64,000 nucleotides of DNA from Ruditapes philippinarum. Taxonomy: Eukaryota. Within the stretch, counting starts at the first letter, position 1. Each line of letters starts with the position of its first letter. The notes below the pieces were generated by a model that saw only the letters and a program-made list of their open reading frames with translations, was not told the DNA's origin and did not search any database. The position numbers and the translations under genes are program-made. This document shows, piece by piece, positions 1 to 64,000 of the stretch. Where the stretch lies: positions 1 to 64,000 of the forward strand of contig NW_026860937.1 of the NCBI RefSeq assembly GCF_026571515.1, in the 5' to 3' direction.

Positions 1-223
1 TCAAACGGGATCGGCCATATTGATTTTATTAAAAGTTAAACAGGGAATAATTTTTTCACGATGTCATAACATGTTTATTGAAGAGATATTTTCCAATAAA
101 ATTTGTTTAAAATAAATAGCTGGTATGCATTACGAGAGCTAAAATGAAAGTTAAATTTGGATGTTACTGTAACGCTTTGAAATTAGGATCAAACACAGGT
201 CAAGAGGCTAAGCAAGAAGTTAC

Positions 224-695
224 CTTCCACTTCAACTATCTTTCCAGCATTCTTCAATGCCCTGACAGCCTCGTCATGTGTGGCGTTGCAAAGATCTTCG
301 CCATTTACTGCAAGAATTGCATCACCAACATACAACTGTCCAGTTTTATCAGCAGCCATGCCTTTAAATATCTTACTGATCAAAATTGGCATTTTATTCT
401 CTCTTCCACCTTTAATACTTATACCAAGGCCATATGTTTCCTCTTTGATAACTTTGACAACTCGCTTTTGGCCAGGAATATTGTCAGGTACATGAGCGGC
501 TTCTTGGGTATTTGATGGGACGTTACTGGACTGAGCTGATATATCGTTGTTTGTGGAAGATGTGGACATATTTTCAGGAGGTTCGTCAAGGGATAAAGTT
601 AATGATTCATCATTTAACGTCACTGTCACTTTACACCATTGCTGGCGTATATAAACTTCGAAATGCCCCGTCCGACCAGATATGTTGGTCGCCAT
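224..695 (-). CDS. SNTB1: Syntrophin (beta-1/alpha-like), first coding exon: N-terminal half of split PH domain plus PDZ domain; gene continues beyond the left edge
   Basis: Translation has [47 protein letters not shown]...[15 protein letters not shown], the syntrophin PDZ. ATG at 695 in AAAATGGCG context. Phase-1 donor G|GTAAC after 224, so the ORF tail to 189 is intron. Paralog assignment is tentative. Confidence 0.9.
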
Positions 696-3600
696 TTTGA
701 TTTCTTTTCAAGGGACGTAACTCTGCAAATATTTCCACAGCACTAAATCATATATGGCACAAAACCACTATTCTTTTTCACCCCTTAAATACAAGGGTTA
801 CACAAAGATTGCAGTGGAGTACAGTTAATTTCCGACATATCTACACTAAATCAATACATGTATATTATCGTCGCTACTTGTTCAGAGGTACTAAAATGCA
901 ACTTATACACGTTTTCAAAACTCATCGATAATTAAATCAATAATCTGTACCTATCAAATAGCCACGTTTTGTGTTTTTTTTGTCATGTATAGCTCACAAA
1001 ATAATTACTATCATGGAAATGTTTGTAAAAAATCTCTCATAATTATAAAAAATTATACGATAAACATTAACACCACATGTTGTTAAGGCATTATTGCATA
1101 TTCGATATATAATTTCTAATTTAATGAACTATAATTAAAGGCCATGTATTTATATCTCTGTCCTAAAAAAGATGTGAAACTGGATCCAATTAGATAAACT
1201 GGGACTTAGGCGAGATATCTAAAATGACGTTTTGGAAATTGGATCTTTGATTTTAATTATTTCCAATTAATATTTAACAATTACACGCCTCAGTGTTGAC
1301 AAATTAGTGGCAATCCCTTCTCTATACATGTTCTGTTCTAGTTAAATAAGATAAAACGTGCAATTATCTCTCATACTTCCTAGTATTGGAGGTGTACTCC
1401 TGGCACATAGATAACTCCACCACGTCTTCAATCTTATGGTTTTATTTTTTTCAACAAACAAGCACATGCGTGGTCACCTATAGTAATATTTAAGAGATGA
1501 ACAGACGTTCCTTTTAATCTACCAGAAGGTAGTTAGAATTGTCATGGACGATTAAGACACTGACTTTAGAAAGTTTCTTGAAAAATGGTTTTAACAAAAA
1601 TAAGATAAAACGTAAAAATGTAAAAATAAATGATTAATGCTGATTTTTCAGCTAATTGAAATCCAAAGGGATGACAAATTTTTGTCATGGTGTAAAACAA
1701 AAAGTTCTTGATTTTTGTAGTATATCTTAAAATCTGTGAACCAATCTTTGTTAAGTGTGGCAAAATTTAAAATACATGAAGACTTGTGGGAGTTATTGAT
1801 GTACGTCAATGTTCCTGACAGCCCGGGAAATAGGTATAAAACACTGAAAAAGATTTGGGAAAGTATTTGGAAAAATTTTACAACACTTATATAACATTTA
1901 TTAAAGTTTAAAATTCAGATGTTGTGTAAATTTTGTATAGATTAGAAAATGTCACTGACTGAAAGTTCTTATTATCTGCTAATCTAGCACACTTTTGCTT
2001 GTATTTATTCCTATGTTAAAAATATAAATGTTTGACATTCTTTGTCAATGACTGTATTTGATATTTCCCACACCAAGATTTGTAATCGTCCATAACAGAA
2101 AATGATCGCACTCATGCACGATAGATTTTTAATTCCTAGTTCTTTCAGAGCTCTGATATTATATTTCGTGAAATTATAGTATAATAGTTCATTTTGAAAC
2201 ATACATGAACGTGTATTTGCAGGCGGAATTCTGCAGTGAAGTATATAGAAGTTTAAAATTGCACCTTCTTATTTCATTAAAGTAAATTTCTTAAGTGCGT
2301 TCTCCAAGTACTTTTGTATTTTAACTGTTCATTAATATTGTATCTACATGTGCATCGTACCTACATTACAGTGTGTTTAATCTAACTATATGAGAATCCA
2401 ATGCAATTGAAAAAAAAACTCGTCTAAAATTGAGCAGAACGTGATGTATACGCCCAGCCCAATGCTCGACCAATACTTCTATTTGTTTACGATTTATGCA
2501 TTAAAGTGGAAAAACCCTGGGAGTTTGTGTGTGCTATTTGTACCTGACTTGTAACCTCTACACCATGTACAAGTAGCCCGGAAAATATGAGAATAAGTAA
2601 TCTCAAACACCTCAGTATATGTAAATACCAAAACTCTTATAAACACTATTTGTCAATGTACAGCATTTCCTTCGTATAATATTTGCTCTCATATTAACAT
2701 TTATAGATCCTAAAACATAAATGTTTCAAAATATTTTTGAAATAGAATTGTTGAACATAAAAAGTCATATCTGTTTTAAAAAAATAAAAGTTCTGATAGA
2801 GATAAAACCACCTGGTCGAGCACTGGTTTGGATGCCTGAAAAATATAATAGTTTTATACCCTATATACAACTCTGTGGTAAATTGTATCCTAATCTGTGT
2901 AATTAAAACGCTTAAGCTTATTGTGAGTTTGAAAGGGCCAGCTTTGTAACAAAAATAATTTTCCCAGCAAACTTTTTTATTCTGAAAGAGTTTTTATATA
3001 ATTTTGTGAAAAACTGGTTGAGCACTGGTACGGTGACTCTATGATATTTCTGCCGCTTTCCCTTTCTCTGCCGTCACAATATGTAAACCCCAGCAAAAAT
3101 GAGCCAATCAATGGGCATGATTTGGAGTGCGGGTAACTGATACCTGCACTCCAGTTACCGCACTGTGCATGTATATGTATAGGCAAGTTGCATGTTATTG
3201 TTATGAAATCTATTAATAGTAACAAATTGCTGATAAGATATACAGGTAACTTTCGGATGGTTGGCAAAAAATATGGTGGCTAATAAAATGCAAAATATAG
3301 TAATTTTATATTTACAATAACAAACTTATTTTTTTATGAAACAGCTTAGTATTTTATATCATTAGAAAGGTCATTTTACTCATATTTTAAAAATTAAAAA
3401 ATAAATTTACAAAACGCTTTCATTTTTTCTTGGTAAAGAGTTAAACTTGGTGCTAGAAAACTATTGAAATAACAGTTAAAAAAATAGCTGAGCATTCTTT
3501 TTTAAAAGCAAAAAATGAAAATCCGCTTACATTTCAAAAATATGAATGTAAAAAACTTTCAAATGATATAAGAATCTAAAAAATCGATCCACAAATAAAA

Positions 3601-4409
3601 AAAGTTATTAGAATTTAAAAATTCTAGTGCTATATAATGCATATAAATATTGGTTCTTCTTGCCAACCGGCAAATCTGCTAAATTCTGGTAGCAGGTGCT
3701 TGTGATGTAACTCTGACACTTTTTCAACAGAAAGGTCCCCAAACTATGATACAACTGTGATATCTTCGATGGATGAGATGACATCGATTCTGTGTAATGC
3801 ACGTTATTATCTCAGTTCAAAACATTTTTATATGATAATTATCATTTATTTTCTGTTTTCAATATAAGAAGAGAAACAAGGTTAGCTTTTAAAAAAGCTA
3901 GTAGCGACTCGCTTCGTAATTTTTTTCAAGGGGTGTGTTTAAATGTAAAAATGACAGTTCTGTTAGCTGAAGAGACTTCAGCGAACATCAAAATAAAAGT
4001 GAAGTCAACACTGGCCCGGTGCCCGATGGCCAGTGTATATAAGTTCAGGCCAGTGTAAATTTAAGAAAATTTTGTTAATTATTTAGTAGAATAAATTCAA
4101 AACTGGAATTCGGGCCAGTAAATTCAAAATCTTAAACTCATTGACTGAAAGTGACATATAAAGTTCTCTCAGTTTAACCAAGATGAGCTAGTATGAGTAT
4201 ATATGAAGGTGCATGTAAACAGATGGAATGAAGAACCTATGTCTATGCACATTTACTATATGGCCTGTTGACCTTGACCACAAAATGTTAGATAGGTAGA
4301 TTTCATAAAGATGTCTCTTTATACAAAATTAAGTTGTAATACATGTATGTTATTTAGTATTGGAATGAGAGGCACAAGTCCTAAAGTAAACACAAGTTGT
4401 CAATCAATT

Positions 4410-4872
4410 CATCCAGAAAAGCCGTGATTGCGTATTAAAACATATACGGATCCCGGGAATTGACCAGTTCAAGAATATAGTTTTCAGAAAAGCCGGGATC
4501 GTATTAAAATGTAAATAGATCTCACGGATTGGCCAGTTCAAGTATATAGTTTTCAGAAAAGCTGGGATCGTTTTAAAACATATAGGGATCCCGGGATTTG
4601 GCCAATTCAAGAAAATAGTCTTTGATTTTTCCAATTAATTAGGCATATAATTATAAGTATTGTGATTTCCGCATTTTAAGTTTGTTAATAAATAGCTCTA
4701 AATATATCTATATTCTAAGTTAAATTAATTTAACGTTCATTATATACAATAAAAAAAAATAACGTTTAATGGTCTTTCATTACGACAACAATCAACACAA
4801 ATATAGTTCATTAGGTTTTTCCTCCATATCTTATACGATCCCGGATCCCGGGCGTCCCGGATCCCGGCTAGT
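4410..4872 (+). mobile_element. Helitron-like non-autonomous element with about 3 internal ~70-bp repeats
   Basis: CAGAAAAGCYG-starting units at 4414, 4485 and 4554; GC-rich hairpin CCGGGCGTCCCGG followed by CTAG|T at 4868-4872. The 5' end is uncertain. Confidence 0.45.
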
Positions 4873-5325
4873 AAATACATACACTAAATACCGGAAAGGA
4901 TAAAATGACCGGAAAAAAAATAAAAAAATAAAAAATACACAGAACCAGATGTACACTTATGTTAATTAACCAAACGAAAACTTACTACAGAGAAAACAGG
5001 TGAAATCGCTAAATCAGAAGTCAGTGCAAATATGATTTATTGAAAAGAATTCATAAAGACAAACATTTTAATCATCATTATATCTTTGCGCTCAAAACAA
5101 TACTTGCTGATTTTTAAAAATGGCGTGAAAATTGAAGGTTTTTTGACGCTATGTAAGATTACATTTGATTGGCTAAATAATTTTGGATCCTAGCCCTGAT
5201 AGATAAATTTTGTAGAAAGCTGGAAGCCAAGCTTCGATTAAATTTTTGGATGGCTTCGGAGTTTTAGGTTGTTTCTCAGTAAAATCCTACCGTAATACCG
5301 GCTCGCCGTGGCGAGCCGGCATAAA
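4868..5325 (-). mobile_element. Degenerate HINE/Helentron-like element just upstream of the HAUS4 start
   Basis: Minus strand starts TTTATGCCGGCTCGCCACGGCGAGCCGGTAT (hairpin at 5296-5322); CCGGTAT recurs near 4890, followed by a weak hairpin and CTAG. Confidence 0.35.
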
Positions 5326-5410
5326 TGCAATTGCTGTTCTTATACAATTTTAAATTATCTTTTCAGTCCGGGTGTGCATCAAAATATTGCGGGAAACGTG
5401 AACCGATACG

Positions 5411-8400
5411 ATGGCAGCAAACGAGCGAAAATTTTCGACGTTATATGAAAAATGTAATGATTTTCATTTCATTGTGAAGATATTGAACAAATAAGATATC
5501 CTCTCTTGAGTTATTTTTGTCGTAACACCAATTATGAAGTGATTTTACTTTTTTTACTGATTTGCATAATTTCGGATAAGTGAATTTTCGGATGTAAACA
5601 CTTCTGCTAATCCCTACGAGTGAGTGGTTCTCTGATGAATTAGTAACAAATAAATAAATAACGTGTACGTTAGATGTCATTTTGCTAAATGTTTAATAGG
5701 CTATTCACTGAAAAGTCAAGCTTAAAAAAAACCTAAAGTCAACATTTACACAAATTATCCCGGATACATTTCACACAAGTTTATTTTTGTAATCTATGTG
5801 ACATATAATGTCAAACTATATACTGGTATCGAAGCAGTATCCGTCGGCTAGTAGTATCCGACAATACGGTTATTTTCGTTTACTGAAACTCTTCAAAATT
5901 GAAAGCGAGTTTTTTTATCAGAACAATATTATTCAAGGAAACGTTCGACAGAATTTCTTCAGTCTAAAATCAACATTAAACATAATCGTTCTCACCTTTA
6001 TATTTTACAAGCAGGTGTGTTTACATTTTTCGCATGAGGGATTTCACGTGCTACTGTTGCGCATGCGCAAAGGATAACTCCATTAGGCACAAATTGAGAC
6101 AAGTTTGCCCCCTTTGCCAGCGAATACAGACGACATTTCAAAAGTCGCTAATAATCATTCAAATTTCATAATAGTCAATAAATATAAGCTAGAGCTATGT
6201 GTTGTTGAAATTTTTAATCAACAAATCTTGAAATAAAAGCAAAAATGACAGAAATGGGAAACCCGCGGCAATTTTCTTCTAACCAAGGGAGGCAACACTG
6301 TTCTAGTCTATATTACAGTAGGTTGTTTCCCGTATAGAAGGCTGTTTTTATTATGGGGCACCTTATGGAGTGTTTAGAGAATTTCATTTATATATTTTCG
6401 TACTTGAAATTAATTCGTACTTGAAATTAATGTGTTATGGATTCATGAATGCAATAAAACTCGTGGTACAAGCATACGATATGCCCGTGAAATGTAAAAA
6501 GTCTAGTTTTGATCAATGACCGTGATAAAAAATTTAATGATTAACAAGTTTTCTTTTTTTTCTTCTTTTTCTTTTCTTTTGTTATATATTTATTTGTACA
6601 AATGTTCACATCAAAAATGTCTGTATTCAAATAGACATTAAAATACGTACAGTTGTTTGACCGGTTCCGACACAGGTTTTCAACTTTCGCTGCCTGCATA
6701 CAAATTAACAAATTGTTTCAAGACCAAATGTACTTGCTAGTAGATATTTGATTCCACTTCAAACCTTTTTTTTCTTATAAGAATACCGCTTGATTTAATC
6801 TGATTGTTTAGGTTTACCAGTTCCGGTGCACATAACAAACCATTTGTAATATTACCAACAAACCATTTGTAATATTACCAACAAACCATTTGTAATATTA
6901 AAAACCTGCGAAGAGTACAATAATAAGTATACAGACCTGCCTTTGAACAATCTTATCATTAAATTGCGTATACACGGCAGTTTTACTAAACTTACATGGT
7001 TCAGTTATGGCCGAGGTGAGTTCAATACTACCAGAAAACGACGGCGACGTGTTTGAAAAAAAATAACATGAACTCAGACTCTGCGCTGTGTAAGATAAAC
7101 TCTTGCGAACAAAATACAAGAACATTGCTGTAAATAAATTAGTTTGAACAAAATAACGAAAGTGATTGACTTGTAATGTACTGTTTGAACCACATATGAT
7201 CGACCATTGATTAGCTTTAACCATCGTATGAACATAATCTTCGTACTTCTGTTCTTGCAGGTAATATATGACAACTGTCCTTACGATATGCGATCTTTAA
7301 AAGTCAACTTTTCACCCTTAATTAAGTTTATGATGCACGATCGTTGTAAAATCTTGTAAAAACAATTTACATATGCCAAAATAATATTCACTAGTTGCAG
7401 ATTTTAAACGGTGCGAAATACACCGGAAAACGCATCTTGGAGCATCGCTGAACGAAAATTTGTTCTTCGTAGTATCCCCCCTCAAGCCCTAGGACCTGCT
7501 TAGTTGGCCGTACGTATCACAAAATCGTGACATGGTCAAGATAAAAAATAAGTTTTTGTTTTGCGATTGTGCTCAAACAATATTTATTCCAATATAATAT
7601 TTATTATTTATAGATAATCGTATTATTTACTGTTTCTTTTATCTGGGACAGAACGATCTTCTGTCCCAGATTTTATCCATAAAACAGATATATTAACAGC
7701 AATTTTTAGATCAAGTAATAACTGTTAACTGACATAGAAATCGATATTTATTTGTTCTTTCTTCTGCATGTTATCTTATCATTTAGCTTTCAGAGGTTAA
7801 ATTAATTACACTACAGAGCATAGTGTATCTTAACCTTTTCCCTTATATAAGCGTGTTTCGACGGCTTTTTGCCCCCCCCCCCCCCCTTTTGAGGCCTCAA
7901 ACAGTGAAAAAATGTCCTATTTAGACCCCAAACACTGTTTTTCGTTTGAGAAATGTTGTTAAAAAAAGTGAACCATTTTTTCGGCGCCGTCCCCCATCCA
8001 AATAATACATCAGGGGGTTGCCAGAAGGGGGATGTGCCCCCTTCTGTTTGGGGGGTTTGAAGGGGGGCGGAGTCCCCCTCATCGCCAAGAAAAATTTTGG
8101 ACTTGTGAGAGGCTTAAAAATGACCCCAGGTTGATCATAAAGTAACGTGTAACCAACGCTGAAAAGCTTTGACTCTATCTCAATCCATTGAGAAGTTGCA
8201 GCACTTTGAAATAAATTTTGATGGAAAAAATCGAGGCAAAATCAGTGATTTTTGGCAATTTTGAGATGTCCCCTCGTTGCCATGGTAACAGGAAATTTAA
8301 GACTGAGCATGTCGTTTACAAAGGCAATGGTCCAGTCAACATTTGTGCCAAGTTTGATTAGTATTGAAGCATTTTTCATAGTTTCATAGCAGTTTGAACT

Positions 8401-11400
8401 TGTAAGAGGAGGCTTTTCAGTTAAAATGGCCATTTTTCACGATATGCTCATGGGGGAAAGGGTTAACTAAAAAAATATAAATGTTACAAAACAACAATTT
8501 TTCACCAAAATTAGGTAAAAGACCACATGTTAACATGGAAAAACTAGATTTTGGGTGATTCCAAGGTTTTTCATCATTTTTTGTTAACCTTTTCCCTTAT
8601 ATAAGCGTGTTTCGACGGCTTTTTGCCCCCCCCCCCCCCCCCTTTTGAGGCCTCAAACAGTGAAAAAATGTCCTATTTTGACCCCAAACACTGTTTTTCG
8701 TTTGAGAAATGTTGTTAAAAAAAGTGACCATTTTTCGGCGCCGTCCCCATCCAAATAATACATCAGGGGGTTGCCAGAAGGGGGATGTGCCCCCTTCTGT
8801 TTGGGGGTTTGAAGGGGGCGGAGTCCCCCTCATCGCCAAGAAAATTTTGGACTTGTGAGAGGCTTAAAATGACCCCAGGTTGATCATAAAGTAACGTGTA
8901 ACCAACGCTGAAAAGCCTTTGACTCTATCTCAATCCATTGAGAAGTTGCAGCACTTTGAAATAAATTTTGATGGAAAAAATCGAGGCAAAATAGTGATTT
9001 TTGGCAATTTTGAGATGTCCCCTCGTTGCCATGGTAACAGGAAATTTAAGACTGAGCATGTCGTTACAAAGGCAATGGTCCAGTCAACATTTGTGCCAAG
9101 TTTGATTAGTATTGAAGCATTTTTCATAGTTTCATAGCAGTTTGAACTTGTAAAGGGAGGCTTTTCAGTTAAAATGGCCATTTTTCACGATATGCTCATG
9201 GGGGAAAGGGTTAACTAAAAAAATATAAATGTTACAAAACAACAATTTTTCACCAAAATTAGGTAAAAGACCACATGTTAACATGGAAAAACTAGATTTT
9301 GGGTGATTCCAAGGTTTTTCATCATTTTTTGTTAACCTTTTCCCTTATATAAGCGTGTTTCGACGGCTTTTTGCCCCCCCCCCCCCTTTTGAGGCCTCAA
9401 ACAGTGAAAAAATGTCCTATTTAGACCCCAAACACTGTTTTTCGTTTGAGAAATGTTGTTAAAAAAAGTGACCATTTTTTCGGCGCCGTCCCCCATCCAA
9501 ATAATACATGTTATGTTATATTTTTGCAAATATTTCTGGATGAAGTTGTAAGGCAGATAACAACTTTTCCTTCAATATATAAACTGTGTCCCTTTCTTTC
9601 AGTTTACATATAATTAATATGTACTGCAGTACCGGTATACCAATACCAATAAGATTGGCGAGATGAAATTTAGCATTTATGCCTAAATCAGACGAAAATT
9701 ATAAATAAGAAGCCGAAATAGAATGATGATTTAATTATTTATTTGTTAATGTCAATAACCTACAAAACCAGTGAATATTTTCTATATTTATTGTCGGTTA
9801 CGTGAATGGCTCGCTTGATTGTTCGGAACTGGTCAGTGCGCCGGAACCGGTCTGATAATAATCTCGGTAAAAATCACTGCAGATGTCATATTATGTCGAC
9901 CAGGATTTCTGAATTATTACGATTAAAACCCTAAGTAAAGCAGTATTATTTGTCTAAAGAGGCCTTCAAAAAGTCTTATTATAACAAAAACATTGATACC
10001 GATTTATAAACCCGCAAAATCAATGATTAAAAAAAGTGTCGGAAACTGCTTCTGTAGCGAGGCAATTACGGCTAATTTACACCTCCCGTTGGAGCCCCAT
10101 TTTTGATGCGCATGTCTTATTCAGGAATCCGGTTTTAATTTACAATAACAATGCATGACCTGCATTTAGTCATATCAAAAGTTTATTTAAATTGGAGACG
10201 TTGTTATTGAGAAATTTTTCAATAACCTCATATTTTTATCGGAAACTGCTTCGATACCAGTACACAAATAGTTAAAGCTGAATAAAAATGTTTTTAATCG
10301 GAATAAAATCGACATATATACACACAAAAAGCTTGAATTTAAGTTATATGATTAGTGTTAACTGATCGGCTGATAAGACAAACAAGCTTTATCTGTCATC
10401 AATTATAAACAATTGATTTATTTCGTAAACCAAGCCCTAACTAAACAATACATTTTGCAAACAAAATAATATTGTTGTTTTTTTTGGGGTTTTTTTGTAA
10501 TTTATTCTTGCCTAAAAAATAATTTATCAAATAACGAAAAAATCATTATCAAAATAAATATCTACAATATATTATATTCATTAATGATATTTGCGTCAAA
10601 ATTTAATTATAACAAAATATTGATGATAAAAACACTATATATATGAACCAAGTATACTTTGCCTTTCATTACTATAAAACATCAGTTCGACGAAACCACT
10701 TTTGCACCTCTTCATAAATTAGAGGTGTCATCGACAAGGATTTTTGTATCGATATATCGGTAATGAATTATCGGCGATACAGCGATATATCGATTGCAAG
10801 GCTAAATTTTAGCTTTCAAGTCTTTTTAAATGTTTCCTATGGACACTGACAAAGCAGTTATATTAAGACAAATGCAAAAAAGATGAAAACTGTGAAAACT
10901 GAGCAATTTGTATATAGCTATAAATGAAAACGAATGACTAGTTTCCATTATACTCTAGTTGTTGTTGTTGCTATTACGTAGTTACTGATCATGCCAAATC
11001 CCGTCCTTGCCGTTCCAATTAAGCCGGTTTATTTGGCTAATTATAGTGTTTAGAACCTGAATAATCATTAAAGTTTAACATTTTGTAATTATAATTTTAC
11101 AAAGAAACACTGACAAATTTTTCTTGGCATTTTCACTTTTTAAAATCTGAATTGAGGGGTCTTGACATCCACTTAGCAGACGTGCGAGATTACAACGAAA
11201 TTAGGCAGCATTCGTTAGAGACACTGGGAGGTAACTTTGGCATTGATTTCCGTTTTCATTTTAGAAAAAAAAATGTTTCTGGCTTCCATAACTTTATATG
11301 TCGCTTTTATTTTGACGTTTTGCGACAGTAAACAGGTCTATAAGTTCTATAAAACCTGGTCGCTGAAGTCTCTTTAGCTAGAAATATATGTGCGTTCGAT

Positions 11401-14400
11401 ATCCGATATTTAAAAAATGGAATCGATATCGAATCGGATATCAAAGATCGTTGATACACCGATATCGATTGAATCGATGACACCCCTATCATAAATTAAG
11501 TTCGCCGAACCGGTAGTTCGACGAAACCACCATAATTCATTTTACTCATCTATGCGGTAGCATCGCAGTCATGTTTGGGTTAAATTTTTGCATGCATCTC
11601 CAAAACTACTGAAGGGTATGGGTTGAAACTTCACACATTTATTCCAACTCTAGTTTAACAAGTCAAGTTAAAAAGATCATAGCTCTATCCGACTATGCAT
11701 ATGTCAGAATTTGAAGTCTACTCTCTATACATTGTAGCATCAGACTCAATCTAAACAATGAAATGGCAAGAAAAAAAACAAATTGATGTTAAATGTACTT
11801 TTTGGAGAGTGAAATGGCAGAAATCTGCCGAGGATGGGATTTTGCACGCTAAAAAAATAATGGCTTGGGAAAATCATCAGCAAAGGGCCAAGGGCACATC
11901 TAAAATCTGTGCCAGGTTTATATGTACGAAAACAGAACTGTCCATTGGGTTAATAATTAGTCATTCTGTCAAAACTGATAGATTAGGCCATCCTTAAAAA
12001 AATGTTTGTTTGCAGTAACCCGACCCAGAATTTCCAAGGTGGGTAGGTAGGTCGATTTTTTTTTTTTTTTATTCAACTGTACTCCCAAATAAACATGGAA
12101 TTTCAAAATGCTGGACAATATATGCTTTGATAATCTGGTAACAATTAATAAATTGATAACTAAATTCTAATTTAATAAGACCTACATTTTATTTCTTCTA
12201 TTAACCTTTAAAAGAACAAAAACAAAGCACAAGGCATAATTTCCTGATTCAAAAAAAATAAATTTTTATCCAGACCATGAAAAAAAATTTTGAGTAGGGG
12301 CAAATTTTGTGAGTCGGTCGCGTTACTGCAAACAAACATTTTTTTAAGGATGGCCTTAATCATTATGCAAATTAGATTTTTGAGCAGCCAATAAAAATTA
12401 ACATTAGTTAGAAATTTACTGTCTAGCCAATTTTCTTTTAATTATTGGTTATCTTCTGTGTTAAGTCAGGGCTTTTTTTCTTTCTTTAGCAGGGGCTGTT
12501 GTAGGGCTGCTTCCCCAAAGAAATCATGCATTTTGTCCCTAATAATAATTTGACCTAAAACAGTTTTGTTTGCTCTCATTTTATTTAAAGCTTATACAGT
12601 TATAGTTGTTGTTTTTTTTACAGTAAACAGTCAGTTTCCGCACATCAACTTGAGTACAGATGATGTAGAGAAGTATCCAGATTTCTGTACATTGCTGACA
12701 AAACTATCGTCATTTATTCAAACAGATGATGTATCTATTCAAACAAATAAAGATCTTAAACAGGTATTGTTTCATTTTAATTAGAATTGTTTGAAATATC
12801 TCTGGTAAGACCAAGTGGTGATTATCATTCAATTCAAATCATTAGGCTTTCTCTGCTGTAGGTTAAAATTCTGCTCTTTATTTGAGGACTGTCATTGACA
12901 ATGTGTTTTGTTTTTATCACAGAGTTTTTGGGGCCGAAAAAGAGCCCTATTCACAAAGCTAGAAAGTATCCTTTTTTAGCTCACCTGTCACAAAGTGACA
13001 GGGTGAGCTTTTGTGATCGCTTTTCGTCCGGCGTCCGTCCATCCGTCGTCCGTCCGTCCGTTAACTTTTGCTTTAAATGACATCTCCTCATAAACCACTG
13101 AGCCAATTTCATCCAAACTTCACAGGAATGTTCCTTTGGTGGTCACCTTTAAAAATTGTTCAAAGAATTTAATTCCATGCAGAACTCTGGTTGCCATGGC
13201 AACCAAAAGAAAAAACTTTAAATATCTTCTTTTAAAAAACCATAAGAGCTAGAGCTTAGATATTTGGCATGAAACATCTTCTAGTGAATGTCTACCAAGT
13301 TTGTTCAAATAAAAGCCCTGGGGTCAAAATTGGCCCCGACCCAGGGGGTCATTGATTTCCCTATATGCATATAGTAAAAACTTATAAAATCTTCTTTTAA
13401 AGAACCCAAAGAGCTAGAGCTAAGATATTAAGCATGAAACATCTTCTAGTGAGTGTCTACCAAGTTTGTTCAAATTAAAGCCCTGGGGTCAAAATTGGCC
13501 CCGCCCCAGGGGGTCATTGATTTTCCCTATATGCACATGGTAAAAACTTAAAAAATCTTCTTTTAAAGAACCATAAGAGCTAGAGCTTTAGATATTTGGC
13601 ATGAAAACATCTTCTAGTGAATGTCTACCAAGTTTGTTAAAATAAAAGCCCTGGGGTCAAAATTGACCCTGCCCCAGGGGGTCATAGATTTTCCCTATAG
13701 GCATATAGTAAAAACTTAAAAAATCTTCTTTTAAAGAACCCAAAGAGCTAGAGCTAAGATATTTAGCATGAAACATCTTCTAATGAGTGTCTACCAAGTT
13801 TGTTCAAATAAAAGCTCTGGGGTCAAAATTACTCAAAGAGCTAGAGCTAAGATATTTAGCATGAAACATGTTCTAATGGGTGTCTACCAAGTATGTTCAA
13901 ATAAAAGCCCTGGGGTCAAAACTGGCCCCGCCGGGGGGAGGGGGGGGGGGTCATTGATTTTCCTTATATGTGTATAGCAAAAACTTAAAAATCTTCTTTG
14001 GAAAAACCCAAATAGCTAGAGTTTAGATATTAAGCATGAAACATCTTTAAGTAAATATCTACAAAGTTTGTTAAAATAAACGCCCGGGGGTCAAAACTGG
14101 CCCTGCCCCAGGGGTGACATTGTTTTTAACTATATGTGTATAGTAAAAACTTTAAAAATCATCTTTTAAAAATGCCAATGAGCTAGAACTTAGATGTTTA
14201 GCATGAAACATCTTCTTATGGGTGTCTACCAAGTCTGTTCAAATAAACAAATAAAAGCCCTTGGGTAAAAATTGGCCCGGGGGTGGGGGGCCTATATACA
14301 GGTGAGCGACCTCAGGGCCATCATGGCCCTCTTGTTTACATTACATGGTTAATAAAAATTATCAAATTGTACTTAGTAATAACTTTGTCAGTGACTTGAA

Positions 14401-17400
14401 AACCCATATATTAACTTTAGTTAAATGTTATTATGAAAGATACTACTATTATTTGTAAGATAATGCCACTTAAATAGCCAAAAGTCAGTGTTTTAAATTC
14501 ATTATATTTATCTTCAACAAAAAAATACATGCATTGTAACATATTTCTGTATTTTAATGAAGGCTGAAGAAGTGTTACGACATGAGAAACACTCTTGGTT
14601 ATTAAACCATATTTTGTATCTGGAGGTCCAGGAACTGCTGCTTGATTATGAGTTGAAGAGTCAAGATGTTTCCCTCTCGTCTAGAGATCAACAAGTAAGC
14701 ACTAGCTTTATACAGAATATCATCTGTTTAGGGTTACATATCCTGTAATGCAGGGTTGAGTGTGTATGACCTTTTCCATGCACTGTCATTGTTAATCAAA
14801 TTGCAAGTGCCTGATTATTTGTTTTCAAAAAAAAAAAGATATATAAACATTAAGTGACATTTTGCCTTTCCTCAATATAATTTGGATTAGAATTTTTAGA
14901 TAAAATACATTACATGGTATTGTACAATTGAGTACTACAGAACATGTTTGAATGCATTTAAACAGTTTGAGAAATCATATTATGCTCAATTTTAGGCTTG
15001 TCTTTTATGTTTTCTTGTATTTTATTTCATGTAACAAGCTGTGTATTATTTCATACATTTTCCAGTACAACATAAATATGTAGATATTCACTTACATAAA
15101 TATTTCAGTTTCATAAGATACTACAGCAGTGCCTGACACAAGCTGAGATCGGGGACTATCTAGACTTTAGCCCAGACCCTTGCTCTAAAGCCACCACACT
15201 GGGACTCACGAAACAGGAGCTGTATGACCAGAACCCATACAAAAAGGTAAAAAATAAAGGTATATGTTAACTTACATTGATTTCATGCACAAAGTAAGTA
15301 AAAAGTAGGTAAAGTAGGTAAGTAAAGACTTTATTTAATGAAGTAGGTAAGTAAAGACCTTTATTTACTTTATTTACTTATTTACACATTTGGTTACCAA
15401 TCTTACATATTGACCTCAACAGCATAATTGACAAAATATACACTATTTACATTATGGTTATACAGTGAAATTAAAAAAAAGGATGTTTTTTAATGATTAT
15501 TCAGGGGTGTCAAGTTGGATTCCTTACTTTGTAACTTGAAATATTCATAAAAGATTTAAAATTAGTCATTTAAAGACTGATATTTACAGGTTTAAGGATA
15601 AAGGAAAGTCCTTCTAAGAATATATTTTCTAGTATGTTCCTTAGGATCTTCAAAGCAGTGACCTTCAATAAATGTAGATGAATTGTTTGACTATTGAGTT
15701 ACTTTGGTGCAAGAATTTTAGTTGTTAAAATGTGTTAAAAGTAACCGGCCTTGACCACAATACTTTAACCTATGATCTATATGATTTGAATGATATTGAG
15801 GTCAGTAGGATACTATTACTTTTACCACAAGAAATAAATAACTAAGGAGAACGCTTCAGATTTGGTAGGGAGGTTTTTCAAGACCCTGTTGATTTTTTAG
15901 GTCAGTAGGTCCAAAGCCATGGCTTAGCTGCTACTTTTACCGTCACCGTGAAAACCCTCTTACCTGTTAACATGACTCAAAAACATCAACTAACTATATT
16001 TTGCCATATTCAGATGTCAAATAAAACAATTATACTTGATTTACAGCATTTACAGTCATTACAACAGGCACTTATACCAGAAATAGAGGAAAGATTAAGA
16101 AAAAAATGTGAAACATTAGTTGTAGCCCATGATCCACAGAATTCATCAATGGGTAAGTTTAAAATCTTAATAAACATTACCTTGATAAATTTGTGTAAAA
16201 GACTTTCGATTCATATCAATTCCAAAGTGTTTGACATTAATTTAGGAGTTTTTAATGTTGGTTTCAAATATTTATTAGACAACAATATAGACTTGAGTCT
16301 GACTGCATACACTTGCATGCTGCATGGTTCCTAAGTAAAGTTTAAAAAAAAAATTAAATTCAGAGGGTTACTTTTCTTATATGTTCAGAGATTATAAAAA
16401 ATTCGAAGTAATGACTCTTTTTAAAGTCTGAAACTTTGTGCAGATTATTGTACATATATGTTATCTTATATGTTTCTTGAATGATGATAAACTTTTGCAC
16501 TAATCTCAAATACAATTCCTGCTTAGTTCTACTTAGTTTGTATTATTGTATTTAGTTACTATTTACATTTTTCAAGTGTAAACATAACCATGTGACATGA
16601 TATATTGTATTATATATATATATTTGCAAGACAATGTATTATGTACAAGTCTCAAATAAAATGTCTGTTCTGTTTTGTTATCTCCAATCACAAAAAATCA
16701 CTTGTAAAAATGCATAAATTTAGAATTTATATAAACACTGCTATTAGGTAGTGGAATAAAGATACTCCTGAACTTGACAAATGTTGATTTTTCTAATTTA
16801 ATCTCGGAGTAGGGGTACAAACAATCTTCAGTAGCAATGCTTTAATTCCTATTGTGAACAGTAGTGCTATGTGAAACTATAATGGTAAAGTTTGTTTGTA
16901 CCTCGTAATTAGATTGGAAAAACCCACATTTGCCAAGTTAAAACATTGATGTTAGGCAAACACCAGTACATAGATCTTATTTAGCATATATGTTGTTGAT
17001 GTAGACTATATTAATATTGATGTATTACAGAGAGCACAAAGTTAACGTTCGCCAAATCATCACAATTACCAGCCATTGTAGAGAATGATAAACTTCATCT
17101 AGAAGAGGAAAAACGTCGACTGAAAGAGGACTTTGTGAAGAAGGATAAACAGTTTGCAGCTTATTATCAGGTTTTTCTCTTGATTTTCTTTCCTAGGTTA
17201 AGCATTTAATTCATCCTACTAGCTAACAGAAGGTCTTTTGTTCTGCTCTGAAGCCCACTTGTTCCAGACTTAATGCATAGTTTTGCTATCGGGGTCTTCC
17301 TCTGCAAGCTTGAAGCAAGGATTTGTAACATTTTCTAAGAATATATACAAATGTACTATATACAGACTAGGGTATGAACTTTAATCAATCATGGAAATCC

Positions 17401-20384
17401 AATTTCAATATTCATGGTTTTCAGATTTATTTGGCTGCTGCAAATGAATAGCAATTGTTCAATATAAATCTCAACAATTAACATCCAAAAAAAATTTTAT
17501 CTACAAAAAATATTACACACACAAGGCCATCCTTCAAAAAATGTTTGTTTGCAGTAACGCGACCAACTCACAAAATTTGCCCTACTCAAAAATTTTTTTC
17601 ATGGTCTGGATAAAAAAAAATTATTTTTGAATCAAAAAATTATGCCTTGTGCTTTGTTTTCATTCTTTTAAAGGTTAATAGAAGAAATAAAATGTAGGTC
17701 TTATTAAATTAGAATTCAGTTATCAATTTATTAATTGTTACCAGATTATCAAAGCATATATTGTCCAGCATTTTGAAATTCCATGTTTATTTGGGAGTAC
17801 AGTTCAATAAAAAAAAAATCGACCTACCTACCCACATTGAAAATTCTGGGTCGGGTTACTGCAAACAAACATTTTTATAAGGATGGCCCAAGCCATTGTT
17901 AAAAAATCCCAGGTTACAAAAATGTTGTGTACTGTACTTGCTCAATTTTAGATAATTTGTATTCTCTGTATCTAAATTTTATTGAAGGAATGCAAAATAT
18001 CACCAAATATATTATGATTTGATGAGTATAAATCATTATAATTTGTACAATAGTCAAATTTTCATTTTCAAAAGAGGTTTTAAAATTTTTTCATTCAGAT
18101 ACTATTTTGGTTAACAGCTTTTACTGCTGATGTCACATAGAAAAGTTCATTCACTTTCAACTGTCCAATATAAGATAATTATATTGGACAAGACAGTGTC
18201 CAATATGGAAAAATATTGGATGGTCAAATGGTGTAATAAAAAAACAGCAATTTGATGTTAATAATTGATATATAATGATGTGAAATATTATTATACAAGC
18301 AAATAAGGCTGTATTTTGTGAAATATTATACCGATCTAGTTGCTTTTATAACTTTATTGAAAGTTTAATGAAGTTATTAACTTAAACATTCATGATAATC
18401 TGAACTTTTATTTAGATTGTTTTTTACTTCAGAAACTTTTAGACTCATTAGGCTTGTTGGAAACTCTGATATCTAAATACAAGCTGGAGAAACAATGTGA
18501 GAATGATACTATAACAACAGAATGGCTGTATGCTAAATGTGATGCTATGAGTCTCAAGATAAGGTAAGATGTGTCACTTTAAATCTGCTGTATTTCTTAC
18601 ATGCGCTAGTCTTAATTTCCATTTCTGGAACTGTCTTGTGTGTTTTAGGGATATCACAATGAAAATGTAGTCAGTCAGCTAACAGTGTAGAACCTGGTCA
18701 GACTAGACAGATATGCTGGTGGCTTTCCTGGTTTTATACTGGTGACAAAGGCTGAGCACTTTAGTTTCTGGCATGGTAGGAGTTAATATAGAGAATATTG
18801 GCTTAGGCCTACATGTACCCAATGCAAACATTTGGGGCTTATTCAGCTTTTAATCACTCATACTAATTTTCATCATCAGGAATTTGGGCTGATTTTGCAA
18901 AGCTAGTTTTTATCACTATTAAACTTAAGATTAAATAAATGCGAATTAATGTCTGTGCAAAATATTTGTATTTGTAGGAAATTAACTTTTCTACATTAAA
19001 TTGTAGTTACTAATTAATGCAATTCCTTGATTTTGGTATTGTATTGGTTGATGTTGCAAAGTATAAACCAATCACACTTTTGATTTATTTTGCCGTTTAC
19101 TATTGGCACCAGTTTCCTTCCCCTAAAAACCTTAATTGACTTAGTACATTGATTTCATATAAAGGTTACAAGTAACTGCTCGGGACTATTAAAATATTGA
19201 AAAATTGAAGCTTAACTAATTTTTGAAAAATTAAGTGATTCATAATTTTTACTGTCAGTTAGATGGTAAGACATAACTAACACAAACACACATTTACTTA
19301 TTATATGTTTGTAGTAAAATTTAGCAAAACTCAACCCTTAAAGGACTTTAATATTCCCAAGCTAAAGATGTTCAGAAAAAAGGAATTTATGATACTTTTA
19401 GCGATGGTAAAGATTGTGAACTTCATTTCTTTTATTTGCAGGCTTGTGGAGTTACAGATTTTATGTGATACATATACGATAGAAACAGTACAGTCATTAA
19501 AAATCATCAGGTAAATTATTGTTATACACTGTATAGGTGTGTATGTATACAAGTTGTCCAGTAGTGAGTTGGTTGATCCATTTTAATGCTTCTACTGGGG
19601 GTGTGGGGCATGTAGATTTACTGTTGGTAAAAGTGTAGACTGACAAAACAGTGGAGTGTGAGGACATCTGTTTCTATGGACACATTTCTATTTCCTTGTC
19701 TGGAGCATTACAAACTGTATATTGACATGGACCCTGATAAACTGGTTGTATGTCCACATCTTGGGGATGTATACTTTGTTATGAATGACTTAATTGTCAT
19801 AGATATTAAAATATCCGAAAATGAGGTAATGGATCAATTTTATGTTCAAAATTGAGAGATAAATGTTTATTCTCAGATGAATGGCTTTATACTAAAATTA
19901 GGAGATAAATGTTTTTAATAACAAAATTAGGAAGTGAATTTCGTAATATCTAAAATTATGGTAAAGGAATGTCTTGAAATTTTACAGAATTAGAGGATGA
20001 ATGTCATAAATTAGGTCCAGAATTAGGAAAAAATGCTTTTCATCATAACAATTCATACAGATATTGGATTTAAATAATTTCTTTTTATTGTTCAAAATTT
20101 TAGGGATGAATATATTTTTCTGGAAATCCTTCATGTGGATGACCATGAAACTCTGACACTTATTTTATGCTGTATATATATGCAGGAAACATGTGGATGA
20201 TGCCTATAGAGATAGTGAAAAAGAGAAACTTCACAGGGAACAGGCTATAAAAGCTTATGAGTCGGTCGGGGATGGTTTTGAAGAAATTGTAGCGGAATTT
20301 GGTAAAATGAAGGCTGAGTTAGAAAATAAACAATGGGCATTAGCAGAATTTGATAGAAGTAATCAACAGAAAGGTGCCTCGTGA
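5411..20384 (+). CDS. HAUS4: HAUS augmin-like complex subunit 4, complete, 9 coding exons, 365 aa
   Basis: Exons 5411-5453, 12624-12763, 14563-14694, 15109-15246, 16047-16152, 17031-17170, 18433-18563, 19442-19510, 20186-20384. All introns GT-AG with compatible phases; total 1098 nt. Motifs EIEERLRKKC, AKCDAMSLKIRLVELQILCDTYT and YESVGDGFEEIVAEF...LENKQWALAEF match HAUS4 as recalled. Exon 1 is assigned from phase and position. Confidence 0.93.
6835..6900. repeat. 23-bp tandem repeat, about 3 copies
   Basis: ACAAACCATTTGTAATATTACCA repeated head to tail. Confidence 0.85.
7830..9509. mobile_element. Tandem array (2 full plus 1 partial copy, ~750-bp period) of a piggyBac-like MITE plus a ~117-bp spacer
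   Basis: Units start TTAA|CCTTTTCCC at 7830, 8584 and 9332 and end GGGAAAGGG|TTAA at 8466 and 9214. Copies are near-identical. Confidence 0.75.
10720..11488. mobile_element. hAT-type MITE
   Basis: TIRs TAGAGGTGTCATCGA / TCGATGACACCCCTA; perfect 8-bp TSD TCATAAAT at 10712-10719 and 11489-11496; ATCGAT-rich subterminal regions. Confidence 0.85.
11986..12355 (+). mobile_element. PIF/Harbinger (Tourist-like) MITE, copy 1
   Basis: About 35-bp TIRs starting GGCCATCCTTAAAAAAATGTTTGTTTGCAGTAAC; 3-bp TSD TTA on both sides. Confidence 0.85.
12972..14336 (+). mobile_element. HINE/Helentron-type element with an internal ~165-bp tandem array (HAUS4 intron 2)
   Basis: 5' TTTTAGCTCACCTGTCAC...GTGACAGGGTGAGC hairpin, (GTCC)n microsatellite, monomers marked by GAGCTAGAGCT at ~13247, 13411, 13577, 13746, 13838, 14015, 14180; 3' CAGGTGAGC subTIR, AGGGCCATCATGGCCCT hairpin and CTTGTT end. 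Confidence 0.85.
17525..17888 (-). mobile_element. PIF/Harbinger MITE, copy 2, inverted relative to copy 1
   Basis: Same TIRs; 3-bp TSD CAA at 17522-17524 and 17889-17891; interior is nearly the exact reverse complement of 11986-12355. Confidence 0.85.
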
Positions 20385-22139
20385 GTGAAAGGGACAGACT
20401 TATTCACAATAAGTGATTGTGCGGAATTTAAGAAAATAAATAAAAGCCACTGATAAGTACAATGTTGTGGCCAGTTTAATTTTGTAATAATGGATCTATT
20501 ATATGTTTAAGGCTAATTTATTTTGTTTATATTGAAAGAACATAATGTAATAGATAGTAGATTGAGCTGAAGAGAGTGCTGTTGTTGAAAGGCACATTAT
20601 GGCTAAGAATAGAATTTTTATTTCTTTAGAAGAGTCAAACATGTGTTAAGCAGATTTTTTAGCATATTTGATGCTTATGGGAAGTACATGTTAGTAGAGC
20701 TCAATAAGAAAATAATAAGTGATTAAGGGAGAAAAGTAAGTAAATGGCATTTTGACCCTCCAAATACAAACTCATTTTAACTTTTATATATTTCCAGAAA
20801 GCTAAAAATAGTGTAGCTAAATTTTGTTGTTTTTTTTGTTGTTTATTGTTTCATTTTGCTGTTATAAACAGGCTGTTGTTATTGTATTACAGGGTTGAAA
20901 ACTATTAAGAAATAAAATTGGTGTCAAAATACACAAACAGTAAGCGCAAAATGTGCAAGTAATTTTAATATCTAAGAAATGAAACTTAAAAAAACTGAAC
21001 ATAACAGTTACGTCTTGAATTATGTTTAGAATATTTGTTAAATTATATGAATAAAAAAATTAAAATCGGCAATTTTGTTATATTTGGGCGCAGCTTTAAT
21101 GACAATTACTGTGATTAAAGTTGAGATTTGGGCAATACCTGAAACATGCTTTGTGTGTTAGAAACACCCAGGTCCATTAATTCTCCAACAGTTTATATAG
21201 ATCTATTTGAAGTAAAAGGTTAGATGAAATGTTCAGAGTTCACAGGTCAGCAGCTGAATAATGTAAACATGTCCTTTTCGCATCTGCAGGGAATTCACAT
21301 GTATGGTTTGATACTATTAATTTCTAATATTGGAACTGGAAAATAATACATTTATGGATTTGATTTATACTTGCACAAAAGGACATATGATGACAAACCA
21401 ACATGTTAAGTTGTTCTGATATGACCTTTCTATTGAGATTGCCAGTCAAGGTCAAATTATTGAAATGTGCATAAATTGGCATAACTATTGCGTTTTTATG
21501 GATTTGATTTACTCTTGAACAAAATAACTCGTATAACTTAACTGACATGTTTAATTATCCTGAAATGATTTTGACTTTTATGATCAAATTATTGACATTT
21601 GTTTAAACTTTCATTATACAGAATTTAGTTATAAAATCTACCTAGACAAAAGGACACATGACAAAACAGCGTGTTGAAAATTTCAGCTATAACCTTGACC
21701 CATAATTGACCTTCAATGTAATAATGAAATTTACTTAAATCGTCATAACTTTGTTATTTATTTATGAAATTGGTTTACTCTTTGACAAAAAAACCCACTT
21801 ATTACAAAACTAGCATTGATGATTAATTAAAATCTGACCTGGACCGTCAAGTTTAAGTATTAAATTTTGATTATAATTTGTTTGAGACAGTTATGTTTTC
21901 TAGGACAATATTATTTCTTCAATGTGTTCGACCTTAGAAGTAATAAAAAGTCGAGCGTGGTCCCTGCCTGGCGCTGACTTTTGTCTTATTCACGTTAGAC
22001 GAGACTACGTGATTTATACACAACGTCTAGTTATGGTAGAGTTTAGTTCACAATATCTGTACTTCACCATATCAATTACCATTTTATTGGTCTAGACAGA
22101 AGTACATATATAAAACATTTATTTGCAAAATTAATTGCA

Positions 22140-22222
22140 GTGATCAAGTTAAACGAGATTTGACGTCGTGATTTATTTATTCACGACGACATTGTCATTG
22201 ACGCCAAAGCACTAGCAAGGTA
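22140..22222 (+). pseudogene. Promoter/5' UTR-only fragment of the tandem gene family
   Basis: GTGATCAAGTTAAACGAGATTTGACGTCGTGATTT...CGACATTGTCATTGACGCCAAAGCACTAGCAA aligns with 27177-27270 and 35470-35563; no coding exon follows. Confidence 0.65.
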
Positions 22223-22877
22223 ATGTATTCAGATTAAAAGTTTAGATGAAATGTTCTGATTTCACAGGTAGGTAGCTTAGTAATGAAAACGTCACTTTCT
22301 ATCTGCATAGAATTCACATGTATGATGTTTATTATATTTCAACCGGTACACCATTTTTAACCCAAGTAACACATCCGACGAAGACTGAAATCAAACATGC
22401 CCTGGTAAAATACCTCTAGATCAAATCAATGCCGATTTCCACAAAATACAAAATGGACTATTTTGTATATTGTACCACGCTTCATCTTTATTCTATTCTT
22501 TATCTTAATACTATCTAAATATGTGACCACGCCCACTTTATTCCCGCTACCTGTCACTATCAACACGTGTCTGTGATGTATATAAATTAATAAAATAAAC
22601 AAATGGATAAATAAAATAATTGGTGCAGCATATAACTACTTTGACCAGGCATTGCGAGGGCAGGTGAATAGTAAAAAGCTGCATTATTTCTTGTAGGTCC
22701 CACTCGTTCGTACAAATGCCTGATTTTGCAATATCTGGGGTCTTTTCCTGTTTTGGCGCCATATGACATAAGTTGTGTTGGTACGCCATAAAACTAAACA
22801 CACAAATGCCCTGATGATTTTGCTTAAAATAAGCATGATATGAATACATCCCTTTTTATGTCATATTTGCCATATAC

Positions 22878-25800
22878 AGGAGGGCTTTCTTTGCACAGTC
22901 ATTCCAGAAATTTATGCTGTTTTCAGATATGAAAAATGATATAAAATCGATTGACATCAAATCATGATTTAACAACTTTTTGAATATTTAGAATATGTAA
23001 GGCGTTTTGTCATGCAACAAGACAAAATATGCTAGTTTTGCCCTTTCCTATGATTATTCTTCTGTATCAATAATGGGAGCAAACTGGTTAATTGAAGCAG
23101 ACCAGAATCCTATTAACTTCCGTTACCACACAATTTACATATGCAGAATTCTCGAGATGAACGTTAGGTAAATGTCACATGAAGTTTTTTTTTTAAAAAT
23201 GGTAGGATAGAGTGCTACTTTCTGTCAAATAACTTTGTCAATATGCAGATTGAAGGAAGACAAAACCGCATCCGTTATCCTTGCTTGTGTTTCTACTGTA
23301 TTGACCATAAAAATTACATCGGTAATAATTGTATATGCTTATGTACAAAAATATTGTATTCAAAACAAAGTTGTATCTTTTTGCCAACGAATAAATTAAT
23401 CAATTTCGAATTTATCTTCCGTTACTGTACAGATACACTTTCCTACGACATCAACATCATCAAATATGTATATGGAAGTACAAATATTTTCATATTGATA
23501 CATTTCTGCATTCGTAGAACTAAAGTTTTCACAAAAATAACTTTATCTTTTGATTAAAACTGGTGTTAGAGTTAAATTGTACAGGGTATTAATGAACACT
23601 CACCAGTCAACGATCGAGGCTAATTTTGATTTTACATTATTGCATTTTTATTTATTTATTTATTTATTATATTTATTTTTCATTAGACTAGATCTATTTA
23701 ATTTTTTTTAGCTCACCTGAGCATGCTCAGGGTGAGCTTTTAGGATCGATGATTGTCCGTCGTCCGTCGTCCGTTCACATTTAGTTGTTAACACTCTAGC
23801 GGTCGCATTTTTGCCTCAATCATCATCAACTTTGGTCAGGATGCTTATCTAGTTGATAGCTCGGATGAGTTCGAACATGGGTCATCTCGGATGAAAAACT
23901 AGGTCACAAGAGCTAAAAATAGAAAAACCTTGTTAACACTCTAGAGGTCACATTTTTGCCTCAATCATCATCAAACTTGGTCAGGATGCTAAAAATAGAA
24001 AAATCTTGTAAACACTCTAGTTGCTACTGTTATGATCCAAGTATCTAATAAATAAATATCATCTAGATAAGGATGCTTATCTAGTTGATAGCTCGGATGA
24101 GTTTGAACATGGGTCATCTCGGATGAAAAACTAGGTCACAAGAGCTAAAAATAGAAAAACCATGTTAACACTCTAGCAGTCACATTTTTGTCTCGATCAT
24201 CATCAAACTTGGTCAGGATGCTTATCTAGGCGATAGCTCGGATGAGTTCGAACATGGGTCATCTCGGATCAAAAAGTAGGTCACCGGAGCTAAAAATAGA
24301 AAAACCTTGTTAACACTCTAGCGGTCACATTTTTGCATCAATCATCATCAAACTTGGTCAAGATGCTTGTCTAGGTGATAGCTTGGATGAGTTCGAACAT
24401 GGGTCATTCTGGATGAAAAACTAGGTCACAAGAGCTAAAAATAGAAACACCTTATTAACACTCTAGCGGTCACATTCTTGCCTCAATCATCATCAAACTT
24501 GGTCAGGATGCTTGTCTAGGTGATAGCTCGGATGAGTTCGAACATGGGTACCTCGGATGAAAAAGTAGGTCACCGGAGCTAAAAATAGAAAAATATTGTT
24601 AACACTCTAGCGGTCACATTTTTGCCTCAATCATCATCAAACTTGGTCAGGATGCTTGTCTAGGTGATAGCTTAGATGAGTTCGAATATGGGTCATCTCA
24701 GATGAAAAACTAGGTCACAGGAGCTAAAAATAGAAAAACCTTGTTAACACTCTAGTGGTCACAATTTTGACTCAATTGTCATCAAACTTGGTCAGGAAAC
24801 TTGTCTAGGTCATTGTTGGGATTAAATCGAACATGGGTCATCTCGGATGAAAAAGTAGGTCACCGGAGCTAAAAATAGAAAAAACCTTGTTAACACTCTA
24901 GCGGTCACATTTTTGCATCAATCATCATCAAACTTGGTCAAGATGCTTGTCTAGGTGATAGCTTGGATGAGTTCGAACATGGGTCATTCTGAATGAAAAA
25001 CTAGGTCACAAGAGCTAAAAATAGAAACACCTTATTAACACTCTAGCGGTCACATTCTTGCCTCAATCATCATCAAACTTGGTCAGGATGCTTATCTAGG
25101 TGATAGCTCGGATGAGTTCGAACATGGGTACCTCGGATGAAAAAGTAGGTCACCGGAGCTAAAAATAGAAAAACCTTGTTAACACTCTAGCGGTCACATT
25201 TTTGCCTCAATCATCATCAAACTTGGTCAGGATGCTTGTCTAGGTGATAGCTTAGATGAGTTCAAACATGGGTCATCTCAGATGAAAAACTAGGTCACAG
25301 GAGCTAAAAATAGAAAAACCTTGTTAACACTCTAGTGGTCACAATTTTGACTCTATTGTCATCAAACTTGGTCAGGAAACTTGTCTAGGTCATTGCTGGG
25401 ATTAAATCGAACATGGGTCATCTCGGATGAAAAACTAGGTCACAGGAGCTAAAAATAGAAAAATCTTGTTAACACTCTAGTTGCTACTGTTTACATCCAA
25501 GTATCCTGGAAATTGGTCTGAAAGTTTGTTTTGATGATTTCTAGGTCAAGTTTGAATATGGGTCACCTGGGTAAAAAACTAGGTCACACTGCTCAAATAT
25601 GGATAATCATTGTTAACACTGTAGTGGTCACATTTTTGACTCACCTGTCATGAGACTTGGTCAGAATGCTTGTCTAGGTAAATGTTTGGATGAGTTTGAT
25701 GGGTCAGGTGAGCGATCATGGGCCATCATGGCCCTCTTGTTTTGATTTTGATTTTCTTTTAAAGTTTGCTGGCTTCGAACTAAACAATCATTTAGAGTGT

Positions 25801-26608
25801 TTCAACAATCCTTTATCATCATCCTAGCAAAGGTAGGATAACATTAACCACAAATGTCACGGAAGTTAACAGTAACGGAAGTTAAAAAAAATGTTCTTTG
25901 AAAACAGATTTTTAATATTTATATCAATTAGAAAAAAACAACACTTGTAAACCTTAAACATCATTATGAATCATTAAAGGGAACTTGTACCTCACTATGT
26001 CTCTAAACTTTTGGTCACGGAAGTTAAACACGTTTTTGTTTTTCTCAATGGAAACTGTATGATGGGCTATGATGGTCGACTATGTAACTTTGATAACATT
26101 TAAAGGTAATTTAACAATTTCAAACAAAATTCACTGGTATTTAATCTAAAAAATACGACATTATTGCAGGTACATACCTTTATAAAACAAAGTTTAATAA
26201 CTGTAATGGAAGCTGATACTGTTTTGGCGACATAAAAGTATTAAACCAGGTTGTGAGGTTTTGAACTGGGCTGGACATTTTCCTTCTTTATAAGTACAAG
26301 ATAGGTCTATTTAAATTACTGAGAACAGTTTTTTTCTTAGAAATTTCATTAACCGTTGTCAAGACTCATTTGAAATATACCACCGTTACTAGCGACGGGG
26401 CAAAAGGACAGATTTTGAATATTTAAGCTATTTAAAACACGTTTTGTCGTGTTTTGGCATATTTTCAAGTGTTTAAGCATTTGTACATTATTTCTATCAA
26501 AAGTATCGGTTTACTAAACTTATGAATACATAATAACGTATCCGGACATCAAAAGATTACAAAACAGCATAAATTTCTGGAACAACTGTGTACATTAAAA
26601 CTGGTCCT
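22878..26608. mobile_element. Old ~3.7-kb TIR element containing a nested HINE
   Basis: Inverted match CACAGTCATTCCAGAAATTTATGCTGTTTT (~22894) versus AAAACAGCATAAATTTCTGGAACAACTGTG (26561-26590). Internal TTAACTTCCGT / ACGGAAGTTAA motifs occur in both orientations. No clear TSD. Confidence 0.55.
23703..25741 (+). mobile_element. HINE/Helentron-type element with a ~145-bp satellite array (about 13 monomers)
   Basis: 5' TTTAGCTCACCTGAGCATGCTCAGGGTGAGC, GTCCGTC repeats, AACACTCTAG recurring every ~145 bp; 3' CAGGTGAGC, GGGCCATCATGGCCC hairpin and CTTGTT. Confidence 0.87.
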
Positions 26609-27171
26609 TTGAATGATTCAACTTTGGTGAATACAATTTATTTTCAAATACACGTTCTACATGTCCTGTCTTCTACATGCCATGTCGTGTTTCGGCACAG
26701 ATTTTTAAAAAAGATGGTGGAATATCACAAATTGTCACTAATTAATCAACGTGCACCAGTGCTGGCAAGTGTTTCGGAGGAAGCTAGGAAATTTCTTTAT
26801 AGAAATTCGTGTTCATTATGATAACTGTCCTTGTGATATACATTTGTCCTTAAGACATTTCCCTGTATGCGGAACTCTGGTCGTCCAATGTTATTCCTTA
26901 TAACAAAACATTTTACGAACGATGCTACATTTGTATTCTTACAAGACAGCTGTATCACTTGTTTCATTACATGTTTTCATTAAAGCCGTTGGTGAAAAAA
27001 AAATTTCACTGTAGAATAGACTGTGCGATTTGCGCGCAAAGTCAATCTAAACAGAACTTCCTAAAGATTGTGTGTTTAGTTATTGTGTGGATTTATTAAA
27101 AACATCTATATAAGCCATCTCCTTGATCTCGGAAACGGAAGTGATTGTATGAAACATTTATTTTAAAAAAA

Positions 27172-27323
27172 AAAACGTGATCACGTTAAACGAGATTTGA
27201 CGTCGTGATTTACGTATGACGTTGACGTTGTTTCTACGCGACATTGTCATTGACACCGAAGCAATAGCAAAGAGAATTTATTCACTTAGCAGTTTTCAGC
27301 GATATTTAACGATTTCGACAGTT
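27172..27323 (+). promoter_or_regulatory. CpG-rich promoter/5' UTR of paralog A with CRE-like TGACG sites
   Basis: Palindrome AACGTGATCACGTT, TGACGTCG and TGACGTTGACGT; the block is conserved in front of paralog B and the remnant copy. Confidence 0.55.
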
Positions 27324-30300
27324 ATGGAGGAAGTTTTTATACCGAAAATATCTATCCTGACCCAAGATGGAGGAATGTAAGTGAAAATTCCATTATTTCA
27401 CCATACATGCATTAGGTTAGTATGAAAAGAAACAAAAACTGAAGTGCTTAACAGATCTGGCTAAAGAGAAACAAACTTACAATTCCTGTGCAATCATATT
27501 ATCAGTATCAACAGGACAAAAATATCTTTGTTTCTATTTATTAGGTTAAATTGAATTCATTCATTCGTTCCCATGTTAATTCATCATTTTGCTTGTTTAT
27601 TTATGTATCTATTTTATTTATTTATTCATCTAGCCTTCCTTTTTTTTGAATTTATATATTTATTTTGTTATTAATTTATCAATTGATTTGTAAATTGCGG
27701 AGGAAGGGAGTCTAGTAACTCTCCAGGAAACGATGTTTTGTTAGGAAACAACTACCGGCCTATTATATATGAACTACAGGTACTGGGAAATTGGAATTAC
27801 GTATGTAATTTGAAACATTTTTTTTAACAAAATTTTTTTTACAATTTGTTAAAATGAACCATTACACTCATCTATATCTCAATATTCATTCTTAAGTAAT
27901 TAGTTTGATTAATCGCGACTATTAATTTATATCAATTTTCAAAACTCACCTTTATTTATTTAAAATTCCTTATTTATTAATTACAAGGTTTTTAATCTCC
28001 AGTCTTGACAAGCTCTTATCTGTTAATGTTAACATTTCCGAAAATACCGTTTTCCAATTACAGTTCCGAGTTTTCCAGGCAGTGAAAGTTAACAAGGTTT
28101 GTGATTTCTCTAAAAACGAAAAATTCTTTAAGTGCTTGAATATTTCACCTTCATGTATCTTTAAACGCAGTTCCTGTTCTTTTTTAGTTTTTTGCACTGT
28201 ATCATTTACGACTCGTTGAAATGAATTTCAAACTGTTGCAAAATTTAAAGATTGTCTCGAAGGTGTTCGTGCTCACAATAAATGGTACAGATTAATTTAG
28301 GTATTCACTATAACTTGGGAGTTTATTTTAGTGATTTCCCTTTTAAAAAACTACACTTTTGAGTGCAAGATTTTTTTATTTGCTTAAAAATTTTCTTTTT
28401 AAAACTATTTTTGAAATTTATATTTAATTTTTTTACCAATTTTTGGTTTTTTCCCCTGAGAAAACCCCCTAGTTTTTAAAAAAACGCAAAAAAAACGTTT
28501 GGGACACTTCATTTAAAAACATGAAACAGCCCTGCTTGCAAATTTAAAAAAGCCTTTGAATGGGAATTTTATCTTAACTAAAGGAAAAAGCTCTTTAAAA
28601 AAAAAACATTAAAACTTGATTTTAAAAAAGAAAAAAGGATCATTTTTTATATCATATTGAACTATAAATTTTTAAAAAAAATTAGTGTTTTTTAAATAAT
28701 TTTATCAATGATTTATTTTTACAAAACTTTTAAAGGTTTTCCCTTTGATTTATATAAAGTTTCTCTGATTTACAGAATTGTTGGAAGTCAAAGGCAAAGC
28801 TGCAAAAGTATGAGTTGATTTTAGAGACACAGAGATCTTCGTTACGTTACAACCAGAACGAGGCTAAAGTCAGAGAGGCAGCAATTGAGGTATGGGGCTT
28901 TTGATTGCTTTTATTGCCCATATTACTTACTAACAATTCTTGGACAGAAATTCCCAGTCAAAATTGTTGTGCCAGAGTTTTTGTTTGTTTTTTGTTGCTA
29001 TAATTATTATTGTTGATGTTGTTGTTGTTGTTGTTGTTAAAGCTGTGAACTGTTACTTACAATTATACATTTTCAGTTTTGGTGAATACCTTATATTGAA
29101 AAAAAATCAAATATACAATGTCATGCAGATTAAGATATCTATGTATAAGTTGCTATAGGTCAGTGGATAAACAATGTACAATAAATGATAGATACATCAA
29201 TTTGTACAAATACTGTGTTAATACATACTTGTTTCCATTCATATAATGGCATCTTGAAAAATACTGTTCACGAATTATAAGTTTTATATACATTATTAGA
29301 CCATAATGTTGGTTTATTTTTTACAGGATATGGAATTGGTACATAATAAATGGATGGTCAAGCACGAGAAAGACCATATTGCTTTTGAGAAAAAGTTCTT
29401 AGCTGAGATAAGTTTGCGAGAGAAAATTCAAAAGGTAGGTTATCGCATATCATACAGTTTTTATATAATAATATTAAAGGTACATTACATTGGTAGTACA
29501 ATTCAAGTGCGTGTTTTGGAAACTTTCGCGTCAACTTACACCATGTTTATATTGTACATACATATACTTCATATTAAAAATATTATAAATATTATTTATT
29601 ATTATTATCAATATTATTTAGAACTTTTTGTGTGTTTTTTTCTACGTTAAAGTCATATGAATAAATTATAAGCCGTCCAAACTACTGGCCATATTATTAT
29701 TATTATTATTATTTATTATTATTATTATTTTCAATATTATTTTCAATATCATAATTATTATTTTCTCCAATGTGTGGTCTACTGTCATAGCGGTTTTATA
29801 TCTTATTTTAAAGGATAGACTTTCACTTAATTGTACTTGCTTTGTAAATTACAGTTTGTAAATTGTATTGTAACATATCTATTTTACAGATGTCAAACGA
29901 CCTTGAACTTGATGTAGTTGAGATGCTTACTGATACAATCAGAACTTTGATGAACAAAAACAGACAAAATCTGAGGTACGTTATTTTCTTGATAATACAA
30001 TTTTTGGAAAAGAATAAATTGTTGGATATTTCTATGATACATGTAATTTTACCATGTTAAAATCTTTAGAACATTGTTAAAAAAATAATTCTGACCACAT
30101 TTTTGTAATTCTTTGACTGCAAGAAATTAACACAATATTCAGTATTTAAAAAAAGTGTTTTTTCCCAACAGTGATACAGAAGTAAACAAACTTGCCACAC
30201 AAGTATACAAACAAACATGCCGTACATACAAGTTTAGACATGCATCGGTAAGTATCTGCCCTTTTTTATGTAAGTTATAATTCCATTCGTTTATTTGATA

Positions 30301-31107
30301 TAATCATAATGTTTGTTATATCCAATTATTTAATTCAATATTGAATTTGAGAACTATGTGTAAAGCTATGACATGATTATAAGATAATCAAAAAGCGATT
30401 TATTTTGTCTAGTTGGTGCGCATGCTACGCACAATATCATTTATATTGGTTATAAGAAACCTTGGATAAAGCATTCAAAAACACATGGTCCCGGCAAGTT
30501 CGCAATAACCGAGGTTTACTGTAAATCGTATCGGCATATCTATTGTAGTATTTCAAAGTTATCACACACATAAAACAATGGTAAAACATGTGCGAATATC
30601 TTTCTTTTTTTTAAATTGGTAAACATTTATGTATTTCAGAACATACCATGTCAGAAAGAATGGATTGAGAAACCAGAATATGTAAACAACAGAATTAACA
30701 AGACTTAAAGAGAAAGGTTTGTTTGATTAATGATTAGGTTCCTTTTTGTATTCTCTCATTTAAAGATAAAGACAATTTGAACTTAGAAGAGTTTGGCTAT
30801 TTAAAAAAGAAATAAACATAAACTATAGTGGGCGTTTGAAACTGACAATGATATGAATGTCTGGATATTATAATGCGCATTTTATACGTAACACGGAGTC
30901 ATTCATTTATAACATGGAGTAGCTAAACTGTAACATGGAGTTTCGTATTATGTCGTAAGGAGACTTAAATATTCGGGCTATTATATTTTTTAAATACACA
31001 CTGTTTGCAGCTATACAGCAGTTTATATTTAGTAAAAGGTAATATAAAGTTCATAACGTAAACCATATTTTTTTCAGATCAAGACATCAAGTTTGGAAAG
31101 GGAATGA
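27324..31107 (+). CDS. Uncharacterised helical/coiled-coil protein, paralog A (8 exons; exon 2 garbled and early stop in exon 7 as assembled)
   Basis: Exons 27324-27376, ~28446-28562 (corrupted), 28776-28889, 29327-29434, 29890-29975, 30172-30247, 30640-30716, 31078-31107. Exon sizes and phases match paralog B except exon 7 (77 vs 81 nt, TAA at 30706-30708). Confidence 0.65.
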
Positions 31108-31565
31108 AAGGCTTCTTTTTCCCATTTGACATCATTGTGTTTTCATTTCAAATGGGTTTTTATTTGCTATTATTTTTTCCCATTTCATATGGGTTTTTAT
31201 TTGCTATTATTTTTTCCCATTCAAAATGGGTTTTTTTTTCGTGAAAAAAATCTAGTTAAATATATTTTAGATAACTAGAAAAAATGTGTTTGTATTTCTT
31301 TTTCGCCTATAGTAGTATCTGTTTCACAACAATTTTGATATTGAACTGGTTCATCAAAAAGATCTGTGTGCTTCGAACCAACCAGACAAAATGACAATGC
31401 CGATAACATTGACCAATATTACATTATCGACATCATTGTCCAAAAACCATCAGTTAGTAAATATAAGAACGGAAACAATGTTTATTCCGCTGATGATTAC
31501 GATAAAAAATCTGCAATTTTGCCATTAAAACATTTAGTAAATAAGTCCAATGTGTGGTATTATTA

Positions 31566-32095
31566 CGGTGGCACAAAGGTGACATGTATGCGTTTGTATT
31601 TATCTCGTGCGCACGAGATGTCGTGGCCACGAGTTACTAAGTCTTGGCCATGAGATAGTTAAGTCATGGGAACGAGATACTATGTCTTGGCCACGAGTTG
31701 CTAAGTCGTGGCCACGAGCTAATTAAGTCGTGGCCACGAGATACTATATGACGTGGCCACGAGATACTATGTCGCAGCCACGAGTTACTAAGTACATGTC
31801 TAGTTAATTAAGAAAACTCATATAAATAGTGTAATCTGATTGGTTATTTATCTCGTGCGCACGACTTAACTACCTCGTGGCCACGACATAGTATCTCATT
31901 CCCATGACTCAACCATCTCGTGGCCACGACTTAGTAACTCGTGGCCACGATATAGTAACTCGTGGCCACGATATAGTTTCTCGTTCCCACGACTTAACTA
32001 TCTTGTGTCCACGACTTAGTAACTCGTGGCCACCACATAGTATCTCGTGCGCACGAGATAAATGAAAACACACACATGTAACCTTTGTGCCACCG
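31566..32095. mobile_element. Foldback-type MITE with TA flanks and internal inverted 21-bp repeat arrays
   Basis: About 55-bp TIRs TA|CGGTGGCACAAAGGTGACATGT... / ...ACATGTAACCTTTGTGCCACCG|TA; palindromic CGTGGCCACG units arranged in two opposing arrays. Confidence 0.85.
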
Positions 32096-32710
32096 TATAT
32101 AATTGTTGCCTTGAGTGCGTTTTGAAACATCGCCGAATACTTGATAGAAAATTTCAAAATACGTGATCATATTAACTCCCTTGAATTATGAGAGATGGTT
32201 CTAAAGCTAGATGCACGCCCCACGATGACATAAAACAAACACACTTCCGCAAAATAATCCTCAATGAATGATGTATTGGTTCATAAGATAAGTTTTTTTC
32301 CGAATTTTGAACCCCTAAGTTCCCTTTTAATACCCAACATAGCCTTATTTGAATGTCTGTTAGAATACAAAGGAGAGGTGGTTTATGAAATGACTTTTAG
32401 AAACAAACAACAGGGTCGACCAGGAGGCGATGTTACTTTACAATAATAACGTCTGTCGACATGTTTAAGACTTATGTGTTTGAACGAAACCTTGAATTAC
32501 TTATAGTCTCAGATGAAACGTTTTAATCTAATAATTGAATAAATAGAGACAAAGATTTTGGTGTTATGTTTCATATTAAACTGGGAATTTAATTGAAACG
32601 GTTGATTCTAATTCCCTTTTTTTTACAAAAATATTTTGAGAGAAAACAATCATTTATTCTTTGACGCGGCTAAAATGTAACTCTTACATTTAGCGCGTCT
32701 AAACGCTATA

Positions 32711-35021
32711 TTTGTGCTATGTCAGTAATGTTGACTATGTGAGTGATACTGTGCAGTAATATTGATTATGTGAGTGGTGCTATGTTGTTATGTTGACTAT
32801 GTGAGTGTACCTGTGGAGTAATGTTGACTATGTGAGTGTAGCTGTTGAAAAATGTTGACTATGTGAGTGTTGCTGTTGAGAAATGTTGACTATGTGAGTG
32901 GTGCAGTGGAGTTATGTTGACTGAATGAGTAATATTATATGAGTAATGTTGAATATTTGAGTAGTGTTGACTATATGAATATAGTGCTGTGAAGTAATGC
33001 CGACTATGTGAGTGGTGCTTTGGAGTAATGATGACTTTGTGAGTAGCGTTATGTGAGTAATGTTGACTTTGGAGTTATGTTGATTATGTAAGTGGTGCAG
33101 AAAAATGATGTTAGCTATGTGAGTAATGCTGTGGAGTTATGTTGACTACGTGCGTGTTTCTATGGAGTAATGTTGACTATGTGAGTGGTGCTTCGGAGTA
33201 ATGTTGACTATTTGAGTGTAGCTTTCGAGTAATTTTGACTATGTGAGTGGTACTGTTTAGAAATGTTGACTATGTGACTGCCAGTGAGTAATATTGACTG
33301 TGTGAGTAGTGCAGTGGAGTTATGTTTACTATGTGAGTGTTGCTTTTGAGTATTATTGACTATGTGAGTGTTGCTTTTGAGTAATGTTAAATGTGTTAGA
33401 AGTGTAATGTGAGTAATCTTGACTATATAAGTGGTGCTCTGTGGGTAATTTTGACTGTGTGAGTGGTGCAGTGGAGTAATGTTGACTTTGTGAGTGCTTT
33501 TGAGTAATGTTGACTATGTGGGTGGTACTGTGGAGTAATGTTGAATGTGTGGGTAGTGTTATGTGAGTAATGTTGACAATGTGAGGGGTGCTATGGAGCA
33601 ATGTTGACTATGTGAGTGGTGCTATGGAGTAATGTTGACTATGCGAGTGTTGCTTTTGAGTATTGTTTCTATGTGAGTGGTACTGTGAAGTAATATTGAA
33701 AGTGTGAGTAGTGTTATGTGAGTAATGTTGACTATGTTAGTGGTGATCCGTGAGTAATGTTGCCTTTGTGAGTGGTGCAGAGGAGTGATGTTGACTATGT
33801 GAGTGTTTCTGTGGAATAATGTTGAATATGTAGGTGGTGCTTTTGAGTAATGTTGAATGTTTGAGTGTTGTTATGTGAGTAATGTTGACTATGTGAGTGG
33901 TTCTTTTTAAGTGAGTGATGTAGTGGAGTAATGTTGACTATTTGAGTGGTGCTGTGGAGTAATGTTGACTATGTGAGTGTTGTTATGTGAGTAATGTTGA
34001 CTATGTGAGTACCGTTATGTGAGTAATGTTGACTATATAAGTGGTGCAGTGAAACAATGTTAACTACTAGTATGTTATTGATGTTGTGGATTAATGTTGA
34101 CTACGTGAGTGGTGCTATGGAGTTATGTTGACTATGTGTGACTGCCAGTGAGTAATATTGACTGTGTGAGTAGTGCAGTGGAGTTATGTTTACTATGTGA
34201 GTGTTGCTTTTGAGTATTATTGACTATGTGAGTGTTGCTTTTGAGTAATGTTAAATGTGTTAGAAGTGTAATGTGAGTAATCTTGACTATATAAGTGGTG
34301 CTCTGTGGGTAATTTTGACTGTGTGAGTGGTGCAGTGGAGTAATGTTGACTTTGTGAGTGCTTTTGAGTAATGTTGACTATGTGGGTGGTACTGTGGAGT
34401 AATGTTGAATGTGTGGGTAGTGTTATGTGAGTAATGTTGACAATGTGAGGGGTGCTATGGAGCAATGTTGACTATGTGAGTGGTGCTATGGAGTAATGTT
34501 GACTATGCGAGTGTTGCTTTTTAGTATTGTTTCTATGTGAGTGGTACTGTGAAGTAATATTGAAAGTGTGAGTAGTGTTATGTGAGTAATGTTGACTATG
34601 TTAGTGGTGATCCGTGAGTAATGTTGCCTTTGTGAGTGGTGCAGAGGAGTGATGTTGACTATGTGAGTGTTTCTGTGGAATAATGTTGAATATGTAGGTG
34701 GTGCTTTTGAGTAATGTTGAATGTTTGAGTGTTGTTATGTGAGTAATGTTGACTATGTGAGTGGTTCTTTTTAAGTGAGTGATGTAGTGGAGTAATGTTG
34801 ACTATTTGAGTGGTGCTGTGGAGTAATGTTGACTATGTGAGTGTTGTTATGTGAGTAATGTTGACTATGTGAGTACCGTTATGTGAGTAATGTTGACTAT
34901 ATAAGTGGTGCAGTGAAACAATGTTAACTACTAGTATGTTATTGATGTTGTGGATTAATGTTGACTACGTGAGTGGTGCTATGGAGTTATGTTGACTATG
35001 TGAGTGGTGCTGTGGAGTAAT
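32711..35021. repeat. ~30-bp minisatellite with an internal 864-bp near-perfect duplication
   Basis: GAGTAATGTTGACTATGTGAGTGGTGCTGTG-like units; identical ORF translations at 33353 and 34217 give the 864-bp offset. Confidence 0.9.
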
Positions 35022-35465
35022 TGTAATCTTGTGCCTAAACGTTTTATACCAGTCCTTGCCGGAGGGGTTACAATATAGACAACATTACACAAACAATGAA
35101 AAATACCGGAAATAGCATTATAATACTAAATACAATCAAAATTTAAATATTGCCAATAGCTTGTTAAAAGGATTCACGCCAATTCAACCTGTTTCCTTTA
35201 AGAAAAAAAATCTTGCGTATAGCTGAAATAATGGTAAAAAACAAAATCAAAATCATTATTAGCATTCGTTGTTTTTCACAGATTATATCATGCACATGCT
35301 CTAGGTCTTAAGCCTTCATGTATTATACTGTGACGTCTACTTTAATGCCGCATCAGACGAAATCATTTTTTTGAAAATCGATGTTTCATCACATTATAAA
35401 CCATCTTTTAAATATAGAAAGCGGAATTGGATGCATAAAACAGTAAAAAAAACAAAAAAACAAAA

Positions 35466-35617
35466 AAACGTGATCACGTGAAACGAGATTTGACGTCGTG
35501 ATTTCCACATGACGCTGACGTCGTTTCTACGCGACATTGTCATTTACGCCACAGCAATAGCAAAGCGAATTTATTCACTTAGCAGTTTTCAGCGATATTT
35601 AACGATTATCGACAGTT
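35466..35617 (+). promoter_or_regulatory. CpG-rich promoter/5' UTR of paralog B with CRE-like sites and an E-box
   Basis: CACGTG, TGACGTCG twice and TGACGC; homologous to 27172-27323. Confidence 0.55.
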
Positions 35618-38600
35618 ATGGAGGAAGTTTTTATACCGAAAATATCTATGCTGACCCAAGATGGAGGAATGTAAGTGAAATTTCAATTTTAATTCACCAT
35701 AGGTTCGTAATAAAAGAAAGAAAGAAATCTCAAGTGCAAATAGATCTGGCATAAGATAAACAAACTAACAATTCCTGTGCAATCATATCATCAAGCCACA
35801 AATATCTATGTATCTATTGATTAGGTTTTAATTTATTTCATTCATTAGTCATCCTTTTTCATTTATTTATTTATTTATTACAGATTTTCCAGTCTTAACA
35901 GTTTATCTGTATTTACCGGATACGTTCCCATTACAGTTCCGATTTTCCAGGCAGTGAAAGTTAAGCAAGGTTTGTGATTTTCTTAAATGAAGAATATTTT
36001 AAGTGCTTAGAATAGTTCACCTTTATCATTAAACATGTCTTGTTTGTCGTTCCTTTTCGTTTAGTTTGAGTTCTTTTACGTTTAGTTTTATCTTATCATT
36101 TTCGTCTTGTTAGAAAACTTCTCAATTTTTTTTTTTTTTCTTTCTAAATCAGTAATCAAACCATTATGAACTGCAGATTATTAAAACAAGAAAATTTCTT
36201 CTGTGTTGTGAAGTGAACCCACGAACGGCCTTAAAATTAAGATACACTGTGCTTATTTTCAACACCCGTCATTTCAATTTGCTTTTGTCTACAGATATAT
36301 ATTATTTCGGCGTGCATCGTTTCTACTTAGGCTTCTTTTGTATACTTCTTTCTAAGTTCTTTCTTACTTCTTTTTATTGTTTCTATCTTTTTCTTTCTAT
36401 CTGTCTCTTTCTCTAGAAAACAGACTAACCACTTTCCTGCGAACATTGAGAAACTCTGTTCTGAAATATTCTAGACAAGATTATGATATCATTAGTACTG
36501 ATGAAGATTTTGATACACTGTAAGATTTTACAACATAACATAAAGTTTATTCTTGTGACATAGGCATTCGGTCCAAAATACAAAACAGTGCAACAAATAT
36601 AAAAATGCAATGAAAATACAATGTAAAATTATATGTATTAATAATAACCTGTTTTTCAGTGGGTATAAAAAACAACATATTTTTCATGTGCTCGCAAAAT
36701 ATGATAAAAATTAAATTGTATAGCTGCAATAAACGATCGTTGTTAAAATGTCTGAGGTGTTTGTGGTCACAATAAATGATACAAATTGAATTACGTTTAT
36801 ACTATAACTTGCAGTAAGTGATACATTTTAGTACTTCTTATTGATTTATATTAACATTTTTGTCTGCCAATATAGGTTTTCCTCTGAGACACACCTAGTT
36901 TTAAAAGAACGCAAAAGAACGCTGGTACACTTCATTAAGAAACATGAAACAGCCCTGCTTGCATTGAGAGAAGCTAGAATGGTAAGTTTTATCTTTACTA
37001 AGGAACGCTCTAAAAAACAAAACATTGCAACGTGATTATACCATTCATATCATATTTGAATAGTTAATTTAGAAATCAGTATAATCATGTTAATATACCA
37101 TAGTTTGTAAATTAATTGATTTCTTATTTGCAAAGCTATGAACAAAATATCAGTTTTTAATTGTATTCTGTTGCATGGTATTGTATTTTAATATAATTGA
37201 TTAATGCATCATTTTACAAAACACTAATGTTCATTGATACCGGCACTATTACGTGTTACGTGTTAAGAATTGAGTACCGCTCAAGCCGGTGATAAGGGGC
37301 GTGAGAGATGTTGCACTTATTCAGTATTCCTCATGTACAGACTCAATCAAACCGAGTCTGCAATTCTTATGTAATTTTGTTGTGATTAATGCTTCCGAGG
37401 GATCACTTTCTTTCCAGATTTTTATACTTCACAACAGCAGGTGTCAAGTGCTGTGTGGCAGCTGTAAAAAGTTGCCCCGTACTTCACTTCAGTGTTGTTA
37501 TATTTTTCTGGTCCTTCGGGATCATTGATACCGGCACTATTACGTGTTACGTGTTAAGAATTGAGTACCGCTCAAACCGGTGCTAGGGGGCGTGAGGGAT
37601 GTTGCACTTATTCAGTATTCATGTACAGACTCAATCAAACCGAGTCTGCAATTCTTATGTAATTTTGTTGTGATTAATGCTTCCGAGGGATCACTTTCTT
37701 TCCAGATTCTTAGATTTATATAAAATATCCTTGATTTTCAGAATTGTTGGAAGTCAAAGGCAAAACTGCAAAAGTATGAGTTGATTTTAGAGACACGGAG
37801 ATCTTCGTTACGTTACAACCAGAACGAGGCTAAAGTAAGAGAGGCAGCAATTGAGGTATGGGGCTTTTGACTGCTTTTATTGCCCATATTACTGACTATA
37901 AAGATAAAATCTTTTAACAATTCTTGAACAGAAATTCCATGTCAAAACAGTTGTGCAAGAGTTTTTGTTTGTTTGTTGTTGTTATTATTTTTGTTGCTGT
38001 TGTTGTTGTTGATGTTGTTAAAGCTGTGAACTGTTTTCATTTACTTTTACAATGATACATTTTCATTTTTGATGAATACCTTATATGGAAAAAAATCACA
38101 AATATACATGCAGATTAAGATATATATGTATAAGTTGCTATACGTAAATGGATAAACAATGTACAATAAATGATAGATACATCAATTTGTACAAATTCTG
38201 TGTTAATACATACTTGTTTTCATTCATATAATGGCATCTTGAAAAATACAGTTCACGAATTATAAGTTTTATTTACATTATTAGACCATAATGTTGGTTT
38301 ATTTTTACAGGATATGGAATTGGTACATAATAAATGGATGGTCAAGCACGAGAAAGACCATATTGCTTTTGAGAAAAAGTTCTTAGCTGAGATAAGTTTG
38401 CGAGAGAAAATTCAAAAGGTAGGTTATCGCATATCATACAGTTTTTATATAATAATATTAAAGGTACATTACATTGGTAGTACAATTCAAGTGCGTGTTT
38501 TGGAAACTTTCGCGTCAACTTACACCATGTTTATATTGTACAAACATATACTTCATATTAAAAATATTATAAATATTATTTATTATTATTATCAATATTA

Positions 38601-40196
38601 TTTAGAACTTTTTGTGTGTTTTTTTTCTACGTTAAAGTCATATGAATAAATTTTAAGCCGTCCAAACTACTGGCCATATTATTATTATTATTTATTATCA
38701 TTATTATTTTCAATATTATTTTCAATATCATAATTATTATTTTCTCCAATGTGTGGTCTACTGTCATAGCGGTTTTATATCTTATTTTAAAGGATAGACT
38801 TTCACTTAATTGTACTTGCTTTGTAAATTACAGTTTGTAAATTGTATTGTAACATATCTTTTTTACAGATGTCAAACGACCTTGAACTTGATGTAGTTGA
38901 GATGCTTACTGATACAATCAGAACTTTGATGAACAAAAACAGACAAAATCTGAGGTAAGCTATTTTCTTGATAAAACAATTTATTTGGAAAAGAAAAAAC
39001 TTTGTTGTATATTTTTTATATACATAAGATGATTAAACCTTTTAAACAATACACTGAACACAATATTGAATTGATTGATTGATTGATTGATTGATTGATC
39101 CATTTATTTACTCATTAGTCAATCATGACATGTTTTATTTTGGTCGTTGTTTCATGCACTTCTTACTGTTTCGCCATTGACCATTGACCTTTTTTGTAAT
39201 TCTTTGACTGCAAGAAATGTACATTTTATTCATTATTGAAAGACAATGTGTTTTTTTTTTTCTAACAGTGATACAGAAGTAAACAAACTTGCCACACAAG
39301 TATACAAACAAACATGCCGTACATACAAGTTTAGACATGCATCGGTAAGAATCTGTTCTTTCTTTCTTTTTGTTTTGTTTTTATGTAAGTTATAATTCCA
39401 TACTTTTATTTTCATATATGATTTTTGCTATATCGCTTATTTAGCCGGACATTAAATTTGAAAACTATGACATGATTATAAGATAATCAAAAAGTGATTA
39501 TTTTTGTTGAGTTGATGCGCATGCTACGCACAATATTTATCACTAAAATTGGTTATAAGAAACACCTCGGATATAGCATTCACAAACACAAGGTCCCGGC
39601 AGGTTCTCTATAACCGAGGTGTACTGTAAACAGTATTGAAGCATTTTAAAATTATCACACACATAAAATGAAGAAAAATGTAAAAAATGTGAGAATATCT
39701 CATTTTAATTGACAAACATTTATGTATTTCAGAACATACCATGTGAGAAAGAATGGATTGAGAAGCCTGAATATGTTAACACCAGAATTAACAAACAAGA
39801 TATTAAGCCAAAGGTTTGTTTGATTATTAACTAAGATTTCTATCTTTAATTTTTCATTTAAACTATAAAGAAATTTTGACCGAAAAAGATTTTGGCTAAC
39901 TGCCGCTATTTAAAAATAAAAAAATAAACAAAGACATACGTAAATTCGTTTGAAACTTGCAATTATGCACTTGTTATTTTTATAATGCGAACTTTATAAA
40001 TAACACGGAGTCAACCGACTATATCATGGAGTAGCTAGACTGTAACATGGAGTTTCGTATTTTACCATAGGGAGTTCTTTATTCTTTAAATACTGTTTAC
40101 AGCTATATATAAATAGTAAAATTTGATATAAACTTCATAACGCAAACCATATTTTATTTTTTTCAGATCAAGACACCAAGTTTGGAAATGGACTGA
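35618..40196 (+). CDS. Uncharacterised helical/coiled-coil protein, paralog B, intact, 8 exons, 217 aa
   Basis: Exons 35618-35670, 36876-36981, 37742-37855, 38311-38418, 38869-38954, 39269-39344, 39733-39813, 40167-40196; all GT-AG, 654 nt open frame: [217 protein letters not shown]. Confidence 0.85.
37231..37708. repeat. ~291-bp tandem duplication (1.6 copies) in paralog B intron 2
   Basis: TCATTGATACCGGCACTATTACGTG starts at 37231 and 37522; absent from the short intron 2 of paralog A. Confidence 0.8.
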
Positions 40197-41620
40197 AAAG
40201 CTCCTTCGTTTTTTCCCATTTGACATCATTGTTTTTCATTTCAAATGGGTTTTTATTTGTTATTTTTCCCATTTCATATGGGGTTTTTATTTGTTATTTT
40301 TTCCCCATTTGAAATGGGTATTTTTTACGAATCAAAGAAGAAAATCGAAATATCTAGTTAAATATATTTTAGATAACTAGAAAATATGTGTTTGTAATTT
40401 TCTTTTTCTCCTATCCCCGTTTCTTAATTCTGTTAAAATTGTTTCAATTTTTATATTTGTTGACGGATTTGATTCATACGGGAACAAAACAAAAATTCAA
40501 TACCAGTGACCACAAACCAACAAGTTAATTAATTCAAATATGACATTGGCCTTTAAATAACCTTGGCCGTCTAGGTGAAATTATTGAGAGTTGCTTAAAA
40601 ATCGGAAAAAAACTCATACCTCTCTTATTTATTTACTGATTTAATTTATTCTTGGATAAAACGACATTTATGACACAACCGACATGATAAATAATTTTGC
40701 TATGAATTGACCTGAAATGACCTTGAGGGTCATGGTCAACGTACATCGTGTATTGAATTTTGCTTAAATTGTGATAGCTTTGCTATTAATTTACAGACAA
40801 TATTCATAATATTGGACTAAATGACAGCCATATCATAACTGACATATTGAATAATTCAAATATGACTGACATTAAAAGTTTAAACATAAAAGTGACCTTG
40901 ATGTCCATGGTTAAGTTGTTGAATTTTACTCAAATAACTAGTGATGTTCCGATTGTCGCAAGTCGCCGATTATCACTTACTGTTATGTAAAACGACAATA
41001 ATCGATTCACAAAAGTTTGTTCCGCGACGTCGTGAAAAATGTTTTAATTATCAAAGGGAATTTAATTCTGACGGTAATTTTCCTTTAGGAACACCTCGCG
41101 GATCGAAAAAAATCACTCAGAGACAATTTGGAGTTGAACAGGATCAATAAGTGATGTAAAACAAAAGAAATATAATGTGATGAAAATGGTATTATTTGAT
41201 ATCTATTGAAAAATAAAATCTATTTCGTAAAATTATGACTTTATAAGGTTAAAACTGTGTTGAAAAGTGCTAAATGAAGTTCATGTTATTAAATATAATC
41301 AAGTGCCTTGGTAAGAAATGTTACTTCCCTATTATTTTTTAACGCGACTTTATTCGAAAGTTATCAATTATGTCCCATCCGACTGAACCGATTATCGATT
41401 GGGACAAATTTCATCCGATTTCCATCACTACAAATAACTACCATAACTGTGTTAATAATGGACATTGGTTCATACATTGAAAAGCAACTCTAACAACTCT
41501 GTCTAATGACCGTGAACAAAAACATACAAAAATATTCAAGTATGGCTTTGATCTGTAAATTCATGTTAAATATTCAATTTTACACATTTGTTGTGCATTC
41601 TGATTTATATTACAAAAAAG

Positions 41621-42690
41621 TTATGTAATTTTGACTCTGTGTGTAAGTATGGTAATATAAGCCGTGTGAGAAGTGCTTTGTAAGAAATGTCAGCTGTGTG
41701 AAAATGCTCTGTGAGTCATGTCGACTGAGTAGTGCTCAGTGAGTAATATTAGCTGTGTGAGTAGTGAAAGCTGTGTGAATTATGTTTGTTAGCTGTGAGA
41801 GTTATGTCAGCCGAGTGAGTCATGTCAGATGTATGAGAAATGTCAGCTGTGTGAGTCATGTAAGCTCTATGAGAAATGTAAGCTGTGTGAGTGATGTAAG
41901 CTGTGTGAATAATGTTAGCAGTGTGAGTATTGTTAGCTGTGTCATGTAAGATGTGTTGAGTAATGTTAGCTGTGTGAGTAATGTTAGCTGTAATAGTAAT
42001 GTTAGCTGTGTGAGAGTGAGTAATGTTAGCTGAGTGAGTAATATTAGCTGTGTGAGTTATGTTAGCTGTATGAGTAATATTAGCTGTAAGAGTAATGTTA
42101 GCTGTAAGAGTAATGTTAGCTGTAAGAGTAATGTTAGCTGTAAGAGTAATGTTAGCTGTAAGAGTAATGTAAGCTGTAAGAGTAATGTTAGCTGTGTGAG
42201 TTATGTTAGCTGTGTGAGTTATGTTAGCTGTAAGAGTAATGTTAGCTGTAAGAGTAATGTTAGCTGTAAGAGTAATGTTAGCTGTGTGAGTAGCGTCAGC
42301 TGTTTGCATGGGTAATTTACGCAGTGTAAAAATGCTCTATGAGTCCAAATGACTTTGAATATAGTGTTCTGTGAGTAATGATGACTGCTTTAGTAGAGCT
42401 CTGTGAGTAATGCTACCTGTGTGAGGAATGCTCTGTTAATCATGTAAACTGTGTAAGTAGAGCTATGTGAGTTAAGTTCATTGTGTATGTGTGTAGTGTT
42501 CTGTGAGCAATGTTAGCTCTGCGTGTTGTGATGCGCTCTGGGAGTCCTGTTGACTTTCTTCATAATGCTCTGCGAGTTATATTGACTGTGAGTAATGATA
42601 GGTCTGTGTTGTGCTGCGCTTTCTGAGTAATGTTAGCTGTGTGTGTTGAGCTCTGGGTAATGCTGACTGTATGAGAAGTGCCATAAAAGT
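41621..42690. repeat. Minisatellite related to the 32.7-35.0 kb array, with an 18-bp homogenised core
   Basis: GAGTAATGTTAGCTGTAA/GT units at ~41960-42290 flanked by degenerate ~30-bp units; followed by the same TTACAATATAGACAACATTACA tag (42802, compare 35068). Confidence 0.85.
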
Positions 42691-43900
42691 GGTTATGCAA
42701 TTGAATTTTAACACCATAGATCTACGTGCTATAGCTGTTAATTGAACGTTTTTAAATGCGTTGTTAGACAATTAGTAACATGCGGGTCCTTGCTCCATGC
42801 GTTACAATATAGACAACATTACAGAAACAACGGTCAGCCATGAGTAATGTAAAGGTTTCAAGCAGTACTCACTAAGTATTGTTCAGTAATATGTCAAGCT
42901 TGTAAGTCTAAGTTATAAAAACACCCGCAAGTTGCCAAAAAGTCTTAATTGAAAATGTAACGTTGCTTTGATTGAGTCTGTTCATGGACAGTAGTGTTAA
43001 TTTCAGTCTACCGTTCACGCTTCCTAGCGCCGGCTTAAGCAAAATTCAACATTTAATGAAAAGACGTCACGGTTTTCAAAATATTGTTTAATGATTATAT
43101 AAACATTACAACAAAAGTACAGGTTCAGTATGAATCATATCACAACAGTTTAACAATGTCATTGCTCACACACACAAATATTGCATATTATTTATCACTT
43201 ATGATCCAAAATCAACTTTAGATTGCACAAAGGCTTTGTTTCATAGTTTTTTTACCTTCATGATAATTGACTATATGACCTTAGCCTCAAAGTGAAGAAA
43301 ATACTTTAGTCATTACAATACTTTTTTGATAAAGTTTGAAAAAAGTGCTTTATCTGAAGCAATTTTTTAACTCATCAGCTAAAAACGTGAAAAAGAAATA
43401 CAGAAATTTGCACCCTGGCAAAACATTCAATTGTTATAAAAATTGATTAATCAGATCAGCAGTTAAAACATCATATTATAATATATGAGTTTTGATTGAA
43501 AAGATTTGGTGATTAATTCCCACAGACAACTTAAGATTTCTTATTGAAATATGCAGCCATCTGTTTTTATCAAAATACTAAAATAATATAGTAAATAAAA
43601 ATAATTATTGAAATTTGTTTATATATTCTGGCTCAGAATTCTAAAAATAAAATAGACGCTAACGATTTCAACTTTAATCTGTCACTATCAGAAAAATAGA
43701 GAATATTTTGTCTCTTAAAATTAGAAAAATATATGTGGAAGAAAAAGTAAAAACAATTAGAGGAGAGAATTAACATGAATACATAAGCATTATCTTAAAA
43801 AATTACATTTGTCGTTATCACATATATCACATATAAAGCGTAAATATGCCTCTAATAGGCCTCTCTCCAAATTACAGTCAAAGAACATTAAGTATCAGAT

Positions 43901-46900
43901 TTAAATTTCCGGATTTAGTGACGGTAAGAGAAGAGTAACAGTTTTTGTATCAGGGTCATAGTAAGCTGGTGTCAGAAACCCATGTTCCTCGCCTAAACTA
44001 TTCAAAGTTGAGTCCAAGTCAAATGTTTCTGTATCAAACACATCGATATCGTCGTCTCCAAAATTTATATCTCTCTCGCCATAGTCAATTTCTTCCGTTT
44101 CACCGGAAGAAAGTAAAGTTTTACTGAATACAGAATTAAGTTCATCGTCGTCGTCATCTTTATCCACAGGACATGCAAACATCAGGGAACTTTGTGAGTC
44201 GCAAATTTCTTGAGATAATTGGTCGAATGTTTCAAGACACTTGAAATGTTCATTTTGCTTCTCAATTTTCTTGTTTGTCACAGTCTTGTTGCAAGGGTTC
44301 GGGACAAATAAAATCTGGTTAGACAATGACGTGTGGACTTTCAGCGGAAAAGGTTGTGAAGCGTTTGTCTGACCGTTGTTGTCACCGGCATTATTGATGG
44401 TAATTTTATCTTTGAAAGGTCGGCATATCGTGATTGAATGAGTTTTTCTTGGCCTGGAAACAGAAGAAAATGAAAACATTTTGTGAAAAGTATCAAGAAT
44501 GTCAATTTAAGATAGACATTCCATATGACATCTTAAAAACAATTGTTATAAGCAGAACCTGATTAAAGATCATAAAACACTACATGCAAATATTAGATGA
44601 AAATAGTATAATTACTTGGCAATGTTCAAATAATTACCTTAAACGTGTTATTTGATAGTTTCATAACTTATTTAAAATGACATTCATGGATATTTTAGCA
44701 TATTATCAAAACAGCTTAAATCCCCGCGTTCAGAAAAAAATAACTTTATACACGTTCCATTGATTAGTGTAAAATAAAGTGTGTTTCTTAGAAACTAAGA
44801 TTTTTGCACTTGAACATTGGCCTTCAGTTGATAAAGTAACAACTACAATGTAGTTGAAAACGGTTTTCAGTATAAAAGCTAAAAATACCGTTTATACCCA
44901 TATGACCATTTAGTTGTTAAAGAATGAATTAATGGAAAGTGTGACTCGCATTTATAGTTCTATGGATATTTTGTTTTTCTAAAGGTTTTTTATACAAATA
45001 GCCTGTGAATGCAATCAACAGAGTAAATGTTAAGTTTCTATGTGCACCAAATTGTAAATTGTGATTATATTGAGATTTAGATTTAAGATTAGACTTAAAA
45101 TAATCGAAGTAAATATAATCAATATAATTTTTCGTAACTTTAATTATAGTTTCAATAAGAATATTCATTTTTATAATTATTCAATTACGGTTTTTTTATT
45201 TACTGCACATTATTATTATTTTATTTTGCCGTAGTGGTTGTACTCGTAATTGTGCACTATAATTACATGGTGTATTGCCTAACCTAACCGGCAATGATTA
45301 TCAGAACTGGACTTTGTTTGTTTGTTTGTTTCATTTTACGCCTTTTCCCAACAGTATTTCAGTCATATAGACGGGTAGTTTCCTAACCATCGTTCCTGGA
45401 GAGTTACTGGATAAGAAGTCATCGACTCTAACCCCTCGACCACGGAGGCGGTAGAACTGGACTTAAAAGTCAAAAGTCAGATGAGAGCGGTGGACGTGAG
45501 ATAGTGGCGCTGTTGTTATAAATATCTAGTTCATCACCCTGACAATGCTGACCATTAATGGTAATGCTTCAGAGAAATTAAAATTATTCATTACAGATAA
45601 CAATGCTTTAAATCTGATTGATTTTTATTTTGGTCAGATCAACAATCTACATCTATCTACATTATACTGCTAAACAATCAATTCTGATTATTAATTTCAA
45701 CAGAAATCTAACATTTTTTTCAAATCCTGAGCTAAATGGATAACAGGATTCACTTACTCACCGTTTAAAAGGCGGGGTGTCGTCTTCATCCGTCATAGCT
45801 GTTAGAATGTCCGCCACCTGGTGGTGAAGCTTTGTTGGACTCATCCGCTGCATGTCACACATTGATACCCGAGGATTGAGGTACACCGTTGTGATTTTCG
45901 ATTTTGTCTTCTGCAATGGCTCTATTGGAACGCCATACTTGATCACAGGCTGTGCTGGAAATTTAAGTAAGGGGTGTGACTCATCAACTGTAAAAGAAGA
46001 AAACAAATATACACACTGTGATATTTTTGTTGAAATAAAAAAAAAATAACACCAATCATACTACATCTACAATGTATAAAAATGAAAATACGAATTCCAT
46101 GTACTGTAATTATACAGGGTGTTTGTCTTCAATTACGGAGGTCGTTCATACATGTATCATATGTAGTCCTCTACCACTCTGAAAAAGCTTTAAAATCCTA
46201 GTTTCCCCATAAAATAGAGTTTACAAAAACTTTTTTCTTCCACTTTTGCAAAACTATAATAATCATGCTACTTTTTCCTTTAGGTTAACGGAAGGGCCCA
46301 TTCCCTCATCTGTCAAAAAAAAAGACCTGTAACTGTTATGTGCATTCTCGAAGCATTAAGAATCAAAGCACAGAAGGCGCTGAATTTGTTTGGGTCTCAG
46401 AATGTCAGAAAGGTGATGGTTGTGAGATTATAAACCAATTTCTTTTGTGGTTTGCCAGCAATGCTGTTTCCAGTGTTATAACTGTAGTAAATTGGCTATA
46501 AGGCTAATATCGACATTGATATTCAATGTTTATTTCGCTTAAACAATAAAAAACAAAATATAAAAAAATATAAAAAACTCGAGTTGCCTTAACTGGGATT
46601 TGAACCCAGACCTCTCGTTTCCTGAACGAGCGTGTAGCCCCTGGACCACCGGGAAGTTATAAGAAAACAGCCTGAAGCAAGCCACATTATTCTAAATCAG
46701 GGTTTGTAATCCTTATTTATTTCGAATTGTATTAAAATTGATTATCGATCGTCGACTGCCTAAAGTCGTCCCTGTCCTAGAGTCAACATCCTTACTTTAT
46801 TTTTCAGAAAGTCTAAATAACAAATGTTCATTAAGGGGAACACAATAATCCGAAGCTTTATGGCAATAGCTAAGCAATTTTCATTGATTAAAATGATATT

Positions 46901-49900
46901 CATCGGCGTAACAAATTATTTTAATATAGTAGCAGAAATGTTAAAGAATTACACAATATTAGAAATCTTCGACCAATCTGGAACTATTTTTTTCTTCTCT
47001 GAGAAGGTTTAAAAATTAATGAGCCTGTCATTTGACAATCTTTACAAAGTGATTTTTTCGGCGTTAGTGTACTTATCAAGGGAAGTAACCGCTTCGAGGA
47101 GCTCGTGACAGACTACTTACGAAGCTTGCAGTCTGAAATTTCGCTACCATTATTTGTTTGGTCCAAACGACGACCCAAACAAATAAAAATTGCTCATCTC
47201 CCGTAAAACATTAGTTAAAGGGGCTCCACTGCGGCTTTTTGACATAACGGGGCTGAAAAATATTGTTTTCCGAGATTTGTGTAGCAATTGATTTAGGTCT
47301 TATCCAATAACTTGTGTGCAAAATTTTAGCTCATTCCCTTATCTTGGCTGTGTTTCCAGAGTAATCATTTTATTGTAAAAACTAGCCCAAAAAGTCGGCT
47401 AATAATCGCATATAAAATTGATTTTCAATTTAATTCTAAATATATTTCTTTGTTATCCTTCGCAAATTTTACAATTTTAAGTGCATCACTTGATATTTAA
47501 TCATAAGTTTTTCATATTTATATTTTTAATGCCTTTATACCTCAGTGGAGTTCCTTTAATGACTGATTGTGTGTACTTGGCGAATATGTTATCAAATAAA
47601 TAAATAAATAAATAAATAAGTATGATCCTGTTAGTAATAAGTTACAATAAGAAATAAATAGAGTACATTGTATATATCTTTGTATTACCTTCCTTTTGGG
47701 CTTGCTTGTTTAAGATATGATTCTCGATTTGTAGATCCTCCAGTTTACCCTGAAATATAAATAGTAAATAATGTATGAAAAACATGACACCGACAGAACA
47801 AAAATACGTGCCGCAAAATATTATACACCAGTCATAATAGTATTATGCTTAAGCCAAAGGTCCTACTGGTTAGCGGCGTAACTTCAAGATGTCCATGTTT
47901 CCTCATATGACACAGACTGGTGAGTGGTTCCGGTGGACTACTTAATTGTAAGCTCTTCAAAATCGAACGTAAATAAAATACGGTTTAAAGTTTAAGGTAT
48001 TAGCACCCTAATGCATTACCTCCGCTTTGAAGAGTATTCAAATAGGCTAGAATTACTGTTAACTACATTGAAAATGAGGGCCATGGGTTCAATCCCCAGG
48101 TCAACTTTTTTTTTCTTTCTTTTTTTCTTTTAACATTATTTATGTATCTCTCATGTCCCATATGGAAAGAAAAAAGTGTTTAATTTTGAATTTTTAATTT
48201 ATATAGGTATTTATTGGCTAAATTATGCTAAATCTAGTAATAAATATGGTACCTGATATTTTCAAAAGATAATATAATCAAAACTAGACGGTAAAAGTTT
48301 TTTATATTTTACAAGATCAACCAATATCCTTTTTTAAAAATTTAGGGAAACTTTGAAAACAGGCACTCATTTGGGTAAATTTTAAGAATTTTTTGAATTA
48401 GGCTCCTAAAGTAGAAAAATGGTCAGACATGAGGTAAAAATGGGTGGGGCAGGGTAACATTTTTATACAGATTTCATAAATTTTAAGTAGAAACCATAAT
48501 TTTGCTTATGTGGATTGTTAGCTGAAGGGTACTATTTGTTTCGTACCAAAAATTCATGGGAAAACATTTTTCATTAGAATGTTATTGCAGATTATTTAAA
48601 GGTTCCTCATTTCTAAAAAAAGGGCCCTCATAACATCCTAGCTTGAGTTCAGAAAAGTGGCCATAACTTGATTTCCGTACGGTAAACTTTGTTTAAATTT
48701 TGCATACAGGTGTACTTTAAGGTATACATCTGACCTATGATGTCAATTCTTATTAGTTCCTGATAGTGCCCATTAGGGTCCTAATACCTTAAACTACAAT
48801 GTTTCTATGTTGGATAAACAAACAAAAAATCTGACAATTGTGTAAAATCTGCATTAATACTTTGGAAGACGTCTTACGTCTTGACTTCCTATCTACAACT
48901 AACAAAAAACCTTAATCAATTGTCATTGTAACTAAAATGTTATGTTCTAAAACTTTTATATCTTTCGTTCTAATCCATTTCATCATTGTATATATTGAAT
49001 GATTGTATATTATGTACTGTGTATGATTATGAATAAAATATGTTTAAACTAAAACTTCTGGTCAGCAGTTACCATAAAAATACTGTTGCTCAAATGTGAA
49101 ATTAAGGATACTTGTTTTCCAAATTCATGTTTGACTAGATTCTGCGTGACTCACGCAGATCTATATACAACTTTAGTTTAACGCGGCATCATCGATTGGA
49201 TCGGAACAAAAGCTCATTTTTTTATTTTTATTTTTTTTTTTTTTTTAGATTTAATTTTCAATTTTTGTATCCTATCTTTTATACTTGTTTTTTTTTTTCA
49301 TATAGGCATTAGGCAGTAAATTAAATAGCTAATAAAGTCTTCAAAAGAATGGTTATCAGGATCGCATTTAACGATATTTGACGACGCGTTTTACTCAAGA
49401 CATTGACGTCGTTACTAAGCCACGTTGTCGTTGCCGCCAAAGCATTAGCAGCAGAGATTATTCAATTAGCAGTTTACAGCGATATTTAACGATTTTATTC
49501 AGTTATGGAGGAAGAATATGTACCGAAAGTATTTATCCAGATAAAAGATGTAGGGTGAAGAAGTAAGTGAAATTTCAATTATTTCATCAGCTTTGTAAGA
49601 AAAGAGAAAAATCTTTAAACAAATCGCCTTATTTAGAGCCTCTTAAACTACATTACTTTCTGCATAATCCCTAATACTATGATAAATATATTAGATCTTA
49701 ATGAATTTTAAAAAGCCTTAAATTTAAGGGGGACAAAAATCACTTAAAGTGACTCCGCTGAGTTTCAAAAGCCTAAAATCATAACATTTGAATTTCTTAC
49801 ATAAATGAGCTGACTTTGAAATAAATTTAAAATCGTATTTTTATGCTCTTCGTCTTAACCCGATTTGAGTGAACAGCGTTTAAACGCTTTTCATTTTGGG

Positions 49901-51503
49901 TCATTTTTTACAATTTGAATAATTATTCTGAAAAAAAACCGAAGTGCGCGAATGATCTGAATTTTTGCACAAAGATAAGTGGTCTGAACCTACATCAAAT
50001 GGTACATTTATCAGGAAAAATCTTTTCAGTCCCATCATGTCACAAAAACCTCAGTGTAGTCCCTTTAAAGTATCATATTCTTACTGCTTACTAACTTTGA
50101 CAGAACATACTGGCATGTGAGAAAGGATTGAAAACCTAACTACATGTATGTAAATAGCAAAAATCAACAAACAAGAGCTAGGTTTGCTTGATTCAGTAAT
50201 AACATTTTTATACCGCCTCCGTGGTCGAGGGGTTAGAGTCGATGACTTCTAATCCAGTGGCCTCTCTGGCGTGGGTTAGATCCCCCGGGAGATGCTTTGG
50301 TAGTTTAGCACGGAGGAAGGTAGTCTTAGTACTGGTGTAACTCTCCAGGAAGATGGTTAGGAAACTACCCGCCTATATGACTGAAATACTGTTGGGAAAA
50401 GACGTAAAATGAAACAAACAAACAATCTCGTCTGAATTTTCAGAAAATTTTAGATGTTTTCATTATTAAGTCGACTTTCCAGGAATACCTGAGGCACAAT
50501 GGGCACTAGACTCAATAGTTCGATTAATTATCACAGGAACTTAAAATTCTATCAATATTAATGATAATATCCAAAATATGTATACAGTGTACACCCTATA
50601 CAGTATAAATAAACAATTATTGGGCTAGAACGGGCACAGGTCTGAGTACAACCATCGACGTTCTGTAAGCTACTGCAATCGCAACTAATCGGCCCTTTCC
50701 GTCAGTCTTCGGATAAGGACTAAAAAGTAGTATTATAGATAATAGCCGAGGCAGACCTTTCCGAATGCTACTGTAGCTGGATAGCTTGAAAGTCTTCCTC
50801 ACGTGAAAAAATCTTTATCCACTGAGTTTGACTACTCTACAGAATAACAACGGGACAAACTCTCCGTACAGTACCAGTAGCGGTCACTTCCGCTGATCAG
50901 TAAATAACCAGTGGTGAGTGCGCTTTAAATTTGATGAGTTTTGCCGATCCTACAGTCTATAAAATTCAAAAGAAATATAGATAAAATCTACTTCTTTTCA
51001 AAAAGCAATGTGAAATCTAACCAAACACTTAACAGGTTTCTAAATCAGTAGCAAACAGAAATCTAGATAAAACAAAACAATTCTTATCTTACATGTTTTG
51101 CTTCCACTTCTTTTATAGCATTTTCCCTCTGTGTTTTCCGAACTGCCGTGTTCCTAACAACTTCTGATAGAAAATCGGGGTGATCACGTCTGAAAAAGTC
51201 ATGTTTGTAAATAAAAGTAGCACCATCTTGTTGATTTTTCGGGCCATTGGTTGGAATCTTACGAAATCCGTAGATATTTAGCTGTCGAATGAAACTTTGA
51301 AAATTTGACGTCTTGAATAAAGCTCCAGTTTTCAAATATTGATCCTCGAATTTCTTTCTTTCCACAATAATTGAATCTCCGTCTAAATCCCACGAGATAG
51401 CTCCCGATCTGCAGCTGTTTACAATCCTCCATAATTTTGCAGGAAATTTCAAAGTAACGCCATCAATCACTTGCGGTGGAGATTCGGGAAATAGTTCCGT
51501 CAT
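43901..51503 (-). CDS. HSF-type DNA-binding domain protein (HSF5/HSFY-like), 4 exons, 416 aa
   Basis: Exons 51503-51093, 47749-47689, 45987-45762, 44453-43901; GT-AG with phases 0/1/2 compatible, 1251 nt. Exon 1 has FPAKLWRIVN...ISW...FKTSNFQSFIRQLNIYGFRK...YKHDFFRRDHPDFLSEV (HSF DBD). C-terminus is acidic. Confidence 0.85.
45315..45452 (-). mobile_element. tRNA-derived SINE, internally deleted, with a 12-bp TSD
   Basis: Reverse complement matches the head and tail of the SINE at 50212-50425; (AAAC)n tail; TSD AGAACTGGACTT at 45303-45314 and 45453-45464. Confidence 0.85.
46583..46656 (-). pseudogene. tRNA-like sequence (pseudo-tRNA or SINE head)
   Basis: Minus strand has an A-box TGGTCCAGGGG, arm CTCGT-TCAGGAA-ACGAG and T arm CTGGG-TTCAAAT-CCCAG; the acceptor stem does not pair. 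Confidence 0.45.
47219..47555. mobile_element. Kolobok-like MITE (TTAA flanks, AG...CT ends)
   Basis: TTAA|AGGGGCTCCACTGCGG ... CCTCAGTGGAGTTCCT|TTAA. Confidence 0.7.
47996..48788. mobile_element. Kolobok-like MITE (TTAA flanks, GG...CC ends)
   Basis: TTAA|GGTATTAGCACCCTAATG ... CATTAGGGTCCTAATACC|TTAA, 17/18 inverted match. Confidence 0.75.
49370..50185 (+). pseudogene. Decayed third copy of the tandem gene (promoter, exon 1 and exon 7 remnant), antisense in intron 1 of the HSF-like gene
   Basis: Homologous 5' region; ATG at 49505 gives MEEEYVPKVFIQIKDVG-stop, then GTAAGTGAAATTTC; CAG|AACATACTGGCATGTGAGAAAGGATTGA...AACAAACAAGAGCTAG|GTTTG at 50104-50185 resembles exon 7; exons 2-6 are absent. 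Confidence 0.75.
49748..50064. mobile_element. Kolobok-like MITE related to 47219-47555, opposite orientation
   Basis: TTAA|AGTGACTCCGCTGAG ... CTCAGTGTAGTCCCT|TTAA. Confidence 0.65.
50212..50425 (+). mobile_element. tRNA-derived SINE
   Basis: A-box TGGTCGAGGGG, B-box-like GGTTAGATCCC, body, 3' TATATGACTGAAATACTGTTG...CGTAAAA and (AAAC)n tail. Related pieces at 45315-45452 and ~27697-27790. Confidence 0.8.
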
Positions 51504-51629
51504 AACTCATTAACTGATTGGCAAATTACCGTTTTAGAATATTGTTAAGGTGTTCTAGAATGCAAATGCACAAGGAAATATTCCAAGAACGCAAACTTCC
51601 TTCGGACGAGAAACTATTGATATTTACAT

Positions 51630-51673
51630 GTGACGTCACTAGTGACGTAATCGTGAGCATCTAATGACGTCAT
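51630..51673 (-). promoter_or_regulatory. CRE cluster in the proximal promoter of the HSF-like gene
   Basis: TGACGTCA at 51631 and 51665 and TGACGTAA at 51643, 130-170 bp upstream of the ATG; another TGACGTCA at 51895. Confidence 0.6.
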
Positions 51674-52670
51674 AATCTTAAAACTAATTACTCTTGCAGG
51701 TGGGTTGTTCAAATGATGTAGGTTCAATACTATATTTATTGAGTTGAGAAAGATCTAATTTGCGGGCTTCTTATAAAGCTTTACGAATATAATACTCTTA
51801 AAAAAGAAAAGGTTACTGTAAAAGAAAGAGAATTTATGACAGGCTTAAATTAGTTGCCATAACATTTTACACGTATATTTCTGCTCTAGGCATATGACGT
51901 CAAAATATTTAAATTGCACGATGTGTCATATGTAACATAATAACCGAGCCGGAATAGAAAAACGTGTATGTGAAATTAATCTATGCAAACTTATTTTACT
52001 TTCTTTATTTAAAGATCCTAAGAAAAAACAGATGCTAAATGTAAATGACTTATTTTTGTAGTGAGTTTAAGAAATACATTTGTATTGCACATAAGGTGCA
52101 CATTGAGGTGCACTAGAAGTGCACATATATTGAACACTAAGTGCACTTTGTGTAATCTTATGTGTGAACTCAACTGTATCAGGTTATTCAGGTACGTATG
52201 TTAATATACGTACCTGACTGTATATATGAGCATACAGATTTAATGTATTCAAAATTATGATGAGTCATGATCTCAAAAAAAAAATTGTTTCTTTCATTCA
52301 TTGTTGTCTTTTTTTAGGGGAGAGAACGAGTGGGGTGATAAACTTTATTTGATTTCATTCCATATCATCCATTTTGCTTATGTTTTATGAGTAGAGGTTA
52401 ATGTATGGTGTAAGACCTGTATTTAAGACCTTTAAACAGTTATACTTATTCTCGCAAATCTGAGACCTTAATCTTTTTGATGGCTGCATGCATATACAAT
52501 CACGAACTTTAATTTGTAATTTAAGTTCGTGATACCATAAAGTTAGAATGACAGTTTTTTTAACAAATGAATGAAATAAATTCCTATCATTACAGTAATA
52601 ATATAACTAATACAAAGCAGCATCAGAAATTTTAAGAAATATTTTCAAAGTACATATTTAACTACATGTA

Positions 52671-53082
52671 TAGAGGATATTGAATGAGTGTAAGTTTAAT
52701 ACTGAATTTATTGCACGAGTTGGATAGAAATATTATGCGAGCCTCTGGCGAGCATAATGTTATTTTATTCAACGAGTGTAATAAATTCAGTAATGAACTT
52801 ACACGAATTTAATATTCTATTTATCGCATACCCATAATAAATTCAGTAATGAACTTAAACACGAATTTAATATTCTATTTATCACATACCCAAAATAAAG
52901 ACAGTTTAAAGTGAAATAAGAGGCATTTTTCATTGACGCGCCTATAGTATAACGCTAACATTTAGCGCGTCTTTACACTATGTTTGTATAACGCTAATGA
53001 CGTCACGTCAAAATATATGCACGGCCGTGCAATTATACCATATTTACGGAGTCGCAAAATCGGCACGAGTGTGTGATAAATA
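52671..53082. repeat. Dispersed non-autonomous repeat (Crypton-like layout, uncertain)
   Basis: Starts TAGAGGATATTGAATGAGT, has a GCGAGCCTCTGGCGAGC core and an inverted TATTTATCACA / TGTGATAAATA pair. A diverged inverted copy lies at ~59490-59660 and a fragment at ~32660-32715. Confidence 0.5.
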
Positions 53083-53683
53083 CAATTACTTAATACCTAT
53101 AACAATGTCGCTGTTGTTTGTTATGTTCCTTTTTGGGATAGGGATTTCTAAGTAATAGATCTAGCTATTACAGAAGTAAAATTCGTCTGTAAAAATCAGG
53201 GTTTTAAGAAATTTGATAGATATAGATACTTATCTTAACTTTTTTACAAATTTATGTCTTTCCTTATGTTATGACAGATTAATTAGTGGATTTGTGCACA
53301 CTTATTTCCGTAATGAATACCGTAAGTAGAGCAGCTTGAATATTTGTATTATTCTATATTATACATGTATATTATATTCCAGAATGAGATATGTAACGTA
53401 AGGACAGAGCTGACAACGCTTTATCTTTGATTCGTTCCAAAATAAAATCTCGAAAAAATCAACATCCGGTCAAAAATTAATCAAAGTCACCTGATTAAAT
53501 GCAGGTAAATTCTTCTAAATTGTTCTTAAAACTCAATTTCCGTAGTAGCAGAGAACGAATAGATTAATGTGTTTTTAAAAAGTTGTTGTTGACAAACAAG
53601 AACTACTACATCTAACATTTGTCAAATTATATACTAATTAATAATTCGGATAGAATCAAGTTCGGATATTCATACCAAGTTTG

Positions 53684-56151
53684 GATTCAGAGTCAACTCG
53701 TCCCGTGGTCAACTCGTCTTGTGGTCAACTCGTCACCTTTTTGGTCAACTCGTCCCCTATATTTTATTATTATTTGTTTTTCATATATTTCATAAATTAT
53801 TATACAGTACTGGTTTGGGAGATAAACTCGGCCGAAAATCAGTGTTTTGGGGGCATATTTCATTTATTTGTTTACGTATTTTGATGAATCTTGCACCATA
53901 ATAAACTTCAGCTCTTCGATTTTCCGGTATCACCATAAAAGTTATATTTAGAAACATAACGGGTAATTTTGAGAGGCCCTGGAAGAGGTACGTAAAAATG
54001 ATATTTTTAACGCGCGCGAGTAGATAATTCTGGCTCTTTGTTTTTCTTCTTAAATGAGTAAGTTAAAACGTAAAATAACATGTTTAGACATTTTATTATT
54101 TCTTTGCTGTTCATTTATGTCAAATAAAAAATATTTGTTACCAAAATTGTTGAGCATTACGTTAGTATAATGAATATCTTAAAATCTATAATAACGTGCG
54201 ATATTTATATGCAACATACTATGTAACATATAAATCATTTTTACGTAAAAACACATGCATTCCCATTTATTAACGTATAACCAAATATGTAGTTAAAGAA
54301 TTAGTGATTCAAATTTCTTTTTGCTTAGCTTAACAGAGTGAAGAAGAAATTAATTAAGTGGTATTCAACCTACACATTAACATATAAAAGGAGCATTTAA
54401 CATCAGTCTTTCAATCCATTCCACTTAAAGATTACAATTGTGTAATAAGCCTTTTTTCTGAGTTAGCAAGACAAAAGTGAGTCTGAATTTCATCTACAAA
54501 ATGTTTACGTAAACGTCGTCTGCTTTACCGGTAGTCGGTCAATATATAAAAGTACCCATGTGCAGGCCTCAACATGAGCATCTACTGCACATGCGCACAA
54601 CAATGAGATTCCCGTACTTTTTATAGGCATGTTTTGTAAACAAACAGGTAAAAGTCTGTGTTATTTTTTAAATATCTTACCAAACTTGACAAAATTTCCA
54701 GATATTGTCGAATTCCAGCGATAGTACGAGATGGTGAGCTTGATTAGATTAAAAATTCCGATAACTCGATTTAATTATAAAAAGCTGAGTTTATCAACCA
54801 GCCGAAGTTATCTCCCCAACCAGTAGACTTTTAAAAAACTTTATATAAAAAATTGAATTGGACATTTTTTTACACTTTTCATATGCGAAAATGGTTATTT
54901 AGAGGTCTTTATGCAATAACAAGTATATATATATGCATTATCTGACAACTTGGTTATTTATTAAATTACAAACAACAAAAAATCAAAACAAACAAACTCG
55001 AAGACGATCAATAGCAATAACATTTTATGTATTAAAACATGTTTCATATGCAATGATGAAATATCATACAGTATGTCTTTTTTGTCAAGATTATTTCAGG
55101 ATAAGTGAAATATTTTTTATTGTAAGTAAACCAGACGGTTTAAAATTATTTGATATTTTTTGGCTTTTTCATTTAACAAAACAATCAAACATTTTATATT
55201 ATTTTAATGTAGTTGTTAATTAAATATATCATGACACATGCCCTTTGTTACCAAATTAAACACCTAGTAATTTGATAATAGGATTAACAACATAATAATG
55301 TGGTTGGATACGTATTTATATATTTAAAGAATGCATGTCTTTTAATTGAAATTATACAAATTGCGTGAAAATCGTGCCAAAGGTTGTTATAAGTTTTTAT
55401 TCTCCAAATGTTGAATTTGTTTTTGATGGTGTATGGTCAAATATATGAAAAAATGTTGATTAAATACAATTAATACATTAAATACGATGACTTGTATAAT
55501 ACAAGAAATTCTCGACCTCGGTTTATTACAGCTCCTGTAAAGATTTATTTATCAAAATTCAATATTAATCTTTACTAATTATTAAATGGTAATTGGATAT
55601 TTGTAATTACTTTATCGCTTAATGTTTTCAATCAGTTAATATCCACTGCAAATATTGTTGTTTTAATAAGTTTTTAGCACTTCTAATTTCTGTTAATCAG
55701 TCGTCAGTCTTTAATCCATTCAGGGATGCGGTAAAAATCAAAGAGATGGGCAAAATTTTAGTTTTAATTATCATTAAAACTCCAATAAATTAAACATTCA
55801 ATTTGTACTTGATTGAATGTTTGCAAACTTACCTGTCTTTGTAGTTTTACATCAAAGCTAAGCATGTGCGCTTAGATAAAGAACATTAAAATGCACATAA
55901 AAAAGACGTTATTTTATTAATAATTCGATTTCAATCAAATTCATTAAGATTTTACATAAAAGTACTATTTAAAGACATTGATTTATAACATAATAGTGAC
56001 AAGTTGATCAGAAGTAAAGGATGAGTTGACCATATAAGGGACGAGTTGACTCTTTGAGGACAAGTTGACTAAAAGTAGGGGAAGAGTTGACCAAAAAGAT
56101 GACGAGTTGACCACAGGACGAGTTGACCACGGGACAAGTTGACCGGATTGC
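53684..56151. mobile_element. Mutator-like (MULE) non-autonomous element, 2468 bp
   Basis: Tandem GGTCAACTCGTC units at the left and inverted GACGAGTTGACC units at the right; perfect 9-bp TSD CCAAGTTTG at 53675-53683 and 56152-56160. Confidence 0.8.
53810..54823. mobile_element. TA-CTGG TIR element nested in the MULE
   Basis: TA|CTGGTTTGGGAGATAAACTCGGC ... GCCGAAGTTATCTCCCCAACCAG|TA. Confidence 0.7.
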
Positions 56152-56644
56152 CCAAGTTTGCATATAGACAATGATTAATTGTAACTGTGTACATCCTTAT
56201 TATGGTCAAATATTGAAATTATAGGGGATGCTAGTCCTGAAGCTAGTAAATTGCCCCCAAACAATAGTGATTAAAATCTACCGACAAGTGGTGAGCTTGA
56301 TGAAGGCAAGATGAGCAAAGTCCTCCAAAGGCTTATCTGTTTATTGGCTTAGCTGACTAAGGGCTTCTTCCCCGCTGGAAATGTTTTCAAAATATTAAAG
56401 TTTTTAGCTAAAATTCTAACTACATCAAGTTTTCTCTTCCCTTTTGCTACATACCATGCTATTTTCCCCGAAATTTAAGGGAAGGGCACCTTCCCCTTGT
56501 GAAAAAAACTCCTGTTATGGATTGACATGCACACATATTGCTTTATCTGTTGTGAAAATATATAAATTTATACTAATTTTCTCAAAATATTTATTCCAGA
56601 TCACTAACTGTTAAAGAGATGGGATAACTTAAATTAACAACAAA

Positions 56645-59600
56645 ATGGCTTCACAACTTGATGAATGCGAAAATGAACATGCCTTACTGCATTCTGAGTC
56701 AAATGGTGACACAAGGTAATAATGAAAGAGCAACAAAAAGTGGAAACTATAGTGTCATTAATGAACATAAGAAAATACAGAATTGTTTTTTATCACATAC
56801 CTGGGCTGATTTTGCAGCTCCTTCAAAATGGTATTGCACGGCTGTGCATATATTTATACCCCCAAAAACGAAGTTTGGGGGGGTATATAGGAGTCACCCG
56901 GTGGTCGGTCGGTTGGTCGGTCGGTCCAGCGGTCCGTTGCATTTTCCTTGTCCGGAGCATAACTTGAAGACTAATGGTTGGAATTCAATATAACTTCATA
57001 CAATGGTCAAGCACATTGAGAGGAAGTGCAGTGCACAAGAACCATAACTCCATCTTGACTAATTACAGAGTTATTGCCCTTTGCTACTTTTCCTTGTCCG
57101 GAGCATAACTTGAAAACTACTGGTTGAAACTCGAAACAACTTCATACAATTGTCAAGCACAATAAGGGGAAGTGCAATGCACAAGAACCATAACTCTATC
57201 TAAAGTAATTACAGAGTTATTGCCCTTTGTTATTTTTCCATTGCTTTCTTTTGTCCGGACTATAACTTGAAGACTAATAGTTGGAATTCAATATAACTTC
57301 ATACAATGGTCAAGCACATTGAGAGGAAGTGCAGTGTACAAGAACCATAACTCCATTTTGACTAATTACAGAGTTACTGCCCTTTGTTACTTTTCCTTGT
57401 CCGGAGCATAACTTGAAAAAAACTGGTTGAAACTCTAAAACAACTTCATACAATTGTCAAGCACAATAAGGGGAAGTGCAGTGCACAAGAACCATAACTC
57501 TATCTAAAGTAATTACAGAGTTATTGCCCTTTGTTATTTTTCCATTGCTTTCTTTTGTCCGGACTCAAACTTGAAGACTTATTGTTGGAATTCAATATAA
57601 CTTCATACAATGGTCAAGCACATTGGGAGGAAGTGCAGTGTACAAGAACCATAACTCCATTTTGACTAATTACAGAGTTACTGCCCTTTGTTACTTTTCC
57701 TTGTCCGGAGCATATATTGAAAACTACTGGTTGAAACTCTAAAACAACTTCATACAATTGTCAAGCACAATAAGGGGAAGTGCATTGCACAAGAACCATA
57801 ACTCTATCTAAAGTAATTACAGAGTTATTGCCCTTTGTTATTTTTCCATTGCTTTCTTTTGTCCGGACTCAAACTTGAAGACTAATTGTTGGAATTCAAT
57901 ATAACTTCATTCAATGGTCAAGCACATTGAGAGGAAGAGCAGTGTACAAGAACCATAACTCCATTTTGACTAATTACAGAGTTACTGCCCTTTGTTACTT
58001 TTCCTTGTCCGGAGCATAACTTGAAAACTACTGGTTGGAATTCAAAACAACTTCATACAATGGCCAAGCACAATAAAGGGAAGTGCAGTGCACAAGAACC
58101 ATAACTCCATTTTGACTAGTAATTACACAGTTATTGCCCTTTGTTACTTTTCAATTGCTTTTATTGTCCGGAGCATAACTTGAAGACTACTAGTTGGAAT
58201 TCAATATAACTTCATACAATGGTCAAGCACATTGAGAGGAAGTGCAGTGCATGAGAACCATAACTCCATCTTGACTTATGACAGAGTTATTGCCCTTTGT
58301 TACTTTTCCTTGTCTGGAGCATAACTTTAAAAATACCGGTTGGAATTCAATACAACTTCATGCAGTTGTCAAGCACATTAAGAGGAAATGCAGTGCACAA
58401 GAATTATAACTCCATTTTGACAAATTACAGAGTTATTGCCCTTTGATACTTTTCCTTGTCTGGAGCATAACTTAAAACATACTGGTTGGAATTTAAAACA
58501 ACTTCATACAATGGTCAAGCACAATAAGAGGAAGTGCAGTGCACAAGAACCATAACTCCATTTTGACTAATTACAGAGTTACTGCCCTTTGTTACTTTTC
58601 CTTGTCCAGAGCATAACTTGAAAACTACTGGTTGGAATTCAAAACAACTTCATACAATGGTCAAGCACAAGAACTATAACTCTGTCCAGAGTAATTATAG
58701 AGTTATTGCCCTTTGTTACTTTTCCATTGCTTTTTTCTTGTCCAGAGCATAACTTGAAAACTACTAGTTGGAATTCAAAACTATTTCATACTATGGTCAA
58801 GTATATTGAGAGGAAGTGCAGTGCACAGAAAGCATAACTCTTTTTTGACTAATTTAAAAGTTTTTGCCCTTTGTTACTTTTTATTGTCCAGTGCATAACT
58901 TGAAAATTAATGGTTGGAATTCAATGAAACTTTATACAATGGTCAAGGGCAGTGAGATGAAGTGCAGTGCACAAGAACAATAACTCTATTTGGACTAATT
59001 ACAGTTATTGCTTTTGTTACTTTTTTGTCCAGTGCATAACTTGAAAACTAGTAGTTGGAATTCAATACAACTTCATACAATGGTCAAGCGCAATGAAAGG
59101 AAGTGCAGTGTACAATAGCCATAACTCAATCTTCAGTATTTATAGAGTTATTGCCCTTTGTTCCTTTTCCTTGTCTTTCTGGACTTCTTACAGAGTAATC
59201 CAATAAAACTTCATCAATGGCCAACCACATTGAAAGGAAATGCAACATACAAGAACCACAACTATCTTTAATTGCCCACAACCATAACTCTGTTTCAATT
59301 CTTTACAAGGTATTCTGTTACTAGTAACATCCTCATTTCCGAAGCAGTCTTGCAGGGGGTATTAATCACATTTAGTGATAGTTCTAGTTTTATGTGATGT
59401 CATTTGCGTTATACAAACATCGTGTAAAGATGCATTAAATGTAAGCATCAATAAAAAATAATTCTTTTGCACTTTAATCAGTCTTTATTTTAGGTATGTG
59501 ATAAATAGAATATTATATTCGTGTAGGTTCATATATAACTGAATTTATTGAACTCGTTGAATAAAATCATTTTTTACTTGCCAGTGACTCACATAATATA

Positions 59601-62217
59601 TTTATATTAAACTTGTTCAATAAATTCAGTATTAAACCTATACTCATTCAATATCCTCTATTTATTAGCTCACCTGAGCACACAACACTCAGATCTTGAG
59701 TTTGTTATCCAATTCCTTTTAAAACAACATTTCCTAAACCTCTTTCAAGAGGGATATTGACCAAACTTCACAGGACTGATCCTTAGGTAGTCTTCTACAA
59801 AAGTAATATAAATGGGTCCAGTCTGATTCATAAGTAGGTCACAGGAGCTAAAAATAGACTTTAATAATGAAATCTTTAAAAGCCTTTTCTCAAGAACTAA
59901 AATGCCCAGTGCTTAGATATTTGGCATGATGCATCATCTTGTGGTCTTCAACAAACTTCAACATTAACAATTAATTTTGTTCAAAAATGGCTCCTGCTCC
60001 AGGGCTATGTCTTGGGGGTCACTTAGTTTTAATACATAGTTTTATTCAGTATGTAGCTGTGAAAAGTCTGTAGCACTACCGGTAATTCTAAAGCTGTTTT
60101 TCAAAAATGAACAGAATATTTTGTCAGGTTGACTTTAACTGTCAAGGTTTTTAAGTTAGATTTCAGACACATTAAAGTTACATAAGCTTATTATTGACCA
60201 ACTCTATACTTGTGCACTATTTTAAGGACACCTAGGTAGATTCTAAATATAGCTTATGTAATCTTTGTTGATATTGCTTCCTGCCATGAAAAAATAATGT
60301 TGGCACAAGATAAAAATCATTTATCACAAATTGAAATGATATAAAATATTCATGCTCTTTTACAGGGATGTTCCGAGATCAGTCAATGGGGAAGTTCATT
60401 CAAGAAATACATCAGCAAATAAAAGTCCACATAGGAATGAGCCAAAACTATCCCTGTCAGAATACCATACATCTTTAAGCTCCTCAGGGGAGGAAACTCC
60501 GCTAATATCCAGTCAGGAACAGACAACTCCAAAAATTGCTCAAAAAGATAATACAGTGAGAGTAACAGAAATGGAATCCTTTCCTACAACTAGTACCCCT
60601 ATTAGGGGAGATATTAATTTAGATACATGTGCTGGTGCTGTAGGATTTTCACCTGTAACTCGTCAAGGTACTGGAAGTACTAACAATTCTAGAAGTGCTG
60701 ATAATAGTGAATTTGTAGAACGTAGAAAGAAAAGAGTCAGTTTTGTAGATCCACTAGATGTGAAAGTGCCTTTAATTGGGTATGAAGTTATGGAACAAAG
60801 AGCTAAATTTACAGTAAGTTTTAAAAATTAATCCATTAAGATAATATGCAGAATGACATTAAGAATGTATCTTAGGATTTAATTAGATGTAGATCTTATC
60901 CATGAATATTTAAGACTTCAAAATCAGTCTGGTTAAAAAAGAGGAGGGAAATATTTAAGCATAATTATAACTAAAACATACAAATCAAGTCTTCTTTGAT
61001 ATTCCTTCCAATGTATCGTTGAATTGAATGTGTCTAATTATCAAAACTGCAGTGGCAGAGTTAAAGTCTGTCTCTTCCCTAAGGTATGTCTTAAAGCAAC
61101 AGACAGTTTTGTTCTGGTGTTAGAACTTGTGAGTTGACTAAGTTCATCTCAGTGGACCACTGCTGGCAACATTTTGTGCCTTTATAATTAGACTTCAGAC
61201 TTGTCACCTTGGACAGTTTAGTACTACAGCTAAGGTCCTCAGAATTATCAAAGCCCTTAATCATGACTATATAATGCAATGGATTTGCTCCTGTCTCTTA
61301 ATAACTATTTGATTAATCCCAATGTATATTTTATTTTTTCAAATTAGTCCAAACTATTATTTGATAGTTCATGATTAAATATTATTTGAACTGTGATGAT
61401 TGTTAATGATTAGTATCATTAGAACTATTATGCAATAATGTTATACAAAGCACATGTCTGATTTTCTTCATTAAATATTTTGCTCATTTTAATCAGCCAA
61501 TTTTTTGACCACATTACAGGTGTTTAAACTACATGTACATAAAGGCACCAGTGATAACTGGTTTGTGTTTCGTCGCTATACAGATTTTGTCCAACTACAG
61601 CAGAAGGTTTGGTCATAATTGTCATTTCTAAGTTATATACACATATTTTTTTATTACCAATAAAGAATAAAAATTTTGAGTTATTTAGAGCAGGCTAAAA
61701 CAGTTACAGAATCATGACACAAGGTTTTTTTGGCTTTAATGCTAAGAGTGTCTTTCATAGCCATGTGACAGGCACTATGAATTCTTTCATATGTGGAAGC
61801 TTAATATAAACCAGCTGGCTTACAGAAGATCATGAAGGTTCTACTAAGGTGCCAATTTGTAAAATAATTTATAAACGGCAATGGTCTTCTCCCACCATTA
61901 AAGCTGGAAAGTTGCCATATTATCACTATTCTGTTAGTGTATGGAAACTTAAAGTAATATTGTACAATTCCAAATTCAAAGCTGAGCATTTCCATCCTAT
62001 AAATGCAATAGGGACAGAGTTGAAATCTATAATTTACATATAAACAAGATGTCCTTGTCTTTTGCCAGCTGAAGATTTTGTTCCCAATGTTCAGACTAAA
62101 ACTACCTCCAAAACGTTGGTTCAAGAACAATTACGAGAAAGATTTTATAGAAGATAGAATGTTAGGACTCCAAGCGTTTATAGACAGTCTTCTTTGCCAT
62201 TCAGATCTATGCAATTG
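56645..62217 (+). CDS. SNX16: Sorting nexin-16 (PX domain), first four coding exons; gene continues beyond the right edge
   Basis: Exons 56645-56715, 60366-60813, 61520-61606, 62069-62217 in compatible phases. [19 protein letters not shown]...[10 protein letters not shown]...[37 protein letters not shown] matches SNX16 as recalled. The ATG exon starts at an acceptor at 56600; a possible non-coding exon donor lies at 53504. Confidence 0.92.
56853..59390 (+). mobile_element. HINE/Helentron-type element with a ~146/157-bp satellite array (about 16 monomers) in an SNX16 intron
   Basis: 5' TTTATACCCCCAAA...TTTGGGGGGGTATA hairpin, (GGTC)n, CTTCATACAAT recurring every ~146 or 157 bp; 3' GGGGGTAT subTIR, ATCAC...GTGAT hairpin and CTAGTT. 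Confidence 0.87.
59664..60030 (+). mobile_element. Degenerate truncated HINE
   Basis: TTAGCTCACCTGAGCA start, CCAAACTTCACAGGA, TAGGTCACAGGAGCTAAAAATAG and GCTTAGATATTTGGCATG motifs shared with the other HINEs. Confidence 0.55.
61765..61955 (+). mobile_element. Degenerate SINE body
   Basis: CCAGCTGGCTTAC...GGTTCTAC...GGTCTTC...CCACCATTAAAGCTGGAAAGTTGCCATAT resembles a clam SINE family from recall; no head or TSD seen. Confidence 0.4.
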
Positions 62218-62363
62218 GTAAGGCATCTTTTATAACTTCGTTTTTTAGGTTAAACCAACACACTACCAGATTTATATGCTTTTTTCTAATGAAAAACTAC
62301 ATTATTAAGTGTTTTAAATGTTATATTGTCAGTTAAAGAAAGAAAACAATTTTAGTCTGTGTA

Positions 62364-62964
62364 CTGGTTGGGGACCACCAAAACCGGACAACCACCAAAC
62401 CCGGACGGCCTCGAAAATGCTTAATTTAGTATTTTCTTTGTTCAGTAATTGTCAGTCACTTTTTTATCAACAATAAGTGCATGTTTCTTTTAAAAATAAG
62501 TAAATAAATTTATTTCAACCTCCGTAAATGGTAATATTTCAAGAATGTTGACGTTGAAATTCGGGGGGTCAAGAAAGCAATGCCTGACCTCATATGCCAG
62601 CTATAATCATTTGCAGAGTGAATAATAGAATATCCAAAACTTCAGCATTTGTTGCTGACATATTGTATATCATGTTACAAATCAAAAATCAAAACACCCA
62701 AGCTTTTATCTGAATTAAATCACATCATGTACATATCTGTCCGGACACATGGTACTGTAGTGTAGACAATTTAGGTAATTTTGATACCCTCCTTGTCGAG
62801 CCTCAGATATAAGTGTCAATACAATCAGAAATAAACAAACTAGTTTGTTAGTTAGGAGAAGAACCTAGCTGAACTTTGTCAATTGTTTTGGTCTCTAGGT
62901 TAAAAATTATGAAATCTATACAGAAAAATGTTCCAAAAGTGTCCGGTTGATGGTCTCCGACCAG
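62364..62964. mobile_element. TA-CTGG TIR MITE
   Basis: TA|CTGGTTGGGGACCACCAAAACCGGACA ... TGTCCGGTTGATGGTCTCCGACCAG|TA. Confidence 0.65.
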
Positions 62965-64000
62965 TAAGGCATTTGCAATCCACGTTTAGTAAATTTACTT
63001 AAATTTATCAAAATAATATAAACAAAAATAGCCATTATGAGGTTACTAACAAAAGTTCTGCCCAATTTCCCATATACAATGTACCAGTAATGTGTTAAGC
63101 AAGAACTGGATTGTAAATATTTATACATAAATGCATTGATTGTTTAAATTAATTCATTTCTAATGTTTGAATTTTTGAAACTGTTTTGTTGTCAGGACTC
63201 TTGCTGCTTTAAGCATTACATGATAAAATTACCAGGCTGGGGATCTGGCAAAGCTCTAAAAATATTTATCAATTTTAATTTGGTTAGTTCTTTCATAGTC
63301 AAGTTGAGCTGAATTGACTTTATATTTTAAAAGATTAACTGACAAAATGGTGTTTGACCAACAGTTGATATTGGAAAATGAATAAAATTTTAAATCTGCC
63401 TAAAATCTAAAAAGACTGCCCCACTCTTTTTATAAACTAAGGGTTACATGTAAATTCTAATAGATATTTACAGAAATTTCGTTGGGATCTCTGCATTATT
63501 TAGTGTTTATGCGAACTTAATTATTAAATAAAAAGGAATTATGGCAAAATGAAAACTTACTTTGATATTCACCCGTTCACTCATTGTATACCATTGGATT
63601 GGCATAATGTCACTTTAAAGTATTTTGTACCATCACACATTTTTACTTTAAACACTTGTTAAAGTCTATCATTTCCAGGCAAGGGTCCATTGATTTTCGT
63701 CTTGGATTTTAACAAAATTTGGCCCCTTTTCAAATCTGGATGTGACACTACCTAATGCTACCGTACCCTTTATTTCTAAATTCTTTTTCAAGTAGAGTTT
63801 TATCAATATATAAGAAAATTCAAATGTTAAGAATATGAAACTTGTTACATTTACAGTATTCCAGTTCAGGAATTTTTCTGTTTTCGGGACCCGCCAGGAC
63901 CTCATGACAGTGTAGAGGAAAGCAGGGTAATAATTGTACAATTAATTATTTAACTGGATACTTGTAACAAAATAAAAATATTTCTTTTTTTTACATCGCT

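What the first reader, a model, noticed from the sequence alone, without database searches (positions are those of the whole stretch)
27324..40196. Unrecognised 8-exon gene family in tandem expansion and decay, invisible in the ORF track
Seen: short exons (30-114 nt) splice into a 217-aa open frame in paralog B, with exon sizes, phases and splice sites kept in paralog A while most introns have diverged. A pseudogene (49.4-50.2 kb) and a promoter fragment (22.1 kb) show further copies. The protein is rich in E/K/L/R with almost no Pro or Gly in its core, so it is probably helical or coiled-coil; I recognise no domain. Inference: a lineage-restricted birth-and-death family, plausibly gametogenic given its promoter, 3' UTR and HSF5-like neighbour. 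This is the best candidate for an undescribed system here.
Basis: partly seen in the sequence, partly recalled or inferred. Interest (0 to 1): 0.8.

Follow-up and report, generated by a model that had tools for sequence, protein, structure and literature searches.

The report
Annotated clam coiled-coil orphan gene pair
This is a real but already annotated Manila clam gene for a 280-residue helical protein of unknown function, sitting beside a broken duplicate, and it belongs to a small gene family so far found only in bivalves.

Summary

**Copy B.** It is a 10-exon GT-AG gene at 35618-40196. Its 280-aa product is letter for letter RefSeq XP_060552699.1, "uncharacterized protein LOC132713977 isoform X2" of Ruditapes philippinarum. 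Both exons are conserved and under purifying selection.

**Copy A.** It is not intact. Exon 3 is missing, exon 4 has lost both splice sites and has stops in all three frames, and exon 9 lacks 4 nt. RefSeq gives it a 164-aa truncated model. RefSeq isoform X1 joins A's first exon to B's exons 2-10.

**The 49.4 kb "pseudogene".** It is only a 242-bp fragment covering the upstream block, exon 1 and the start of intron 1.

**The family.**
- At least ten loci in this assembly, each preceded by a 31-bp satellite in the five copies where I checked.
- Relatives in Mercenaria and two unionid mussels.
- No significant Pfam, PDB-sequence or fold match; the Atlas gave no usable hit.
- The predicted core is a long antiparallel helical hairpin.

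Overall this is an ordinary lineage-restricted orphan family of low to moderate interest.

The parts
35458..35617 (+). Copy B conserved upstream block (core promoter and/or 5' UTR). It holds a CACGTG palindrome and TGACGTCG-like motifs. An upstream ATG at 35509 is out of frame with the main ATG.
   Evidence: About 92% identical to copy A over 150 nt (D16). It is still alignable in the paralogs with 54% protein identity (L023/L024), with a shared core around ACGTTGACGTCGTTTCTA. The frame of the upstream ATG differs between copies, so it is not conserved coding sequence.
35618..35670 (+). Copy B exon 1 (53 nt, ATG at 35618)
   Evidence: The in-script translation of the 10 exons equals RefSeq XP_060552699.1 / P0009. 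The donor is GT.
35884..35969 (+).
   Evidence: Acceptor is ...ttattacag. The encoded stretch [29 protein letters not shown] is present in P0009. It is conserved in the paralogs and in Mercenaria.
36417..36519 (+).
   Evidence: AG/GT boundaries. 69% amino-acid identity in the divergent paralogs L023/L024. For exons 2+3, B against L020 shows 9.0 synonymous changes on 28.3 sites and 5.0 non-synonymous changes on 100.7 sites.
36876..36981 (+). Copy B exon 4 (106 nt)
   Evidence: The own-genome search with its peptide gave 12 matches.
37231..37712 (+). High-copy mobile repeat inside intron 4: two 191-194-nt units, 96% identical to each other
   Evidence: One search shows the two units. The own-genome DNA search gave 2702 first-look candidates, of which 40 were scored, yielding 61 matches. 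The element often occurs as pairs about 285 nt apart.
37742..37855 (+). Copy B exon 5 (114 nt; holds the conserved CWKSK motif)
   Evidence: A profile of this exon found P0001, P0002 and P0003 among 1.84 billion proteins.
38311..38418 (+). Copy B exon 6 (108 nt)
38869..38954 (+). Copy B exon 7 (86 nt)
39269..39344 (+). Copy B exon 8 (76 nt)
39733..39813 (+). Copy B exon 9 (81 nt; holds the NIPCxKxWIEKP motif)
40167..40414 (+). Copy B exon 10: the last 30 coding nt with the stop at 40194-40196, then the 3' UTR. The 3' UTR holds 2.4 copies of a 34-nt CCCATTTCA-ATGGG unit.
   Evidence: One search gives the stop and the 34-nt units. Homology between copies ends near 40414 in 7 loci: L015, L016, L018, L019, L020, L021, L022.
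27165..27376 (+). Copy A upstream block and exon 1. The main ATG is at 27324 and an in-frame upstream ATG at 27216. RefSeq isoform X1 uses 27216-27376 as the first coding exon of gene B.
   Evidence: Translating 27216-27376 plus B's exons 2-10 equals P0015 (XP_060552698.1, 316 aa). The donor after 27376 is GT.
28010..28540 (+). Copy A decayed 5' body: long exon 2 with indels, exon 3 absent, and an exon-4 remnant at 28449-28540 that lacks both splice sites. The stretch 28320-28740 is homopolymer-rich and could be poorly polished sequence.
   Evidence: The remnant has stops in all three frames, the acceptor AG is gone and the donor reads GG.
28221..30708 (+). Copy A truncated open model (RefSeq LOC132713986, 164 aa). 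It uses a new first exon 28221-28262, then exons 5-8 (28776-28889, 29327-29434, 29890-29975, 30172-30247), then exon 9 from 30640 to an early TAA at 30706-30708.
   Evidence: The in-script translation equals P0013. Exon 9 is 77 nt, not 81; the 4-nt loss is shared with L015.
32714..35021 (.). 31-bp satellite between A and B. Related satellite lies upstream of the other gene copies, so it is part of the duplicated unit.
   Evidence: One search reports 65.8 copies. One search finds the satellite upstream of exon 1 in L015, L016, L018 and L019.
41739..42303 (.). 18-bp satellite downstream of B that shares the GAGTAATGTT core with the 31-bp satellite
49370..49611 (+). Third copy, a fragment only: upstream block, exon 1 and the start of intron 1. 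It lies inside the HSF-type gene, which is on the opposite strand.
   Evidence: 76.2% identity over 248 nt. Exon 1 is 76% identical. No other exon was found in 40801-64000.
22140..22231 (+). Fragment of the upstream block
   Evidence: 75.2% identity over 109 nt to 35470-35577; aligned as F22.

Best explanation
**Shown: the genes.**
- The region holds two tandem copies of a protein-coding gene of the Manila clam Ruditapes philippinarum.
- Copy B (35618-40196) is intact, with ten GT-AG exons encoding 280 aa. It is RefSeq LOC132713977.
- Copy A (27.2-31.1 kb) has lost the function of exons 2-4 and ends early in exon 9. RefSeq models it as a 164-aa remnant.
- RefSeq also models A's upstream block and first exon as an alternative first exon of gene B (isoform X1).

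**Shown: the family.**
- The genes belong to a family of about ten or more loci in this assembly.
- There are 280-287-aa relatives in Mercenaria mercenaria and distant relatives in two unionid mussels.
- The family is under purifying selection.

**Inferred: how the array grows.** In the five copies where I checked, each copy is preceded by the same 31-bp satellite. The array therefore most likely grows and shrinks by unequal crossing-over and gene conversion between [satellite + gene] units.

**Inferred: the protein.**
- It has no signal for an enzyme domain.
- It has a low-confidence N-terminal 80 residues carrying a conserved short motif.
- It has a confident antiparallel two-helix hairpin (84-213) plus a third helix (220-234).
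- It has a conserved C-terminal NIPCxKxWIEKPxY motif.
- It most likely acts as a non-enzymatic coiled-coil scaffold or adaptor that works through protein-protein contacts. Its partners, cell type and process are unknown.

My confidence of 0.75 applies to the identity and anatomy. For the scaffold reading I put about 0.5, and for a germline role about 0.25.
For: - **Identity.** The script translation of the ten exons equals P0009 = XP_060552699.1. Isoform X1 and the copy-A model were reproduced from window coordinates.
- **Exon structure.** The same ten exon lengths and AG/GT sites occur in 5 of 10 copies examined (B, L016, L018, L019, L020). The frame is open in 4 of 10. The same exon boundaries occur in the 54%-identical paralog P0004 on L023.
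- **Selection.** dN/dS is 0.15-0.35 in 15 of 15 pairs.
- **Family size.** Own-genome searches gave 14 matches for exon 5, 12 for exon 4 and 14 for exon 6.
- **Distribution.** Hits come only from R. philippinarum, Mercenaria, Sinanodonta and Potamilus. Homology between the venerid and unionid proteins is supported by hhalign at 97.5% probability, E 8.1e-12, over 239 columns.
- **Fold.** AlphaFold2 gives pLDDT of about 80-93 per 10-residue block for residues about 91-230, with helices at 84-139, 143-213 and 220-234.
- **Satellite.** It lies upstream of L015, L016, L018 and L019 as well as B.
- **Indirect sign of expression.** Fourteen small runs guessed to be RNA, from 6 studies, hold 0.15-0.21 of the sampled words of 35400-40400. 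Holding just the spliced mRNA would give about 0.18.
Against: - The 14 runs are only guessed to be RNA, and no listed holder is on record as RNA.
- **Models are predictions.** RefSeq XP models are predictions, and I could not see their supporting evidence.
- **Copy counts may be inflated.** The HSF exon next door occurs twice at 99% identity, so some contigs are probably haplotigs. Contig C9893 carries a hybrid copy with a B-like 5' part and an A-like 3' part.
- **Some decay may be sequencing error.** The frameshifts in L015 (+2 nt, +2 nt) sit in or beside runs of A, and 28320-28740 in copy A is homopolymer-rich.
- **The structural model is weak outside the core.** It rests on only 9 sequences, with mean pLDDT 66.7 and pTM 0.56.
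- **The function claim has no test behind it.** Fold matches are generic helical hairpins, with best Z 9.3. That is below the roughly 13 the tool itself calls uninformative for long helices.
Confidence: 0.75

Rival explanations
1. The first reader's 8-exon, 217-aa product (exon 1 spliced directly to exon 4) is the real or main product, and exons 2 and 3 are not coding.
For: Skipping exons 2+3 removes 189 nt, which is 63 codons, so the frame is kept. The join is open in B, L016, L018 and L019. A minor exon-skipping isoform cannot be excluded without reads.
Against: Both RefSeq isoforms contain exons 2 and 3. Their amino-acid sequence is conserved in divergent paralogs, with exon 3 at 57-69%, and in Mercenaria. 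Changes in exons 2+3 are mostly synonymous. Homologs are 280-287 aa, not 217.
Confidence: 0.05
2. The family is a very diverged branch of an already named metazoan coiled-coil family, for example an axonemal, centrosomal or meiotic structural protein. The tools available here could not detect this.
For: Coiled-coil proteins lose detectable sequence similarity quickly. The unionid and venerid members share only about 20% identity. The only full-library HMMER search used a 38-position profile. The other three searches depend on shared 5-residue words. No AlphaFold DB of cellular proteins was available.
Against: No Pfam family reaches its cut-off in 9 of 9 members; the best E-value is 0.019. The best PDB sequence-profile hit has E 0.14. 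Foldseek found 0 PDB matches at E <= 0.001. VIA-align wide peaked at Z 9.3 on unrelated hairpins. The Atlas gave no usable hit in two searches.
Confidence: 0.2
3. The gene is cargo of, or encoded by, a mobile element, and its many copies reflect transposition.
For: There are many dispersed contigs with copies. The homology block has sharp ends, from about -160 nt to about 40414, in all copies. A high-copy repeat sits in intron 4.
Against: There is no transposase, reverse transcriptase or other TE domain and no viral fold match at E <= 0.001. Introns and ten-exon structure are kept. dN/dS is well below 1. Copies are linked by a shared flanking satellite, as in tandem arrays. Orthologs exist in other bivalve families. 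The intron-4 repeat is an insertion found in only some copies: B and the C9893 upstream copy.
Confidence: 0.04
4. Much of the apparent expansion and decay comes from a fragmented, haplotype-unresolved, partly unpolished assembly. The true haploid state would be fewer loci with fewer broken copies.
For: The assembly is 1.41 Gb in 15,874 contigs. The neighbouring HSF exon is present twice at 99%. C13605 and C15010 encode proteins 95% identical. The L015 frameshifts lie in or beside runs of A, and copy A has a homopolymer-rich stretch.
Against: A and B lie on one contig and differ by 8-24% outside the converted block. Synonymous divergence between B, L016, L018 and L019 is 0.08-0.13. The 4-nt loss in exon 9 is shared by two contigs. 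The TAA in exon 6 of L020 is a substitution. Mercenaria has three loci on three large scaffolds.
Confidence: 0.35

Closest known systems
RefSeq gene LOC132713977 (XP_060552699.1 isoform X2, XP_060552698.1 isoform X1) and LOC132713986 (XP_060552707.1) of Ruditapes philippinarum, all named 'uncharacterized protein'
   Same: They are identical. The ten-exon translation of copy B equals X2. A's first exon plus B's exons 2-10 equals X1, and the truncated copy-A model equals XP_060552707.1.
   Different: Nothing differs in sequence. The records carry no function or family name. A full-text search for six LOC ids of the family found 0 papers.
Mercenaria mercenaria LOC123554690, LOC123544216 and LOC123559049 (280-287 aa), with Sinanodonta woodiana KAL3889838.1 and Potamilus streckersoni CHS0354_008511
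   Same: They are colinear full-length homologs. Mercenaria shows 57-58% identity to P0002. The unionid proteins match at hhalign 97.5% probability, E 8.1e-12. They share the CW(K/R)(S/T)K...Y.L...T..S.L(R/K)(Y/F)N core.
   Different: The unionid proteins are only about 20% identical and lack the NIPCxKxWIEKP C-terminal motif in the alignment.
Generic antiparallel coiled-coil hairpins (FliJ/YscO type, p85 iSH2, dynein stalk) and BAR/F-BAR helices
   Same: The predicted core (residues 79-217) superposes on such hairpins at Z 8.2-9.3 and rmsd 3.5-6.8 A. Foldseek probability reaches 0.99 for p85 iSH2, but with E >= 0.095.
   Different: Sequence identity is 5-13%. The scores are below the tool's stated noise level for long helices. 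No Pfam match exists for any of these families. This is a shared arrangement, not evidence of kinship or function.

Membership tests
RefSeq LOC132713977 / LOC132713986 (the already annotated genes) | Encoded protein identical to the database protein and located on the same contig | tested here: met
   Equality tests returned True for P0009, P0015 and P0013. The longest contig for these entries is 220,912 bases, and all three lie on that contig.
Bivalve LOC132713977-like family (unnamed) | Full-length colinear homology, including the CWKSK...LRYN core | tested here: met
Bivalve LOC132713977-like family (unnamed) | Conserved ten-exon structure | tested here: met
   Met within R. philippinarum only: 5 of 10 close copies keep all exon lengths, and the distant paralog L023 keeps the same boundaries.
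Transposable-element or viral protein | Transposase, integrase, reverse-transcriptase or capsid-type domain, or a fold match to viral proteins | tested here: not met
   No such Pfam hit. BFVD gave 0 matches at E <= 0.001.
BAR / F-BAR domain | Pfam BAR-type match and a three-long-helix crescent fold standing above background | tested here: not met
   No Pfam BAR family appeared among 15 weak families. F-BAR chains score Z 8.2-9.2 with rmsd 5.6-6.8 A, within the noise for helical models. The third helix is only 15 residues long.
Spectrin repeat (Pfam PF25034 Spectrin_SYNE1) | Score at or above the Pfam gathering cut-off of 35 bits | tested here: not met
   2 of 9 members match weakly, with best E 0.019. 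P0003 scores 12.1 bits against a 35-bit cut-off.
Germline-specific (gametogenic) gene | Gonad-restricted spliced transcripts | not testable with these tools
Run tissues are coded.

The most novel reading that the evidence does not exclude
A heteroconch-bivalve-specific coiled-coil protein family is kept in satellite-flanked tandem arrays that turn over by unequal crossing-over. In these arrays, the promoter and first exon of a dead upstream copy are reused as an alternative promoter and first exon of the intact downstream gene (A exon 1 spliced over 8.5 kb to B exon 2). The family would be germline- or sperm-expressed, driven by the conserved CRE-like upstream block.
Probability: 0.2. Interest if true: 0.45.

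Novelty: new member of a known kind. Interest (0 to 1): 0.25.

Why it matters
Taken alone, it matters little. Taxon-restricted coiled-coil orphan families in tandem arrays are common in bivalve genomes, and this one is already present in RefSeq as uncharacterized LOC genes.

It is still useful in four ways:
- It defines a family, absent from Pfam, that spans venerid clams and unionid mussels. It has a clear signature (the CWKSK...LRYN hairpin core and the NIPCxKxWIEKP tail) that could seed a family model.
- It gives a compact example of birth and death in a satellite-linked array, including a predicted chimeric transcript that reuses a pseudogene's first exon.
- If expression proved germline-specific, it would add a candidate to bivalve reproductive biology.

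Tried and rejected
**Tried, with no useful result**
- Pfam on seven single-exon peptides gave nothing. The only hit was Anti-TRAP at E 0.28.
- Pfam on full-length database members gave only sub-threshold hits.
- The PDB sequence profile gave a best E of 0.14.
- The ESM Atlas, tried twice, gave no usable hit.
- Foldseek against PDB and BFVD gave 0 matches at E <= 0.001.
- VIA-align wide gave only generic hairpins.
- A search with the unionid protein alone found only the two unionid proteins.
- My first 10-exon model used a short 33-nt exon 2 and the second ATG, giving 248 aa. I rejected it when P0001 and P0009 showed the 86-nt exon 2 and the first ATG.
- I considered an RFX X-box reading of GTTTCTA(A/C)GCGAC in the upstream block. 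By recalled consensus it has 2-3 mismatches, so I dropped it. This was not tested.
- A regex hunt for exon 1 in the divergent loci printed nothing. I replaced it with tblastn using P0004.
- The family tree was poorly resolved, with 8 of 12 inner forks open. I use it only to show that the venerid and unionid groups separate.
- Two literature searches were run. Six LOC ids gave 0 papers. A four-term search listed 6 papers. I saw only the listing and the starts of the abstracts, and none concerns this family.
- Supplementary files were not consulted. Differential-expression tables of clam gonad transcriptomes could hold these LOC ids.
- Earlier findings of this scan do not cover this family.

**The joined model**
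I left out the step of searching my own joined translation. All full-length searches used database proteins that the tools had returned (P0002, P0009, P0005, P0017 and alignments of such proteins).

Full report
**What is in the sequence**

The window is AT-rich animal DNA with about 27-38% G+C. Direct-repeat analysis shows two copies of one unit, 8.3-9.1 kb apart. Copy A lies at about 27165-31297 and copy B at about 35458-40399. A third short piece lies at 49370-49611 and a 92-nt piece at 22140-22231.

Reading copy B, I first built ten GT-AG exons with a short exon 2 and the second ATG, giving 248 aa. That model is also open, at 654 nt or 217 aa.

**Which model is right**

Pfam on seven exon peptides gave nothing.

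The exon-5 peptide found 14 matches in the window's own 1.41-Gb, 15,874-contig assembly:
- 10 at 92% identity or more, two of them in the window;
- 3 at 61-63%;
- 1 at 37%.

Exon 4 found 12 matches and exon 6 found 14.

A 38-column profile of exon 5 from seven copies was scored by HMMER against 1,835,955,588 proteins. It found 3 at E <= 0.001: P0001, P0002 and P0003.

The cluster tables name two of these as RefSeq "uncharacterized protein" entries of Ruditapes philippinarum. The third is a hypothetical protein of the freshwater mussel Sinanodonta woodiana.

P0001 showed that exon 2 starts further upstream, at 35884 (86 nt), and that the first ATG is used.

Searching with the database protein P0002 returned P0009, which is 280 aa. 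My script translation of exons 35618-35670, 35884-35969, 36417-36519, 36876-36981, 37742-37855, 38311-38418, 38869-38954, 39269-39344, 39733-39813 and 40167-40196 equals P0009 exactly. P0009 is XP_060552699.1, LOC132713977 isoform X2.

So the gene has ten coding exons and 280 codons.

Independent support for those two exons:
- They are present with AG/GT boundaries in L015-L021.
- Exon 3 is 57-69% identical at the protein level in the distant paralogs L023, L024 and L025.
- Changes in exons 2+3 are mainly synonymous. For B against L020 there are 9.0 changes on 28.3 synonymous sites and 5.0 on 100.7 non-synonymous sites.
- The Mercenaria homologs carry them.

Skipping both exons keeps the frame (189 nt), so a minor isoform cannot be excluded.

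**Copy A and the other pieces**

Copy A keeps exon 1, exons 5-8 and exon 10 at the same sizes. The rest has decayed:
- Exon 3 is absent.
- Long exon 2 has indels.
- The exon-4 remnant (28449-28540, 85% identical with indels) has lost its AG acceptor and GT donor and has stops in all three frames.
- Exon 9 is 77 nt instead of 81, giving a TAA at 30706-30708.

RefSeq models copy A as LOC132713986, 164 aa. I reproduced this model from 28221-28262 plus exons 5-9.

RefSeq isoform X1 of gene B (316 aa) equals 27216-27376 of copy A spliced to B's exons 2-10. In the annotation, then, the dead copy's first exon serves as an alternative first exon of the live copy.

One caveat applies. The stretch 28320-28740 is unusually homopolymer-rich and may be poorly polished sequence.

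The block spanning exons 5-7 with their introns is 92.7% identical between A and B, with 300-nt stretches at 100%. The rest is 76-85% identical. This points to gene conversion or recombination.

The "pseudogene at 49.4-50.2 kb" is only the upstream block, exon 1 and the start of intron 1.

**The family**

I projected the exons onto ten close copies (B, A, L015-L022):
- 5 keep all ten exon lengths and splice sites.
- 4 are open throughout: B, L016, L018 and L019.
- L020 has a TAA in exon 6.
- L021 has lost one base in exon 9 and the end of exon 2.
- L015 has +2, +2 and -4 nt changes. The two insertions extend or create runs of A, so they may be sequencing errors.
- L017 lacks exons 7-10 in the fetched stretch.
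- L022 has only exons 5-7 and 10.

The distant paralog P0004 on L023 has the same exon boundaries. dN/dS is 0.15-0.35 in all 15 pairs of six copies.

The same 31-bp satellite that separates A from B lies upstream of exon 1 in L015, L016, L018 and L019. Homology ends near 40414 in the seven loci compared downstream. The repeated unit is therefore [satellite + upstream block + gene].

Contig C9893 carries a copy whose 5' part is B-like, including B's intron-4 repeat insertion, and whose 3' part is A-like. This is what unequal crossing-over would produce.

Counts are uncertain because the assembly holds haplotigs. The neighbouring HSF exon occurs twice at 99% identity.

**Relatives elsewhere**

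Database searches returned only bivalve proteins:
- P0002 as query: 7 proteins among 662 candidates.
- The family profile: 8 among 5,736.
- The unionid protein: 2 among 856.

The species are R. philippinarum, Mercenaria mercenaria (three loci, 280-287 aa), Sinanodonta woodiana and Potamilus streckersoni.

A venerid profile against a unionid profile gives hhalign probability 97.5%, E 8.1e-12, over 239 colinear columns. The family therefore predates the split of these lineages.

These searches are limited by word sharing, or, by a 38-position profile. Absence from other molluscs is not shown.

**The protein**

No Pfam family reaches its cut-off in any of the 9 members; the best E is 0.019. The best PDB sequence hit is E 0.14. 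The Atlas gave no usable hit.

AlphaFold2 was run on a 9-sequence alignment and gave mean pLDDT 66.7 and pTM 0.56. Residues about 91-230 are confident, with block means of about 80-93. The helices are at 84-139, 143-213 and 220-234. The first 80 and last 30 residues have low confidence.

Fold searches gave nothing specific:
- Foldseek against PDB and BFVD: 0 matches at E <= 0.001.
- VIA-align wide: best Z 9.3, on FliJ/YscO hairpins, dynein stalks and F-BAR helices. The tool itself calls this range uninformative for long helices.

I therefore read the protein as a non-enzymatic antiparallel coiled-coil scaffold or adaptor. This is an inference from shape and composition, not a tested function.

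**Expression and the gametogenic idea**

After that I kept that stretch out of every search.

Indirect evidence comes from the run search. Fourteen small runs of 76-166 million letters, guessed to be RNA, from six studies hold 0.15-0.21 of the sampled words of 35400-40400. DNA-like runs hold 0.53-0.61. If a run held only the spliced mRNA, the expected share would be about 0.18.

That is suggestive but not proof, and no listed holder is on record as RNA.

The upstream 160 nt are conserved even in the 54%-identical paralogs. They contain a CACGTG palindrome and TGACGTCG-like motifs. The neighbour on the minus strand has an HSF-type DNA-binding domain at E 4.7e-25. Neither fact was tested for a link to gametogenesis.

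**Novelty and verdict**

The genes are already modelled in RefSeq but unnamed. A full-text search for six LOC ids of the family found 0 papers. A four-term search listed 6 papers, none on this family, judged only from the listing and the starts of the abstracts. Supplements were closed.

This is one more taxon-restricted coiled-coil orphan family in a tandem, satellite-linked array: a new member of a known kind. Interest is low to moderate.

As a result, exon structures and neighbours in the other species were not compared.

Noticed in passing
window 37231-37712: A high-copy repeat sits in intron 4 of copy B, as two units of 191-194 nt that are 96% identical. The own-genome search gave 2702 first-look candidates, usually as pairs about 285 nt apart. 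It looks like a MITE- or SINE-type element with an internal duplication. The same insertion is present in contig C9893.
   Followed up: partly
window 23742-25699: A 145-bp satellite of about 11 copies at 85% matches lies between the upstream-block fragment at 22.1 kb and copy A.
   Followed up: no
window 31618-32060: Two adjacent arrays of a 21-bp unit (GTCGTGGCCACGAGATACTAA type) lie in opposite orientation, at 31620-31793 and 31849-32056. Together they form a large inverted structure just downstream of copy A. The same element is present after the L015 and L017 copies.
   Followed up: no
window 32714-35021 and 41739-42303: A 31-bp satellite contains an exact 864-bp-spaced duplication: 33273-33572 equals 34137-34436 at 100%. 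A related 18-bp satellite lies after copy B. Both give strong G-over-C skew.
   Followed up: partly
window 43901-51503, minus strand: A gene with an HSF-type DNA-binding domain has an exon at 51084-51503 (PF00447, E 4.7e-25). A 192-aa acidic ORF at 43901-44479 has no Pfam match, and whether it belongs to the same gene was not checked. The copy-C fragment of the family lies between them on the other strand. A 99% identical second copy of the HSF exon sits on contig C2049, probably a haplotig.
   Followed up: partly
window 28320-28740: A stretch in copy A is full of A/T/C homopolymer runs. It aligns to B's exon-4 region with many small insertions, which looks like unpolished long-read sequence rather than natural decay.
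   Followed up: partly
window 31144-31239 and 40237-40318: The 3' UTRs of both copies hold 2.4-2.6 copies of a 34-37-nt unit with a CCCATTTCA(A/T)ATGGG palindrome. The 3' UTR block is 80-88% conserved in seven other copies.
   Followed up: no
window 189-695 (minus strand) and 15948-16334 (plus strand): A PDZ-domain exon (PF00595, E 2.6e-19) and a HAUS4 exon (PF14735, E 1.1e-06) mark ordinary flanking genes.
   Followed up: no
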